Origin: Verrucomicrobiia bacterium
GTDB lineage: Bacteria > Verrucomicrobiota > Verrucomicrobiia > Limisphaerales > UBA11358
Assembly: GCA_036490295.1 (NCBI GenBank)
Contig: DASXED010000160.1
Location: forward strand, 1,343-65,342
Direction of reading: 5' to 3'
Length of the DNA: 64,000 bases
Position numbers and translations under genes: made by a program. Below, in pieces: positions 1 through 64,000 of this stretch (the stretch's first letter is position 1; every line of letters begins with the position of its first letter). The notes under the pieces were generated by a model, which searched no databases, had not been told where the DNA came from, and was given only the letters and a program-made list of their open reading frames with translations.

Positions 1-1140
1 TTTGCCGATGCGCGGTCGAATTTCAGCGCCGCCGTTCAGGACGCATTTCATCGTGCGCCGCTTGATGACCAGACAATCGCCTCGCCGGACTTCGGCTATC
101 TCATCACCGCGTTCAACATCAAAAATAAAAATTTTCCGATCACCGCTGATCTGGCTGCGACGTGGGCGCGCGGCAATCCCGATTTGGCGGCGCAAAACCG
201 GTTGCTCGATTTTTTGCTGCTCACGATGCAGCACGCCGTCCGGCCTGATGATTTGCCGGAAAATTTTACCGCCGGCGAAACCGTGCGCCTCGTGCCGGTA
301 AATGATCCAAACGAAAAATTGACGCTCGCGGACGCGGAAACGCGCGGCCAACTCGTCGCAGAATCGAACGTCACCACGCTCTCGCAATTGCAAATCATTT
401 TCCGCCGCGAATTCGCGTCCGACGATGAACAGCCGCTGGCGCGCGCGCTGGCGACGCTGCTGAAACCCAATTGCTTTCCAGACGCCGAACTCACGCAACT
501 GGCGCGCGCCCAGGTGAATGAAAAATTGGCCGGTTCGCCCGGTCAGCAAATGATCGCCGGACATGATGTGCCGCACGAAACGCAACCGGCGTTGCCAGCC
601 GTCAATCTGGCGCAAAACGATTCGCCTAAAAAACTGGAGCAAACTATCGCGTTACAAAATCAGCCGCTGAAAATTCCTGCGCGCAACAATTTATTTTTCT
701 CCATGCTGGTGGCCATTTCAATTGCCGCGCTGCTCATGTTGTGGCGATGGATTTCACGGCGTCAGCGCGTTTCGTTGCTGCCGGCGCGCACAAATAATTT
801 TTCGCCGCAAAATCCGGTTGTGCTCCACGCCGACCTTGCGCCGCATCTGGCGCAGGTGGTCAAAGAGGCGCTGGTTCAGGAACTGGCCGTGCAGCGGCGC
901 GAGCTGCTGGTGGCGCAGCAAATGGCCACCGCCGAAATCATCGGGCTTGTCCGGCGGCTGGATGAATTGCAAATGACGATGCAGGAGCGCGTGCAAACTT
1001 ACGAGACGCAGATTGAAAAATTGGAACGGGAACTCGCGGCGCGCACCGAGGAAAACCACGAACTGCTCAAACTGAAAATTGAAATGATCCGCCAGCAGCT
1101 TGAAACGGAGCGCACCCGCAGCCGGATGAATTTCAACTGA
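1..1140 (+). CDS. Hypothetical membrane-anchored coiled-coil protein; 5' end lies outside the window
   Basis: The ORF track starts it at TTG 184. Frame 1 translated from nt 1 (FADARSNFSAAVQDAFHRAPLDDQTIASPDFGYLITAFNIKNKNFPITADLAATWARGNPDL...) has no stop before 184, so the gene most likely enters from the left edge. It has one hydrophobic helix (FFSMLVAISIAALLMLWRWI) followed by a heptad-like E/R/L/Q-rich tail (ELQMTMQERVQTYETQIEKLERELAARTEENHELLKLKIEMIRQQLE). No family recognised. Confidence 0.6.
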   Translation, partial: FADARSNFSAAVQDAFHRAPLDDQTIASPDFGYLITAFNIKNKNFPITADLAATWARGNPDLAAQNRLLDFLLLTMQHAVRPDDLPENFTAGETVRLVPVNDPNEKLTLADAETRGQLVAESNVTTLSQLQIIFRREFASDDEQPLARALATLLKPNCFPDAELTQLARAQVNEKLAGSPGQQMIAGHDVPHETQPALPAVNLAQNDSPKKLEQTIALQNQPLKIPARNNLFFSMLVAISIAALLMLWRWISRRQRVSLLPARTNNFSPQNPVVLHADLAPHLAQVVKEALVQELAVQRRELLVAQQMATAEIIGLVRRLDELQMTMQERVQTYETQIEKLERELAARTEENHELLKLKIEMIRQQLETERTRSRMNFN

Positions 1141-1469
1141 CAGAACCTTGACGATGCGCAGCGCAACAACCGGGCTGAACGGCCGCCAAAATTCAGTCCC
1201 GTTTATTCCGTTTAATTTGGCGCGCAACTCTGCAATGGCGGTCTTGAGATTATCAATTTGAGACCTCTGCAAAAGGAGTGTAGCGGCTTTCGACAGAAAG
1301 CCGCATTCTCCAATTTCCAAAAGTTTGCGGCGCTCTGCCGAGACGCCGCTACGGCGGATGGCTGGTTTTGAGGTCTTAATTTGGGGAACAACGTCGAATA
1401 TCACCCTAACTTTTGAATCTGAAATAAAGGCTTGTAAAATGGTGTTGATTGAGTTTTCATCCGATTCTT

Positions 1470-1646
1470 ATGAGAGCATTTGTAATACATCCAGTTCATG
1501 GAGATCCCATAATAATAAAGGCCGAAAAGTATTCCATATCAGACGATGGAACGGTCATTTATTTCGTCATTGATAAGAAGCCAATTGGATTCTTTGTCAC
1601 TTCAAACATTCTGTCTGTGTTTCTTGACAAGAGTTTAGATTTTTAA
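1470..1646 (+). CDS. Small hypothetical protein (58 aa from ATG 1470; TTG 1449 is an alternative start)
   Basis: ORF in an AT-rich patch. The sequence looks protein-like (IHPVHGDPIIIKAEKYSISDDGTVIYFVIDKKPIGFFV). It converges on and overlaps the minus-strand ORF 1597..1845 by 50 nt, so at most one of the two 3' ends is correct as drawn. No family recognised. Confidence 0.3.
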   Translation: MRAFVIHPVHGDPIIIKAEKYSISDDGTVIYFVIDKKPIGFFVTSNILSVFLDKSLDF

Positions 1647-1845
1647 GAGCGGGAGTAAGTTTTGCCCAAATCTCTTTCGGATTTTCTATAATCACGCATT
1701 CGTTTCCTGCCTTAAAGCTGATTTTCAAGCGCGGCAATTCATTTTCACCCTCTAATAAAATCGCCGAAGTGATTTCCGATTCTTTGATGAAAATTTGTTC
1801 GGATAGTCTCGAAATTATTTTTAGCTTTTGCTCTTTCACAGGCAA
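1597..1845 (-). CDS. Small hypothetical protein (82 aa)
   Basis: ORF in the same AT-rich patch, with non-repetitive mixed-charge sequence (KEQKLKIISRLSEQIFIKESEITSAILLEGENELPRLKISFKAGNECVIIENPKEIWAKL). No family recognised. Confidence 0.3.
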   Translation of the reverse strand: MPVKEQKLKIISRLSEQIFIKESEITSAILLEGENELPRLKISFKAGNECVIIENPKEIWAKLTPALKNLNSCQETQTECLK

Positions 1846-1926
1846 ACAGTATAAAATTGCAGTGTAGAAAATGGTTTTTGAGAGCGTTGAAAGACCTTGA
1901 AATCATGCAACAGGCAATGCCATTTA

Positions 1927-2002
1927 GGGCCCGTAGCTCAGCGGTTAGAGCAGGCGACTCATAATCGCTTGGTCCCCGGTTCAAATCCGGGCGGGCCCAC
2001 CA
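1927..2002 (+). tRNA. tRNA with CAT anticodon (probably lysidine-type tRNA-Ile2; elongator tRNA-Met not excluded)
   Basis: 76-nt cloverleaf folded by eye: acceptor GGGCCCG/CGGGCCC, D arm GCTC-AGCGGTTA-GAGC, anticodon arm GGCGA-CTCATAA-TCGCT, T arm CCCGG-TTCAAAT-CCGGG, discriminator A and an encoded CCA. It is not initiator-like: position 1:72 is paired and there is no GGG/CCC anticodon stem. From memory, the string TAGCTCAG-GGTTAGAGCAGGCGACTCATAATCGCTTGGTC is almost identical to E. coli ileX (tRNA-Ile2). Confidence 0.9.
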
Positions 2003-2063
2003 TCTTCAAGCCATTGGATCGCAGTTTTTCATTTTTACGCCTGTGTCCGGGTTGAGTTTGACA

Positions 2064-3419
2064 TCATGGCGCGGTGATCACCCATCGTTGCGCGTCGTCG
2101 CCGGTGAACGGCTGGAGCGCAATTCCGTTGCCCGGCCTGGTTTTGAAAGCCGCAGTGAGCGCAAGCTTTCCAGTTTTTGATGCGATGCGGTAGCTGCCGT
2201 CGGCAAGTTGATCTATTTTCCAAAGCTGGTTGTCTGCGCCGGAGAACGGCGCAACATCCGCCGTTTCGTCCGCCGCCGTCAAAACATTTTCGCCCATCGC
2301 GCTGGTGATTTTATAAAAACCGCCGCCAGCAATTGTGATGTTCCATTTTTGATTGTCACGAACGAGATACCTGCCGGTCTGCACGGAATTTGCAGCGGCG
2401 TTTGTGGAAGCTTGGAGAATCGTGCCGGTGCGTTGCGAGCGGATTTGATAAGTTCCGTCGCGGACATTTTCGCCGGGCATCGGCCAGCCGTCCACCGTCC
2501 AGAGCAGCGGACGGATGTCCAGAATGGAACGACCGTTGCGCCCCAGTTCGGCTTCGTAGTGGCAGCTAAATTTTTCCACGCCGTCATCCACGAGCAAACC
2601 AAAATGTCCGGGGCCGATGTCCCGGCCTTCCGACGCGAGAAAAAGCGTGCCGCCGCCTTCCGTCATCGGATCGCCATACCGGTCAAAATACGGGCCGGTG
2701 ATTTTTTGCGAGCGCCCGACGCGGATGTTGTAAGTGCTGTTGGTGCCCTGGCAGCAGCCGTTGTGGTTGACGAACAGGTAATAATATCCGCCGTGATAAA
2801 TGATGTCCGACGCCTCGCTCTCATCGGCGATGACCGTGACCGGCGAATTGGTGGCGATGCGCAGGCCGGTTTTCGGATCAAGCTGCACCAGCTCGATGTT
2901 GCCGTGATAGGAGCCGTAGCAAATCCAGAGCGTGCCGTCCGGCGCATGGATCACGCCCGGATCAATGGCGTTCAAATTCTCGCCTTCGCCGGAATGGACG
3001 ACCATGCCGCAATCAGTCCATTTGTAATCCGGCTTGCCCGGATCAAGCGTCGGGCTGGTCAGCAGGCCGACCGCCGACACATATTGTCCCCAGCTTGAAA
3101 TCGCATAATACAAATAGAACTGCCCGTTGAGATTGATGATGTCTGGCGCCCAAACGCTCTGGCCGTCGTTTTTCGGCACGAATGATTTCACGGAATCCGG
3201 GATGCGGTCAAAAATCTTTTGCCCGCGCTGCCAGTCGAATCCGTTGCTGGAAGTGAGGACGGAAATGCCGCGCCCGGTGCCATAGACGTAATAATTTCCA
3301 TCGCACTTGATGACTGTGGATGGATCGTGGATGCCAATCGCGCCTTCCAGCGCCAATGCCGGAGCGCAGCCCAAGGTGAACACCGTGAACAGCAACAGTG
3401 ATTTCAGGATGTTTTTCAT
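2064..3419 (-). CDS. Secreted GH43 endo-arabinanase-like glycoside hydrolase with a C-terminal ricin-type beta-trefoil (CBM13-like) lectin domain
   Basis: Start moved to ATG 3419, which gives the signal peptide MKNILKSLLLFTVFTLGCAPALA. The track start at 3518 adds 33 unlikely residues. GH43 propeller motifs are present (GIHDPSTVIKCDGNYYVYGTG, VWAPDIINLNGQFYLYYAISSWG, DPGVIHAPDGTLWICYGSY). The C-terminus has three Q-x-W repeats (NQKWNI, NQLWKI, AQRWVI). Confidence 0.85.
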   Translation of the reverse strand: MKNILKSLLLFTVFTLGCAPALALEGAIGIHDPSTVIKCDGNYYVYGTGRGISVLTSSNGFDWQRGQKIFDRIPDSVKSFVPKNDGQSVWAPDIINLNGQFYLYYAISSWGQYVSAVGLLTSPTLDPGKPDYKWTDCGMVVHSGEGENLNAIDPGVIHAPDGTLWICYGSYHGNIELVQLDPKTGLRIATNSPVTVIADESEASDIIYHGGYYYLFVNHNGCCQGTNSTYNIRVGRSQKITGPYFDRYGDPMTEGGGTLFLASEGRDIGPGHFGLLVDDGVEKFSCHYEAELGRNGRSILDIRPLLWTVDGWPMPGENVRDGTYQIRSQRTGTILQASTNAAANSVQTGRYLVRDNQKWNITIAGGGFYKITSAMGENVLTAADETADVAPFSGADNQLWKIDQLADGSYRIASKTGKLALTAAFKTRPGNGIALQPFTGDDAQRWVITAP

Positions 3420-3540
3420 GGTTGGATTATTTCGAGCGGAATAATCTGCCTTTTGAGTGGAAAGGTCAAACAGCGACAACTGGGAAAAAACCAATGGCCG
3501 CCTTTCCGTCAAAACCAATCAAGCTGGCATTTCATCCGCT

Positions 3541-3708
3541 CCAACTGCCAGTCCATTTGGCAGATGTGCCGGAACATTTGGCATCTCTGCCGACTCATAC
3601 GGCATATCGTGCTGTTCAAATATCCACGCTGCCGGGGCATTTGGCGTTACGGCCAGTTCATTTTGGCCGTCTTCCGTTGTCTTTGGCGCGTGTGCCAGAA
3701 CATTTTAT
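3541..3708. repeat. Degenerate tandem array of about eight 21-bp units (consensus ..a..TGCCgg..CATTTGGC) in a divergent intergenic region
   Basis: Units read off the sequence: ccaactgccagtccatttggc / agatgtgccggaacatttggc / atctctgccgactcatacggc / atatcgtgctgttcaaatatc / cacgctgccggggcatttggc / gttacggccagttcattttggc / cgtcttccgttgtctttggc / gcgtgtgccagaacattttat. The TTTGGC cores start at 3556, 3577, (3598), 3640, 3662, 3682 and (3703), i.e. spacings of 20-22 bp. All three plus frames are open across the array, as expected for a 21-nt repeat and not for a gene. Confidence 0.6.
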
Positions 3709-3789
3709 CATTATTTTTGAAAGATTTCCACTTTTCGTCCGTGTTTCATCATGGAGCTTTAAGATTCCGAAACAACTTTGAATTGAAAA

Positions 3790-4458
3790 ATGAAAACCAA
3801 ACAACTCAATAAACTGACCATGTATCTGGCCGTCGGTGGCATTTGCGACGCCAATCCGGCTGTCTGTCAATCACTCCAAGCCTTTGTCGACGCCCACGTC
3901 GACTTCAAAACCCACGTCGCCAACCTCCAGACCTTCGCCCAAAGCCATGAACAGGACAACAGCGGCATCGCGCAGGACAAACAAGCCGCGCGCGCGGCCA
4001 TGTGCAACGCCACGCTGCCCATCACACGGGCCGTTCACGCCTACGCAGTCAAAACCAGAAACAACCAGCTCATAAAGCAGGTGAATTTTTCCATGAGCGA
4101 ATTGATGGGCGGACGCGACGTGCAATCCGCCGAACGCTGCCAGAACATTTACGCCGCCGCAAACGCGAATTTTGCCAGCCTCGCCAGTTACGGAATCACC
4201 GCCTCCAAACTGACCGCATTGGCCGCCGCCATTGCCGCCTACAATGCACTCATCAGCGCGCCGCGCGATGTCCGCGCCCAGGGCAAAACCGTCACCGAAA
4301 ACATTCAAGCCGAATTTGACGCCGCCGATGACGGCCTGACCCTGATGGACGACCTGCTCGGGCAGTTGGGCGATGCGACATTCGCAAGCGATTACACCAA
4401 CGCGCGCACGATGGTGGACACCGCCGCCAGCCACGCCGAAACCGTAAAATCAAATTAA
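3790..4458 (+). CDS. Hypothetical protein (222 aa, Ala-rich, predicted helical)
   Basis: Clean ORF with an ATG start, followed 12 nt later by a strong intrinsic terminator. No family recognised. Confidence 0.6.
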   Translation: MKTKQLNKLTMYLAVGGICDANPAVCQSLQAFVDAHVDFKTHVANLQTFAQSHEQDNSGIAQDKQAARAAMCNATLPITRAVHAYAVKTRNNQLIKQVNFSMSELMGGRDVQSAERCQNIYAAANANFASLASYGITASKLTALAAAIAAYNALISAPRDVRAQGKTVTENIQAEFDAADDGLTLMDDLLGQLGDATFASDYTNARTMVDTAASHAETVKSN

Positions 4459-4470
4459 AGAAAACGCAAA

Positions 4471-4501
4471 GCGGCCTTCGGAAACGGAGGCCGCTTTTTT
4501 A
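4471..4501 (+). terminator. Rho-independent terminator of the 3790..4458 gene
   Basis: GCGGCCT-tcggaaacgg-AGGCCGC stem-loop followed by TTTTTTA. Confidence 0.75.
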
Positions 4502-4504
4502 TCA

Positions 4505-4535
4505 CGCGGATTTTCGAGGGGACGGCGGACGATTC
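4505..4535 (+). repeat. 31-bp direct repeat, copy 1 (cgcggattttcgaggggacggcggacgattc)
   Basis: 29/31 identical to 5263..5293. It lies immediately after the terminator. Confidence 0.6.
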
Positions 4536-4610
4536 CACTTTTCCCGCTGACGCGATTTAGTCAAATAAAATGCAGTTGAAGTAGGGTTATACCCCATAGA
4601 TAAACGAAAC

Positions 4611-5090
4611 GTGGGCGACGACAATCAGCCCATGAAACAATTCGTCCTCGCTGCCAATATCTTTCGGGCACACAAAATAAACAGGTGCAAAAAGATATTC
4701 CCTGCCCAGATATTCCCTGCCCTTGTCCTGACAATGATCTTTATGCCCGCGCACCGGATGTTGGCGGCAGTCCCGGCGGCAATTGACTTAAAATCGGCCG
4801 CCCATTTCACGATTCTGGCCTCATCCACGACCACCACGGCGGGTAACAATACCTTCGTTAATGGGGATGTCGGACTATTTCCATTTGGTTCGCAGGGAAT
4901 CCCCACAAACCAGATCAACGGGACGGTCTATAACGGCGACACGAACGCCCAACAAGCCCAACTCGACTTGACCGCCGCGTTTGACGCCGCCAGCCCGGCT
5001 CAACTTCCCGGAGGCGGCAATGTGGGTGCCGACCTCAGCGGGCTAACCTTGGTCGGTGACGTCTATCAATCTCCATCCGGCGCATACCAC
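4611..5090 (+). pseudogene. 5' fragment of an ice-binding-like (DUF3494 family) secreted protein gene
   Basis: Residues SAAHFTILASSTTTTAGNNTFVNGDVGLFPFGSQGIPTNQINGTVYNGDTNAQQAQLDLTAAFDAA...DLSGLTLVGDVYQSPSGAY follow the DUF3494 N-terminal pattern (A.FAILAGS.iTntG.t.i.GDlGvsPG...tG.....G.....d..A.qA..DL..AY....L.G.TL.PGVY). The similarity stops near nt 5085, after which the frame runs as Arg-rich nonsense over the next gene. The roughly 150 or more residues of beta-helix body are missing. Confidence 0.5.
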
Positions 5091-5091
5091 C

Positions 5092-5247
5092 ATGAATCTA
5101 TTATTAATCATCGTTATTCTGCTTCTCTTGTTTGGCGGCGGCGGGTTTTATTTTGGCGGTCCCGTCATCGGCGGCAGCGGGCTTGGCCTGATCCTGCTGA
5201 TATGCCTTGTCATCTATTGCGCGGGCGGATTTCGCGCGAAAAACTGA
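5092..5247 (+). CDS. Small membrane protein, DUF3309-like (51 aa)
   Basis: MNLLLIIVILLLLFGGGGFYFGGPVIGGSGLGLILLICLVIYCAGGFRAKN has two hydrophobic helices around a Gly-rich loop, as in DUF3309 proteins. ATG 5092 was chosen over the track start at 5056. Confidence 0.6.
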   Translation: MNLLLIIVILLLLFGGGGFYFGGPVIGGSGLGLILLICLVIYCAGGFRAKN

Positions 5248-5262
5248 CAGAAAATCCACTCG

Positions 5263-5293
5263 CGCGGATTTTCAGGGGGACGGCGGACGATTC
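5263..5293 (+). repeat. 31-bp direct repeat, copy 2 (cgcggattttcagggggacggcggacgattc)
   Basis: 29/31 identical to 4505..4535. Its 5' end forms the right arm of the hairpin GAAAATCC-actcgcgc-GGATTTTC (5250..5273). Confidence 0.6.
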
Positions 5294-5388
5294 TCCTGCT
5301 CCGTGATTTTTATGGGCGAGCCACAGTGGAAATTTACGCGCGCCTCGGAAGGAATGGCGCACAACCAACTCGGCGTCCGTGCTGAAAA

Positions 5389-6393
5389 TTATTTGAGCGA
5401 CTCCTCCGCGATCTGCACTGCGTTGAGCGCCGCGCCTTTGAGCAGTTGATCGCCGCTGACCCAAAAGCACAGGCCGTTGTCGAGCGCACAGTCCATGCGG
5501 ACGCGTCCAACTTCGCAGTTGTCCTTTTCGGAAGTGAACAGCGGCATCGGATATTTTTTATTCTCCGGTTCGTCAATCAAATCGAGTCCGGGTGCTTTTT
5601 TCAAGACGGCTCGCGCGGCTTCGACGGAAACCGGCTTTTCAAATTCCGCGCTCACGGCGACGGAATGCGAGCGATACACCGGCACGCGCACGCACGTCAC
5701 GCTCGCGCGAAAATTCGCGTGGTGCATGATTTTGCGGCCTTCGTTTTCCATTTTCATTTCTTCCTTCGTGTAGCCGCTTGGCAGAAATGAATCAACCTGC
5801 GGAATCACGTTGAAGGCGATCTGGTGCGGAAAAGTTTCCATCGTCGCCGGTTTGCCGGAAACGATTTCGCCGACCTGCCGTTTCAATTCCGCAATCGCCT
5901 GCGCGCCCGCGCCGGAAACGGCCTGATAGCTGGAAGCAAAAATCCGTTTCACACCGAATTTTTTGTGCAGCGGATACAACGCCATGAGCGTAATCGCCGT
6001 CGTGCAATTCGGATTGGCGATGATGCCCTTGTGCAACTTCACGTCGGCGGCATTGATTTCGGGAATCACGAGCGGAACATTTTCGTCCTGCCGGAACGCG
6101 CTGGAATTGTCCACGACCACGCAGCCGGCTTTCGCGGCAATCGGCGCGAATTCTTTTGAGATGCTTCCGCCCGCGCTGAACAATGCGATGTCAATTCCGG
6201 CGAACGAATCTTTCGTGAGTTCCTTGATCGTGATGTCCGCGCCGCGAAATTTAAGCTTCTTGCCGGCCGAACGCGCGGACGCGAGCAGCGTCAATTTCCC
6301 AACCGGAAAATTTCTTTTTTCCAGCGTCTTGATCATTTCGATGCCGACGGCGCCGGTCGCGCCGACAACTGCCACGTGCGGATTTCGATTCAT
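5389..6393 (-). CDS. asd: Aspartate-semialdehyde dehydrogenase
   Basis: N-terminal NAD(P) fold VAVVGATGAVG, active-site cysteine motif IANPNCTTAI, SYQAVSGAG, and full-length collinearity with short-type Asd (334 aa). Confidence 0.95.
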   Translation of the reverse strand: MNRNPHVAVVGATGAVGIEMIKTLEKRNFPVGKLTLLASARSAGKKLKFRGADITIKELTKDSFAGIDIALFSAGGSISKEFAPIAAKAGCVVVDNSSAFRQDENVPLVIPEINAADVKLHKGIIANPNCTTAITLMALYPLHKKFGVKRIFASSYQAVSGAGAQAIAELKRQVGEIVSGKPATMETFPHQIAFNVIPQVDSFLPSGYTKEEMKMENEGRKIMHHANFRASVTCVRVPVYRSHSVAVSAEFEKPVSVEAARAVLKKAPGLDLIDEPENKKYPMPLFTSEKDNCEVGRVRMDCALDNGLCFWVSGDQLLKGAALNAVQIAEESLK

Positions 6394-6705
6394 AAATGGC
6401 CAGACAGATTAACAGAAATTTCGCGCGCGTCAATTCCATGGCTCGCGCGTGAAGTTCCGAAGTCAACTGGCGAAGTTCCAAACTTGTTGCGCCAGGCTCA
6501 AACGACCGGGCGGCGTGCAACGACCTTCGATTGCCGCCAACCGGTCAGGAGAAATCGCAAACTCACGCGGGCAAAAGTTCGCGGGAGTTTTTGTCAGCGG
6601 GTTGAAATCGAAAACCCCATTCCCGGACAATCCTGAATTCCGAACTTTCAACTTGAGAACAACGGCCATGTTCTGATTTAATGTGCAGCCCGCCTTCGGG
6701 CGGAT

Positions 6706-6791
6706 GGTAGGTTACCCAAGTGGCCAACGGGGGCAGACTGTAAATCTGCTGGCTTACGCCTTCGATGGTTCGAATCCATCACCTACCACCA
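6706..6791 (+). tRNA. tRNA-Tyr (GTA)
   Basis: Acceptor GGTAGGT/ACCTACC, anticodon arm GCAGA-CTGTAAA-TCTGC, long variable arm (TGGCTTACGCCTTC), T arm GATGG-TTCGAAT-CCATC, and an encoded CCA. A CCGCC-ttcg-GGCGG hairpin lies just upstream. Confidence 0.9.
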
Positions 6792-6932
6792 TTCTTTTTT
6801 ACAAAGGAAAGGCGCGATTTAATCAATAAATACAGTGGTTAAATGCGTTTCTGAAATTTCAGACCGTGCGCTTCTGTGCTTTTGCCTTCGCTTGTGTTCC
6901 CGTCCAACGGGAACAACTTTCAAGTTCCGGCT

Positions 6933-8975
6933 TCAACGCACCGGCGGCGTGACGACTGTGAATATCATGTCTCCGGCATTTCCGTTCATCCGCCGGCCAC
7001 CGTCATCTTTCAGGTTGGGGCCGATGCTGTAAAGCACATAGCCGGCGTCCTGCTTCCGATAACGCAACGGACGACCATCAAACGGATCCAGAAAAGTTGC
7101 CGCCAGATAATTCGGGGTCAATTCGGACAGGGCGGCGGGATATTTATCGTGCGCCGCGCGGAATTGCTCCAACGCCACGGCGGTCAATGCCAGGCGAAGA
7201 TTGGCAAGACTGCCTGCTTCCCTGCCGGAAAAACCGCCGAAACCGTTCCAATACAATCCGCCGAACAGCAATCCCCGGCTGGTGTCCCTTGCCGCTTGAC
7301 GCCGGAGTAATTTGTCGGCGCTCAAACGATCAGGAAAAGTTTCTTCCCGCGCGGACAAAAATTGCCGGAAGGTGGTTTCAAAATCGTTCAGCTCTTTCTT
7401 CAAGTTGCCGGGTTGTTTTATTTCTTCAATCATCCGGCGGCATTGGGCGGCGGTCATGCCCGATGCCGGCAACGTGTTCAAATACCGGACGATCTGGTCT
7501 GGATTTTTCAACAAGTCCAACTGCGCCGCCCGTTCCCCTGTCATGGCGCGGTTGAACCCTTCGCCGCGTGCATCGTAATCTTCCATGCTTTGCAATGCCT
7601 TCGAAAGTTCGCGCAACGATTCCGATGTCAAGGTGGTGCGGTTCATTGCCTGGTTCAATCCGTCCACGGCAATGGAAACGCCCGCCACGCGCACCAATTG
7701 GGAAATCACTATCGGCTCGGCTTTCAGCGATCGCGCCAGCGCCAAAGTCAGCAGCACATCATCAGCCGCCGATTTCCCATCGTTGTTCTCCGCATCCAAA
7801 ATGGACGCCATCTCCGCCATCTGCATCCCACGTTTGATCCCCAGAAGATGAGGCAGCAGGAGGTCAAAACCCTGCGCGAGATCCATCGGATAACGGCTTT
7901 GCTCGTATTGCGCCCCTTGAGTAAAAAATTGCAGCGCATCGCGGTTGCGTTGCACAAAGGCCGTCAGCGTGGATTTCAAAGGTGGCGGCAATGGAACGTC
8001 CGACGCCTGCGCCAATCTTCCCAGAAGCGGCAGGTTGACGATTTGGTCTGCGTCGCCAATTTGCAACGCCTTGATGCCCTGCAAATTGAATGTGGCGGCG
8101 TTTTGCCCGGCGGGCGGTTCCACATACCATGCGTTCAGCTCCGCAGACGTTTGGGGAAGCGCGTTGATCAAATGATTCATGCGCGTCGAATGAACTTCCT
8201 TGGTCACGACGATGCTTGTGCCTGTGGTAAGAATCAACGCCGCGCCTACGACGGCGGCGGTTTGTGCTTTTGTCCATGCCATAATTTTCAATGCTCCTTT
8301 GATGAGGGTTAAAGTTGAACCGCCAGCCACCGCGCCTTTGGCAATCGCTGCGGCGGCCACGGATTTTGCCAGCGTCGCCGGTGCGGCCTGGACGGAATTC
8401 GCGGAAATCGCCCCGGCAATGATCGCCGCCGTCGAACTCACGCCGCGTTTGGAAAAATATGTCCGCAGCTTTTCCAGCGCGCGGTTCACGCGCATTTTCG
8501 CCGCGTCCTCGCTCGCGCCCAGCGCCACGCCGATTTCATCCAGGCTTTTGCCCTGGAAAAACCGCAGCACGATGGCGTGCCGGTCTTTTTCATTCAGCCC
8601 GGCGATGGCCGCGTCCAGCAGCGGGGCGATTTGCTTCCATGCTTCATTTTCGGGTTCGTTCAAGGTGGATTGCATAAATGCCTCCTGTTCGCGTTGTTCT
8701 CGGCGACGCCGGCTTTTCATGGCATCGGCGGCGGCAAAACCGGCGGTGCGATGCAGCCAGCTTGGGATGATTGTGTCCGGGCCGAAAGTTTTCGCCTTGC
8801 GCGCGAGTGTGATGAAAACCGCCTGCGTGATTTCTTCCGCCAGATGCGGATCGCGCGCCTGCCGCAACGCCGCCGAATAGACGAGGTTGACGTGACGCCC
8901 GACCAGCGTTTCAAACGCCTGTTCGGACTGGCGCCCGGCGTAATCCCGGATCAATGCCATGTCGTCATTCATCAT
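6933..8975 (-). CDS. ECF-type sigma-70 family factor fused to a transmembrane segment and a ~420-aa extracytoplasmic domain
   Basis: Residues 1-185 contain sigma region 2 ([41 protein letters not shown]) and region 4 ([45 protein letters not shown]). A hydrophobic stretch follows ([10 protein letters not shown]...[24 protein letters not shown]), then a long helical domain. The protein ends [32 protein letters not shown], which resembles the conserved C-terminal motif of GspG-type pseudopilins. Confidence 0.85.
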
Positions 8976-9110
8976 TCACCCAATACATGGACGCCAAACC
9001 GAAAAGGGAACAGTCTTTTTTTTCGCCAGCCAAGAATGAAAACCATGTTCCGGAGAAAATGGGCAAGAATTTAACTGCTCCGCCTGTGCATAAATTTCTT
9101 CGATTTATGA

Positions 9111-12100
9111 TTGACCGCAGTTGCGGCGTATGACGAAATGATAAACCTAAATCTTTTCATGCCGAAAGTCGCAATCAGAAACGCACACGGCCCGAGGACG
9201 GGCGGGACGAAATACGACGCGCACCACAAGGTGCTGTCGCAAACCTATGGCGCGTTCGCGGACTTGCGCCGCGAACTTTCCGACTCCAAGGAAACCGTCG
9301 GCGGTCGCGAGGAGATTTTGAAAAATTTTGCGGCCTGTCCCGACTCGCAACGCTCATGGCTTCTGCTTGAAGATTATTTTGAAAAACTCCTGCTCTCGCG
9401 CAAAGATTTTCCCGACACGAATTGGTGGCCGAAATTGCTGAACGCAACCGGCAAGACGCGATTGGAAGAACTGGCATTTTTATTTCTGCGCGCGAAACGT
9501 TCCGTGCCGCCGGAATTGCAAGCGCACGCGAGCCTCGACCGTTTTGCCAAAGCCGAGGAAGCCGAGCAGGAAGTTAAATTGGTCCAAGAATTGGAAAACT
9601 GGCTCTCGCCGCCCGCGATGCCGCTGCTCGACACGCCGCGCGCCACGTTGCGCGTCGTCTGCAAGGTAAAACCCGACGACGAAGAGCCGTCGCGACATCG
9701 CCTCGCCGTGCAATTTCTTTTGTCGCGCCCGCGCACGGGCGAGAAGGCGCGCACGCTGCGCGAGATGATTGATCTCGTCGTCCGCGCGACGCACGAGCAG
9801 GAACTTTTTCCGCCGCACGACTGGGAATTCATCCAGTGGATTGCCGACACGCACCGCAACCGGCAGGACGGCAGCGACACCTTGACTTTGTCCGACGGCG
9901 AATTGCTGCAATGGCTCGCGCGCTGGGGCAACACAAATCGTCTGGAATTTTCCGACAACGGTCAGCCGCTGCAATTTCACGGGCAGATCATTTCGCTCGC
10001 GCCGCACCTTGAAAATGGCGACAAGGAACTTTCGTTCACACACCGCTTCAATCTGCCTGGCGGCGAAAATCATTCCGTCGCCGCCGCGAAATTTTTCAAC
10101 CACCAGCCGCCACTCGCGCTCGTTGGAAATTCTTTTTTCCTTTTGCGAAACGCGCCGCCGTCGCGCGTGCTGAAATATCTCGCGCATAAACCGTCCGTGC
10201 CCGTCCGCAAATTGAGCCATCGTTTGCTTTTGCATCTTCGCAAGACGCAATCGAATCACGGCGTGGATTGGGAACAGCTTTGCGTCACGCACAAAGCCGC
10301 GCCGCAGTTTGTTTTTGAATTGCTCGACGACACAGTTCGCCTGCGCCTGTTGGCCAAGAGTGAGCGCGACCAAAGCATTTGGTTTTGGAACGGAAATGAA
10401 TGGCAGCGCGACGGAAAAAATGGTGGAGCGGGCATCTTGCCTGCTCGTTCGGAAAAAAATTTAGAAACACGCAGGCAAGATGCCAGCGCCACTAAACCTG
10501 AGCTTCTCGACGATGCGCGCCTCGAACCGGCGACTCAATGGCTTCGTAAACTGGACTGGTTCACGCCCGAACCCGGCTTGTGGATCGGCGATGCGAACGA
10601 AAATTTTCTCGGCTCGCTCGCCGAAGCGTGGGCGTTACGACCAGCGGATTCGGAATTTCTCGGCAACGGCGCGTTTCATCGTTTGTTCCTCACGCCGCGC
10701 ACGCTCAAGCCGAAATTGATTGTCAAAGGCAGCGGCATTGACTGGCTTTCCGTTTCCGCCGAATGGGAGCAGGAAGGTTTGAAATTGAGCAAGGCGGATT
10801 TGGAACGGCTCGCGAGCGCGACGGGACGATTTGTGAAATTGCCGAACTCCGGCTGGGTCGAACTCGACACCGCCGCCGTGCAGGGCGCGCACGAAGCGAT
10901 GGCCGACATGGGCGTGGAAGGTTTGATCGCCGTGCCGCAAAAAGTCGGACTCGAAAATGTCGCGCATCTGGATGACGACGAATTTTCGCGATTTGCGGAA
11001 ACGCCCGAAGCGAAGGAATTGCGAAAGCGCGTTTCCGAATTCAAGGGCGTTCCCAGCATCGGTCTGCCGAAAATGTTGCAGGCCGAGTTGCGCCCGTATC
11101 AAAAGGAAGGCTTCGATTTTCTCGCGCATCTTGTCCGCATCAAGCTTGGCGGAATTCTCGCAGACGACATGGGGCTTGGAAAAACGCTGCAGACTTTGAC
11201 GTGGCTCGCGTGGTTGCAGGAACAGAACAAAAAAAATCACAAGCCGTCGCTCGTGATTTGTCCGGCGTCCGTTTTGCATAACTGGCGGCGCGAGGCGGAA
11301 AAATTCACGCCCAATTTGAAAGTGCTCGTGCTGGAAAGCGGCGCGGCGCGGCACAATTTACGGAAACAAATTCCGCAGCATGATTTGATCGTCACAAATT
11401 ATGCGTTGTTGCGGCGCGACTTGGAGGAGTTCCATAAATTTTCCTTCCGCGCGGTGATTTTGGACGAGGCGCAGTTCATCAAAAATCCCGGCGCGCAAGT
11501 CACACAATCGGTCAAGCAGTTGAAATGCGAACACAAGATGGCGCTCACCGGCACGCCGCTGGAAAACCGGCTGCTCGATTTGTGGAGCATCGTGGATTTC
11601 ATCCAGCCCGGCTATCTCGGCACGCAGGAACAATTTTTGGAGAACTACGAACCGCGCGGCGAAAATGCCGAATCAGAACAGAGAATTGCGCGTCGTCGTT
11701 TGTCCGCGAAATTGCGACCACTGCTGTTGCGGCGTTTGAAAAAACACGTTGCGAAAGATTTGCCGGATCGAATCGAAGAGCGACGCGATTGTCCACTCGG
11801 CGACGAACAGCGGAAATTATATCTCGCCGAATTGCGCCGCAGTCGCGACCAAGTGATGAAAGCCGTCGAGACGCAAGGTTTGAACAAAAGCAAAATGCAC
11901 GTCCTCGCCGCGCTCACGCGGTTGCGGCAGGTTTGCTGCCATCCATCGCTCGTCGGCAGCGACACTGCCAGCGGCAAAACCGACACGCTTTTTGAACTGC
12001 TCGACCCGCTCATCGCCGACGGACAAAAAGTTTTGGTTTTCTCGCAGTTCGTCCAAATGTTGCAACTGCTCGAAAAAGATTGCGCGGCGCGAAACATCCA

Positions 12101-12479
12101 CACGCATATGCTCACCGGCCAGACGAAAGACCGTCAACAAGTGGTCAACGATTTTCAAAAAGAAACCGGCGCATGTGTTTTCCTTTTAAGTTTGCGCGCG
12201 GCGGGAACGGGATTGAATTTGACCAACGCGAGTTATGTCGTGCTTTACGATCCATGGTGGAATCCGGCGGTCGAAGCGCAGGCGATTGACCGCTCGCATC
12301 GAATTGGACAAACACAAACTGTCAATGCCTACCGCCTAATCGCGCCCGGCACGGTCGAGGAAAAAATCTGGGAACTCCAACAGAGCAAGGCGCAAACCAT
12401 CGCCGACGTTCTCGGCGAAGAAGGTTTCGCGCGCAGCCTCACGTCGGTGGATTTGGAATATCTGTTTTCAGAAGAGTAG
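9111..12479 (+). CDS. SNF2/RapA-family DNA-dependent ATPase (helicase superfamily 2) with a ~640-aa uncharacterised N-terminal region
   Basis: SNF2_N motifs are LRPYQKEGFDFL, ILADDMGLGKTLQT and VILDEAQFIKNPG. The helicase C motif is LLSLRAAGTGLNLTNASYVVLYDPWWNPAVEAQAIDRSHRIGQ. The start is uncertain: TTG 9111 or ATG 9138. Confidence 0.9.
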   Translation: MTAVAAYDEMINLNLFMPKVAIRNAHGPRTGGTKYDAHHKVLSQTYGAFADLRRELSDSKETVGGREEILKNFAACPDSQRSWLLLEDYFEKLLLSRKDFPDTNWWPKLLNATGKTRLEELAFLFLRAKRSVPPELQAHASLDRFAKAEEAEQEVKLVQELENWLSPPAMPLLDTPRATLRVVCKVKPDDEEPSRHRLAVQFLLSRPRTGEKARTLREMIDLVVRATHEQELFPPHDWEFIQWIADTHRNRQDGSDTLTLSDGELLQWLARWGNTNRLEFSDNGQPLQFHGQIISLAPHLENGDKELSFTHRFNLPGGENHSVAAAKFFNHQPPLALVGNSFFLLRNAPPSRVLKYLAHKPSVPVRKLSHRLLLHLRKTQSNHGVDWEQLCVTHKAAPQFVFELLDDTVRLRLLAKSERDQSIWFWNGNEWQRDGKNGGAGILPARSEKNLETRRQDASATKPELLDDARLEPATQWLRKLDWFTPEPGLWIGDANENFLGSLAEAWALRPADSEFLGNGAFHRLFLTPRTLKPKLIVKGSGIDWLSVSAEWEQEGLKLSKADLERLASATGRFVKLPNSGWVELDTAAVQGAHEAMADMGVEGLIAVPQKVGLENVAHLDDDEFSRFAETPEAKELRKRVSEFKGVPSIGLPKMLQAELRPYQKEGFDFLAHLVRIKLGGILADDMGLGKTLQTLTWLAWLQEQNKKNHKPSLVICPASVLHNWRREAEKFTPNLKVLVLESGAARHNLRKQIPQHDLIVTNYALLRRDLEEFHKFSFRAVILDEAQFIKNPGAQVTQSVKQLKCEHKMALTGTPLENRLLDLWSIVDFIQPGYLGTQEQFLENYEPRGENAESEQRIARRRLSAKLRPLLLRRLKKHVAKDLPDRIEERRDCPLGDEQRKLYLAELRRSRDQVMKAVETQGLNKSKMHVLAALTRLRQVCCHPSLVGSDTASGKTDTLFELLDPLIADGQKVLVFSQFVQMLQLLEKDCAARNIHTHMLTGQTKDRQQVVNDFQKETGACVFLLSLRAAGTGLNLTNASYVVLYDPWWNPAVEAQAIDRSHRIGQTQTVNAYRLIAPGTVEEKIWELQQSKAQTIADVLGEEGFARSLTSVDLEYLFSEE

Positions 12480-12625
12480 TCCTTGAATTTGTTTTCGGAA
12501 AATTTGGGGCGGTGGCACGCCGTCGCGCGACGCAAGGCGGATTCAAAGAGGATTAAGGATTATCGCCAACTTTCGACGGCGGCATTTGCGCGCAACTTTT
12601 TTTGTTTTCGTAATGCTTCAAATTT

Positions 12626-12672
12626 AATTGCAACCTGCAACTTGTTTTTTTTGGAGTTTGCACGTTGCAATT
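12626..12672. promoter_or_regulatory. Candidate enhancer (UAS): two ~16-bp sites in inverted orientation
   Basis: AATTGCAACCTGCAAC (12626..12641) pairs with the reverse complement of 12655..12672, which reads AATTGCAACGTGCAAACT. The 14-nt core TTGCAAC-TGCAA matches except for the single central base (C versus G). The pair is centred about 90 bp upstream of the sigma-54-type element. Confidence 0.3.
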
Positions 12673-12723
12673 TTGAACGCCGGTTGTTTTTTTGTTTTCC
12701 CGCATTTTCAGGCATTTCAGAGG

Positions 12724-12739
12724 CGGCACGTTCATTGCT
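12724..12739 (+). promoter_or_regulatory. Sigma-54 (-24/-12) type promoter candidate for the DUF892 gene
   Basis: cGGCACGttcaTTGCT compared with the consensus TGGCACG-N4-TTGCW. GG is at 12725-12726 and GC at 12737-12738 with correct 12-nt register, about 88 nt upstream of ATG 12827. Confidence 0.45.
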
Positions 12740-12826
12740 CAAAGGTTTCGCTGGTTTGATCTGACACTCCAAGGAGCGCGTCAGTTTGCAAAAAAAAGAG
12801 CAACTAAACATTTAACTGAAAAAATT

Positions 12827-13342
12827 ATGAACACGCTTGAAGACCTTTTTTTAGATTCGTTGGCGGATATGTATTACGCCGAAAACCAACTCGTCAAGGC
12901 GCTGCCCAAAATGGCCAGGGCCGCGACCCACGAAGATTTGCGCGCCGCGTTTGAAATGCATCTCACGGAAACCGAAGGCCACGTTCGGAAATTGGAGGAA
13001 GTTTTTTCGGCTTTCGGCAAAACGCCCAAAAGCAAAAAATGCCCCGCCATTTTGGGCATCATCAAGGAGGCGGATGAAATCGCGTCGGAAAATAAAAAAT
13101 CGCCGACGATCAACGCCGCGCTCATTTTTGCCGGGCAAAAGGCGGAGCATTATGAAATCGCCTCGTATGGCGGTTTGCGCGACTGGGCGAAACTGCTCGG
13201 CAATGAGGACGCTGCGGACATCCTGGATGAAATTCTGGACGAGGAAAAGGCGGCGGACGCCAAGTTGAGCGAACTGGCCGAAGAACGATGTAATGAGTCG
13301 GCGAACGGCGGAGAAGTTGAAGAATTGAAAAAGGCGGCCTGA
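12827..13342 (+). CDS. DUF892 (YciE/YciF-like) ferritin-like stress protein
   Basis: MNTLEDLFLDSLADMYYAENQLVKALPKMA...HLTETEGHVRKLEEVF...AEHYEIASYGGL...LDEEKAADAKLSELAE is the typical DUF892 four-helix pattern. Start moved to ATG 12827; the track TTG 12692 would add an implausible leader. Confidence 0.85.
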   Translation: MNTLEDLFLDSLADMYYAENQLVKALPKMARAATHEDLRAAFEMHLTETEGHVRKLEEVFSAFGKTPKSKKCPAILGIIKEADEIASENKKSPTINAALIFAGQKAEHYEIASYGGLRDWAKLLGNEDAADILDEILDEEKAADAKLSELAEERCNESANGGEVEELKKAA

Positions 13343-13419
13343 CCCCGCGCGTTTGCAGCATGATGAATTTGAATTAAACAATCTCACCGGCGCTTGCAAC
13401 GGCGCCAGCATCCCCAAGA

Positions 13420-13449
13420 GCCGGATCTGCCTGTGATCCGGCTTTTTTA
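13420..13449 (+). terminator. Rho-independent terminator
   Basis: GCCGGATC-tgcctgt-GATCCGGC followed by TTTTTTA. Confidence 0.7.
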
Positions 13450-13534
13450 TTTGAATTGAAAAAATAATTTCCGCGCAAATTGCGACCGCATAAATTTTTC
13501 ATCTGGCATTCCATCTGCTGAAAATCGCTGCGAC

Positions 13535-14830
13535 ATGAAAAAAAGAGTTGTTGTCATCGGCGGTGGAGTGTCGGGATTAAGCGCGGCCAGTTCCCTGGTT
13601 CGCATGGGATGCAAAGTGATTTTGCTCGAGGCGAAGAATCATTTCGGTGGACGCATCCACACCGTCAAGATCGGCAAGCTGCCTGTCGAACTGGGCGCGG
13701 AATTTCTTCACGGTGAAAGCCAGACCATCACCAACGCGATCCTGGCGGCGGGACTTTCCACTCATGCCATCGCGGAGAATTACCAGATTTTCCAGCAGGG
13801 ACAATTCAAACACATGAACTTTCTGGATAAGATGAGCAAAATCATCCATCGGGTGGACATCCACCGGCGCGATTGCAGCTTTGAGGAGTTTCTCGACATC
13901 CAAAACCTGAACATCGCCGACCGCGAGCAGGCCGTCGGCTTCGTGGAAGGCTATCACGCCGCGCAACCGCGCCACATCAGCGCGCATTCATTGCGACGCG
14001 GTGAATCCGCCGCCGAACGTATGCCGAGCACGAAGCAAAGCCGCATCAACGAAGGCTACGGCGCGCTCGTTGATTTTCTCGAACGGGAAATCCAGACGCA
14101 CGGCGGCAAGCTCCTCACCAATGCGTTTGTCGAAAAGGTCCGCTGGCAACCCGGCCGGGTGGAAGTTGCGTTCCGTCACGAGGATCGCAAAATTTCGACC
14201 GAAGCCGACGCCGCCGTCATCACGCTGCCGCTCGGCGTGCTGAAAGCCGGCGCGGTGGAATTTCAACCGCCGCTCGATGACAAACGCGAAGCCATCGAAC
14301 AACTGCGCTTTGGCAACGTCATTAAAGTCATTTTTGAATTCAGCGGACGCTGGTGGCCGGAATTCGGTTTCATCGTCGCGCCCGACGAAGTTTTTCCAAC
14401 GTGGTGGACCGACCCGCGCGGACCAGTCCTGACCGGCTGGGCGGGCGGCCCGAAAGCCGACCTGCTGCTCAAGTATTCCCCGGCGCAACTGGAACAATTC
14501 GGCCTGAAAACCGTTGCCCTGCTTTTTCCCGGACGCGCCGGGAAAATTCAGGAGCGATTTGTTTCCGCGCACACTTTCAATTGGACGGACGATCCCTGCA
14601 CGCGCGGCGCATACAGTTATCTGCCCGTCAACGGACTCGACCTGCCAAAATCGCTGGGCGCGCCCGTTGCCGGCACGTTGTTCTTTGCCGGCGAGGCGAC
14701 CGTGACCGATGCGCAGACGGGCACGGTTTTCAGCGCGTTTGAAACCGGCCTGCGCGCCGGACGCGAACTGCTCGCCACGATTGCCGACACTTCGCCTCTG
14801 GCCGTTCTTCCCCCGCAAAAAGTAAGCTGA
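13535..14830 (+). CDS. FAD-dependent amine oxidase family protein (polyamine/monoamine oxidase-like)
   Basis: Dinucleotide fold VVVIGGGVSGLSAASSL..VILLEAKNHFGGRI, LGAEFLHG, and a C-terminal FAD motif LFFAGEAT. The length is typical at 431 aa. Confidence 0.85.
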   Translation: MKKRVVVIGGGVSGLSAASSLVRMGCKVILLEAKNHFGGRIHTVKIGKLPVELGAEFLHGESQTITNAILAAGLSTHAIAENYQIFQQGQFKHMNFLDKMSKIIHRVDIHRRDCSFEEFLDIQNLNIADREQAVGFVEGYHAAQPRHISAHSLRRGESAAERMPSTKQSRINEGYGALVDFLEREIQTHGGKLLTNAFVEKVRWQPGRVEVAFRHEDRKISTEADAAVITLPLGVLKAGAVEFQPPLDDKREAIEQLRFGNVIKVIFEFSGRWWPEFGFIVAPDEVFPTWWTDPRGPVLTGWAGGPKADLLLKYSPAQLEQFGLKTVALLFPGRAGKIQERFVSAHTFNWTDDPCTRGAYSYLPVNGLDLPKSLGAPVAGTLFFAGEATVTDAQTGTVFSAFETGLRAGRELLATIADTSPLAVLPPQKVS

Positions 14831-15010
14831 TCCAATCCCGTTGTTCAGGCCGCAAGTTGAACGGCGGAAGTGATTTCCAAAAACCAACCGGAATGACCCC
14901 GATTGTTGGTCAAAAAAATAAAAATTTTGGTGGAATTTTATTCGTATTGGGCGAGATTAAGACACAAGCGTTAATTTCACCCGTCAAGAAAATTTACAGT
15001 TGCATTAATT

Positions 15011-16093
15011 ATGGAAAATATCAGGCAAGCCGTTGGGTTGTTTCAACAGGCGTTAAATAAAAGTTTGTTGTTTGCGTGTTTTTTGGCTTTTCCGGCGGCT
15101 GGCGTGGCTGCTTCGGAAATGCCGGCCATCAAGCCATTGGTCGTGACGCTGCAATCCGGCGTGACGTGCGCCGAAATCCAAAAGGCGCTGGACGATTTGC
15201 CCGCAAGCGGCGGCGAAGTGATGTTGCCGGCTGAAAAAATAGAAATTAACAATCCCATCGTTTTGCGGCGCGATTATGAAACATTGAGCGGCGCTGGCGC
15301 TTCCACAATTTTATTTCTGGCGGACAATGCCAACTGCCCGGTCATCATCATGGGCGAGCCGGTCAATGATCCAAAACAGACCGTCAAACATCTGCGCGTT
15401 GGCGGTCTTTTCATTGATGGAAACCGTTTGCATCAACAGCGCGAACTCTGGCGGCTTCAGGGTGAAGGCTCGGAGATTCGCAACAACGGAATCACTGTCC
15501 AAGACGTGAGCGATTCAACCATTGAACAAGTGACCTGCGCCCACTGCCGTTCGGGCGGCCTGGTCACGACGCTCGGCGTGCGGCGGCTGACCGTGCGCGA
15601 TTTGACGGCGTTCGGCAATCAGTTTGACGGCCTCGCCTGTTATCTCACGCAGGATTCCACGTTTGCGAAACTTTTTTTGCACGACAATCCCGGCGCGGGC
15701 ATCTCGCTTGATCTGGATTTCAACCACAATGTCATCGAGGACGCCAGCCTTGACGCGAATGATCTGGGCATCTTCATGCGTGACAGTTGTGACAATCAAT
15801 TTCACAACATTTCCGTCCGCGACAGCCATGACTACGGTGTTTTCATGGCGCAAGCAGTGGAACGAACCGCCGGCGGCTGGCAACCCACGTCCCAAACCAG
15901 ATGCACAAACAATTCCTTCACCGGCTTCATGGCCGACAAATGCGGAAGCGCGGCCTTTCGAATCAATGACACCGCCTGCACCAACAATGTCCTCGTCGGC
16001 GCGCAATTTATTGGCGACACCCATGGCGAACTTTCACTGGTCCAGCCAAATTTGTTGACGGTGCGGCAATCTCCATCTTTGGCCGGCAATTAG
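15011..16093 (+). CDS. Secreted right-handed parallel beta-helix repeat protein (pectate-lyase-fold; function unknown)
   Basis: Signal-like N-terminus (LLFACFLAFPAAGVAASE). Repeated ~22-aa beta-helix turns follow (NNGITVQDVSDSTIEQV, LTVRDLTAFGNQFDGLACY, NVIEDASLDANDLGIFM, NQFHNISVRDSHDYGVFM). Confidence 0.65.
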   Translation: MENIRQAVGLFQQALNKSLLFACFLAFPAAGVAASEMPAIKPLVVTLQSGVTCAEIQKALDDLPASGGEVMLPAEKIEINNPIVLRRDYETLSGAGASTILFLADNANCPVIIMGEPVNDPKQTVKHLRVGGLFIDGNRLHQQRELWRLQGEGSEIRNNGITVQDVSDSTIEQVTCAHCRSGGLVTTLGVRRLTVRDLTAFGNQFDGLACYLTQDSTFAKLFLHDNPGAGISLDLDFNHNVIEDASLDANDLGIFMRDSCDNQFHNISVRDSHDYGVFMAQAVERTAGGWQPTSQTRCTNNSFTGFMADKCGSAAFRINDTACTNNVLVGAQFIGDTHGELSLVQPNLLTVRQSPSLAGN

Positions 16094-16132
16094 AGATGCA
16101 AACGAGCCTGCCAAAAGCCGGCAAAGGCGCAT

Positions 16133-16324
16133 TTAAGGAGAAACGAGAAATGAAAATTGATTGTTCGCGCCGGACACGGACGTCAAGATCACCGTGCTGC
16201 CATTGGCGGTGTTGAAAGACGTTTCATTTGAAAAAACACTTTCGTCGCCCGCGTCATCATAAGTCGTCGCCGCAAAATAATACGTAGCTCCATCGGCCAG
16301 ACCGGGGACAACAAAACTGGTCAC
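16133..16324 (-). pseudogene. Isolated fibronectin-type-III domain fragment
   Basis: VPGLADGATYYFAATTYDDAGDESVFSNETS is the canonical C-terminal half of an FN3 domain. There is no upstream coding context and no signal peptide. Confidence 0.35.
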
Positions 16325-16603
16325 GTTGCGTCACTGTTAAATCGCTTGTTGATCTTGCGGACAGAGGCGAAGCCTTGCAACAAAAAAGACTTAGCCTTGA
16401 GCGAACGGCGAATGAGCTTGCCCTGGCGCGCACTCGCGCGAATAATATGCCCGATGAAACGTAACGGATTAAATTTGGCATTGGCGTTTTTTTGCCAAAC
16501 CTTTTTTTAATCCTGTTTTACCGCCTTTCACAAGAATAGTGTCATATTACAGTATCAGATTAAACGCGACGGCTAATTTGCACTGACTTTTAACAAATAA
16601 AAT

Positions 16604-16692
16604 GGAGAGATGGCAGAGTGGTTTAACGCGCACGCCTGGAAAGCGTGAATACTCAAAAGGTATCGGGGGTTCGAATCCCCCTCTCTCCGCCA
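16604..16692 (+). tRNA. tRNA-Ser (GGA)
   Basis: Acceptor GGAGAGA/TCTCTCC, anticodon arm CACGC-CTGGAAA-GCGTG, long variable arm, T arm GGGGG-TTCGAAT-CCCCC, discriminator G and an encoded CCA. Confidence 0.9.
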
Positions 16693-16955
16693 TTTTTTAT
16701 TGAAAATTCGGAAGATGACTCCCGAATAGACTCCCGAAATTCAATCCCTTCTTGTCCCGAACTGACACGCATTGTCACGACTTGGGCAAAACTTCAAGCA
16801 CCACTCAAGGCGGCAATTCTCGCAATCGTTAATTCAGGGGAGGCCAGCCATGAAATTAAATCTGGCTGACGTGCTGAATCCCGTAATCAAAGTAATTTTT
16901 AACCGATGAATTAAATTGCCGGATTCAAAGTTTCCCATGGAAACAATCCTGAAAA

Positions 16956-19025
16956 TCATGGGGAATTGGCCATTGTGTCATTTGTCACCGTTACGTTGTC
17001 AAACTTCACCGTCGTCGCGACAGTGGCAATGCACGAGCAAGCGCACAAACCAATTAAAAGTTTTTTCTTCAACGGAACATTCACAGTGCCAATCGGCGTC
17101 CATATTTTGCCGTCGGAAGAAATTGAAGCGGTGAAATTGTCTCCTTGTCGTTCCAGTTTCAGCCAGACAAAATCCGTCAGGCGGCCAAATGTCGCCATCG
17201 GCTCGGAAAAGTTTTCGCTGACGGTGCGGATGGCGGAAATTGCGCCGGTTTTTTCACGAACGGACAATTCCGCGCGCCAGCCCGGCGCTTCCACGTTCCG
17301 TCCGGCTTCCGGCGAAACCAGCAGTGCGACATTGGCGGCATCGGCGGCGGAAGTTTCGCGCAGCATCAAACCAAATTTGGAAAATTGCGAGCTGGTTTGC
17401 GGAACAAACCGCGCGATGATTTCGCCGCCGCCGTTCAAGGGAGCGAACGCAAATTGAAATTGATCGTTCGTGCCGCCGATGTCCGCGCCCGCGCCTTCAA
17501 GTGTAAAAGTATTTCCGTCAAAGTTCGCGCCGCCTGAAATCGCGCCGACATTTTGGTGCGCCCACGGTCTCGGCAAACCGGCGCAAATGGAAAACGGAAA
17601 TGAACCGGGACTTTCGCCAGACGCATTCACGGCGGAAACCAAATAATAATAAACCTCGCCGGATTTGACTTTTGTGTCCGTATAAGTTGTCGCCGCAAGA
17701 TTGCGCGCGACGATTTTGTAATCGTCATCGTTGGTCGTAGCGGCTTTCAGCAGAAAGCCGCTACGATAAGTCGCGCGTTTGATTGTGTAGCTTTTCGCGC
17801 CAATTGATGCGACCCAAGTGAGTTTGATTTCCTTCGGCGAAGCTTGTGCTATGACTCCGCCAGGCGACGCTGGCGCGCTGCTCGAAAAAGTTGGATTTGA
17901 AAATGGACGCGAAAAAAGCAGCGTGCCGAACCCGATGTGATCCGCGCCGTTCGGCGCGCTCGGAACGCCAACTCCTTCGGGACGGATTTTTTCAACGACT
18001 CGTTGTGTGAACGGCGCGGAAATCCCCAAACGATTTGCATAGGCGTTGTAAATTTCCTCGAACACCGCGCGGAAGCGGCCGCGTCCGTTCGTTGAAATAA
18101 TTGTGTGATGATATTTTCCGGTTTGATCCAAAGTTTCCGCGAAAGGAACACCCTCGCCGAGATTGTATTTGGCGGTGTATTCAAAACTTTTCAGCAGCAG
18201 ATTGTCGTCGTAGCCGTAAAGATTGAGTCCCTGATGCCACGCGATTTCGCAGCAGTCACCCAGGTGTGCGAGGCCGAGTTGCGTGTGCTGCTGGTCGCGA
18301 CCGCTTTCCTGGCACTGGCCGGTTTCGTTGATGATGTAATGCGTCAGCCGTCCGTCGCCCGCGCCGTCCGCATAATAATCCAGCGCGCGCTCGAACATCG
18401 CGCGGTCATTGCAAAAAACACCAATGGCCATCATGGTTTTGATGGCCGCCGCGTCCCAGTTGCCGTTGGCGAACGGCGCGAAATTTTCGATGACCGGATA
18501 AATGACTTCGCGAAAATGTTTTTCCGTCTGCTGGATTTCTTCTTGAGACCAGCCTGCGTCAGTGTAGCGGAGAATTTCCGCCGCGTTGACCATTTTGAAC
18601 GGCCCAAGTCCCGCCATCAAAACCGCGTCGCGTCCGGTAATTGATTTCAAAGTTGAAGACCACGCGTTGATGATCTCCTTCGATTTGTTCGCGTAAGCGA
18701 TGTCGCCGGTGATGCACCACATGATGGCACATTGGTAGGCGGCATTCGCATCGGAGTCGTAAGCGGTTTGGCCGACGGTCGGATTTCTTCCGACCATCGC
18801 CAGCGGGCCGCGCATTTTGTAATCCAACTGCGACTGCGCGTTGGCGCGGAAAATTTCGTAGCCGGAAAAAACCGGTTCTGATTTCACGGCGACGGCGTTT
18901 TTCATTCGCGCCAAATCTTCGCGGCTTTGCAGCAAACCGGGATGGACGAACGTAAAATCCGCCAACACCGGCGAGACGGTCATCAGCAAAAAGGACAACG
19001 CGATGCGGAACGCGTTCTTTTTCAT
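16956..19025 (-). CDS. Secreted polysaccharide lyase: alginate-lyase-type (alpha/alpha)6 domain + FN3 + C-terminal LamG/DUF1349-like beta-sandwich
   Basis: Start moved to ATG 19025 (signal MKKNAFRIALSFLLMTVSPVLA). This shares one nucleotide with the GH88 stop (TGATG). The lyase domain reads FVHPGLLQSREDLARMK...AYQCAIMWCITGDIAYANKSKEIINAWSS...GNWDAAAIKTMMAIGVF. The FN3 reads IKLTWVASIGAKSYTIKRA...YYYLVSAVNASGES. Confidence 0.85.
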   Translation of the reverse strand: MKKNAFRIALSFLLMTVSPVLADFTFVHPGLLQSREDLARMKNAVAVKSEPVFSGYEIFRANAQSQLDYKMRGPLAMVGRNPTVGQTAYDSDANAAYQCAIMWCITGDIAYANKSKEIINAWSSTLKSITGRDAVLMAGLGPFKMVNAAEILRYTDAGWSQEEIQQTEKHFREVIYPVIENFAPFANGNWDAAAIKTMMAIGVFCNDRAMFERALDYYADGAGDGRLTHYIINETGQCQESGRDQQHTQLGLAHLGDCCEIAWHQGLNLYGYDDNLLLKSFEYTAKYNLGEGVPFAETLDQTGKYHHTIISTNGRGRFRAVFEEIYNAYANRLGISAPFTQRVVEKIRPEGVGVPSAPNGADHIGFGTLLFSRPFSNPTFSSSAPASPGGVIAQASPKEIKLTWVASIGAKSYTIKRATYRSGFLLKAATTNDDDYKIVARNLAATTYTDTKVKSGEVYYYLVSAVNASGESPGSFPFSICAGLPRPWAHQNVGAISGGANFDGNTFTLEGAGADIGGTNDQFQFAFAPLNGGGEIIARFVPQTSSQFSKFGLMLRETSAADAANVALLVSPEAGRNVEAPGWRAELSVREKTGAISAIRTVSENFSEPMATFGRLTDFVWLKLERQGDNFTASISSDGKIWTPIGTVNVPLKKKLLIGLCACSCIATVATTVKFDNVTVTNDTMANSP

Positions 19026-20218
19026 CACCACCATCCTTCGGCTCCGGACAATTCTCTGACGATGGCTTCCATGAGATAATAATCGCCCCAACTGGTGTAA
19101 GCATTCTTGGCGCCGTTAATACCATCGCCGACCTGGCCGTTTTTCAAAATGGCGGGACATTTGTCGTCGAAATTGAGGTAATCTTTGCTGCAAATCCGGT
19201 CGAGCAAGGCGTCCTTGGCCTTCAAAATCATGCTGTCGGCGGCGTGGTGTTTGGCGAGTTCCTGAAAACCGCACACGGCAATCGCTGCAGCCGAGGAATC
19301 GCGGATTGTCTTTTCACCGGCGGGCAATTTGAAGTCCCAAACCGGCACTATTTCCTCATCAAGGCTGGCGATGAATTTTCGCGCCAATCTTAATGAGGTT
19401 TCAAGATGTTTGGCGTCGCGCGTGTAGCCGTAACTCAACGCGAATCCATAAATCGCCCAAGCCGTGCCGCGTGCCCAATGGGATTCCACGGAACAGCCGC
19501 AGTAATTGTCGCCGCGCACGGGCCAGCCGGTTTTCAGATCGAAGCGGAATGCGTGAAGAACCGAATCATCAGGCCGCACAAAATTTTTCAAGGTCGTGTC
19601 CGCGTGGCGGATCGCAATGTCGCGGAATTTTTTATCGCCGGTTTCCTGCGCCGCCCAATGGAGCAGTGGCAAATTCATCATGCAATCAATGATCGCCAGT
19701 CCGGCGTAATCGGTGTTGAATTCATCCATTCGTCCCCACGCGCGGATGTAGCCGCCTTCAGGAATGAACCGGCCGGCCAATGCTTCCGCCGCGCGCAAAG
19801 CGACTTCGCGATGTTTTTTGTCGCCGGTCAATTTGTAAAGCGCGACTGAATACAGCGAATAAAGGAAGCCGAGATCGTGCATGGTGTCCATGCTGCGGGT
19901 GAACACTTTCTCGCGGTAGTGTGGCGCGAGTCGCAGGACCTGTTTGAGGAAGAATTCGTCTTCCGTTTCCCGCCAGGCCAGCAAGGCCATGCCGGTAAAA
20001 AAGGAAGATGTCCAGTTGCCGATCTCGTGGAAATCTTCCTGCCAATTAAAATAATTGCCATCCACGGCCAGCGCCGCGGTTTTTGGCTCGTCAGCCAGCC
20101 GTTTGATGTTGTCGCGGGTTTTGGCAACGCAAAGGTCAAGGGCGCTTTTCAAATTCGGCCGCGCGGGAGGTTTGATGTTCCGATCCAGCACGGTTTGATT
20201 GTGTAATGTTGTTTTCAA
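19025..20218 (-). CDS. GH88 unsaturated glucuronyl hydrolase
   Basis: Collinear with the Bacillus UGL sequence recalled from memory: HDLGFLYS, IIDCMMNLPLLHWAAQETGD, HWARGTAWAIYGFALSY, VPVWDF, RDSSAAAIAVCG, WGDYYLMEA. Confidence 0.9.
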   Translation of the reverse strand: MKTTLHNQTVLDRNIKPPARPNLKSALDLCVAKTRDNIKRLADEPKTAALAVDGNYFNWQEDFHEIGNWTSSFFTGMALLAWRETEDEFFLKQVLRLAPHYREKVFTRSMDTMHDLGFLYSLYSVALYKLTGDKKHREVALRAAEALAGRFIPEGGYIRAWGRMDEFNTDYAGLAIIDCMMNLPLLHWAAQETGDKKFRDIAIRHADTTLKNFVRPDDSVLHAFRFDLKTGWPVRGDNYCGCSVESHWARGTAWAIYGFALSYGYTRDAKHLETSLRLARKFIASLDEEIVPVWDFKLPAGEKTIRDSSAAAIAVCGFQELAKHHAADSMILKAKDALLDRICSKDYLNFDDKCPAILKNGQVGDGINGAKNAYTSWGDYYLMEAIVRELSGAEGWW

Positions 20219-20322
20219 GCAGCAGTATGTATCTTAAAAAAATCGTTATGATGATTGCATTAAAAAATTGCGAACGTCTGGTAATTGTCCCGCCAACCAG
20301 CGGCAGTAACAATTGAAGTTCT

Positions 20323-20338
20323 ACGCACACTTGTGCGT
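20323..20338. promoter_or_regulatory. 16-bp palindrome ACGCACA-CT-TGTGCGT, candidate operator upstream of the GH88-lyase pair
   Basis: Perfect 7+7 inverted repeat about 105 nt upstream of the GH88 start and downstream of the PEP-CTERM gene terminator. The 22-mer AAGTT-TACGCACACTTGTGCG recurs at 21619..21640 with 21/22 identity. Confidence 0.45.
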
Positions 20339-20369
20339 TGGCTGCGCCAATGAATCGAAAATTTCGTCC

Positions 20370-20401
20370 AAAAAAATCCCGGAAATAAAATATTTCCGGG
20401 A
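20370..20401 (-). terminator. Rho-independent terminator of the PEP-CTERM gene
   Basis: On the minus strand: TCCCGGAAATA-ttt-TATTTCCGGGA (11-bp perfect stem) followed by TTTTTTT. Confidence 0.75.
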
Positions 20402-20423
20402 ATTGTGAAAACCTGCGGATTTT

Positions 20424-21542
20424 TTACGATTGGCAGCGGCGCATCACCAAACCCAATCCCGCGATTCCCGCTCCTAACAAAGACAGCACGGATGGTTCTG
20501 GAACAGCCGCCACGGTGTAGGTGACTTGCAGATCATCTGTTCCGCTATTATCAACAATCCCGAAGCTCCAGCCAGCGGCAGCATCGCCAGCGGCAAGCGT
20601 CAAGTTGTTGGTAAGGGAATCAGTGTCACTAAAAGTCATCAAATTCCAAGACATCGTGGAAGTAGGCGCAGCACCGCTGAAGCCGAGGCTCAAGGTTGAC
20701 CCGGCCTCGAACGAGACATATTGCGGAGCGGCAGTGCCATTAAGAATGTTGATTTGTCCAAGTGTGAAACCAGTGCTGTTAACAGTGGCGGCAAGGGTGC
20801 CATTGCCTTTCTGAAGCCAGAAACCAGCGCTGGTGAGATTAACACCATTATCGGTTCCAATATTTGCGATGCCGCCGCCCATGACGTTAAAAGTGCCGGA
20901 ACCAGCCAGCGAGCTTTGACCAACCTCGACACCAAACCGCGTGTAGACATTGCCACCGCTCAAGTTCAGAGTGCCCGTGGCTGTGCCACCCGCGCCGAGG
21001 CTAATGCTATCATTGGCGACGCCATCCTCAGTGGTTCCTCGGGTTACGTCCAATGTTCCTGACGACACATTCACAATCCCAACGCCGCCGGTGTTAAGGC
21101 CAATCTGCTCGTCACCGCCAATCTTGAGGGTGCCACCGGCGATATTTTCAGTCCCGGCGAAACCGACACCAACCCGCCCCTGAGTGCTGCCGTCTGCGGT
21201 GAGCGTGCCGCCTGTAACGTCCAGGCGGCCATTCGCAGTAACTCCAACGCGGATGGATTGATAGGTCAGCGCGCCTTCCGCCGCCGCGTAGATGGCATAG
21301 TTCGCAGTGGTATCCAGTTGAAGTTGATCGCCGGAAGTGCCGGTTCCTGTGACTGGCAGGCTCGGATTGCTGCTCCAGTTGGCGGCATCAAGCCAGTTGT
21401 TGTCGGCCCCGCCGCCCGTCCAAGTAACCGTCGCAGCCTGCAAGGAGATTGCATTGAAAAGGCTCGCAGCGACGCAAGCGGCAAATATCTTGATGAAATT
21501 GCGCGTCCCAGCGAACCGTGATGAGAATTGAGTTTTTTTCAT
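20424..21542 (-). CDS. PEP-CTERM-anchored secreted protein (beta-strand-rich, Gly/Thr-rich)
   Basis: Signal peptide (IFAACVAASLFNAISLQA). The C-terminus VPEPSVLSLLGAGIAGLGLVMRRCQS has the PEP motif, a TM helix and a basic tail. The body is collinear with the N-terminal ~330 aa of the 21682..25698 product. Confidence 0.8.
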   Translation of the reverse strand: MKKTQFSSRFAGTRNFIKIFAACVAASLFNAISLQAATVTWTGGGADNNWLDAANWSSNPSLPVTGTGTSGDQLQLDTTANYAIYAAAEGALTYQSIRVGVTANGRLDVTGGTLTADGSTQGRVGVGFAGTENIAGGTLKIGGDEQIGLNTGGVGIVNVSSGTLDVTRGTTEDGVANDSISLGAGGTATGTLNLSGGNVYTRFGVEVGQSSLAGSGTFNVMGGGIANIGTDNGVNLTSAGFWLQKGNGTLAATVNSTGFTLGQINILNGTAAPQYVSFEAGSTLSLGFSGAAPTSTMSWNLMTFSDTDSLTNNLTLAAGDAAAGWSFGIVDNSGTDDLQVTYTVAAVPEPSVLSLLGAGIAGLGLVMRRCQS

Positions 21543-21625
21543 ACGTATTTTTAGGTTTTGATTTTAGGTGTCGGGCTTTGAAGGAAATTTTTATGTCATT
21601 TGGACATTAAGACAACGAAAGTTTT

Positions 21626-21640
21626 ACGCACACTTGTGCG
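21626..21640. promoter_or_regulatory. Second copy of the ACGCACA-CT-TGTGCG palindrome, upstream of the PEP-CTERM gene
   Basis: About 85 nt upstream of ATG 21542. See 20323..20338. Confidence 0.45.
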
Positions 21641-21681
21641 GATATTGAAAAACAAGCGTTTTCTGCTTATCACAATGATTT

Positions 21682-24600
21682 TCACGGGTAAATCAACCGG
21701 TAAAAGACGCTGCCATTTTCAGAATCAACGGGAACCCCCATTTGGTTTGTCCCGCTCGAGCCTGGCACAGTCATCCAATTGGTTCCAAGTCCATTGCCCG
21801 GAGAATTAGTCTGAACCTGCAACTCCCAACCAAAATGATCCGACGGCCATGTGAATTGGATTTGATTGCCGCCGGTTTGGAAAGCAAGTTGCGGCGCGGC
21901 AAACGAAACGGGGCGCACGCTGATCTCGCTGGAGTTGGCGCTTTCACCGAAAAAATTCGTGCCGCTGACCACATAATAATAAGGCGTGCCGTTGACGAGG
22001 CCGGTGTTGGTGAAAATCAGGCTGCTCCAATTCGTGGCGACGGTCGTGTAAGGACCGCCGCTGACATTAGCACTTTTCAAATTATAGCCGGTGGCATTGG
22101 TCGCAGCAGACCAGTTCAAAAATACGCTGGTGTCCCCCGGCACGGCAATCAGGTCGGTGGGAGTTCCCGGCAATGCGGGCCACAAACCGGTCACGCTCAC
22201 ATTGTCAAAAACGGCAGTGTCGAGAGCGCCATTGTTGCGTGAACAAACAGCAAACCCCACGAGAATAGTGCTGTTCATCGTGATGGTGTGCGAGTTGACG
22301 ACGACCCAGTTTGTGCCGTTGGTGGAAACTGAGCCGGTGAAGACATTTCCCGCGCGCGTCAGCTTCAGCCATTCAGGCAACTTGCCGCCACTGTTAGTTG
22401 AACCGGTGGAAGTGCCGTTGCCTCCCGTGGAAGTGCGATAGATGAAACCGTTGGTGCTGGTGCCGTCAAACAAAAGAAAGACGTGCTTGGAACCTTCAGC
22501 AAGTGACTCGCGCATCGAAAGGCCGGCTTTGTTCAAGCCGCTGTAAATGGAGCGGGAGGTATAGCGCGCGATGATTGTGCCGTCGCCCGTCATGTTCAAA
22601 TAAGAAAAGCCAAACGCATCCGCCGCACCGCCACCGTAATCAAGGCCAGCACCTTGAACTGTGAATGCACCATTGGTGTAAGTGGCGTTGCCCGGAGTTG
22701 TGACATAGCCGCCGTCCGAATAAGTCCAGGAAGCTGGCAGCGCGGGCAATGTCGTAGCGATGACCTGCGCGGAGTCGGCACTGGCACCGATGTTGTTTGT
22801 TGCGGAAACGACGTAGTAGTAAGTTGTGTTCGGCATCAGCCCGGTGTCGGCATAAGTGAGAAAGGTTGTGCCCACGCCATTTGCAATCGTAGCGTATGGC
22901 CCGCCGCTTGCAGTGGAGCGTTTCACGATGTAATTCGTCGCGCCCAAAACTGAATTCCATGCGAGATCAATCCGAACGTGCGAAATCGTGCTGGCAATGA
23001 CGCCACTCGGCGCGGCTGGCGCGGCGGCTGAAGGATATGCCGTTGCAAGACCGGAGTTGACTGTTTCGCCAACGCTGTTTGTCGCGGACACTTTGTAAAA
23101 ATAAAGCACATCGTTCGACACGGTGTTGTCGGTGTAACTGGTCACGGCAATGCTAGCGATATTGATGTAATCGCCGCCGCGCGAAGTGGCGCGCTTCACA
23201 TTATAACCTGTCGCGTCGGATGCCGCGTTCCAAACCAAGCTGACCTGCGCATTACTCCATGTCGCTCCCAAACCGGACGGCATGACCGGCAACCCGGCGG
23301 TTAGCGGCGGCAGTGCGGCAACAAGTGTTCCAAATGCGATGTGATCACGGTCATAACCTTCCGGGCGAATCTGGGCCACGGCATTGGATGACCACGGCGC
23401 AGCAAGGCCAATCATGTTTTGATAAGGATTAAAGGCTTGCTCCCAAAGTGGAAACCATGTGCCAACCTGGGCCAAGGCGCCTGCCGTTTGCGTGATCAGG
23501 CCGGTGTTTGCCGGACCGTCACATTGAAAGCCAGCAACATATGGAACGAGGACATTGGTCAAGCCGCTTAAACCGTTGTTGGTAGTATTATTGGCATTGA
23601 AATACGCGAGATATTCATGTCCCACCAGCAGCCGGTTGTTGAGAAACGTCCACATATCTATACCCTGGCACCACGCCGTCCAATAGCCCTGACAAATGTC
23701 ATCCAGCCCCAAACCCCAATGCCCAATGTCGCGATCCGATTCATCTGTCCAGCCACCCGGATTGATGTAATCCATGACGCCCATGTCGCACTCGGTGGGC
23801 GCGCCAAATTTCATGGCGTTCATGGCTTCGTTAAAGACACCTTCGTCGTCAAGAAAGACGCCGGCAGCCATGGCGCTGGCTGCACCGCACTGGCCCCAGT
23901 TGCCACCGCCATACATCCGGTTCTGTGGCAGAATCACGTTGCGGATGAAATTGCTGCAGGTGTTGATTTCCGCCTGCGACCACGGCGCGCCGGTGTAGCG
24001 GATGATCTCGGCGGCGGTGATGAATTTGAATCCTTGCAGACCGCAGGCCAGCCGCACGTCCGAGCCGGACGTGTTGGTGCAGATGGACGACCATGCGTCG
24101 AGAATTTGTATCGCCTTCGCCGCATGCGCTGGGTCGCCGGTCAGATACCAAAGCAACGCATTTTGATACGCGCCGCCACAGTCGTCCTGAAATTCCGTCG
24201 GTAGAGCCGGAACAATTGCGTCGCGATGAATCGTGGTCAGCGGTCCCTCCATGGCGTAACTCGACGACGAATGGGAATCGGCGAGCATATTTGTGTAGCC
24301 CATATACCAAGGATTGTTGGCCGCCAATACATTCGTTCTCATGCGTTCCAAATCGGCGACCGTATGCATGACACCTGGGTGAACAAAATTGCCGCCGAAC
24401 GGCGTGGCGCGGACTTCAAATGAATTACCCGTCAGCCCGTTCGTCATCGCGGCGCTGACGACGTAATAGTAAGTCACGCCATTCGTAAGTCCGGTGTCCG
24501 TGTAATTGATGTCGGCCAATGAGTTCGTAAAAGTGTAAGGCCCTCCGGACGATGTGGCGCGCTTGAGAAAATAATTCGTCGCACCGGCCGCCGCCGACCA

Positions 24601-25698
24601 GTGCAGCATCACTTGGGAATTTCCCGGCACCGCTACGATGCCCATGGGCGGAGAAAGGTTCGCGGCAATATAAATAATGCGCAGCGTGTTCGCATGGCTG
24701 GCGCCGTTGTTGGTCACGAAAGCGAAACTCCAGTTCGTGTCCGTGCCCGGCGCGAACGCGAGTCCGTTGGTCAGCAACGTGCCGTCCCACGTCATCAAAT
24801 TCCACGCGCCGGGATTAGTCGCGCCGAGGAAGCCGACTTCGAGCAGTGAGCCACGCATGAACATCACGTTGCCGGAACTATAAGTTCCCGCCGGCCCGCT
24901 CAAATGGGCGACGTAAATCGAGCCGAGCGTGCCGTTCGTCACATACGCCGCGAGTGTGCTGCCGGAATTTTGCACCCAGAATCCGTCATCGGCGGCGTTA
25001 TCCGTGCCGACGTTCGCCACGCCGGCACCGTCCACCTCGAAACGACCGGTGCCACCGTTTGCACCGAGCAAAATTCCCGTGCGCGTCCGCAATTCGCCGC
25101 CGGATAAAACGCAGTTTCCGTGCGTGCCTGTGCCATCGCCAAATCCAATGCTGACGTTGGGAACGCCGCCAATGGTGCCGTTTCGGCTAGAGTCCAGCAA
25201 GCCGCCGCTCACGTTGATGTTGCCGGTGCTGCCAGAATTCAATCCCACTTCCATGTAACCGCCCAAAGCCAGCGAACCGTTGGTGACTGTGACCGTGCCG
25301 GTGTTCCCACCCTGACCGATGTAGCTCACCGTCGTTGAATCGCTCCCGAGCGAACCGCCGGTGACTAGAAGCTCGCCGCTGGCGCTGTCGCCAATGCGAA
25401 TGAACTGGTAAGTATTGTCACCCGTCGCCGTGGAGTAAATTGCGCGACCCGCGCCGCTCAAGTTGATGTGAATCTTGTCGCCGGTCGTGCCGAGGCCGGT
25501 GCCCGGCAGCACGTTTCCGCTCCAGTTCGTCGCGTTGCCCCAGTCATTGTTTCCCGCGCCGTTGTCCCATTGGACATCAACATTCGTTGCGCGCGCGGCG
25601 GCGGCGAAAAGCACAACCGTAGCCAGCAACCAAAAAATTTTGGCATCAATGGACTTCAAGCGTTTGATAAAATCAAGGCTCATTGGCATAGCTTCCAT
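21682..25698 (-). CDS. Giant secreted multidomain polysaccharide lyase (N-terminal beta-strand module, FN3, alginate-lyase-type domain, 2x FN3, LamG/DUF1349-like, FN3, conserved C-terminal beta domain)
   Basis: Lyase domain: FVHPGVMHTVADLERMR...AYQNALLWYLTGDPAHAAKAIQILDAWSS...GNWGQCGAASAMAAGVF. There are four FN3-like units with the TYYYVVSA.N..G signature. The C-terminus ends FYRLIYP. The exact start among M1/M4/M6 is open. Confidence 0.85.
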   Translation of the reverse strand: MEAMPMSLDFIKRLKSIDAKIFWLLATVVLFAAAARATNVDVQWDNGAGNNDWGNATNWSGNVLPGTGLGTTGDKIHINLSGAGRAIYSTATGDNTYQFIRIGDSASGELLVTGGSLGSDSTTVSYIGQGGNTGTVTVTNGSLALGGYMEVGLNSGSTGNINVSGGLLDSSRNGTIGGVPNVSIGFGDGTGTHGNCVLSGGELRTRTGILLGANGGTGRFEVDGAGVANVGTDNAADDGFWVQNSGSTLAAYVTNGTLGSIYVAHLSGPAGTYSSGNVMFMRGSLLEVGFLGATNPGAWNLMTWDGTLLTNGLAFAPGTDTNWSFAFVTNNGASHANTLRIIYIAANLSPPMGIVAVPGNSQVMLHWSAAAGATNYFLKRATSSGGPYTFTNSLADINYTDTGLTNGVTYYYVVSAAMTNGLTGNSFEVRATPFGGNFVHPGVMHTVADLERMRTNVLAANNPWYMGYTNMLADSHSSSSYAMEGPLTTIHRDAIVPALPTEFQDDCGGAYQNALLWYLTGDPAHAAKAIQILDAWSSICTNTSGSDVRLACGLQGFKFITAAEIIRYTGAPWSQAEINTCSNFIRNVILPQNRMYGGGNWGQCGAASAMAAGVFLDDEGVFNEAMNAMKFGAPTECDMGVMDYINPGGWTDESDRDIGHWGLGLDDICQGYWTAWCQGIDMWTFLNNRLLVGHEYLAYFNANNTTNNGLSGLTNVLVPYVAGFQCDGPANTGLITQTAGALAQVGTWFPLWEQAFNPYQNMIGLAAPWSSNAVAQIRPEGYDRDHIAFGTLVAALPPLTAGLPVMPSGLGATWSNAQVSLVWNAASDATGYNVKRATSRGGDYINIASIAVTSYTDNTVSNDVLYFYKVSATNSVGETVNSGLATAYPSAAAPAAPSGVIASTISHVRIDLAWNSVLGATNYIVKRSTASGGPYATIANGVGTTFLTYADTGLMPNTTYYYVVSATNNIGASADSAQVIATTLPALPASWTYSDGGYVTTPGNATYTNGAFTVQGAGLDYGGGAADAFGFSYLNMTGDGTIIARYTSRSIYSGLNKAGLSMRESLAEGSKHVFLLFDGTSTNGFIYRTSTGGNGTSTGSTNSGGKLPEWLKLTRAGNVFTGSVSTNGTNWVVVNSHTITMNSTILVGFAVCSRNNGALDTAVFDNVSVTGLWPALPGTPTDLIAVPGDTSVFLNWSAATNATGYNLKSANVSGGPYTTVATNWSSLIFTNTGLVNGTPYYYVVSGTNFFGESANSSEISVRPVSFAAPQLAFQTGGNQIQFTWPSDHFGWELQVQTNSPGNGLGTNWMTVPGSSGTNQMGVPVDSENGSVFYRLIYP

Positions 25699-25868
25699 GA
25701 TTTTGGAATAGAGTAATAATAGAGTAACATCTGGCGCGATTTACCGCCATGTCCCGCCGTTGTGAAATTCCTAGTCAAGCGTTTCCATCAGGTAGTAGTT
25801 ACTCTATATGATTGCTGCGCGGCATAGGCAGGGAAACCTCGATGGCCAAAAAATGAGTCATTAATTCA

Positions 25869-26732
25869 TTATTGGGTATTAATACCGTAATATGGGCGTG
25901 GGTATGGGCTGCCGGCGATGGGGTTTACCGTATCTGTCGTGTAGACGGAGATATGTCCGTCGAACCAAAGATAGTTGCGAACTTTGCCATGTATCGGTGT
26001 CGCCGGCAGGGTCGCCACCGAGCCAATTCCCGGATTTGCCACCTTGTCGCAATCCACCATTTCCCATATCTCGGAGGGTGAATTTACCAGCGCCAACTCA
26101 GACATCTTGTGGGGGATCACCGACTGGTTCGGGTTGCTTGGCGTTAAGTTGTAACCAAAAGGATCCCATTGCAGCCGGCAGTAGCCTACTCCAGGGGTTG
26201 CCGGGGCACCTTCAACCATTTGATAGCTGACAACGCCAAGGTAATTGGAGGCGATGGCAATGGGGTTGTATTGTGCATCAGCCGGACAGAACAGCGTTTT
26301 AATGGAATTAATTGGAGGATGGCTTATTGCCGCAGTGGATGGCGCGGGTGCTCCCACATAAGAGTAGATGTAATACAGCAAATAATCCTGCAGGTTGGGC
26401 ATGCCGCTATAATACGCGCAAACCTGCCCCACACTAAGACCTTTGCCATTGGCAACACCATCCGGGCCGGACGGGAGAACGTCACTGTTATCGTCGGCAA
26501 ACATGCGGATGGCCAGACCGTCCTGCCTCAAGTTGGAAGTGCAATTCGCCAGATAGGCGCGACGTTTGGCCGCAGCCAGCGCCGGCAAAAGCATCGCCGC
26601 CAGAATGGCGATGATGGCAATGACCACCAAAAGCTCAATCAAGGTAAAACCACAGCGCTGCCGCGCGGCCACCGCGCCACTCCGGTTATTTTCAAAAGCC
26701 ACACGCGCAAATCTATGGGTTTTCATCGTCAT
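25869..26732 (-). CDS. Prepilin-type N-terminal cleavage/methylation domain protein of the H-X9-DG class (DUF1559-like pseudopilin-like protein)
   Basis: [25 protein letters not shown] prepilin leader and helix. The C-terminal [13 protein letters not shown] fits H-X9-DG exactly. Confidence 0.9.
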
Positions 26733-26790
26733 GTTTTCTTTACGGCGAGCCGGATGAATTAAAAGACACCCGGCTGTTCAAGCGTGGCCA

Positions 26791-29700
26791 TCAAGGATAC
26801 CGCAATTGGAAGAAGATGTTCGCCTTCGACGGATCAATTGTGATGCTTTCATTGGTGACCGCCGCCGATCCGGGCACGGGGAACCAACTGGCCGTGGCCG
26901 TCAAGCCGGTTGAATTTGTGTAAAGCTGCCAGCCAAGATGGTCTGGCGCCCAGGAGAAGTTCAACGCCTGGCTTCCAACTCCGCCAGTGACAATGAACTT
27001 GAAGTTTGCCGTTGCCGGATTCGTGCTGACGACCGCAGGCGCATTGGTGATGACCACATCCACGGAAAGGTTGGCGACGTTATTGGACAAATAACCGCCG
27101 ACGCCCGCCGGCAGACTGGTCAGGTTGAGCGCAGAATAACCGCTGCCGCCGATGCTGCCGCTGTAACTTATCAACGGGAACTGCCCGACAGTGAAGGCGC
27201 TGCCGGAGAGTCCCAGGTTGACCGTGTCGCTCGCACTGAATGAACTCACCACGACCGGGGCCGTGAAGGGATTGCCGCTGTTGGTGAGGCTCAAATTCAG
27301 CGTGGCGTTATCGAGACTCAACATGGCCGTTCCAGAACCTGTGTGGGTGATGTTCGCCACCGTGACTGTGCCGCCATTGATGTTGAGAATTCCAAAACCG
27401 GCAGTGCTCGCCGCCAGGCTGACCGGGCCGAGCGTCGCTGTGCCACCGTTGATATTCATTACGCTGTAATCGGCGTTGGAGTTGGCTCCTTGCGAAAGCG
27501 ACACGCTGGCCGCAGTGAGAACGCCCTGATTGAAGGTGAACAAGTTCGTCCAGAGGCCAACGCGAGCCGGTTCGTTGCCGATGACCATCGGGCCAAAAAG
27601 CAAGTCGGCGTAGCCACCCGTAAAATCAACGGTTGTCAGAAAACCCGCGCCGGTGGCGGTGGTGTTCACTCCCTGGTTGTAGTTGGCGCTGGTCGAGCCG
27701 CCCGCCGCGCCGCGAATTTGGACGCCGCCGGAGCCGGTGTTGAATTCCATTTGGCCGCCGTCGCGACCGCCAGTTCCCACGTTAAACGTGCCGACATTAA
27801 AGACGTTGGTGCCGGAACCGAGACGCAAATCCGGGATGAGTTGGCGGCCACCCGCGCCGATGTTGATTGTGCCCGCCGTAATGGAGTTGGAGACGGCGGC
27901 CAGAATAAGCTGGTTGGCCACGCCTCCGAGCACGCCAGGCGAACCGGGGTTACCATCCAGCGTGCCCATGTTCAAGGCAGAGTTTGTGCCGTTGGTGCTG
28001 GCGCCGAGATTGGCAACAAAATTGTCAATCTGGGAGAAATCCACAAAGACGTTGTCCGGGTTGACACCCGAGCCAGTTGCGCCCAAGCCAATCTGGATGA
28101 TGCCACCGTTGGTGTTGACCACGACAGATGAGCCCGAGCCGATGGCCTGAAAACTCAACGAGGATGCCGCCGCGCCCACCGGACCGACATAACCCATGCT
28201 CACGTTACCGTTGATGGTAAGCGTCTGGCCGCCGGCACCCAAATTTATTGTGTCGTAAAGGGTGGAACTCTGGCCACCCGCATTTAAGCCACCAATCACC
28301 GGGTTGCCGGCGATGAAATTTGCCGTGCCCATTACAGTGCCAGCGGCTTGATCACCCAATGTCAACACGCTGCCGGAAGGATAGCTAGAGGCCGTGGCAG
28401 TCACCGAACCACCGAGCACCAGCGTCGGACCGGCGTAGGTTTCGCTGCCGCCAAAAGTCACATTGGCATTGCTGACAATGGAAATGCCGCCACTGCCGGA
28501 AACATTGTTGGCAAGCGTGCCGCCCAAGGCGAGTGCGAGCGTGCCGTTGTCCGTAATGCTGCCCGCAGGCGGCAATGCGCCGTTGCCGAGTCCATCCCCG
28601 AATTGGAGCGCGCCGTTGCTGATGACGGTGCCGCTGGAGTAGTTATTGCCGTTGCCCGTCAAGATCACCGTGCCCGCTCCATTCACGCCGAACGCGCCGC
28701 CGCCGGTCACATTGCCTGAAAGCGTGCTCGTGCCGCTGGGAGCAAGTTGAAGTGTTCCCGTGGTCACCGTCACTGCCCCGGTGCTATCGCCACTAAATGG
28801 CACGGTCACCGCGCCTGCGCCGGCCTTGGTGATGTTGCCGTTGCCGCTCACGGTGTTGGCGAGCGTGAAAGTGTCCGAGCGATTCAACGCCAGCGTTCCG
28901 CTGTTGGCAAGCGGCCCGGTGCTGAGGTCGCCAGTGGTGCCGCCGTTTCCGACCTGCAATGTGCCTTGCTGCAATGTCACGCTGCCGGTGAAATTATTAC
29001 CGCTGTTCGCGACGGTCAGCATCCCACTGCCTTGCTTGGCAAGACCGCCAGCGCCGCTGATATGTCCGCTGCCGGAAAAAGTATAGTTCAGACTGTTGTT
29101 ATTTACTGTCACACTTTTAGGCGTAAGAGTGGTCGTCAGGTTCACACTGGTCGTTCCGTGGGCGGTGTCGTCAAAGAGAGCTATAAGTCCGGTGCCGCCC
29201 GGCTCGGTATAAGCCAGGCCTCCCTGCCAGTTCGTCGAGGTTCCAATATCCCAATCGCCATCGGGCACGCCGTTCCAAGTCAACACCGGAATGGCGGCGA
29301 TTACCACGTCAATAGTGGAATTCGCGACGTTATTTGACAAAGTTGCCACGATGCCCGCTGGAGCAACGAGAGACAGGCCGCTGAAGCCTGCCAGACCGCC
29401 AATTGAACTATAGGAAATAATCGGGTATTGCCCCAGAAGCGGCGTGGACATACTGAAACTGATCGTGGAGCCTCCATCCACATTGAGCGCGGAAACGTAG
29501 GTTGATGGCCCCACGGTGCTAATCGGGATTTGCAACGTGCCGTTGTCCATATACAGCGTGCTGATGATTTGCCCGCTTGCTCCGATGGAGCCGTTGACCG
29601 CCAAGGTGGCGTTGGAGATGATGATGGAGCCGGAGGATGTTCCAGTGATATTGTTAGAGATGGCAAGCGTGCCGTCCGGACTTGACGGATCTCCGGCCAG

Positions 29701-31230
29701 AATTGTTCCGCCATTATCAGTTACAGCAGCAGAAATCGTCCCCAAGCCACCCAAGGTAGCACCGCTGGCCACCGTGTAACCGCCTACTCCGATGTGCGAG
29801 CCGTTGACCAGCAAAGTCCCGGCATTGATGATCGTCACGCCTTGGTATGTGTTGGCACCCGTCAGTTTAAGCGTGCTGTTCGTATTTTGAATCCTAAGGC
29901 CGACACTGCCATCCACGGTTTTGACAATGGTCCCGCTGAAAGTGGTGGTGCTGCCGTTGGTGCCGCCGATCGTCAACATTGACGCCTGGGCCGCGCCTAG
30001 TCCGCCGTTGGTGATATAACCGCTGCTGGACCCGGACAAATAGCCGATAACTTGCGCACCTACAGTGGTGACAGTTGGGTTAGCGTCTATATCCAGTTGA
30101 TCATTCAACACAATGGTAGAATTGGCTGAATTAAGGCTGCTGACGTTCCCGCACTGTAATCTCGTGCCTGCATCAACAGTCACGGTCTGAAAGCCGAGTA
30201 TGTCGTTGTTGTTGCCGAATCTTAATCCGCCCTGGGCAACGTGTATGTTTCCCCCGCTATACCCGGTGGCCGGATCAATTGACAGCCGTCCCGTGCCTGT
30301 CTTGGTCAAAGTAATGTTAGTATCGTTGGCAATGTGGCCAGTAATTGCATTGGAGGTAGTGATGTGACCTATCAGCATTACCGAGCCGAGCGCTTCAATG
30401 TTCGTCCCATCCACCCTGATGGTAGTGTCGTTTGTCATTATCACCGCCGGACTCGCAGCAGTAAGCAGGCCGATGCAATAACGGGTGTTGTTTTGGTTTT
30501 GAGCTTGTGAACTGAGATCGGCATAAATCGCGCCCTGTGTGCCTCCAACGCCAGTTCCACCGACATAAGTGGGATGCAAGTTGGGCTGAATCGTTGGGAG
30601 CGCTTGGATGGTCGCACCCGGAGCGATCACAACGGCGTTCGACAAGGTTGCGCTGCCGTTGGGAGTTGTGGCGCCGAGCGCGTTGGCATTACCAACCTGT
30701 AAAATCCCGGCGTTTATATTGATGTTACTACTCAAGGTTATATTGTTCGCGCCGTTCAATCTAATAATGCCAGCGCCCGCCTTGTTGAAGCCCATGGTGC
30801 CGGCGAGCACCGTGCTGATAATGTTCGTGCCGTTGTTGGCGGTGATGGTCGGCACACCGGAACTGACCTGTAGTGTCAGTGTGCCGCCCGTTAACACCCA
30901 ATTTGTCGCCTGAGTGCTGTCCGGCGCGGTGTCGCCAAAAATCAAGTTGCCGATGGTTGGCGTTATATCCACTGTAACAGTGCTGTTGGTGGTGATGTTC
31001 AGCGTGCTGAAGTCCGCAGTGCTGTCGGCGCCGTTGGCGACAATGCCGTTGTTCCAGTTGGCGGCCGTGCTCCAAGTGCCAGAGGCGTTGCCATTCACGA
31101 GATTGGTCCAGGTGCCGCTTTGGGCGTGAACCTTTGGCGCTGCCGCCAAAAACGTGACGAGGGAGACAAGCAGGCCAAAGGCGGGCTTCAGCGTTGCGGT
31201 GCGACGGAGTTTGGCTTGTTTTGTTTGCAT
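26791..31230 (-). CDS. Giant autotransporter-associated beta-strand repeat (PATR-type) protein, 1479 aa
   Basis: Signal peptide (LVSLVTFLAAAPKVHAQ). Dozens of G/T/N/S-rich repeats of the type FNKAGAGIIRLNGANNITLSSNININAGILQVGNANALG. The C-terminal ~60 aa are homologous to the C-terminus of the 21682..25698 product and end FFQLRYP. Confidence 0.85.
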   Translation of the reverse strand: MQTKQAKLRRTATLKPAFGLLVSLVTFLAAAPKVHAQSGTWTNLVNGNASGTWSTAANWNNGIVANGADSTADFSTLNITTNSTVTVDITPTIGNLIFGDTAPDSTQATNWVLTGGTLTLQVSSGVPTITANNGTNIISTVLAGTMGFNKAGAGIIRLNGANNITLSSNININAGILQVGNANALGATTPNGSATLSNAVVIAPGATIQALPTIQPNLHPTYVGGTGVGGTQGAIYADLSSQAQNQNNTRYCIGLLTAASPAVIMTNDTTIRVDGTNIEALGSVMLIGHITTSNAITGHIANDTNITLTKTGTGRLSIDPATGYSGGNIHVAQGGLRFGNNNDILGFQTVTVDAGTRLQCGNVSSLNSANSTIVLNDQLDIDANPTVTTVGAQVIGYLSGSSSGYITNGGLGAAQASMLTIGGTNGSTTTFSGTIVKTVDGSVGLRIQNTNSTLKLTGANTYQGVTIINAGTLLVNGSHIGVGGYTVASGATLGGLGTISAAVTDNGGTILAGDPSSPDGTLAISNNITGTSSGSIIISNATLAVNGSIGASGQIISTLYMDNGTLQIPISTVGPSTYVSALNVDGGSTISFSMSTPLLGQYPIISYSSIGGLAGFSGLSLVAPAGIVATLSNNVANSTIDVVIAAIPVLTWNGVPDGDWDIGTSTNWQGGLAYTEPGGTGLIALFDDTAHGTTSVNLTTTLTPKSVTVNNNSLNYTFSGSGHISGAGGLAKQGSGMLTVANSGNNFTGSVTLQQGTLQVGNGGTTGDLSTGPLANSGTLALNRSDTFTLANTVSGNGNITKAGAGAVTVPFSGDSTGAVTVTTGTLQLAPSGTSTLSGNVTGGGAFGVNGAGTVILTGNGNNYSSGTVISNGALQFGDGLGNGALPPAGSITDNGTLALALGGTLANNVSGSGGISIVSNANVTFGGSETYAGPTLVLGGSVTATASSYPSGSVLTLGDQAAGTVMGTANFIAGNPVIGGLNAGGQSSTLYDTINLGAGGQTLTINGNVSMGYVGPVGAAASSLSFQAIGSGSSVVVNTNGGIIQIGLGATGSGVNPDNVFVDFSQIDNFVANLGASTNGTNSALNMGTLDGNPGSPGVLGGVANQLILAAVSNSITAGTINIGAGGRQLIPDLRLGSGTNVFNVGTFNVGTGGRDGGQMEFNTGSGGVQIRGAAGGSTSANYNQGVNTTATGAGFLTTVDFTGGYADLLFGPMVIGNEPARVGLWTNLFTFNQGVLTAASVSLSQGANSNADYSVMNINGGTATLGPVSLAASTAGFGILNINGGTVTVANITHTGSGTAMLSLDNATLNLSLTNSGNPFTAPVVVSSFSASDTVNLGLSGSAFTVGQFPLISYSGSIGGSGYSALNLTSLPAGVGGYLSNNVANLSVDVVITNAPAVVSTNPATANFKFIVTGGVGSQALNFSWAPDHLGWQLYTNSTGLTATASWFPVPGSAAVTNESITIDPSKANIFFQLRYP

Positions 31231-31342
31231 AGAATTAATCTGGTTGGAGAACTTGGAGCCGGCTTGCTGGGTATAAGGTTAACGCAAAATTGGATATTGG
31301 CCTTACAATACCCGAACGCCGGACACCGACAACAAGAAATAA

Positions 31343-31358
31343 ACGCACATTGGTGCTG
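31343..31358. promoter_or_regulatory. Degenerate third copy of the palindrome (ACGCACATTGGTGCTG) in the divergent region between the giant repeat protein and the LacI gene
   Basis: 12/16 match to ACGCACACTTGTGCGT. A further half-site, TTTACGCA, lies at 31367..31374. Confidence 0.25.
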
Positions 31359-31441
31359 CCGTTGTATTTACGCATGATTTTCAAAAACGAAGTGCTTGCA
31401 TTTTCACTCTTTTTCCGTAAAGCTTGAGTTTCAATTATCCG

Positions 31442-32479
31442 ATGTCATCCGCATTATCCAAGTCACGCATAACTCTCCGCGATGTCGCCCGGCGGCTGAA
31501 CGTCTCGCATACAACCATTTCGCGCGCCTTGCGGGACGACTTGCAAGTTTCAAAGGCCTTGCGCGAACAGGTGCAAAAAACGGCGAAGGAAATGGGATAC
31601 AAACCCGATCCCATGTTGAGCGCGCTGGCGCATTATCGCAGGAGCAAAATCGCAAAACCCATTGGAGCCGAACTTGCCTGGATCAATTGCTGGCCAAATC
31701 CTGAAGAACTGCGGGCGCTCAAAGAATTCAACCTCTATTGGAAAGGCGCTTTTGAAGAGGCGGAACAATGTGGATTTCGCCTGGAAGAATTCATCGTGAA
31801 TAAAAATCTTTCGTTGTCGCGGCTCAGAAAAATCCTTCGCGCCCGCAACATTCGCGGCATTTTGCTGCCGCCACGTGAGGATGCCGGACCTGATTACCGT
31901 GCTTTTCAGTGGGACGATTTTTGCGTGGTTCGTTTTGGTTATTCCATTTCGTTTCCGCACGCGCATTTAGTAAGCAGCGACCAATTGACAGACGGCCTGA
32001 TCGCGTTTGAAAATATCTGGAAAAACGGCTATCGGCGCATTGGTTTGGCGACTTCGGCAAAAGTGCACACCCGGTTCAGCGCTGGTTTTCTTTTCAGCCA
32101 GATGAAATGGAGTCCAGATCAGCGGCTGCCCATGCTGATCTTGACACAGGACAACAGCGAAGAGGATCAGCGGTTGCTCGCATCATGGCTTAAAAAAAAC
32201 AAGCCGGACGCCATCCTGACCGATGTCCGGGAACTTCGCCATTTGCTTAAAAAGGTCGGTTACAAAGTGCCTAAAGACATTGGCTTGGCGGCGTTAAGCG
32301 TGCTGGATGGAAACGCTGACGCGGGCATTGACCAGAATTCCGAGGAGATTGGCAAAGTCGCCATCCAATTGCTCATCTCATTGATCAATCACAACGAGCG
32401 GGGCGTTCCAAAGATTTGCCGTGAAGTGCTCGTGGAAGGTCAATGGGTTAATGGCACCACGCTTCCATCAAAAGCGTGA
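31442..32479 (+). CDS. LacI-family transcriptional regulator
   Basis: HTH ITLRDVARRLNVSHTTISRALRDD..VSKALREQVQKTAKEMGYKPDP followed by a periplasmic-binding-protein-like sugar-binding fold. ATG 31442 preferred over TTG 31424. Confidence 0.9.
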   Translation: MSSALSKSRITLRDVARRLNVSHTTISRALRDDLQVSKALREQVQKTAKEMGYKPDPMLSALAHYRRSKIAKPIGAELAWINCWPNPEELRALKEFNLYWKGAFEEAEQCGFRLEEFIVNKNLSLSRLRKILRARNIRGILLPPREDAGPDYRAFQWDDFCVVRFGYSISFPHAHLVSSDQLTDGLIAFENIWKNGYRRIGLATSAKVHTRFSAGFLFSQMKWSPDQRLPMLILTQDNSEEDQRLLASWLKKNKPDAILTDVRELRHLLKKVGYKVPKDIGLAALSVLDGNADAGIDQNSEEIGKVAIQLLISLINHNERGVPKICREVLVEGQWVNGTTLPSKA

Positions 32480-32522
32480 AAGCCGGCCAACTGATTTTTT
32501 TTTGCGGCGACCAAGCTGGCTG

Positions 32523-34226
32523 CTAACGCGCAATTGACCCGTTGTTAAGGACAATAATCCTCTCAAAATTTTTGAGAACATTCTGCCGATGAGAAATAAC
32601 AAAAGTCGTGCGCCCGGCCATCAATCTTTCAAGCGCCTGCTGCACCATCGTTTCGCTTCCGGCATCGAGCGCACTGGTTGCCTCATCCAAAATCAACACG
32701 CGCGGATCGCGCAGCAGCGCGCGCGCGATGGCGATGCGCTGGCGCTGGCCGCCGCTTAATTGCACGCCCGCCGAACCGAGTTCCGTTTCCAAACCTTGCG
32801 GCAATTCTTTTATGAAACTGACGGCGTTCGCGTCGGCGATGGCTGCCTGCAATTCATCCTCGGTCACGTCCTTTGTGCCATAGACGATGTTTTCGCGCAG
32901 TGTGCCGTTGAACAGAATCGTCTGCTGGCTGACGATGGCGAGATGGCGGCGGAACGTGCGCAGATCAATTTCGTTCATGTCCACACCGTCGAGAAAAATT
33001 CTGCCGCTGGTTGGACGATGAAATCCGGTGATCAAACTGACGAGCGTGGACTTGCCTGAACCGCTCGGCCCGACAATACCGATGGCTTCGCCGGCCCGAA
33101 TGTGAAGATTGATATTTTGCAATGCTGGTTGTGCGCCGCTGTTTTTGTCGTAACTGAAACTGACATTTTCAAAACGAAATTCGCCGCGCACTTTCTCAAT
33201 GGATTTTTTGCCGCGATTTTCCTCAATGTCGGGACATTCCAAAATTTCGCCGATGCTGCGCAGTCCGTCGAAGCCGCGCGTGATGAGCGGCAGCATGGAA
33301 TTCAACTGCATCACGGCGTTGGTGATTTGAGCGAAGTAACCGGTCAGCAAAAAAATGTCGCCGGGCGTGAGCGGAATGATGCCGCGAAAACTCAGCCACG
33401 CGCCGACGGCGAGGCAGACGAGGTTGAACAGCATGAAAATCACCCACGCGACCGCGCCAAAAAATCCGGCGGTTTTGTCGAACGATCGCGCCGCGCTGCG
33501 GACATTGCCAAATTGATTTTTGACGCGCTCAATTTCCCCGGCTTCGACGGCGTGGGCGCGCGTGATGGGAATCATGTTGATCATGCCCATCACCTGCGCG
33601 TTCATGCCTTCGAGCTGTTTGCGCAGCAGTTCGTTCTGGCGCTGCAATCGTCCGGTCATCGTGTAGCGGATCGCGGCGGCCATCGGGACGAACAAAATGA
33701 ACACCGGCAAAAAGACGGGCATTTTCCACGCGGTCACTCCGAACGCGACGGCGATGGTGACGACGGCCATTTCGCCGATGTCCACGAGTTGCTGGCTCAT
33801 CATTTGGACGGACTCGACATCGCGCAGGACTTTGGTTTGCAGCGATCCGGTGTTGACACGGTTGTGATAGCCAATCGAAAGCATTTGCATCCGGCGCACG
33901 AGAGCGGAGCGCAGGCGGATTTCCACGTTGCGGACGGCGCGGCTCAAAAAATTCACATAGAGCATCGCCGACGGAATGTTTTGAATGATGAAAATAGCGC
34001 CGATGGCGGCGTTGATCCAGAGCGCCTTCAATCCGCCTGAACTGCGATGCGAAACAATGTCAATGATGTTCGCCGTGACGACCGGCAGAACCCAGACCGG
34101 GCTGGCCTTGAACAAATAAGAAATCGCCGCAAAGATTACCCATCGGCGTTCCGGACGGTATAAATTCAGCAGCGTGCGCCACGGTTTGTCTGCGCGGAAA
34201 TTATTTTCAACCGAGTCAGGTTGCAT
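32523..34226 (-). CDS. ABC exporter, fused permease/ATPase (MsbA-like, type I exporter)
   Basis: Six-TM N-terminal half. Walker A GPSGSGKST, signature LSGGQRQRIAIARALL, Walker B ILILDEATSALD. Confidence 0.9.
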   Translation of the reverse strand: MQPDSVENNFRADKPWRTLLNLYRPERRWVIFAAISYLFKASPVWVLPVVTANIIDIVSHRSSGGLKALWINAAIGAIFIIQNIPSAMLYVNFLSRAVRNVEIRLRSALVRRMQMLSIGYHNRVNTGSLQTKVLRDVESVQMMSQQLVDIGEMAVVTIAVAFGVTAWKMPVFLPVFILFVPMAAAIRYTMTGRLQRQNELLRKQLEGMNAQVMGMINMIPITRAHAVEAGEIERVKNQFGNVRSAARSFDKTAGFFGAVAWVIFMLFNLVCLAVGAWLSFRGIIPLTPGDIFLLTGYFAQITNAVMQLNSMLPLITRGFDGLRSIGEILECPDIEENRGKKSIEKVRGEFRFENVSFSYDKNSGAQPALQNINLHIRAGEAIGIVGPSGSGKSTLVSLITGFHRPTSGRIFLDGVDMNEIDLRTFRRHLAIVSQQTILFNGTLRENIVYGTKDVTEDELQAAIADANAVSFIKELPQGLETELGSAGVQLSGGQRQRIAIARALLRDPRVLILDEATSALDAGSETMVQQALERLMAGRTTFVISHRQNVLKNFERIIVLNNGSIAR

Positions 34227-34245
34227 GGTTCAACAATTCTGCAAC

Positions 34246-36396
34246 TCAAAGTTCCAGACAAGTCGCCGAGTGTGCGGCGAGCCAGCCGGGAGCGGACGGC
34301 ACTTGCGGAATTATTTTGCGCGCCTTGACGCCGCTGATGTCCACCGGACTGGAGCGATGGTTGACGATGATAAATTTGTTTCCGAAGCGTGCGAACTCGA
34401 CGCCTTTGATGGGCGCAATTGGCGCTTGTGGCGATGCGCCGACCAGCGCGGCAATCGGAGTTTCCTTGAGCAACACGACCGGGTGCATCTCGCGTTTGCC
34501 ATATTGCGACGGAACAATCGGCATCGTGCGGCGTGAATAGGAATGGCCATATTGAAAACCGAACGAGAAAACTTTGCCCTTGCCGATTTCGGTTTGAGCA
34601 ACGGCGTTTTTTCCGGATTGAATATATTTGCCAAGCGCCTTGCCGCTGCGAAACGCGACGGTTGACCAGCCGTGCGGAATGACTTCTTCCTGCCACTTGA
34701 TGCAATCGAACGCGATGGTTTCTTCTTCAATTCCGAGCGCGCGTTTCGCGAGTTCGCAGTGCGGCCCGTGGAAGATTGTGCCGCCGTCAGCGACAAATTT
34801 TTTCACCGCTGATTCAAGCGTGGCATTGTCGTAGTGGAACAGGCATCCTGCCTGTTCGGGCAGGCTGGAAGCCTGTCCCACTAAATCTTCAGCGACGCCA
34901 TAAAGCGAATTGTACGGCACGACGAGATGTTTGTAATCCGCCAGCGCGCCCGCCGCAATTTGCGTTGGATGCAAAATATTCACGTGCCAGCCGAGGTCGG
35001 TGAACTGCGAATACCAGCCGAGTAAATCCATGCGATGCCGTCCGTCGGTGTCCACTTCCAGCGGTTCGTAAAGACTCATCTCGGCGGGAAACAGCAGCGC
35101 GACTTCTTTCGCGCGCGGCTGGTCGAGCAATGGAATTACTTCCGCCGCCCAGCGGTTTCCCTCGCGCAATGAATCCTTGAACATATCGTCCATGCGGAAC
35201 AACACGCCCCCGTCGTCGAGTCCGCTGTAGCCATAAGTGTGCAACGCCGACGCGCCGTTCGCGACCAGCGTGCCGATGGCCTCGGCGGGCGGCACGACGC
35301 GGTAAATGTCGCCGTTCACATGGCGGCCAAGATAAAGACCGCCGGTAAATTTTCTCCCAATGTTCGCACAACGCATGATGGAAGCCTCGACGCTCAACGC
35401 CATCGCGTCCGCGCGGTTTTCGGCATTGAGCGGCGACGCGATGAACAGCGCGCCGTCCACGTGCGGCGCGCAGCGATAAGCATCCAACGCGCGCTGGCCG
35501 GTCTGCCACATCGTCTGGCCGGGCGGGTTGAAAAAATATCCCCACTGATGCAGCACCGGCTCGATGAAAAGATTCGGCTCAAGTTCGCGCCAATGTTTCT
35601 TCATCGTGGCGAGATAATCGTCCAGCACTTCGGCGAGATAAGTCTGGTTGTCGATCCAGCGATTGAAATCCGGCGTGCGTTTAGCAAAATCATCCGCCGT
35701 CGGGCGCGAGCAATCCACCCAGTTCAATTCGTCGGGACGCAGCCAGTATTCATTTGGTTTGAGTTCGGAAAAGGATTTTGCCGCGAGACCATAGCGCGAA
35801 TTCAATTTTTGAATTTCACCGCCGTATTTTTTTTCCAGCCACGCGAAATAGTGTTGTTTGCCTTCCGCATCGAAACTCGGTTTCGGGATCGGCTCGAACA
35901 TCGTCTGCATGATGATTTTTCCAGCCTCGTTTCGACGCATTCCCTTGCCATAAAGTTTCAGCAAACCGCGAACGTGCTCGACCATCGTTTCTTGCGCACG
36001 AGGCGACCAATATTTATAAGTGCCCATCGGCTGGCCGTTCGGCAGCGTCGGCTCTTCGCCGCGCACCGGCGGCACGTCGCGGATGGTCGGATACAGATTG
36101 TCGCCGCAGAGATAAAGCGCGAGCATCGTGTAATCCAAATTGTGCTTCGCCATTTCCGCCATCATGAATTCCTGCATCCCGACATACTGGCTCGCCGGCT
36201 CGCCGCGATAGCGCGCGAAAAAATCCTCCCACGGTTTTGAATCGAGGTTGATGGTGTTGAAACCGAGTGCCGCAACTTCGGCGATGCCACGCCGCACGGC
36301 CTCGCGGTCGCTGTAGAACGGTTCAAAAAAATTGCCGAACCAAATGCTGATCATCGGGGTGTTGGTGTTTGATTTATCAGATAAAGAAGGATTCAT
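34246..36396 (-). CDS. Cytoplasmic TIM-barrel glycoside-hydrolase-like protein (GH42-like architecture; family not assignable by eye)
   Basis: No signal peptide. The N-terminal barrel start is AVRRGIAEVAALGFNTINLDSKPWEDFF. The C-terminal part resembles a GH42 trimerisation/class-I glutamine-amidotransferase-like domain (YKHLVVPYNSLYG ... GGTIFHG). Confidence 0.55.
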   Translation of the reverse strand: MNPSLSDKSNTNTPMISIWFGNFFEPFYSDREAVRRGIAEVAALGFNTINLDSKPWEDFFARYRGEPASQYVGMQEFMMAEMAKHNLDYTMLALYLCGDNLYPTIRDVPPVRGEEPTLPNGQPMGTYKYWSPRAQETMVEHVRGLLKLYGKGMRRNEAGKIIMQTMFEPIPKPSFDAEGKQHYFAWLEKKYGGEIQKLNSRYGLAAKSFSELKPNEYWLRPDELNWVDCSRPTADDFAKRTPDFNRWIDNQTYLAEVLDDYLATMKKHWRELEPNLFIEPVLHQWGYFFNPPGQTMWQTGQRALDAYRCAPHVDGALFIASPLNAENRADAMALSVEASIMRCANIGRKFTGGLYLGRHVNGDIYRVVPPAEAIGTLVANGASALHTYGYSGLDDGGVLFRMDDMFKDSLREGNRWAAEVIPLLDQPRAKEVALLFPAEMSLYEPLEVDTDGRHRMDLLGWYSQFTDLGWHVNILHPTQIAAGALADYKHLVVPYNSLYGVAEDLVGQASSLPEQAGCLFHYDNATLESAVKKFVADGGTIFHGPHCELAKRALGIEEETIAFDCIKWQEEVIPHGWSTVAFRSGKALGKYIQSGKNAVAQTEIGKGKVFSFGFQYGHSYSRRTMPIVPSQYGKREMHPVVLLKETPIAALVGASPQAPIAPIKGVEFARFGNKFIIVNHRSSPVDISGVKARKIIPQVPSAPGWLAAHSATCLEL
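34837..34879. repeat. Tandem double-hairpin palindromic element embedded in-frame in the coding sequence
   Basis: GAACAGGCA-tcc-TGCCTGTTC (9-bp perfect stem) is directly followed by GGGCAGGCT-gga-AGCCTGTCC (8/9). On the coding strand it reads GQASSLPEQAGCLF. Confidence 0.6.
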
Positions 36397-36408
36397 TTTG
36401 AAAAAAAT

Positions 36409-37533
36409 TTAGTGCGTTTGGGTTACAATCTTTCGCGTCATTGTCGCCAATTCAGGGCTCGAATAAAAACCGGAAAACTTGTTTGCGTTCGCTTTTCCCA
36501 CGTTCACGTGCGCGATGATGACGCCGTAAACACCCGTCGTTTTGTCAATCCACGGATACGCGCCGGCCCAGCTCGGGCTGCTGATCAAAACGGCGTTCCC
36601 CTGCCCGTCTAGTTCCTCGCGCCATTCGCCGAGGCCGTAAATGCCGGTGTGTTTTGCGCCGCGAACGTGCTCGACAAATTCATCCGTTTTCACAAACGCG
36701 CCGCGCACTTGGTCCGCCTGCATTTCGGAAATGGCTTTTTGAGACAAAATTCTTTTGCCGTTGAATTTTCCGTCATTGAAAATCATCGAAAGAAAATTCG
36801 CGTAATCGTGCAAGGTGCTGCGCGCGCCGCCACCAAGCATCGGCGCGTGACCGCCGCCGTTGTCCACGGGAACAAAATGCGTGTTCGTCATGCCGCACGG
36901 CGCGGCGATGCGTTCTCGAAAAAGCGCTTCCCAATCTTTGCCGCCCGCGACTTCGGCCATGCGACCGGCAACTTGCATCGCCAGTCCGCCGTAATCAAAC
37001 CGTTCGCCCGGCTGAAAATCCAATGGCAACGGAAGAATGTGCGCGACAGATTCCGTCAGCGTTTGATAATTGTCCACCGGATTGCCTTTCGGCTGATAGG
37101 GCGGAAAACCGGACGTGTGCGAAAGCATCTGGCGTAGCGTGGCTTTGTCTTTCGGATCGTTTTTGAATTCCGGCAAAAACTTTGACGAATGATCTTCCAG
37201 CGAAATTTTTCCCGCGTCCACCAAAGTCATGATCGTCGCCGACGCGAGCCATTTGCCCGCCGAGGCGATGAACACCTGTGTTTCCGGCGCGTAACCGCCG
37301 AAACATTTTTCATAAATGACTTGATTGTCCTTCGCCACCAGCACCGCCGCGCCGGGATAATAACCAGCGTCCACCCAGCCTTGAACACGTCCGGTCACGG
37401 CGGAAAAGTCATAATTTTTTTCAGGCTCGGTGTTTTCGGTGTTTTGTTTGGCACTCTGGCACGACAGTCCGGCGAATAATAAAAACAGCAGCGCGAGAAC
37501 GTGAAAGTAATTTGTTTTGAATGCGCGATTCAT
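36409..37533 (-). CDS. Serine hydrolase of the beta-lactamase/esterase (class C-like) family, probable lipoprotein
   Basis: S-x-x-K motif in FIASAGKWLAS. Lipobox-like FAGLSC. General family collinearity (HTSG, YANF). Confidence 0.85.
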   Translation of the reverse strand: MNRAFKTNYFHVLALLFLLFAGLSCQSAKQNTENTEPEKNYDFSAVTGRVQGWVDAGYYPGAAVLVAKDNQVIYEKCFGGYAPETQVFIASAGKWLASATIMTLVDAGKISLEDHSSKFLPEFKNDPKDKATLRQMLSHTSGFPPYQPKGNPVDNYQTLTESVAHILPLPLDFQPGERFDYGGLAMQVAGRMAEVAGGKDWEALFRERIAAPCGMTNTHFVPVDNGGGHAPMLGGGARSTLHDYANFLSMIFNDGKFNGKRILSQKAISEMQADQVRGAFVKTDEFVEHVRGAKHTGIYGLGEWREELDGQGNAVLISSPSWAGAYPWIDKTTGVYGVIIAHVNVGKANANKFSGFYSSPELATMTRKIVTQTH

Positions 37534-37544
37534 TTTATTTCAAA

Positions 37545-38645
37545 TCATTTGTCGGCGAAAAAACTTAAATCCCATTCGTCATGCCACGCGATCACCGGCA
37601 CGCCGTGACGAAATTCAACCGGCAGCCAGACGTGGCGACCGTCAATCGCGTTTTCTGGATTCCACCGGTCGGCCATGAAGATGAACGCATCTGACCTTCC
37701 TTGAACGGGCAGGATAAAAGTGGATTGCGAATTAAATGTATTGGCGATTTGTGCGCCCGTTCCGAGGCATGGATTGCCCAGTTCCTCCCAATCTCCGAAA
37801 ATGGAATCCGCCGCGAGCAGCCGTGCGGGGTTCGGCGACCAGCCGGTGCAATCCGACGTGAACAGAAAATATCGTCCGCGAAATTTCAACATCGCTGGAG
37901 CTTCATTGAAACGTCTCGGCAGGACGCGGATAAATTTTCCGGCGGTCTGCAAAAAATCATCGCTCAATTGCGAGATGTGTAGCGTGCCGTTGGCCTCGGA
38001 AGCGTAGATGTAATATGCAGTCCCGTCGTCATCCAAGAACAGCGTCATGTCGCGAGCCATCTGGCCGCCAGCAAAATCGCGACGGAAAAGCTGTCGCTTT
38101 GGATACCACGGCCTTGGCCCGCCGCCCAATTCCATTTTACCGAGTCGCGCAAGTTCGTCTGCGCTCAAGAGGCATTTGTCGGCATCCGGCACATTCAACG
38201 GCCATACGCCGCCGTTGGGACGAAACGAGCGCAAAAATTGATACGGTCCGGTCACTTTGTCCGCCCCCGCGACGCCACTCAATGAGCCGGAGTAGCCCGC
38301 GCCTTTCGGCTCAAGATGAAACCACATCACGAATTTTTTTGTGCGCGGATTGAAGATGACTTTTGGCCGTTCGAGAATGCAGCCACGCGTAATAGGGCTG
38401 GCCGGATCGTCGCCGACCGACAGCGCGATCCCTTCGTCGCACCAGTTGTAAAGATCGCGCGAGGAATAAACATGAACGCCGACGTGCGTCGCATTGCCCG
38501 CCTCGCCTTCAATCTTGTGTTCGCCGAACCAAAAATAAATTCCGCCGTGAAATAAAATGCCGCCGCCGTGGGCGTTGATGTGGACGCCGTTGTTGTCCGG
38601 CCAGAGTTCGCCGGGGCGGAAAGAATTTTTTATCGTCGAACTCAT
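37545..38645 (-). CDS. GH43 family glycoside hydrolase (no signal peptide)
   Basis: Five-bladed propeller signatures: HINAHGGGILFHGGIYFWFGE, ERPKVIFNPRTKKFVMWFH, DMTLFLDDDGTAYYIYAS, NEAPAMLKFRGRYFLFTS. Confidence 0.8.
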   Translation of the reverse strand: MSSTIKNSFRPGELWPDNNGVHINAHGGGILFHGGIYFWFGEHKIEGEAGNATHVGVHVYSSRDLYNWCDEGIALSVGDDPASPITRGCILERPKVIFNPRTKKFVMWFHLEPKGAGYSGSLSGVAGADKVTGPYQFLRSFRPNGGVWPLNVPDADKCLLSADELARLGKMELGGGPRPWYPKRQLFRRDFAGGQMARDMTLFLDDDGTAYYIYASEANGTLHISQLSDDFLQTAGKFIRVLPRRFNEAPAMLKFRGRYFLFTSDCTGWSPNPARLLAADSIFGDWEELGNPCLGTGAQIANTFNSQSTFILPVQGRSDAFIFMADRWNPENAIDGRHVWLPVEFRHGVPVIAWHDEWDLSFFADK

Positions 38646-38658
38646 GTTGCCAGATTTC

Positions 38659-40005
38659 TTACCTGTTCAGTGACACCGGCTGGATTTCGTCAGCGGATGA
38701 ATCCAGTTGCAAAGCAATGATTGTATCCGTCTCACTGCGGTCAGCGGGTCGCACGGAAATCTCGCTGCCCCGTTCGGTTTGGGTGAAGCTCACTTCTCCG
38801 CCGGTCAACACCGAGGCGTGAATAATTTTTACAGGAATCGCGGGCAAAACGAGTTTTTCCGCCGACCATTTCAGGACATGAACATAAATTGTTTTGCCGC
38901 GATGCGTCGAAGTTCCGTAATCGTCGGGCAAAAACGGGCCGCCGCGCGTGTCATAAATGCTCTCGCCATATTTGCCGAGCCATTCGCCGATTTCGCGCAA
39001 TCGCTGGACCTGCGCCGGATCAATCTGTCCGTCGGGGCGCGGACCGACGTTGAGCAGCAGGTTGCCGTCGCGTCCCGCCACTTTGGCGAGCAATTGGATG
39101 CAGTCCTTGAGCGGCTTCGGGGATTTGTCTGGCTCATATCCCCACGCTCCGGCGAGCGTGGTGCAAAGTTCCCACGGATGTTGATTGTCGAAGCTGCCCA
39201 ATGCCGCGTCGCCTTCGCGTGAATGAAAATCCTCCGGCATGTCGGCGCGGCCATTGATGATGACCTGGGGCTGAAGGCGGCGGAGCATCGCGTAAACCTG
39301 GTCATGCTGCCAACTGAATCCGCCATGATAATGCTGGTTCGCCGGACGTTTCTGCCATTTTGCGCCGTTCCAATCGCCGCTGAAGTCCAGCCAGTCCGTC
39401 TCGCCGCCGTCGAACCACAGAACGTCAATCTGTCCGTAATTGGACAGCAATTCTTGCACCTGACGATGATACTGGTCGCGCATCGCCTCCGCGCTCTGAC
39501 GCTGCAAATCAGGAAAGAAAAATCCGGGAAAACGCCAGTCCAGCGGAGAATAATATAATCCCACGCGCAGTCCGGCTTTGCGGACGGCCTTGACATATTC
39601 CGCAACGAAGTCCCGGTGCGCGGCGGTTTTCACGCTCGTGAAATTATTTGTCGAGTCATCAAACAAACAAAAGCCGTCGTGGTGGCGCGCGGTCAGCACC
39701 ATGTATTTCATGCCGGCGGCCTTGGCGATTTCCGCCCATGTGTCTGGATTAAAATTTGTGGGATTAAATTGGTCGGCAAACTTCGCGTATTCCTCGACGG
39801 GAATTTGCTCATTCCATTGCACCCATTCACCGCGTCCGGGAATGGCGTAAAGGCCGAAGTGAATGAACATTCCGAACCGCGCCTCGCGCCACCACTTCAT
39901 GCGCGCGTCGCCGTCATCAGCCCGGGCCGATGGGAGAAACTGCCAGATTTCCAGCCACGTCATCAAAAAAATAACGCATCGAATTATGAATCTTTGTCTT
40001 TTCAT
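38659..40005 (-). CDS. GH29 alpha-L-fucosidase
   Basis: WWREARFGMFIHFGLYAIPG, MKYMVLTARHHDGFCLFDS, YYSPLDW and a C-terminal beta-sandwich. Start moved to ATG 40005 (signal MKRQRFIIRCVIFLMTWLEIWQFLPSARA), 4 nt after the upstream stop. The track start at 40263 overlaps the upstream gene. Confidence 0.9.
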   Translation of the reverse strand: MKRQRFIIRCVIFLMTWLEIWQFLPSARADDGDARMKWWREARFGMFIHFGLYAIPGRGEWVQWNEQIPVEEYAKFADQFNPTNFNPDTWAEIAKAAGMKYMVLTARHHDGFCLFDDSTNNFTSVKTAAHRDFVAEYVKAVRKAGLRVGLYYSPLDWRFPGFFFPDLQRQSAEAMRDQYHRQVQELLSNYGQIDVLWFDGGETDWLDFSGDWNGAKWQKRPANQHYHGGFSWQHDQVYAMLRRLQPQVIINGRADMPEDFHSREGDAALGSFDNQHPWELCTTLAGAWGYEPDKSPKPLKDCIQLLAKVAGRDGNLLLNVGPRPDGQIDPAQVQRLREIGEWLGKYGESIYDTRGGPFLPDDYGTSTHRGKTIYVHVLKWSAEKLVLPAIPVKIIHASVLTGGEVSFTQTERGSEISVRPADRSETDTIIALQLDSSADEIQPVSLNR

Positions 40006-40009
40006 TGCT

Positions 40010-42853
40010 CTATTTAATTTTATCCGGCAATCCGATCCGCAATTGCTGGTCACGGCCAGCGGGCAAAATACAAACGGCGGCCAATGTATCTTGGCCTGAC
40101 GAATTCTTTTCCACGCGAAATTCTGAAGGTTCGATTTTGGTTCGGTTCGTTCCGTCCTGACGCCAAATGGTCCAATCGGTTTCTGGAGAAGTGCCGGCTG
40201 GCAAAGGAAAAACCAAACCAGCCTTGATGGCCGCAGAAGCGGAATAACGCCAACCTTCGGCATTGCGAATCAGCGCGGCGTCAATCAACGAATCATTTGT
40301 CGCGGAAAGAAATAATTTTGAATCTCCTAAATTTTGACCATGAGCCAAATACAATTCATCCAGTTCACCGTCGTGCCGTATTGCCACGCCGAAACTGCCG
40401 TTGAAATTGAAACCTTCAACTTTGCAGTCAGCGTTCGTTTGATCATTTTGTGCCAGGCAAATGCTAAAAGATTTTTTGCCATTGTCGGTTTCGTGTCCTT
40501 CCACCACACACGCAGCGAGACTGGAATTTTCACCGTCGGTCTTTGCTGCGCGCACCGACTGAATCGCCACGCCTTCGGATGCAAGCGCAGGTTCATAGAC
40601 GGCGATGAAAGATTTTTGCCACGCATCGCCGGATTGCCGGACGACCAGCGTCGGCATCGGGATTTCATCCAGCTTGCCATGCAATTCTTCGCGCGCCGCG
40701 TGGTCGGGCGGCGCGGTCACGGAAAACACGCGGCGTTCCGGCTCGCCGAGCATCCAGAAATTCATCAGATGTTTTGAACCGTCAGCCAACGTGGCCGTGA
40801 AAACGCCGTTGAAATTTCCGGCAAGCTCCGCTGATTTTTCGTCTTTGAAATAGTCGTAGCCTTTTAGATTTCCGTTCGTTGATGTAAGTAAGCCTGTTGC
40901 GGTCAATGACAACGCATTTCCATTTTCATCATTCAACGATAACGACTGACCGATGTTGTGATAAAGATAATCGTGAAAACTGTTCGTCGCATTTTCCGCG
41001 CGCGAACGGAACACGTCGAAATAAAAACCGGCCTGCGGACTGATGCGGACCAGCGCGAGCGTCCGCTGCTGTTCGGCGGCGGGTTCGTCGTAGTGAAATG
41101 ACGCCTGCGCGAAACTGATGTCCGGGCTGATGCCGTTTTCGCCGGGCGCGGGTTCGATCAAGTCCAATTTCATCGCGATCTGGCTGCGCCGGGTGATCGG
41201 ATAATTCGACCGGCCATTGACGATGACAGTGTTATGCGCGGGCGGCTGGGAATAATACTGCGCGTGGTCGGCCTGCCAGTAACTCGTGCCGCGTCCGGGG
41301 TCTGCGCCAAGGGTCAATCCCGCGCCATAAAGTTCGATGGCCAGTCCGTTCGCATGAACGTGGCCACCCGCTGTGCCATACATCGCCGCGCCCAGCGAAT
41401 GTTCGGAATCTTCCCCGAGATTATGCTGCATGAGTACGTTCAATGCGCGGCCAAAATAAGTGCGCTGCCCGTTGTCGGCAGCGGGCGAAACTTTTTTCAA
41501 ATCGCCGGCATATTTCGTCAGGGCAACCAGATTTGCGTTCGCCGAACGATTATAATATCCCAAGGTGATTTCGCGCCGCAAAATCGCCGTTAAAGATTCC
41601 TCCAACGCCGCGTCGCCCCGCTGGCGGGCCGCAGCGAGGAGCAATTCCACGGTTTCGGTGTTCACGCGCGTATTGACGGTATCGCCCAAACCGACTGAAT
41701 AGCCGTTGGGATACGTCAGCGAAGCTTGCGCGAGAATTGCCTTTGGCAAAATCGGGTCGGCCAGCACCGCGCGCCCGGCTTCGTCGCCGCTCACAAGCGA
41801 CGCGATGAGCGCAATATCTTTCGTTGTGCCGAAGGAATAGCCCGGCGCTTCGGGCCAAATTCCAGATTGCAGATCAAAGCCTTCCTTGATGACGTGCGTG
41901 AGGCCTTTTTGCGCGGGCAATTCTGCGTTCAGGATCACGTCAACATAATATGGCCGGCCTCTGCCATCGGAATAATTCGTGTTGTCTTCCAGCGTCAACC
42001 CCGCGTAGGCGATGATGCGCGCCTGGTTCAAATTCCAATTGCCGTCGCGCGAGCCGCCGTCAACAACACGGTCGGCCATGCGCTTGAATTGCGCCTGAAT
42101 CAATTTCACATCGCGGCCATTTTTTTTCAGATCATCATAAAGAAAATCATAACTTTCTGCGAGCGGCGTCACGATGTCTTCGTGAATGACTTCAAACGAA
42201 TCAAAGCCGATGACTTGTGCGCCGCCGCCGTCGGTGATTTTCGGCGGCTGCATCTGCGAAAAACCGTCCATGTAAGTCCAAAGGATTTCGTCGGCATACC
42301 TCGCGTATTTTTCGTCGCCGGTGATCCAATAGACAAATGCCGCATCGGCGGCGGTCTGGAGGATGCTGGTGTTGACAATCTCGAACATCCGTCCGGTGAG
42401 GCCGGGATCGGCCCATTCTTCCGTTTTTGTTTCGCTGTTGAACAGCCAGACTTTGCCGTCGTTGTCGTTGTAAGGTTTGAGGGCTTCGAGTTTTGCCGGC
42501 GCCTGGTATTTCGTCGCCCAATCGCGCGCGCCGCCAAAACGCGGCGTCGGCACGGACGCGCGACCTTCGCCGCCGATGATGCGGCTTTTTTGGACGAGCG
42601 GCGTGGCGTAATGCGTCTGCCAGTTCATGAACAGGCGCGACGACATGAACTGCGGATTTGTCCGGCAAAGCGAAACATAAAAATCCACGCGTGATTTGAG
42701 TTCGGCGTAAGATTGTTTTGCCCACGGAGATTGTTCCAGTTTCGATTTAATCGCATCATGCTCGGCGGACGAGACAAGAATTTGCGGATGCGCCATCGCA
42801 ATTTCGGCGCAAAAAAAGAGCATCGCGATTGCAAAAAATATCTTGGATTTCAT
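40010..42853 (-). CDS. Secreted heparinase II/III-like polysaccharide lyase (947 aa)
   Basis: Signal MKSKIFFAIAMLFFCAEIAMA, an N-terminal (alpha/alpha) toroid region, and the heparinase II/III C-terminal motif GGHVHANGLAIELYGAGLTLGADPGRGTSYW...AHNTVIVNG. Confidence 0.75.
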   Translation of the reverse strand: MKSKIFFAIAMLFFCAEIAMAHPQILVSSAEHDAIKSKLEQSPWAKQSYAELKSRVDFYVSLCRTNPQFMSSRLFMNWQTHYATPLVQKSRIIGGEGRASVPTPRFGGARDWATKYQAPAKLEALKPYNDNDGKVWLFNSETKTEEWADPGLTGRMFEIVNTSILQTAADAAFVYWITGDEKYARYADEILWTYMDGFSQMQPPKITDGGGAQVIGFDSFEVIHEDIVTPLAESYDFLYDDLKKNGRDVKLIQAQFKRMADRVVDGGSRDGNWNLNQARIIAYAGLTLEDNTNYSDGRGRPYYVDVILNAELPAQKGLTHVIKEGFDLQSGIWPEAPGYSFGTTKDIALIASLVSGDEAGRAVLADPILPKAILAQASLTYPNGYSVGLGDTVNTRVNTETVELLLAAARQRGDAALEESLTAILRREITLGYYNRSANANLVALTKYAGDLKKVSPAADNGQRTYFGRALNVLMQHNLGEDSEHSLGAAMYGTAGGHVHANGLAIELYGAGLTLGADPGRGTSYWQADHAQYYSQPPAHNTVIVNGRSNYPITRRSQIAMKLDLIEPAPGENGISPDISFAQASFHYDEPAAEQQRTLALVRISPQAGFYFDVFRSRAENATNSFHDYLYHNIGQSLSLNDENGNALSLTATGLLTSTNGNLKGYDYFKDEKSAELAGNFNGVFTATLADGSKHLMNFWMLGEPERRVFSVTAPPDHAAREELHGKLDEIPMPTLVVRQSGDAWQKSFIAVYEPALASEGVAIQSVRAAKTDGENSSLAACVVEGHETDNGKKSFSICLAQNDQTNADCKVEGFNFNGSFGVAIRHDGELDELYLAHGQNLGDSKLFLSATNDSLIDAALIRNAEGWRYSASAAIKAGLVFPLPAGTSPETDWTIWRQDGTNRTKIEPSEFRVEKNSSGQDTLAAVCILPAGRDQQLRIGLPDKIK

Positions 42854-42879
42854 AAGTTAATTTATGTTTTTTGGCTTTG

Positions 42880-44631
42880 CTAATTTGATTTATTACGCCG
42901 CTTTGAAATTGCAAGCAGCACCGCACCGACGCCGAAAATGATTCCGCCGCAGAATAGAAAACATAAGCGTCCAGTGAATTTATTCGGGATGAGCATGAGC
43001 AGCAAAATGAACACGCCATACACTAGGCACAGTCCTCCGAGCAGCTTGTAAATCGAAGTCTGCACGCCTGCTTCGGCGTGTTTGTCCACGGGCGTGTGCA
43101 GGTTTTTGAAAAATGTTTCGACGGAGCTCTTGTATTCCTTGGAACTCGATTCGTAAAAAAGACCCGTGAAAAAATACCACCCCGAGCCGATGACTACCGT
43201 GCCGAATGTAGTGGTCGCCAGCAGCAAATAAGTTTTTTCATCTCCGTTCAAAGGCTGTTTCCAACCCATAAAATGTTGAAACATTTCCGGCCGGATGAAC
43301 GTGCCCAGCAGAAATGAAACCACGCCGCCGACCAGCACCGTGCTCCAGGCCGACCAACCGGGCGTGCGTTTGTAATACATGCCGAAAATCAACGGCAGCG
43401 CCACGGGCATGAGGATGTTGGAGGCGAACTGGTTCAACAAATCAAACAAGCCGACCGTCCGATATTTATTCACGAGCAGCGCGATAACAACAATGATCAA
43501 GCCGAACGCGAGCGTGCATAATTTGCCGCCAGCGAGCAGGTGGCTTTCTGAAGCATTGGGCTTGAACAACGGCTTGTAGAGGCTGCGAATGAAAATACCG
43601 ACGCCTTTATTCAAAGCCGCGTCCATGCTTGTCACGCTCGCCCCCAGCATGGCGCACAGCAGCAGACCCATCAGCCCTTGCGGCATCACGCTCAACGAAA
43701 CCGCCACGAACGCCGCCTCATGCGGCTGTTTGAGCAGCGGATATTCCGCGGCAAGATTCGGATGCATAAACGTCGCCGCCATTGAAGGGATGAACCATAT
43801 GAATGGCCCGATGAACGAACCGATGAGCGGAATCAACACCATCCGGCGTGCGTCCTTGTCGCTCCGCGCCATCAAATACATGGTTGAATTTTCCATGTTG
43901 TTCGTGTCGGAAAATTTAAACCAGATCATCACCATCACCCACATGGCGATGAGCGGCGCGCGCGCCAGCTCCGTCCAATGAAATTGCGAACTCGGAACTT
44001 TCGCGATTAGTCCGTTCAGTCCGCCAACTTCTGGTCGCATCAATACCAGCACTGCCGTCGCGATCGTGATTGTCATCACGAGAAACATCTGCACGAAATC
44101 GCTCGCCAGCACCGCCCATGCGCCGCCGCCAAAGGCCACGAGTGTCACCACGATTCCCAAAACAATCAGCACGACGTTCATGTCCATGTGAAACACCGAC
44201 GCCATGAAAACACCAATCGCGTTAAGTCCCGCGCCCGCGAAAAACAATCGCACAGGTAGCATGACCCAAGTGTAAAATTGTTCCGAGGCCGGACCATAAC
44301 GCAGCCGCACCGCTTCCATCCATGAAATCACGCGCATCCGGCGGAAACGCACGCACGTAGAAATCATCAGGATCGCCACCGCGATGACCGTTGCCCAATA
44401 CACCACCAACACCAGTGTGCCCGTCTCATAAATTTTTCCCGCCGCGCCCGTGAACGTCCATGCGCTGAACGTCGCAATCCACGCCGACGTGCCGGTGATC
44501 CACCACGGCATCGCGCCGCCCGCGCGAAAATAATCCGACGTATTCTTGCTCATCCGCCGGAACACCAAGCCGATGGCTATCAGAAACACGAGGTAAAATC
44601 CGAGGACGAAATAATCGTAGTGAGTTATCAT
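42880..44631 (-). CDS. Sodium:solute symporter (SSS) family transporter
   Basis: Roughly 13-14 TM segments, with an N-terminus typical of SSF (YFVLGFYLVFLIAIGLVFRRMSKNTSDYFRAGGAMPWW). Confidence 0.85.
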   Translation of the reverse strand: MITHYDYFVLGFYLVFLIAIGLVFRRMSKNTSDYFRAGGAMPWWITGTSAWIATFSAWTFTGAAGKIYETGTLVLVVYWATVIAVAILMISTCVRFRRMRVISWMEAVRLRYGPASEQFYTWVMLPVRLFFAGAGLNAIGVFMASVFHMDMNVVLIVLGIVVTLVAFGGGAWAVLASDFVQMFLVMTITIATAVLVLMRPEVGGLNGLIAKVPSSQFHWTELARAPLIAMWVMVMIWFKFSDTNNMENSTMYLMARSDKDARRMVLIPLIGSFIGPFIWFIPSMAATFMHPNLAAEYPLLKQPHEAAFVAVSLSVMPQGLMGLLLCAMLGASVTSMDAALNKGVGIFIRSLYKPLFKPNASESHLLAGGKLCTLAFGLIIVVIALLVNKYRTVGLFDLLNQFASNILMPVALPLIFGMYYKRTPGWSAWSTVLVGGVVSFLLGTFIRPEMFQHFMGWKQPLNGDEKTYLLLATTTFGTVVIGSGWYFFTGLFYESSSKEYKSSVETFFKNLHTPVDKHAEAGVQTSIYKLLGGLCLVYGVFILLLMLIPNKFTGRLCFLFCGGIIFGVGAVLLAISKRRNKSN

Positions 44632-46268
44632 GATTTTGCCGGACGATAATCGAAATAATCAAAATCCGCGACCGCGCGCGTTCCGCCGACATCCTGCACG
44701 CACAAACCGACCATTGCGCCGGTGAAATGCAAACCCGTGCCGTAGTCGTCGGATAATTTTGAAGCGTCCAAAATCGGCCCAGTGTTCTGCCAGTTTTTTC
44801 CATCGGGCGACGCGCCGAACTGGAGTTTTTGGAAATTTATTTCTGCGCGCAGAAAAATTTGCTTCCAGTCGTTGATGACAATCTCACTTTCGGAAAGCTC
44901 GTCGTAATTCCCATCGTCGGTCAGCACAATGCCAAGAATTTTACCTTTGGTTTCATCCTGCGTGACGCGCAGATAAAAATGCGTTCGCGTTTCATAATAA
45001 CAAATCAGCCCGGCCATTTGTGTAAAATGCATCGGTGAAAATTCCAAGCAAGTTTCGGCGGTGAATTGAAAATGCTGGACGCGCCGCGCGATCAGGCTTT
45101 GCTCGAAAAGCGAATGCAGCGAATCGTGTCCGCGCAAACGCAGCCAGCCGGGACGTTCTTTCAGCGACAGCCATGATTCGTCGGCGGGAATGCGCAGCGA
45201 ACTCCATTTCACATCCAGTTTTTCCGAATCGAAATGATCGCGCTCCGGCATGGCAGGCCATTTTGTTTCTGGCAAATCTTTCGGCGCGGGCAATTCCACT
45301 TGCGGTTTCGTCCCGCCATTCGCAAGTCGCAGCCAGCCATTTTTCCATTCGACGCGCTGCAAACACGTTTCGCGACCGAGCACGCAGCGATCGCCGGCGT
45401 GAGCATCCGCCGAAGCCGATTGGTCGGGCGAAGCCAGATTTTTTTTTGCGCCCGTTTTCAGCGGACGACTGGCGAGATGCACAAGATGCCATTCGCCGGC
45501 CTGCGTTTGAACAAGTTCGCCGTGACCAGCTTTTTGCAGCGGCAATTTGATGTCATCGCGTGAAGTAAGCACTGAGGGCTGTGGGTCAAGTTCATAAGGG
45601 CCGAGAATAGTTTTTGCCCGCGCCATTGAGATGCCGTGATTCCACCCCGTGCCACCTTCGGCTAACATCAAATAATAATTGCCCTCACGTTTGTAAAGAT
45701 TCGGGCCTTCTGTAAGGGCTTTTTTTGAAAGGATATTCGTCATTGGCCCCACAAGCTTCTGCGTTTTGTAATCATATTCCTGAATTACAATTCCGGCGAA
45801 ACGGTTTCGGCCTTTGCGAAAATCCCAAATCATGTTCAACAACCATTTCCGCCCGTCATCATCATGAAAAAGCGATGGATCGAAACCGATCGAATTGAGT
45901 TCAATCGGTTCCGACCACGGGCCAAGAATGTCCCGTGCGGTCGTCAAAAAAATTTTAATGTCTTTGAACGGCTTGCCCATCGCAAAGGTTCGGATATTTG
46001 TATAAATCAGCCAAAATTGTCCGTCGGCAAAACTTAATGACGTCGCCCAGACACCGGCGGAATCCACTACGCCGCGCAAGTCGAGCTGAGATTGTCGCGT
46101 GAGCGCGTGGCCGATGAACCGCCAGTTCATCAAATCGCGAGAGTGATGAATCGGCACGCCGGGAAACCACTCGAACGTCGAATTGGCGACATAGTAATCA
46201 TCACCGACGCGGCAGATGCTCGGGTCGGGGAAAAAGCCGGGAAGAATTGGATTTTGGATTTGAGACAT
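44628..46268 (-). CDS. GH43 beta-xylosidase/alpha-L-arabinofuranosidase with C-terminal beta-sandwich
   Basis: NPILPGFFPDPSICRVGDDYYVANSTFEWFPGVPIHHSRDLMNW is the canonical XynB-type N-terminus. The stop overlaps the symporter start (ATGA). Confidence 0.9.
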   Translation of the reverse strand: MSQIQNPILPGFFPDPSICRVGDDYYVANSTFEWFPGVPIHHSRDLMNWRFIGHALTRQSQLDLRGVVDSAGVWATSLSFADGQFWLIYTNIRTFAMGKPFKDIKIFLTTARDILGPWSEPIELNSIGFDPSLFHDDDGRKWLLNMIWDFRKGRNRFAGIVIQEYDYKTQKLVGPMTNILSKKALTEGPNLYKREGNYYLMLAEGGTGWNHGISMARAKTILGPYELDPQPSVLTSRDDIKLPLQKAGHGELVQTQAGEWHLVHLASRPLKTGAKKNLASPDQSASADAHAGDRCVLGRETCLQRVEWKNGWLRLANGGTKPQVELPAPKDLPETKWPAMPERDHFDSEKLDVKWSSLRIPADESWLSLKERPGWLRLRGHDSLHSLFEQSLIARRVQHFQFTAETCLEFSPMHFTQMAGLICYYETRTHFYLRVTQDETKGKILGIVLTDDGNYDELSESEIVINDWKQIFLRAEINFQKLQFGASPDGKNWQNTGPILDASKLSDDYGTGLHFTGAMVGLCVQDVGGTRAVADFDYFDYRPAKS

Positions 46269-46272
46269 GGCT

Positions 46273-46911
46273 TTAATCTATTTTCGCGGCCCATCGTAAG
46301 GCATTCAGCAATAAAGTTTGAAACATTGGATGCAGCCAGACCTCCACATTGTGGCCGGGAGTCAGCACACAAACACGCCCTTTGCCCTCGATCCGAGTCC
46401 AGCCAGCGGGCTGCACGCCATGTTCGGAACGCGATTGCAAAAAAATCTTGGCCCGCGCATCGTCCAGTTTCATAAAATAATGCTCGTCCTGAACCATGAA
46501 TGGCGTGACGCTTTTCGTCAGCGGACGCCGGGGCTTCGGCTCGATGGTCACCGGACATTGCGGCGGATGTCGTAAAAATGCCCCGCCAATCACGCCGCGC
46601 ATGACTGGCAATTCCGCATAATCGGCCGTTCCCGAATGGATCACGACCAATCCCGTGCCGCGCCGGATGTGATCGCAAAAAACTTTTTCGGAATCTTTGG
46701 TGAGCCACGCGCGTTTTTTTTTCGCCGAGACAACATTGGATTTGGCGAGGACAACCAATTGAAATTTTCTCCAGTCGAGCACCGGCCAATCCGCGTTGTT
46801 TTTCAAAAATTCAAAATCAAAGCCGCAATCGCCCAGCGCTTTTAATCCGCGCCGCGCGATTGCGCCGGGATGCCAAAGGTCATCGCATAGAACCAATGTT
46901 CGAATGTTCAT
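46273..46911 (-). CDS. ThuA-like (trehalose-utilisation domain) protein
   Basis: Class-I glutamine-amidotransferase-like fold pattern LVVIHSGTA...GG.F..HP......I.....HP.T......F...DE.Y... Confidence 0.7.
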   Translation of the reverse strand: MNIRTLVLCDDLWHPGAIARRGLKALGDCGFDFEFLKNNADWPVLDWRKFQLVVLAKSNVVSAKKKRAWLTKDSEKVFCDHIRRGTGLVVIHSGTADYAELPVMRGVIGGAFLRHPPQCPVTIEPKPRRPLTKSVTPFMVQDEHYFMKLDDARAKIFLQSRSEHGVQPAGWTRIEGKGRVCVLTPGHNVEVWLHPMFQTLLLNALRWAAKID

Positions 46912-47837
46912 TTTGATTCCACCTCCGGCAAAATCGGCTTCATCAAACCATCGCGCTCGTCATGCAATAAATCTGTATTCAATCCATCAAGCACCAGCAC
47001 GCCTTGCAGCGATGAAATCAATTTCGATTCGCTCCATTGCCAGACGATTTCGTCGCGCGGATTAAACTCCAGCAGTTGAATTCCTTTTGCGCCGTGGTTT
47101 TCACCGTGTCCCTGCCAATTCGCGAGCAAGATGTTTCCATTCGGCAGCAATTGAAACATCGCATAGAAAAATGGATTCACTTCCGGCGGAACGGATTCTT
47201 TGCCGCCGAATTTGCGAATGATTTTTCCGTTCGGATCAAGCTCAACCAAAAACGCGCCGTAGGCCGCCGAGATAATTAAATTTCCGTTCGGCAGTCGCAG
47301 TGATTTCCACGCGTGATAAAATCCATCCACTGAAAATTCGCGCAGATACTTTCCATCGCGCGAACCTTCGCGGATGCGGTCGTTGCACGACATGAGATAA
47401 GTCCCCTGTTCCGTCTGCCGGATGAGCCGCACATAATCGCCGGGAAAAATCGCACGATAAATTTCCTTGTCGCTTGCGTCTAATTCCAACACGGCAACAC
47501 CTTTTGCACCCGCAATGTCCACACCCGCGATGATCGTGTGACCGTCCGGCTGCCGTCGTGCCGCCGTCACGCCTTCGAGCGCCGCAAATTCTTTCACCAC
47601 GCGGCCCAGCGTCAGGTCAAACTCCGTGTAGCCGTGATGATGCCCGATGAGAATTTTATTTCCGCCGATCAATTGCATGTCGCGCGCCTGCGGCCGGCCG
47701 ATTGGCACGATCCAGTTTTTTGACTGGTCGGATTCATTTACGCGCAACAAGGTCGCGTGACCTTCGTCAATCGCGATGAATTCGTGTTGGATGGTCGCGC
47801 TCAAGAAATTTTGTTCCTCCGCTTCATGCAAAATCAA
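46908..47837 (-). CDS. Hypothetical beta-propeller-like protein
   Basis: Repeated beta-blade-like segments (LPNGNLIISAAYGAFLVELDPNGKIIRKF; LLPNGNILLANWQGHG). ATGA overlap with the ThuA gene. Function unknown. Confidence 0.6.
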   Translation of the reverse strand: MILHEAEEQNFLSATIQHEFIAIDEGHATLLRVNESDQSKNWIVPIGRPQARDMQLIGGNKILIGHHHGYTEFDLTLGRVVKEFAALEGVTAARRQPDGHTIIAGVDIAGAKGVAVLELDASDKEIYRAIFPGDYVRLIRQTEQGTYLMSCNDRIREGSRDGKYLREFSVDGFYHAWKSLRLPNGNLIISAAYGAFLVELDPNGKIIRKFGGKESVPPEVNPFFYAMFQLLPNGNILLANWQGHGENHGAKGIQLLEFNPRDEIVWQWSESKLISSLQGVLVLDGLNTDLLHDERDGLMKPILPEVESK

Positions 47838-47846
47838 GTCGAGCCG

Positions 47847-48833
47847 TCATTCCTTGCCCTTGTGCCAGTTGGCGCGCTGCCACTCGTGCTCGCGCAATTT
47901 TAAGTCCAGCGCGTCAGACAGCGGCAGTTGGTCGCTCACGCTGCAATTGAGTTGCGCCTGTCGCTCGTTGCGCATTCCGGGAATCACCGTGGAAACACTC
48001 TTTGGTTTCAATGCGAATTTCAGCGCTGCCGTCGCCACATCCGGTTCTGCTGAACCGATCGCCGCCTTGATTTTTTCCACGCGGCGCACCGTGCGTGCCA
48101 GCCGGTCGCCGCCGAAATAGTTACTGCGGAATTCACCTTCAGCGAATTTAGTCTGCTCGGTAAATTTGCCAGTCAACGCGCCCTCGTCAAAAACCACGCG
48201 CACGATCACGCCAACATTTTTCTCCAAGGCGACCGGCAAAAATTCCGCCGACGGCTCTTGTTCAAAAATATTGTAGATGACCTGCACCGCGTCGAGCCAG
48301 CCGCCGCGCATCAGATCAATCAGCGAATTTTGATCCTGCTCCGGCGTGCTGATGCCGATGCCGCGCAACTTGCCTTCCGTCTGCAACGCGCGCAGCGTTT
48401 CGAGCGCGGCCGGATTTCGATTCCACGCGCGCGTCCAGGTGTGAAGCTGCAACAGGTCAATACAATCGGTCTGGAGATTTTTCAGGCTGAATTCGATCCG
48501 TTCGCGCAAGTAAGCCTCGGGAAACCGATCCTGAATTTTTTCGTAAGCCGTCGGCGGCCAGTTGCCGGGCATGACCGGCGGAATTTTTGTGGCGACGTAA
48601 ATGCGTTCGCCTTTGCGCTCCTTCAACACGCGCCCGATAATTTGTTCGCTGTGGCCATCGCCGTAACCTTGCGCGGTGTCAATGAAGTTGCAGCCGAGAT
48701 CAAGTGCCTTGTGCAGCGTGCGAATGGACTCGTTATCGTCCTGCTGACCCCAAGCGCGCCCGCCGATGGCCCAGCCGCCAAAGCCGATCTCGGAAATTTT
48801 CCAATTCAAACGTCCAAATGTCCTGTATTTCAT
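47847..48833 (-). CDS. Aldo/keto reductase
   Basis: ISEIGFGGWAIGG..WG, LDLGCNFIDTAQGYGDGHSEQIIG, and the IPGMR motif near the C-terminus. Confidence 0.9.
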   Translation of the reverse strand: MKYRTFGRLNWKISEIGFGGWAIGGRAWGQQDDNESIRTLHKALDLGCNFIDTAQGYGDGHSEQIIGRVLKERKGERIYVATKIPPVMPGNWPPTAYEKIQDRFPEAYLRERIEFSLKNLQTDCIDLLQLHTWTRAWNRNPAALETLRALQTEGKLRGIGISTPEQDQNSLIDLMRGGWLDAVQVIYNIFEQEPSAEFLPVALEKNVGVIVRVVFDEGALTGKFTEQTKFAEGEFRSNYFGGDRLARTVRRVEKIKAAIGSAEPDVATAALKFALKPKSVSTVIPGMRNERQAQLNCSVSDQLPLSDALDLKLREHEWQRANWHKGKE

Positions 48834-48848
48834 TTTGAAATTCTTTCG

Positions 48849-51203
48849 TCAGTTATCGTGGTTGCCGAGCCAAAGCACCACCGTCGAGCGCGGCGAAACT
48901 TTCACTGGTGCGCTCAAATCAATCATTTTGCCCGAGACCAATTCGCGCGCCGTCTTGAAATTTTCCGGCGGCTTCAATTCAAACGTCTTGTCCGTCGTCA
49001 TGTTCATGCCGATCAAATAATTTCCATAACGCAGCGTGTAGAATTGTCCTTTGCCGGCAAACACGTTGTCATCCCCTGGACGAAAGCGCACGCCGTCGGG
49101 AATTTTTGCGATGGGAAGTTTTTCACCGGCTTCGGCAGAATGCAAATCGTCTGGATAATGAACGCCGCCCGGAGTCGCGCCGCCAATCGCGTCGCGCCGC
49201 GTGTAAAAAAGTCCGCTGGGTTCAAATTCCGTTTCCTGCCGCACGACGGCGATGCGTTCAAATTGCGGCGTGATGTAATGGACGCGCGCGAGAAAGTTGA
49301 TTGCCTTGTGCGCGCGCCAGTAAAGCGAAATATACAAAATGTCGTCGCCGTTTTTCAGCGCGACGACGCCGTCCTCCTCGTCGCTGAAAACAAAATCCGG
49401 CTGGCCGCGCGTCATCGGCAATCGCTTCGAGATTGGCGGTTGCGCTTTGACCAATTCATATTGATCCGGCACGCCGAGCAAACCGGCGGTGACGCGAAGA
49501 TTATTTGCCTGCGCCATCTGGCGTTCGAGCGAAATGAAAAACTGGTTGTCGTCAAACATCTGCTGCGCGTAGCCGATGGCATCCGGGTCGAGCGTGGCGG
49601 CGACGGCGTAAAGCGACGAGGCGTCCCAAGTGGAACGCTCGGCATACATGACGTTGCCGGGATAATGCGCGTCGCGCCAGCCGATGATCGTCTCGGCGCG
49701 CATGGCGCGAAAACCGTCCGCGTCCACAGCAGGATAACGGAACGGCGCGCGTGCGTTGGCGATTTGCTCCAGCCGCGCCTTGATTTTTTCGTCGCCGGGC
49801 AAGCCGGGCGCAGGCCGCGTCGCGTCGTATATCAAAGTCACCCAGTCCAAAACCTCGCCGTAATATCCGACGAAGCCCAGTTCCTTCGTCAAAGTTTTGC
49901 CGGTGAGTTCCCAATAATTTGTCCCGATGTTCCAACGGTGGCTGTCCGCTCCGGGATCGCTGTCGCGCCACGGCTCGAGGCTTAAGGCTTCGTAGAGATA
50001 ACGACGGACTTCGTTTTCGGAAAGCGCGCTCGCCGGATCAACCACTTCGAGTCCGCGATTGGACAGATAAATATTCATGTCCGTGATCATGGATTGGTTG
50101 GTGTAAAGCCGGCGGTTTTTCCGATGCCAGTCACGACCAGCAACAAGCATTTCGGAATACGCCGCGCGGCGAAGAATTTTTTTGCCGGCATCGTTAATCG
50201 GGTCATCCAGCAACGGTTTTAATTTTTCAGCCAATAACGAAATCGCGTCGCCAGCCGGACCGAATTCAAACCAGTCCGGATTCGGCGTGGTTGGATCGTG
50301 CTGCGCGAGTTCTGGATTTTCGCGCCATTGGGCAAACAGCGCGTCCAGTCCTTTCACAACTTGCGTGACGACATTTGAGTTTTGAAATGTCGGTGTCCAT
50401 TTCACAAAATACGCCTTCGCCAGAAATTCCATCTGCATTTCGTTGAGCGGCTTGGTAGAAGCGAGCAGATTTTTAATTTCGCCATTCACGCGCGCCTTGA
50501 GCTTGTCCATGACTTCCGCGCCCGGCTCTTTGCGGACGGGCGGATTTGTTGGAGCGTCACCTTGTTTTTCATTGGCGGGCGGAACAAAAAATCCGTTTGT
50601 GTGCGTGTAAAATTTGTAAATGCCGCGCGTTGGCAAATTCATCGGCTTTTGGAATTGATTAAAATTCTGGCCGTAACCCCAGACCGCACCAATGCTGCGG
50701 ATCTCAAAATGCAATTCCGTTTTACCTTTTGTCATTTCAATCGGCAGCGGAGAAGTGGAATAAAAAAAACGTCCGTTCAACGGTGGCTCGTTGCCGTCAT
50801 TCCCGAAATCCAGCAGATCAACGTCGCCAAGATGGATGTAGCCGACCTGCTTGCCTTCGCAAAAAAGAATCAGGCGTTCTGACGACCCATCCGAACCCCA
50901 AAGCCGGATCGTGGCGTAGTTGGGTTGCGCCGGATCAATTTTCAGCGTGAACGCCATGCTGCCGCCCTGCCAGCTTTCGGTTTGCAGCGGCAATAATTTT
51001 CGCGCCGATTCGTCCAGTCCGCCTTTGACGATCTCACTGGTCACACTCGAAAATGCGTGGTTCGTCTCCGAAGCAACGTCGCCAAACGTAATGGAATCAA
51101 TAATGGCGGGCGATTCTGCCACCAGTCCAATTGAAGCTAAATGCGTGGACAAAACGACCATCAAAAATCCGGTAAAAAAATGCGTGAGGAATTTCTGCTT
51201 CAT
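48849..51203 (-). CDS. Secreted hypothetical protein, 784 aa (candidate carbohydrate-active enzyme; no family recognised)
   Basis: Signal/anchor FFTGFLMVVLSTHLASIGLVA. Long, non-repetitive and tightly packed within the CAZyme array (15- and 19-nt gaps). Confidence 0.7.
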   Translation of the reverse strand: MKQKFLTHFFTGFLMVVLSTHLASIGLVAESPAIIDSITFGDVASETNHAFSSVTSEIVKGGLDESARKLLPLQTESWQGGSMAFTLKIDPAQPNYATIRLWGSDGSSERLILFCEGKQVGYIHLGDVDLLDFGNDGNEPPLNGRFFYSTSPLPIEMTKGKTELHFEIRSIGAVWGYGQNFNQFQKPMNLPTRGIYKFYTHTNGFFVPPANEKQGDAPTNPPVRKEPGAEVMDKLKARVNGEIKNLLASTKPLNEMQMEFLAKAYFVKWTPTFQNSNVVTQVVKGLDALFAQWRENPELAQHDPTTPNPDWFEFGPAGDAISLLAEKLKPLLDDPINDAGKKILRRAAYSEMLVAGRDWHRKNRRLYTNQSMITDMNIYLSNRGLEVVDPASALSENEVRRYLYEALSLEPWRDSDPGADSHRWNIGTNYWELTGKTLTKELGFVGYYGEVLDWVTLIYDATRPAPGLPGDEKIKARLEQIANARAPFRYPAVDADGFRAMRAETIIGWRDAHYPGNVMYAERSTWDASSLYAVAATLDPDAIGYAQQMFDDNQFFISLERQMAQANNLRVTAGLLGVPDQYELVKAQPPISKRLPMTRGQPDFVFSDEEDGVVALKNGDDILYISLYWRAHKAINFLARVHYITPQFERIAVVRQETEFEPSGLFYTRRDAIGGATPGGVHYPDDLHSAEAGEKLPIAKIPDGVRFRPGDDNVFAGKGQFYTLRYGNYLIGMNMTTDKTFELKPPENFKTARELVSGKMIDLSAPVKVSPRSTVVLWLGNHDN

Positions 51204-51222
51204 GGTATTGCGAACTTTAAAA

Positions 51223-52914
51223 TTATTTAGTGATGAAAAATTCCTGCACCACCGGCTCCGCCGATTTTAATTTCGGTTCAATTGTCCGGCCATATTGCCA
51301 AGCGACGACGGTGACTTTGACGGGAAATTTTGCGCGCGGCGGAATTTTTGTGAATTTCAAAACTTCGTCTCTGATTTCCGCCGGACCTTCGCGAACGTAA
51401 TAATAAACCGGAACGCCGGCATCAGAGGTCGCGTTCAACTTCACTGATTTCGTTCCAGCCTTTTGATCCGGAATTTTTGGGAACGTAATCTTTTGTTCCG
51501 CGCCTTCAGAAAGCCGGAACGGAATTTTCATCAACGCCTGTTCGACGGCACTTTTGTATTTTGCGTCGCCGGGATTTTTCGCCACCAGCCAGATGTCGCC
51601 CATGCGCCGGTCGAATGGCATGCTCAAGCGATTGAAGCGGATGGCAAACGTGTCAGGACTTAATTGCTCCACCGGGCCAGTGATCCGTGACAACCCGACT
51701 GGCACATCGTCCGGCGCATGGCCGATGGGCGTGCCGTTCGTCAAACCGGTCCAGGTCTGCGGATTGCCCGGCGGCACCATCTCGAGAAATGTTCCTTGCA
51801 GATGAAATGTTAGCGTCGCATCAAGCGGCGGAAATTTTAACCGCACCAGTTCAAATGCTTTTGGATCTATCGGAATCGTTTTTCCGTCCTGCACAAAGTC
51901 CGCAAGTTGCGGCAGTTTGCCGCGCTGGCGGGCGTAATATTTTTCCGTCGCCCGCGCCATTTCCTTGTCAAAGCACCAAAATGTTTCGGCGTGATTGCCG
52001 GTGTATTTGTCATACGGCGCGGCAGGCGCGGATGGCGGCTGATCGCGATGCCAACGATCAATCAACCAGCCATCATGCGGATCAATGAATTTTAATTTTA
52101 TCGGCTGGCCGAGCGGCGTATTTTTCGGCAGACGTTCTTCGGCGGCTTTGCGAAGGAATATTCCTAGAAAATCTACCAGTTCGTCGGAAGAATTAAAATG
52201 CCCGTTGCCAGCGTCGCACAAAAACGCCACGGGCGTCGCCGGATATTTTTCTTCAAAGACGAACGCGGGCGAGAGTCGCTTTTCCCACCACTCATACTCG
52301 CCCATGACCATCAGTCCGGGAATGCCGTTAATGTTTCTGTCGCCCCAGTTCACGTTCGGACGACCGTTGCCGACGAGATCGGTTTGCGGCGCGTCGCCGT
52401 GAACGGACAAAATCGCCAAAGTGCGTTGCGGATTCCACGCGGCGAAATTCCACGGAAAACTTGCCATCGCCGAATGGCCGATGGGAATGATCGGCGCGAA
52501 TGTCAGTTCTTCGTAACCGGATTCGTCGGCCAGAGATTTCAACAGCGCGTCGAATTTTTTATTCGTGCTGTCGTTGTTCGTCGTGTTCTGCCAGGTGTCG
52601 AATGTCGGCGCGATGAAAATTTCGGCGAAGCCGAGTTGCACGAGCGTTCTGCGAAAATCAGGATGCTGCAAAATTCCTTCTTCAAGCATATTGTTCTGAC
52701 CAACAACTATGCCGCGAACCTGCTTGCAATCCGGCGGAATCCACAAAAACGCGCGCGGATGTTCGCTGGAATTGGGCAGCGTGATGGAATCAACCGAAAC
52801 CGACCATTGATATTCCGCCGCCCTGACAGAAAACGTTCCGGCCAACAAAATGAAAATGAAGGCAAACGCGCCGTGATGCAGAAATATTTTCATCAATCGT
52901 GGAAAATTTTTCAT
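51223..52914 (-). CDS. Secreted hypothetical protein, 563 aa, possibly with an alpha/beta-hydrolase-like N-terminal half
   Basis: Start ATG 52914 overlaps the upstream stop (ATGA). Signal FAFIFILLAGTFSVRA. PIIPIGHSAMASF resembles a nucleophile elbow, but the last Gly is missing, so the esterase call is weak. Confidence 0.65.
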   Translation of the reverse strand: MKNFPRLMKIFLHHGAFAFIFILLAGTFSVRAAEYQWSVSVDSITLPNSSEHPRAFLWIPPDCKQVRGIVVGQNNMLEEGILQHPDFRRTLVQLGFAEIFIAPTFDTWQNTTNNDSTNKKFDALLKSLADESGYEELTFAPIIPIGHSAMASFPWNFAAWNPQRTLAILSVHGDAPQTDLVGNGRPNVNWGDRNINGIPGLMVMGEYEWWEKRLSPAFVFEEKYPATPVAFLCDAGNGHFNSSDELVDFLGIFLRKAAEERLPKNTPLGQPIKLKFIDPHDGWLIDRWHRDQPPSAPAAPYDKYTGNHAETFWCFDKEMARATEKYYARQRGKLPQLADFVQDGKTIPIDPKAFELVRLKFPPLDATLTFHLQGTFLEMVPPGNPQTWTGLTNGTPIGHAPDDVPVGLSRITGPVEQLSPDTFAIRFNRLSMPFDRRMGDIWLVAKNPGDAKYKSAVEQALMKIPFRLSEGAEQKITFPKIPDQKAGTKSVKLNATSDAGVPVYYYVREGPAEIRDEVLKFTKIPPRAKFPVKVTVVAWQYGRTIEPKLKSAEPVVQEFFITK

Positions 52915-55900
52915 GGTGAAACAATTGCCGCAGCTGCGCTGGATTCGCATCGCACAATCTGGCTGTCTTTTTCTTCCGTGATTTCGGCGCTGATATTTTT
53001 GTCGTCGCCGTCAAGATTCTTGATCGTGATTTCCTGCACGCGACCGTCGGCCAATTCGACGCGTAATTTGTCGGCGCTCAAAGCCACGGCGGATTTCACC
53101 ATCGGTTTATCCTCGTAAGGTTCAAGCACGGTCAGAAAACGCGCCTCGGTTCCCTGACTGCGAATGGCAAAAACTTTGCGCCGCTCGCTTTCGTTTCCAA
53201 ACGGATAATCGCCGCCGAGCGTGGCTTTGAAATGCACAGCTTTTTTGCCGGCGAGCAAAATGTGAATCGCCGCCGGATTCTTCTCGTTCAACGGCTGCGC
53301 GGGAATCGCATTCGTGACAAGCTCGCCGGCGATTTTGATCGGGCCGCCATAATAATCCTCGCCGGATTTTGCAGGAGCTTCAATGTTTTCAACTGTTGGC
53401 TGAACATCCAGCGGCAATTCTTTTCCATCGGCAGTGACTAATCGCGCGTTGGCAAGAAAGAGCGCTTTCCGTTTTCCGCCGTCGACGGTGAGTTTGATCG
53501 CAAGCTCTTTCGCATTCGCAACCGGCACATCAAGGTTCACCGCGCCCAAAATCCAGACGCCGCTTTCCCCTTGCGCGAGAATTTTTCCGTCGGCGCTGAC
53601 TTCGTATTTGACCCATTGTTCATTGCCCAATTCTTCCGGCGGCTGTGCAAGCATGATTTCCTGTTGCGTTGGCCAGAGCGAATGAACATCCATTTTCAAG
53701 ACGCCGGGTTCATTGTGCTGATTTTCCTCACCGCGACCATTTTGGATTAGAAATTTTGCTACCGCCGGCGCGCCGGCCTGATACCAATCGCAGCCGGTGA
53801 TGAATTGCGCAGAACTGCGCGGGTCGGAATTAAATTGCGCGTCGTGATGGAGGAATTTTTTGTCCATCGCTTCGAGTCCTTGAAATCCTTTCATCTGAAA
53901 AAGATTGTCGAAGGTGTGCATCTGTTGGCCTTTCAAATAATCGGCAATGACGATGTAATCATCCGTCACGATTCCAAGCCGCCGCTGCAAAATGCGGTCG
54001 CTGAACGGTCCGAGTTCGCCCCATTTTCGGTCAGTCACCAGCGGAAAGCTCTGGCGATTTCGTTTCATCATCGCCGGCAAATCCGCCGACGCGCCGCCGC
54101 TGGATTGTGCGTCATAAACCATGCCGCCATAAGGCGGATCGGACCAGCGCGCGTCGGTTTCCTGCGCGGAGACCTGCATCATTTTACCGGAATAAAAAAG
54201 CAGTTGCGACGACGGCACGGCTTCCTGCTGTTTTTGATCCACGACGACCATGTTGTGCGCGACGGAATTCTGGACGAAAAATTTATACATGAAATTTCCG
54301 TAGCCCCACCAGATGCTTTCTGGATTCCAAAAACTATGCCCGTAACGCGAAATCGAATCCAGCGACGCGCGATCAAAGTGTCCGTGAAATCCGCCTTGTG
54401 TTCCGATTTTGAAAACAGCTTGAATTTGCTCGCGCGGCGGACGATTTGTTGTTTGCGAACGCAACAGCGCGAAGCCGAGATTTTCCGCAACGCCGCTTTG
54501 CAAATACGGCTTGTTGACCGCCTCCGGCAAATCCGGCACGCCGTAAATCAAATCGCGTTGCCCGCTGGCTTTGATCAGCGGGACATAGGCTGGATCGCGA
54601 AACGCATAATAGGCGAGTTCCATTCGCGAGCCGCCGATTTGTTCTTCATGCCCGTCGTTCATGCCGAACGCGACGCCGCGATAATCGGCGACACTCGGCA
54701 CGGCGTCCCAAAGTTGTTTGATCGAGCGCGTGTTGCGATGGTTCGGCCCCCATTTTTCAAACGAGATGCCGTAAGGCGGATTTAACGCCCACGGCGCAAT
54801 GATCGTGTCCGGCGAAAAATTCGCCGGAAATTCCCGGTGCAACAAATCAATGCCCCACGGCTTGCACGCCAACGCCGATTGCGTCAGTTCGGAGGCGACC
54901 CAAAAATTGTAACTGGTCGAACCTTCCCACCACCAGCCGTCGTCCATGATTCCTTTGGTAACATAATCTTCAAAACCGCACGGGCCGTAAAGATAACGAT
55001 TCGCCGCCGACAAATCTCCCATCGCGAGTGAACAAAACAATGCCGCAGTGTCCGCCGCGACATTCCAATTGCCGATGTTCCCCACGTCCAAAATTGTTTC
55101 GACCGTTTGCAAATAAAGCCGGAACGTGTGCTCGATGGAATCGCGATCCGCCGTGCTCAAAACATTTGCGTCGAGAATTTCGTCGTAGGCGATGGCGATG
55201 ATCTGCCAGTTCTCACCTTCCTGCGGTTCGCCTTCGCTCACGGCGGCGAATGTCGAAGGATAACCGGTTTTTTCGTCGGCGAGACGGCGCAAAAATAGCG
55301 CGACCTTTTCGGCGTAATTGGTGTTGCGCGTCAATTGCCACGCGCTGGCGGTCTGCGAAAGTTTTTTGAATTCCGTCACCCAAAAAACATACGGATGTCC
55401 CTGCGGATCGCGCGCGCGCTGTTCCGGCGTCGCCACTTCCGGCACTTGCCACGACTCGGCGGCATCCACAAATTCCTGCTGGCGGGTTTTCGCCCAATCA
55501 TATTTTGCGACCTTGTCGCGCACTTTGTCCCAGCCTTGCGCCGTGAGCAAAATGCCCGGACGCGAAAGGTCTCGCGCCGTGATAAATTTTAATTTGGCCG
55601 GAGAAATTCCATTGGCCGTTGCGAGCAACGTCTGCGTTTCGTGTCCGCCCCGCGCAATGCCATTTTTTGGCAACGAAACTGAAACCACGCAGTTTTTTGT
55701 TTCGCCCGGAGACAAAGTTAATCGCGCAGGCTCGACTGAAGCCATCATCGTTTCCCAACCATATTTTTTAAAATTGAGAATTATATTTTGCGGTGCGTCG
55801 CTGCAATTGCCGACGGTCACTATGTAAGTCGCCGTTCCACCAATCGCCGTGGATTTTCCTTTCACCGGCGCGTCGAGGAAAATGACCGGCGCGCGAACCA

Positions 55901-56459
55901 GCCGGAGGTCTTTCAATTTTATTTCGCCGCTTTTGCCATCGGCAAATTTTCCGGCCAGTTCCAATTTTTGGATGAATTCCAGAAATGCGCTCCGGCTTTG
56001 GTCGAAATCAAATGTCGTCCACGGCAACGTCACGGATTGCCATTCGCCGTTGCCAGTCACAGAACAACTTGCACGACTGGCGGAAATATATTCCTGTCGC
56101 GGCTCTTCCGGCGGTGTGGCAATGGTCGCCTGCAATTTCAATGTGCGTCCGCGCGGCGCAAGAATTTTTATTTGCAAACCGTAAAAGCCGCGCCAGTCGT
56201 GCGTGCTGTCATTCTCCTGTCGAAAGCCAAAAAAATACCAGCCCTTCGTCCCCCGCGGATATTCAAAAACAGCTTTGTTTTCCAAATTCCAAGTCGCCAC
56301 GCCGTTGGCGGATTTCAAATTATTCCATCCAGAAAAATCTTTTCCGCCAATTTCAAGCCACGGCGAAATTCCCGTTTCCGACTGCGCGACAGCAGAAATC
56401 GCCGCCAGACACAAAATGGCGAATTGAGTTGCGCGGAAAAAATGCAAAAGGTGTTTCAT
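52911..56459 (-). CDS. Secreted heparinase II/III-like polysaccharide lyase, 1182 aa
   Basis: Start moved to ATG 56459 (signal MKHLLHFFRATQFAILCLAAISAVAQS), overlapping the upstream stop (TGATG). The track start at 56717 lies inside the upstream gene. Heparinase II/III C-terminal motif GGFHGHFDRASLDSISRYGHSFW...AHNMVVVD. Confidence 0.75.
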   Translation of the reverse strand: MKHLLHFFRATQFAILCLAAISAVAQSETGISPWLEIGGKDFSGWNNLKSANGVATWNLENKAVFEYPRGTKGWYFFGFRQENDSTHDWRGFYGLQIKILAPRGRTLKLQATIATPPEEPRQEYISASRASCSVTGNGEWQSVTLPWTTFDFDQSRSAFLEFIQKLELAGKFADGKSGEIKLKDLRLVRAPVIFLDAPVKGKSTAIGGTATYIVTVGNCSDAPQNIILNFKKYGWETMMASVEPARLTLSPGETKNCVVSVSLPKNGIARGGHETQTLLATANGISPAKLKFITARDLSRPGILLTAQGWDKVRDKVAKYDWAKTRQQEFVDAAESWQVPEVATPEQRARDPQGHPYVFWVTEFKKLSQTASAWQLTRNTNYAEKVALFLRRLADEKTGYPSTFAAVSEGEPQEGENWQIIAIAYDEILDANVLSTADRDSIEHTFRLYLQTVETILDVGNIGNWNVAADTAALFCSLAMGDLSAANRYLYGPCGFEDYVTKGIMDDGWWWEGSTSYNFWVASELTQSALACKPWGIDLLHREFPANFSPDTIIAPWALNPPYGISFEKWGPNHRNTRSIKQLWDAVPSVADYRGVAFGMNDGHEEQIGGSRMELAYYAFRDPAYVPLIKASGQRDLIYGVPDLPEAVNKPYLQSGVAENLGFALLRSQTTNRPPREQIQAVFKIGTQGGFHGHFDRASLDSISRYGHSFWNPESIWWGYGNFMYKFFVQNSVAHNMVVVDQKQQEAVPSSQLLFYSGKMMQVSAQETDARWSDPPYGGMVYDAQSSGGASADLPAMMKRNRQSFPLVTDRKWGELGPFSDRILQRRLGIVTDDYIVIADYLKGQQMHTFDNLFQMKGFQGLEAMDKKFLHHDAQFNSDPRSSAQFITGCDWYQAGAPAVAKFLIQNGRGEENQHNEPGVLKMDVHSLWPTQQEIMLAQPPEELGNEQWVKYEVSADGKILAQGESGVWILGAVNLDVPVANAKELAIKLTVDGGKRKALFLANARLVTADGKELPLDVQPTVENIEAPAKSGEDYYGGPIKIAGELVTNAIPAQPLNEKNPAAIHILLAGKKAVHFKATLGGDYPFGNESERRKVFAIRSQGTEARFLTVLEPYEDKPMVKSAVALSADKLRVELADGRVQEITIKNLDGDDKNISAEITEEKDSQIVRCESSAAAAIVSP

Positions 56460-58852
56460 CACGAAATGGAAATGCTTTGCGGCAGTTGCAGTGGACGAAA
56501 ATGCCACGCTTTGACGCGCGTATTTTTTGGCGCATCGTCGGCGTCGGCAAAATTCTTTTTGCCGGTGAATTGGTCGGGGCTGATGACGTGATGGTCGCCC
56601 GCGAAATAATGATGCGGGCCAAAATAATTGAATCCATTTGGAATCAATTCCAATTGCAGCGTGTGAATTCCCTTTTTGATTTTCGCGGCGATTTTCCAGT
56701 CCGGTCCCCAAACCCAACCCAAGTCCGCGCCGTCCAACGTCACGCGCGCGGCGTCGGCTCTGATTTCGTCAAGCTGAATGAAATTGGTCGCACGCGCGGT
56801 TTTGAAAACGGTTTCCGCAATCAACGGCGAATTTAAAAACGGAAAACCGGCTTGAACCAAATCACCGTCAATTCTTCCATCCAGCGGCGCGAGAAAAAAG
56901 GGGCCGCGCGTCGCAATTGTTCCATTTTGTCCGGCTGTGAATTTTGCGCGGCTGAACACGCGAAATTTTCCGCGCAGCCAGACGAACGGCGACGTTACAT
57001 TTTCTACGCAGTGAAAATGAAGTTTGTTGATGGATTTGATTGGCAATTGTCCCAAACGGCCGATCGTTCCATTTTTGCTTCGGGATAAATGCACAGAATT
57101 GCCGTTGAACGTGAATTCGGTGATTGCATCCGCAAAAAAAACTTCGAGCGGCTTGCCAGCGGAAAATTTCGTTGCGCATGAAAATTCGCAGGTAAACCAG
57201 CCGTCCAATTCGCGTTTCGGCTCCAGCAAAAGCGCGTTGACGCAACCGGGCAACAGCGACCATTTCACAACTACAGATACTATAGTCGCAGGCGTCTGAA
57301 TTATTTTTGTTTCACGCGGCTGGATTTGAATTTCTTCCGTGAATCGCGTTCTGGTTTGTTCCAACAGATGAAGACCTTTTTCATTCAATCGCGCGCCGTC
57401 GGCCACAATAACGTTTTTATAGACACAATTCCCGATCCGCAAACCTTGGCCGTCTTGAACGCCATGGGCTTCAAGCGTCCGTTCGTCGGTGAGATGATAG
57501 GGCATTCCTGCATCATAAAGTTCCTGCACTTGTTCGAGGAAGCGACGATTTAGTTTCCCTGTAAAGCTGTCGGGATAGGTGGTGGCGTTGTGGACGTTTG
57601 TTTGCAAAAATTCCCGTGGTTCGTAATGCGCCATGATGCCGCGAAACGGTGCAATGACCAGCGTGTCGGCGGGCGGCGGCGGATTTTTCTGCAATTCCTC
57701 ACGCACGCGTCGCAGCAATTCGGAATACGCCGCCGACCAATTCAAATGCAGCGGCTGTGACGGCGGCCAATCGCGAATGGCGGCGCTGGTCAATTGATAC
57801 TGGCTCAAGTGCAAAACAAAATCCGTGAGTCCATGACGTCCGAGCCACAGAAGATAACGTTCCAAATCCTCCGGCGTCGCACCCCAGCCTGCCCCGCCGA
57901 ACGCCTCGACCATGCAATGGGCATCGCCGAATTGCTGCGCGCTCGATGAGGCTTGGCGCGGATAAAAATGGTTCGACGGAAAACGTTCCAGCGCGTCAAT
58001 GCCCGGCAGCGAGAGGTTGCGGAAAAATTGGGAGCACGAGCCGGAAGTCGGGACTTGAAACAGCGGATGCTCCTCGCCTTTGACGTGCGCGGTGAAAAGT
58101 TTGCCGTGGCGTTTGCACCAGTCGTTGATCGGCGCGGTGAACGATTCGTTGAAAATGTCCGTCAGCAGTTCCCAAAATTGAACCCGCGTTTCTTCAAAAT
58201 TATCGCCGGAGAAAAATAATTTTGGAATCAGCGGCAGCAAATCCTCGCCGTGACGCTGGCGGAAAAGTTCCGGCAAATTCGGCGTCCACGGAATCGCGCC
58301 GTGCTTTGAAAGTGAATTATAAGCGTGACCGAGGCCGAATTCAGGTTCGTCGCAAAAAATAGTTTCAACGTGCTGCCACGCTTCGGGCGCGAGTCCGGTG
58401 CGATAGCGTTCGTGCGTGAGTTCGAGAAAATGCCGCGTCAAATCTGGATTAAAATAATCCACGCCCGCGCCGATGCGTTCGGCAAGAAACCATTTTATCC
58501 CGTCATGTTCAAATTCACAAAGACAGCGCTCCGGTTTTTCCGTCACGAGTTCCGCCCGGCGTTGCGCGTCGTTTGGAAACTTTTTCAATAATTGCCCGCC
58601 AACCGTTCCGCTCGGCCAGCCGTCCTCGTCGTAAATCCAAAACGCGAGACCGATGGATTTTGCGTGGAGAATTGCATCGGAAACTTGTTTCAAATAATCA
58701 TCGCTCAAATAAGGCGGATCATTCGGATAAAAACGCGGATGAAAAACCACGCCGTCGAGTCCAACGGCCTTGAATTGATCCAGTTGCCGGCGCAAACGGC
58801 TTTGATCGAGCGCGCCGTTGATGGCCCAGAATGTGTAAAAAAGTGGAGTCAT
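56459..58852 (-). CDS. Cytoplasmic putative glycoside hydrolase, 797 aa (TIM-barrel N-terminus plus beta-sandwich domains; family not assignable by eye)
   Basis: FWAINGALDQSRLRRQLDQFKAVGLDGVVFHPRFYP...IGLAFWIYDEDGWPSG resembles the N-terminal barrel of several large GH families. It is the first gene of the 15-gene array. Confidence 0.7.
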   Translation of the reverse strand: MTPLFYTFWAINGALDQSRLRRQLDQFKAVGLDGVVFHPRFYPNDPPYLSDDYLKQVSDAILHAKSIGLAFWIYDEDGWPSGTVGGQLLKKFPNDAQRRAELVTEKPERCLCEFEHDGIKWFLAERIGAGVDYFNPDLTRHFLELTHERYRTGLAPEAWQHVETIFCDEPEFGLGHAYNSLSKHGAIPWTPNLPELFRQRHGEDLLPLIPKLFFSGDNFEETRVQFWELLTDIFNESFTAPINDWCKRHGKLFTAHVKGEEHPLFQVPTSGSCSQFFRNLSLPGIDALERFPSNHFYPRQASSSAQQFGDAHCMVEAFGGAGWGATPEDLERYLLWLGRHGLTDFVLHLSQYQLTSAAIRDWPPSQPLHLNWSAAYSELLRRVREELQKNPPPPADTLVIAPFRGIMAHYEPREFLQTNVHNATTYPDSFTGKLNRRFLEQVQELYDAGMPYHLTDERTLEAHGVQDGQGLRIGNCVYKNVIVADGARLNEKGLHLLEQTRTRFTEEIQIQPRETKIIQTPATIVSVVVKWSLLPGCVNALLLEPKRELDGWFTCEFSCATKFSAGKPLEVFFADAITEFTFNGNSVHLSRSKNGTIGRLGQLPIKSINKLHFHCVENVTSPFVWLRGKFRVFSRAKFTAGQNGTIATRGPFFLAPLDGRIDGDLVQAGFPFLNSPLIAETVFKTARATNFIQLDEIRADAARVTLDGADLGWVWGPDWKIAAKIKKGIHTLQLELIPNGFNYFGPHHYFAGDHHVISPDQFTGKKNFADADDAPKNTRVKAWHFRPLQLPQSISIS

Positions 58853-59095
58853 TTTTGATAACCGTGCAGGCTGATTTTAGAGGCGGGTTGATGAAGCCGC
58901 TAGATTCTAATTTGATTTTATTCGGACGGGCATCGCCCGGCGAACGCTTTTCCCCCGGTGTTCGCGGACTTCCAAATTTTTCCCTGATTGGAGGTAGGGT
59001 TTCACCCCATATCCAAAAAAGCGAACTCAATGGATATTGGCATGAATTACAGTCGCCATCGAAGCCAAACATTGCGCTGAATTCGCCATACTGAC

Positions 59096-59665
59096 ATGAA
59101 AAAAAAATCAACCGCGCTGTCACAACGATATATGGCGGCGTTGGGAAAACATTTGAAGCAAGGCCCGCAGGCGAGTTTGCAGCCGGCGCTGGGGCTTGGC
59201 CGCGAGGCGGCCGCCCTTGGGCTGAAAACTTTGGAACTGGCGCGGATTCACGATCAGGCGCTCGCCACGCTGGAATTATCGAAAATTAAAAACGGGTTCA
59301 CAAAGCTTGCCGGGATTTTTTTTGCCGAGGCCAACACCCCGATTGAGGAAACCCATCGCGCCGCGCGGCGGGACAATGTCCACCTGGTCCGGTTGAAGGA
59401 AAAATTGGGGCAGCGCACGGAGGAACTGGCCGTCTCCAACCGCCAGTTGCAACGCGGCATCGCCCGGCGCAAGGTCATGGAGGACGCCTTCGAGAAAACC
59501 GGGCGGCACCACAACAAATGCCTGGAGGAATCGCTTCGGTTGCAAAAACGCCTGCGGCTGCTGACGCACCGGGTCATGGCGGCGCAGGAGGATGTCCTCG
59601 CTCTGGCTCAAGCCAACCATGCGCGCGACGAGCGCGGTCGCCGACGCCAGATGATCCGGCGTTAA
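59096..59665 (+). pseudogene. 5' fragment of a sensor histidine kinase gene (RsbU_N-like N-terminal domain plus coiled coil), truncated just before the HisKA_3 phospho-acceptor helix
   Basis: LSQRYMAALGKHLKQGPQASLQPALGLGREAAALGLKTLELARIHDQAL is the RsbU N-terminal-domain pattern. NRQLQRGIARRKVMEDAFEK...LRLLTHRVMAAQED is the linker that normally continues ...AQEEERKRISRELHDE. Here it continues VLALAQANHARDERGRRRQMIRR, which is the antisense of the neighbouring fragment. Confidence 0.55.
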
Positions 59666-60619
59666 CGGCAGTCCCTTCGTATCAAGGTAATTGATGGTGA
59701 TGTCGCCGTCCGGTTGAATCACAATCGGCTTGGCGTCCGGCTCGACCGTCTGCGTGTAGATGCCGTATGAAAGCCCTTCCTCGATGATGACGGTGTAGGC
59801 GTAATAATTTTCCGTCTGCGAAAGCAGGTCGCAAATCGTCACGGACTTGCCCGTTCCGCTCATGCCAATCAAAACCGCGTGTTGCGGGGATTGATTGCCA
59901 GCGGAGCCGGAGAAAGTTTTGATGCCGACAAGATTTTGGTTCGGGCCTTCGTAAATCGCCTCGGCTGAATCAAGGTGGCCGGTGAACGTAGAGGCAATCG
60001 GCAGCATATCGGCGATGTAGCGGTTTTCGCCGTAAAGTTTCCGCGAGTTGTATCTGCTCCACGTCCAACCCGGCCATGTCTGGAAAAATAATTTTTTGGA
60101 AGTGCTGGGCAGCGTGCTTTCCGCATACTGCGCGGAATTCATCGAATTGATGGCGTTCTTGATGGCGGTCGTTTTGGCAATCAGCCCTTCCTTGCTTTTG
60201 TCCCAAGTCCGAATTGCAAACAAGACTTTGAACGGAATCGTATGCCCCTGCATCAGCGCGGCGATTTTCTTTTGCTTTTTGTCCATTACGGTCAGGAGCG
60301 AAAGCTTTTTCTCGCTGGCATAATCGCCGGCAATGCGGTCGTGTTCCTTTTCCTCCTTATTGATTTCCTTGCGGACGGAAAGCGGGTCGAGATTCACCGT
60401 GATGGTGTAGTCGAGCAACCGCAAGCTGGTGAGCCGATGGATGATTCCTGGGTAAGTCATCTTCGGCCAGCGCGACAAGGCGATGATGGAATGGTAACGG
60501 CCATCCATGAAGAAACCGAAATCAGCTTGTCCAGCGCCCTCGCTGTGCCAGCAATTTTCCTGAACGGAAAGTTGCGGATCAAAACCCTCAATCGGGTCGT
60601 AGTCGAACCGTTCGGCCAA
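59593..60619 (-). pseudogene. Internal fragment of a VirB4/TrbE/TraC-family conjugative type IV secretion ATPase
   Basis: Walker A HAVLIGMSGTGKSVTICDLL followed by VIIEEGLSYGIYTQTV..PIVIQPDGDITINYLD matches the family pattern D.G.SY......gg..i.......NP. The region upstream of the P-loop is collinear with the VirB4 middle region. The first ~200 aa and the whole Walker B/C-terminal half are absent. The ORF-track extension 59276..59592 is antisense read-through of the kinase fragment. Confidence 0.55.
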
Positions 60620-61019
60620 GGGATGATCCTCGACTTGAGTGGCGTGGAAGTCGTGCCCGAAGAAATCAAGCCGGTTGCCAGCAGCAGTCCGGCCAGACCT
60701 GTCTTTGAAACAGCCGTTTCAACGGTATTGTTGCCGGTTCGTATTGGGTTGGATGTCCTTTTCGGCGGTCAAAACACCTGTGTCGCTCCTCCGACGTATG
60801 TTGCGAACGCCGCTCCGAGTCCAACTTACTACGTTAATTCTTGGCCGTCAGTTCCGGCAAATCAATCGCGGAATTATTACTACGGGAATGTGCAGCCCAG
60901 CTATTACGCGCGGCCTGTTTATCAAGTTCACTACATCGCTCAACCGATTTTTCATCAATCTCCCGTTTGCCGCTACCGTTGAACCCATAAAAACAACAAT
61001 TCATCTCAAACCTATCTTT

Positions 61020-64000: not shown

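Follow-up and report, generated by a model that had tools for sequence, protein, structure and literature searches.

How an internal piece of a conjugation gene comes to lie between the broken ends of two other genes is the question raised by a 64-kb stretch of DNA (hereafter 'the window', meaning the whole of the sequence analysed) from a soil Verrucomicrobia genome, that of a Limisphaerales-like Verrucomicrobiae bacterium represented by a metagenome-derived contig. Three gene fragments abut in it: a stump of a gene that we call gene A, a piece of a VirB4/TraC-like ATPase gene, and a stump of a further gene, gene B. Both stumps are co-oriented on the plus strand, opposite to the ATPase piece. 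An earlier note on this DNA had seen a truncated sensor histidine kinase gene meeting an ATPase fragment at an insertion or deletion junction, and had placed that junction at the edge of a degraded integrative conjugative element (ICE). The locus is indeed a recombination scar that contains conjugative-element DNA; it is not, however, the edge of an element, since a second sharp junction (60618/60619) leads into a third truncated gene, and no other element gene, integrase, tRNA or att repeat lies nearby. The scar is a real and recent DNA rearrangement, a dead remnant without a working system, and ordinary genome damage. As to its origin, we slightly favour a deletion patched with captured element DNA over the two-sided decay of an element in place.

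The left flank is undisturbed. The upstream 20 kb is ordinary carbohydrate-utilisation chromosome (the genes in 40010-58852, compared with Pfam, are either metabolic or without a match), and positions 58270-59594 correspond to positions 1-1325 of the locus of an intact relative, L001, at 98.9% DNA identity, with the match stopping exactly at 59594. Directly upstream of gene A lies a small plus-strand open reading frame (ORF) of 87 aa (58831-59094), which shows 100% amino acid identity to the ORF at 562-825 of L001 and has weaker homologs at the same position in L009 and L012. The gene A stump that follows (59096-59593, plus strand) consists of codons 1-166 of a 232-aa protein: it is identical to the intact protein P0121 at 165 of 166 residues (family alignment A1), it retains its native start, upstream region and 166 intact codons, and its similarity to P0121 stops at ...RVMAAQED. 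Only 66 residues have been lost, comprising the whole DHp (HisKA_3) domain, and the cut thus falls just before the HisKA_3 helix, where it had been expected. What remains carries a weak RsbU_N match (aa 10-62, E=8e-4, under Pfam's cutoff). The annotated ORF (59096-59665, plus strand, 189 aa) is lengthened by a read-through tail of 23 codons and a stop (59594-59665) that is antisense to the ATPase fragment rather than native coding sequence; its residues past 166 resemble none of the proteins in the 232-aa family, and its product accordingly does not align end to end with those short, stand-alone proteins.

The description of gene A as a kinase that has lost its catalytic half did not hold. A comparison of syntenic loci, recommended earlier as a check for an intact gene, found gene A to be full length (228-232 aa) in 29 of 29 species-level relatives. 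The intact family consists of stand-alone proteins with an RsbU_N-like domain, a coiled coil and HisKA_3; HATPase_c is absent across it (precomputed Pfam assignments give PF07730, with or without PF08673, only). At the H-box position, glutamine is found in 79 of the 87 members whose motif was readable (giving SRELQDE), histidine in seven and glutamate in one. HATPase_c occurs only in the neighbouring 387-aa paralog, a histidine kinase that is 41-44% identical to the gene A relatives and is the second member of a conserved three-gene unit (232-aa gene A, then 387-aa kinase, then NarL-type regulator). The family resembles NarL-class HisKA_3 kinases (DegS/LiaS-like) in its RsbU_N-like domain, coiled-coil linker and HisKA_3 helix, and in residing within a kinase/NarL-regulator operon, but differs from them in its length, in the lack of HATPase_c and in the usual replacement of the phospho-acceptor histidine; its members are kinase-like accessory proteins, not kinases. 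The window copy, which ends before the domain that would hold the conserved histidine, is also without the entire HisKA_3. At least 26 of the 29 related species compared retain the two-component pair, and neither the pair nor the other downstream genes of L001 were found in the 64 kb.

Beyond the left junction, the minus strand encodes an orphan internal fragment of 342 codons (59595-60618; 1,025 bp including the shared bases) of a conjugative type IV secretion ATPase of the VirB4/TraC/TrbE type. Measured against a full-length protein of at least ~870 aa, it spans codons ~193-534: Walker A is kept, whereas ~192 aa on the N-terminal side and the C-terminal half, at least ~330 aa long, are missing, much as had been described at first sight. 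The fragment is 88% identical to aa 86-432 of the 763-aa protein P0002 and 83% identical to P0003 (from aa 193), and the DNA at 59593-60618 is 94.5% identical to positions 10098-11124 of L005, a donor-type locus where the ATPase gene is followed by genes for DUF4141, CagX (VirB9-like) and TrbI (VirB10-like); this type IV secretion (T4SS) gene context is absent from the window. The Walker A motif GMSGTGKS (59843-59866, minus strand; residues 252-259 of the ORF) agrees with the GMSG[AT]GKS of relatives, and P-loop family matches are centred on aa 244-300. The fragment is undecayed, with no stop or frameshift and with changes at none of 59 near-invariant sites. The complete VirB4/TraC architecture (an N-terminal domain plus a C-terminal ATPase half with Walker B, in ~800 aa or more) is nonetheless missing, and the window copy, with its 342 internal codons, cannot be a working ATPase.

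The kinship with VirB4 is a distant one. Like VirB4/TraC/TrbE proteins (TIGR00929 and TIGR02746; Pfam P-loop_TraG and TraC_F_IV), the fragment aligns with the centre of the profile (its residues 1-342 cover positions 239-531 of 792 in TIGR00929) and has Walker A, and its full-length relatives reach profile position ~729; its lineage, however, is very divergent and Verrucomicrobia-specific, scoring 37-91 bits against curated cutoffs of 567-643. The fragment itself reaches 37.3 bits for TIGR00929 (cutoff 643) and 25.5 bits for TIGR02746 (cutoff 567), longer relatives likewise stay under the cutoff at 48-91 bits, and Pfam gives only sub-threshold P-loop matches for the fragment. Of the annotated relatives, the best (31-34%) are 'hypothetical proteins' encoded by plasmids of Opitutaceae TAV5 and Termitidicoccus, and alphaproteobacterial TrbE shows only 22-24% identity.

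Similarity to the ATPase stops at ...ARMVGLSQSED (nt ~59594), where alignments close at residue ~342-347, and homologs span only ~78% of the annotated 447-aa ORF (59276-60619, minus strand). Its remaining 105 codons (residues 343-447; 59276-59593) are antisense to gene A and match nothing, so that this ORF, too, owes its length to antisense read-through, as the earlier note had recognised for both, and aligns over its whole length with no protein family. Searched by tblastn with 12 homologs, and with every ORF of L005 and L002, the window yielded no other ATPase piece; the L005 and L002 ORFs matched the 59.6-60.6 kb fragment and nothing else, and the translated ORFs of L002, which include its integrase gene, revealed no integrase in the window.

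The third partner was identified by an exhaustive representative search with a 120-aa right-flank peptide. The gene B stump (60620-60982, plus strand) comprises the last 120 codons and the stop of a 561-aa protein (residues 440-561 of P0244, 92%, E=9e-65), and is without the first ~439 codons. Intact gene B encodes N-terminal hydrophobic segments, an Ala/Glu/Lys-rich region and a Tyr/Pro/Asn-rich tail, with no Pfam domain matched; by eye, the hydrophobic segments are likely to be membrane-spanning and the Ala/Glu/Lys-rich region is probably a coiled coil. The unbroken arrangement is represented by L038, whose positions 2259-3775 match the window at 60614-62123 (91.8%), and by a loose end in run X2 that translates as ...TRVEGIDGQ/GMILDLSG, as in P0244; the 30-mer of this loose end has no match in L001-L007 or in the window, and is accounted for by P0244/L038. 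Downstream of gene B, in L038 as in the window, lies an intact gene for a large secreted or surface protein (61020-64000, plus strand; open frame to 63998, running past the window end) with ~5 tandem fibronectin-III-like (FN3) repeats and Big_1 (Pfam matches: fn3, Big_1 and Invasin_D3). A scan of JGI metagenomes with the N-terminus of this FN3 protein, which sought the empty site of the right flank, gave only relatives at 68% and 43%, and a separate protein search with this N-terminus gave two moderate matches. Neither gene B nor the FN3 gene lies within 10 kb of the three-gene unit in any of the 29 related genomes (0/29), and L001 is too short to reach that far, which weighs against an ancestral neighbourhood of the two loci and hence against the origin favoured below.

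Both junctions were mapped against three independent parental-type references (L001 for the left side, L005 for the donor, L038 for the right side). Three-way alignment places the left junction at 59593-59594, a 2-bp microhomology (TG) common to target and donor; the two unrelated gene fragments reported to meet within about 10 bp near nt 59592 do so at 59592-59594, more tightly than had been proposed, with homologies that overlap by those 2 bp. In-register similarity over 12 nt to either side is 8/24 (p=0.24), not above chance. The right junction lies at 60618-60619, where L005 donor homology stops (60618) and gene B homology, in L038 and in the run X2 contig, starts (~60618-60623); it shows an imperfect GG[C/T]CA microhomology (a 5-bp patch) and 11 of 24 positions in register (p~0.03, post hoc), and the junction-to-junction spacing is 1,025 bp. 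It was this junction that gave the 447-aa ORF its TTG 'start', which reads CTG in the donor; the gene B side supplied the first base. Two distant homologs had been aligned further, to 60655 and 60694, as though the ATPase continued in mosaic form; only H..H and P-LA coincidences were found there, and this extension was rejected. No significant direct or inverted repeats, target-site duplications or att-like repeats were found at the junctions, and no tRNAs or other RNA genes.

Armed with these observations (the anatomy of three fragments, the positions of both junctions, their read support, an undecayed ATPase fragment and a window free of other element DNA, all of which are demonstrated), we tentatively prefer, with somewhat less than even confidence, an origin by illegitimate recombination, in a single event or two closely timed ones, in which a deletion or break was repaired by near-homology-free end-joining that captured conjugative-element DNA as filler. 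The DNA between gene A codon 166 and gene B codon ~440 would have been lost from the locus, the loss taking in the DHp domain of gene A and the kinase/regulator pair, and the broken ends would have been bridged by the inverted 1,025-bp internal ATPase piece, whose source may have been an incoming, degraded or resident conjugative element. A more specific version, which we hold a shade more cautiously, is that the element fragment was cut up in the cell (perhaps in an aborted transfer) and captured by homology-independent end-joining during the repair of a multi-kilobase deletion. Few events can have taken place, because the fragment is undecayed (342 open codons, 0/59) and the left flank is 98.9% identical to that of the intact relative; the stumps, lying on the same strand, fit a simple deletion between co-oriented genes; and the microhomologies (2 bp on the left, an imperfect 5 bp on the right) were counted for end-joining. 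We infer the former linkage of the two flanks on a single chromosome, the arrival of the ATPase piece as filler and not as a leftover, and the repair pathway, which may have been Ku/LigD NHEJ, alternative end-joining or a replication-linked route.

Microhomology-mediated deletions have been shown experimentally in bacteria, with microhomologies of 3-12 bp at spontaneous deletion endpoints (PMC6614815), and ectopic or plasmid-derived DNA has likewise been shown to insert into bacterial chromosomes at illegitimate joints (bioRxiv 10.1101/2024.07.02.601687; 10.1101/2023.11.22.568220). Few cases are on record of a bacterial deletion junction that took up a filler of ~1 kb, and this counts against the filler reading. 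In SPDIR, for which plasmid DNA is an experimentally shown template source (bioRxiv 10.1101/2024.07.02.601687), two illegitimate joints with little or no homology likewise place ectopic, mobile-element-derived DNA where chromosomal sequence had been. SPDIR events, however, are microindels, with patches much smaller than that seen here, and they rely on the hybridisation stability of (extended) microhomologies; at the scar the patch measures ~1 kb, the loss runs to several kilobases, in-register similarity at the left joint is no better than chance and no stabilising microhomology is seen. SPDIR was accordingly rejected as the mechanism.

A two-deletion origin, in which an element once lay between the gene A operon and gene B and was reduced to 1 kb of mid-ATPase sequence by two independent deletions, each of them running outward from within the ATPase gene, past the end of the element and into host genes, is nearly as likely, because this element family decays by deletion in the lineage; we regard it as a serious possibility, though one that we would not expect to prove correct. 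It carries the original 'degraded ICE' idea to both sides. The ATPase's conjugative element family is common in the lineage and so are its remnants: the ATPase of L002-L004 breaks off at aa ~493, near the integrase; all that L037 retains is 52 aa of the element's ClpB-like gene, which match the L005 copy at 95% identity; and many short ATPase ORFs occur on long contigs, with some copies (P0042, P0049 and P0052) visibly decayed. End-joining junctions suit deletions equally well, and the right flank could itself be element cargo, because a distant domain homolog of the FN3 protein sits inside the L037 remnant. Such decay would nevertheless demand at least three events (an integration and two large deletions) within ~1% divergence from L001, with the fragment left undecayed and no other element DNA left in the window. 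The integrases of this family, moreover, sit beside tRNAs (a tyrosine integrase is directly adjacent to tRNA-Pro in L002 and to tRNA-Cys in L037, two independent remnants), and L001 and L038 are free of tRNAs (L001 spans 11.5 kb, including 10 kb downstream at the intact left locus), as is the DNA within ~40 kb of the junction, the nearest tRNA being at the 16.6-kb mark of the window. This argues against canonical integration here, and the two deletions would also have needed to take with them the tRNA gene of the attachment site and flanking host genes. In L002 and L037 the donor family has the classical layout of degraded ICEs, a tyrosine integrase next to a tRNA gene, whereas the scar holds a single mid-gene segment of 1,025 bp with truncated host genes on both sides. 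An ICE would be recognised by an integrase, an attachment site with flanking repeats, and genes for a relaxase, a coupling protein and several T4SS components. The window lacks an integrase, an att repeat and a relaxase, its only T4SS gene is the ATPase fragment, and there is no adjoining tRNA.

It is unlikely that nothing was lost, and that an inversion, a translocation or a large mosaic island merely split genes A and B, whose other halves survive elsewhere together with the kinase/regulator pair, possibly beside other parts of the ATPase. The span examined is one 64-kb window of a genome, the contig stops ~1.7 kb past it, and the ATPase piece runs opposite to the two stumps, all of which would suit such a rearrangement. 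A single inversion or insertion, however, cannot yield two junctions that lie 1 kb apart within a single gene and have three different partners. In run X1 the zero-mismatch contigs that tile the ATPase fragment have a depth of 5-9, against 8.2 in the left flank and ~5 in the right; because fragment and flanks agree in depth, there is no second identical copy of the ATPase segment in that run, and reciprocal junctions did not turn up in any run examined.

An assembly or amplification chimera, with junctions present in no cell, is very improbable. The window does come from a metagenome-derived contig, the region is near the contig end, and the many related ATPase variants in the sample fragment the assembly graph. 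Independent assembly of run X1, however, crosses both junctions without a mismatch (a 2,173-nt Logan contig covers 58600-59720 on the left, and another covers 60434-61046 on the right), and a different sample, run X3 (~2.8x coverage), crosses the left junction in a 151-nt contig (59528-59678), again with 0 mismatches. Logan contigs lose rare variants, and the right junction was seen in X1 only; run X2 contains both unrearranged parental configurations. The 2 bp shared at the left junction are far too little for a misjoin in a k-mer graph, and depth is even across the junction. The idea of a functional new gene, in which truncated gene A or the ATPase fragment is expressed in a regulatory or dominant-negative role, is the least credible of all: gene A does keep its native start, upstream region and 166 codons, and no allele other than the scar was detected in the X1 population, but gene A's partner kinase and regulator have gone from the locus, 29 of 29 relatives keep gene A at full length, and the ATPase ORF has a junction-made TTG in place of a native start, no promoter-like site found upstream, no N-terminal domain and nothing beyond the neighbourhood of Walker A.

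For annotation, the consequence is that the 189-, 447- and 246-aa ORFs are read-through artefacts, and that all three pieces are non-functional pseudogene fragments, to be labelled as such and not as a kinase, an ATPase and a hypothetical protein; nor are the three ORFs evidence for a conjugation system or an ICE in this genome. For the organism, the locus has lost a two-component pair that is otherwise conserved among its relatives. If the capture of filler is the true origin, the scar would be a natural case, fixed in its population, of an uncultured Verrucomicrobiae lineage capturing a foreign fragment on the kilobase scale; otherwise it is ordinary genome damage. Isolated internal fragments of mobile elements, if such capture took place, need not mark former integration sites, which would bear on methods that take orphan fragments of hallmark genes as signs of past ICE or prophage insertion, and conjugative DNA would be seen to leave 'fossil' fragments away from the attachment sites to which integrases direct it.

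Two overlapping open reading frames mark the locus, one of 189 aa on the plus strand (59096-59665) and one of 447 aa on the minus strand (59276-60619). Residues 1-166 of the former agree at 165 of 166 positions with the intact 232-aa protein P0121, its Pfam match to RsbU_N is weak (aa 10-62, E=8e-4), and homology searching past ...RVMAAQED matched nothing. The VirB4/TraC-like similarity of the minus ORF is confined to residues 1-342 and stops at ...ARMVGLSQSED, with identities of 88% to residues 86-432 of P0002, 83% to P0003 from residue 193 and 75% to P0007; positions 239-531 of the 792 in the NCBIfam VirB4_CagE profile are matched (E=9e-10), and Pfam P-loop matches fall below threshold. Nucleotide alignment places window 58270-59594 on positions 1-1325 of L001 (an intact relative of the left flank) with 98.9% identity, the match ending at 59594, and window 59593-60618 on 11124-10098 of L005 (a donor-type ATPase element) with 94.5%, so that the two homologies share only the dinucleotide TG. 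These ORF calls and homology ends bear out the coordinates of an earlier note, the Walker A motif that it reported (GMSGTGKS, aa 252-259 of the minus ORF), and its view that each ORF owes its extra length to reading through the antisense strand of the other: the 189-aa product does not align end to end with a short family, its match to P0121 stopping at residue 166, and the 447-aa ORF matches no family over its full length. A local G+C peak at 59200-59800 (0.61, versus ~0.50-0.52 on either side) covers the 3' portion of what is left of gene A together with the end of the ATPase fragment next to it, and reflects the composition of these two gene pieces, not a separate feature.

The junction is genuine DNA, not an assembly artefact. 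In X1, a soil metagenome run in which 94% of the sampled words occur, 58600-59720 is spanned by an independently built 2,173-nt contig and 60434-61046 by a second, of 613 nt, while a 151-nt contig from X3, a different sample, covers 59528-59678, all with zero mismatches. No loose end for an alternative allele at 59594 was found in X1, where zero-mismatch contigs tiling the ATPase piece have a depth of 5-9, comparable with 8.2 in the left and ~5 in the right flank, and there is therefore no second identical copy. Run X2 contains two unrearranged configurations instead of the junction: one contig departs from the window at 59594 and goes on as 'AGCGCAAAAACATCAGCCGCGAACTGCAGG', the intact HisKA_3 helix, and contigs of the ATPase gene run on past the breakpoint. 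Furthermore, a 2-bp overlap cannot produce a misjoin in a k-mer graph.

The broken plus-strand gene (‘gene A’, 59096-59593) had been taken for a sensor kinase; it is instead a kinase paralog of a kind that lacks the catalytic domain and mostly also the phospho-acceptor His, and its relatives form a tight family of stand-alone proteins, not long sensor kinases. Of its best 120 matches, 82 are exactly 232 aa long; family members carry HisKA_3 (PF07730), sometimes with RsbU_N, and lack HATPase_c. The phospho-acceptor position is readable in 87 of the 120, and 79 of these have Gln, 7 have His and 1 has Glu; in alignment A1, 9 of the 11 members show the H-box as SRELQDE. In the near-identical intact locus L001, gene A is followed by a 387-aa paralog with SRELHD and HATPase_c (41-44% identical to the gene A product in the shared part) and then by a NarL-type response regulator. 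The 29 loci retrieved from species-representative Verrucomicrobiae/Limisphaerales MAGs conserve this unit of three genes, with a 228-232-aa small protein in all, the kinase directly downstream in about 27 and the regulator in 26. The window copy is short by 66 residues, the whole DHp domain, and, of greater weight, the kinase and regulator are missing from the locus; L001 sequence downstream of position 1325 is absent from the whole window. The intact family (827-1525 in L001; L008-L036) is of interest in its own right: large and length-invariant, built of an RsbU_N-like domain, coiled coil and HisKA_3, with Gln for His in ~90% of sequences with a readable motif, and always, within the counts just given, directly upstream of the paralogous complete kinase and NarL-type regulator, it has the look of a conserved pseudo-kinase that partners or modulates the kinase next to it. 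We know of no described equivalent.

A second junction lies at the other end of the ATPase piece, where donor homology stops at 60618 and the plus frame beyond is open to 60982. An exhaustive search identified the 120-residue right-flank peptide as the C-terminus of the 561-aa protein P0244 (92% identity, residues 440-561), the product of intact ‘gene B’, which has no Pfam domain and, judged by eye, has hydrophobic stretches N-terminally and a long Ala/Glu/Lys-rich region. An apparent protein-level extension of the ATPase to 60655/60694 was rejected as coincidental, as L005 homology ends at 60618. The contig encoding P0244 (L038) has the intact order of two small ORFs, gene B and the gene for a large FN3-repeat protein; its positions 2259-3775 are 91.8% identical to window 60614-62123, and the 2.26 kb before them have no counterpart in the window. 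A loose end in X2 at 60623 translates as ...TRVEGIDGQ|GMILDLSG, the same as P0244.

The scar thus consists of codons 1-166 of gene A (plus strand), codons ~193-534 of the ATPase gene (1,025 bp, inverted) and the last 120 codons of gene B (60620-60982, plus strand), followed on the plus strand, from 61020 to beyond 64000, by the gene for the FN3/Big_1 surface protein. The TTG ‘start’ of the 447-aa ORF was created by the right junction, since the donor has CTG there, and a 246-aa ORF (60242-60982) is part antisense ATPase and part gene B. Neither an N-terminal or C-terminal ATPase remainder nor any other L005 or L002 element gene was found in the 64-kb window. The earlier proposal of a recombination scar with conjugative-element DNA therefore stands, while the border of a degraded element gives way to an orphan fragment of 1 kb, isolated between the stumps of two genes.

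The 20 kb to the left are ordinary chromosome, with genes for GH43, a sodium:solute symporter, ThuA, aldo-keto reductase, a heparinase-like and a weakly GH106-like protein, as well as several large proteins without a Pfam match. Three consecutive large ORFs (784, 575 and 1,268 aa; 48849-56717, minus strand) without Pfam matches at E<=0.001 lie among these carbohydrate-utilisation genes. No Rfam family was found in window 56-64 kb, the nearest tRNA lies at 16.6 kb in the window, and the junctions show no significant repeats or duplications. To the right, the large, secreted or surface product of 61020-64000, which runs off the window end, begins like a signal peptide and has an N-terminal domain of ~115 aa; it also has about five fibronectin-III-like repeats of ~95 aa in tandem, a Big_1/invasin-like domain and a long C-terminal part devoid of domains. 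The repeats (70-76% DNA identity to one another) are the probable reason for the end of the contig shortly beyond the window. A 164-aa stand-alone homolog of its N-terminal domain (P0242, 56-58%; L037 8001-8495) lies in an element remnant, with a 52-aa ClpB-like relic on one side and a tyrosine integrase adjoining tRNA-Cys on the other, in the company of LexA, an ImuB-DnaE2 fusion and a GIY-YIG gene, which hints that the right flank could itself be mobile-element cargo.

The ATPase of the donor element family belongs to a divergent VirB4/TrbE lineage: its best annotated relatives (31-34%) are hypothetical proteins of Opitutaceae TAV5 and Termitidicoccus plasmids, alphaproteobacterial TrbE comes next (22-24%), and even its longer relatives miss curated cutoffs. 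L005 carries, in order, a ClpB-like AAA_2 gene, the ATPase gene, and DUF4141, CagX-like and TrbI-like genes; the full-length ATPase gene of this closest donor-type element (9520-12708) is broken into several frames (called products of 155, 248, 273 and 406 aa), which may be long-read indel error or a genuine frameshift. The ATPase of L002-L004 breaks off at residue ~493, and 0.3 kb away lies a tyrosine integrase beside tRNA-Pro and housekeeping genes; in L037 the ClpB-like gene survives only as a 52-aa piece, 95% identical to L005, 10 kb from an integrase adjoining tRNA-Cys. Insertion beside tRNA genes and frequent erosion by deletion are therefore traits of the family. The L002-L004 remnant (around 10001-13651) is independent and has the same structure in at least three assemblies: the truncated ATPase reads through as a 573-aa ORF, followed by a 91-aa ORF and the 481-aa integrase abutting tRNA-Pro(GGG), yicC and gmk. 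Many ATPase homologs on long contigs are far below full length, and ATPase pseudogenes in decay seem to be widespread among the Verrucomicrobia of soil and peat.

The rearrangement is young, because the ATPase fragment has not decayed (342 open codons; none of the 59 positions nearly invariant in the family is changed, rank 27 of 46, versus 11-19 such changes in copies P0049, P0052 and P0042) and the left flank differs from L001 by only ~1%. The left joint offers TG (8/24 in-register matches, p=0.24), the right an imperfect GG[C/T]CA patch (11/24, p~0.03, post hoc); joints with so little homology, or none, are the signature of illegitimate recombination or end-joining, and not of site-specific integration, transposition or homologous exchange. 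Tentatively, we slightly favour a history in which the chromosome broke or suffered a deletion between two genes of like orientation and, during repair, would have captured 1 kb of DNA from a conjugative element. Such a history needs fewer events in a short time and fits the undecayed fragment, the lack of other element DNA, and the absence, from intact versions of both flanks, of the tRNA attachment context canonical for the family. Against it, the two flanks would have to have been linked in an ancestor, yet none of the 29 related genomes has gene B or the FN3 gene within 10 kb of the three-gene unit; erosion of the donor family is demonstrably common, and kilobase filler capture in bacteria is poorly documented; the nearest experimental precedent, SPDIR, including its plasmid-templated events, differs in yielding small patches stabilised by microhomology (bioRxiv 10.1101/2024.07.02.601687; 10.1101/2023.11.22.568220). 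Deletions mediated by microhomology are in themselves well attested (PMC6614815). The common erosion of the donor family also speaks for in-place decay, a somewhat less probable yet serious contender, in which an element between genes A and B was removed by two outward deletions both starting inside the ATPase gene. A rearrangement with the missing halves preserved elsewhere is unlikely, an artefact very improbable beside the independently built contigs, and a functional neo-gene the least credible.

The locus adds one more case to a familiar type of genome scar, here formed by recombination that involved conjugative-element DNA, and its practical value is mainly for annotation.
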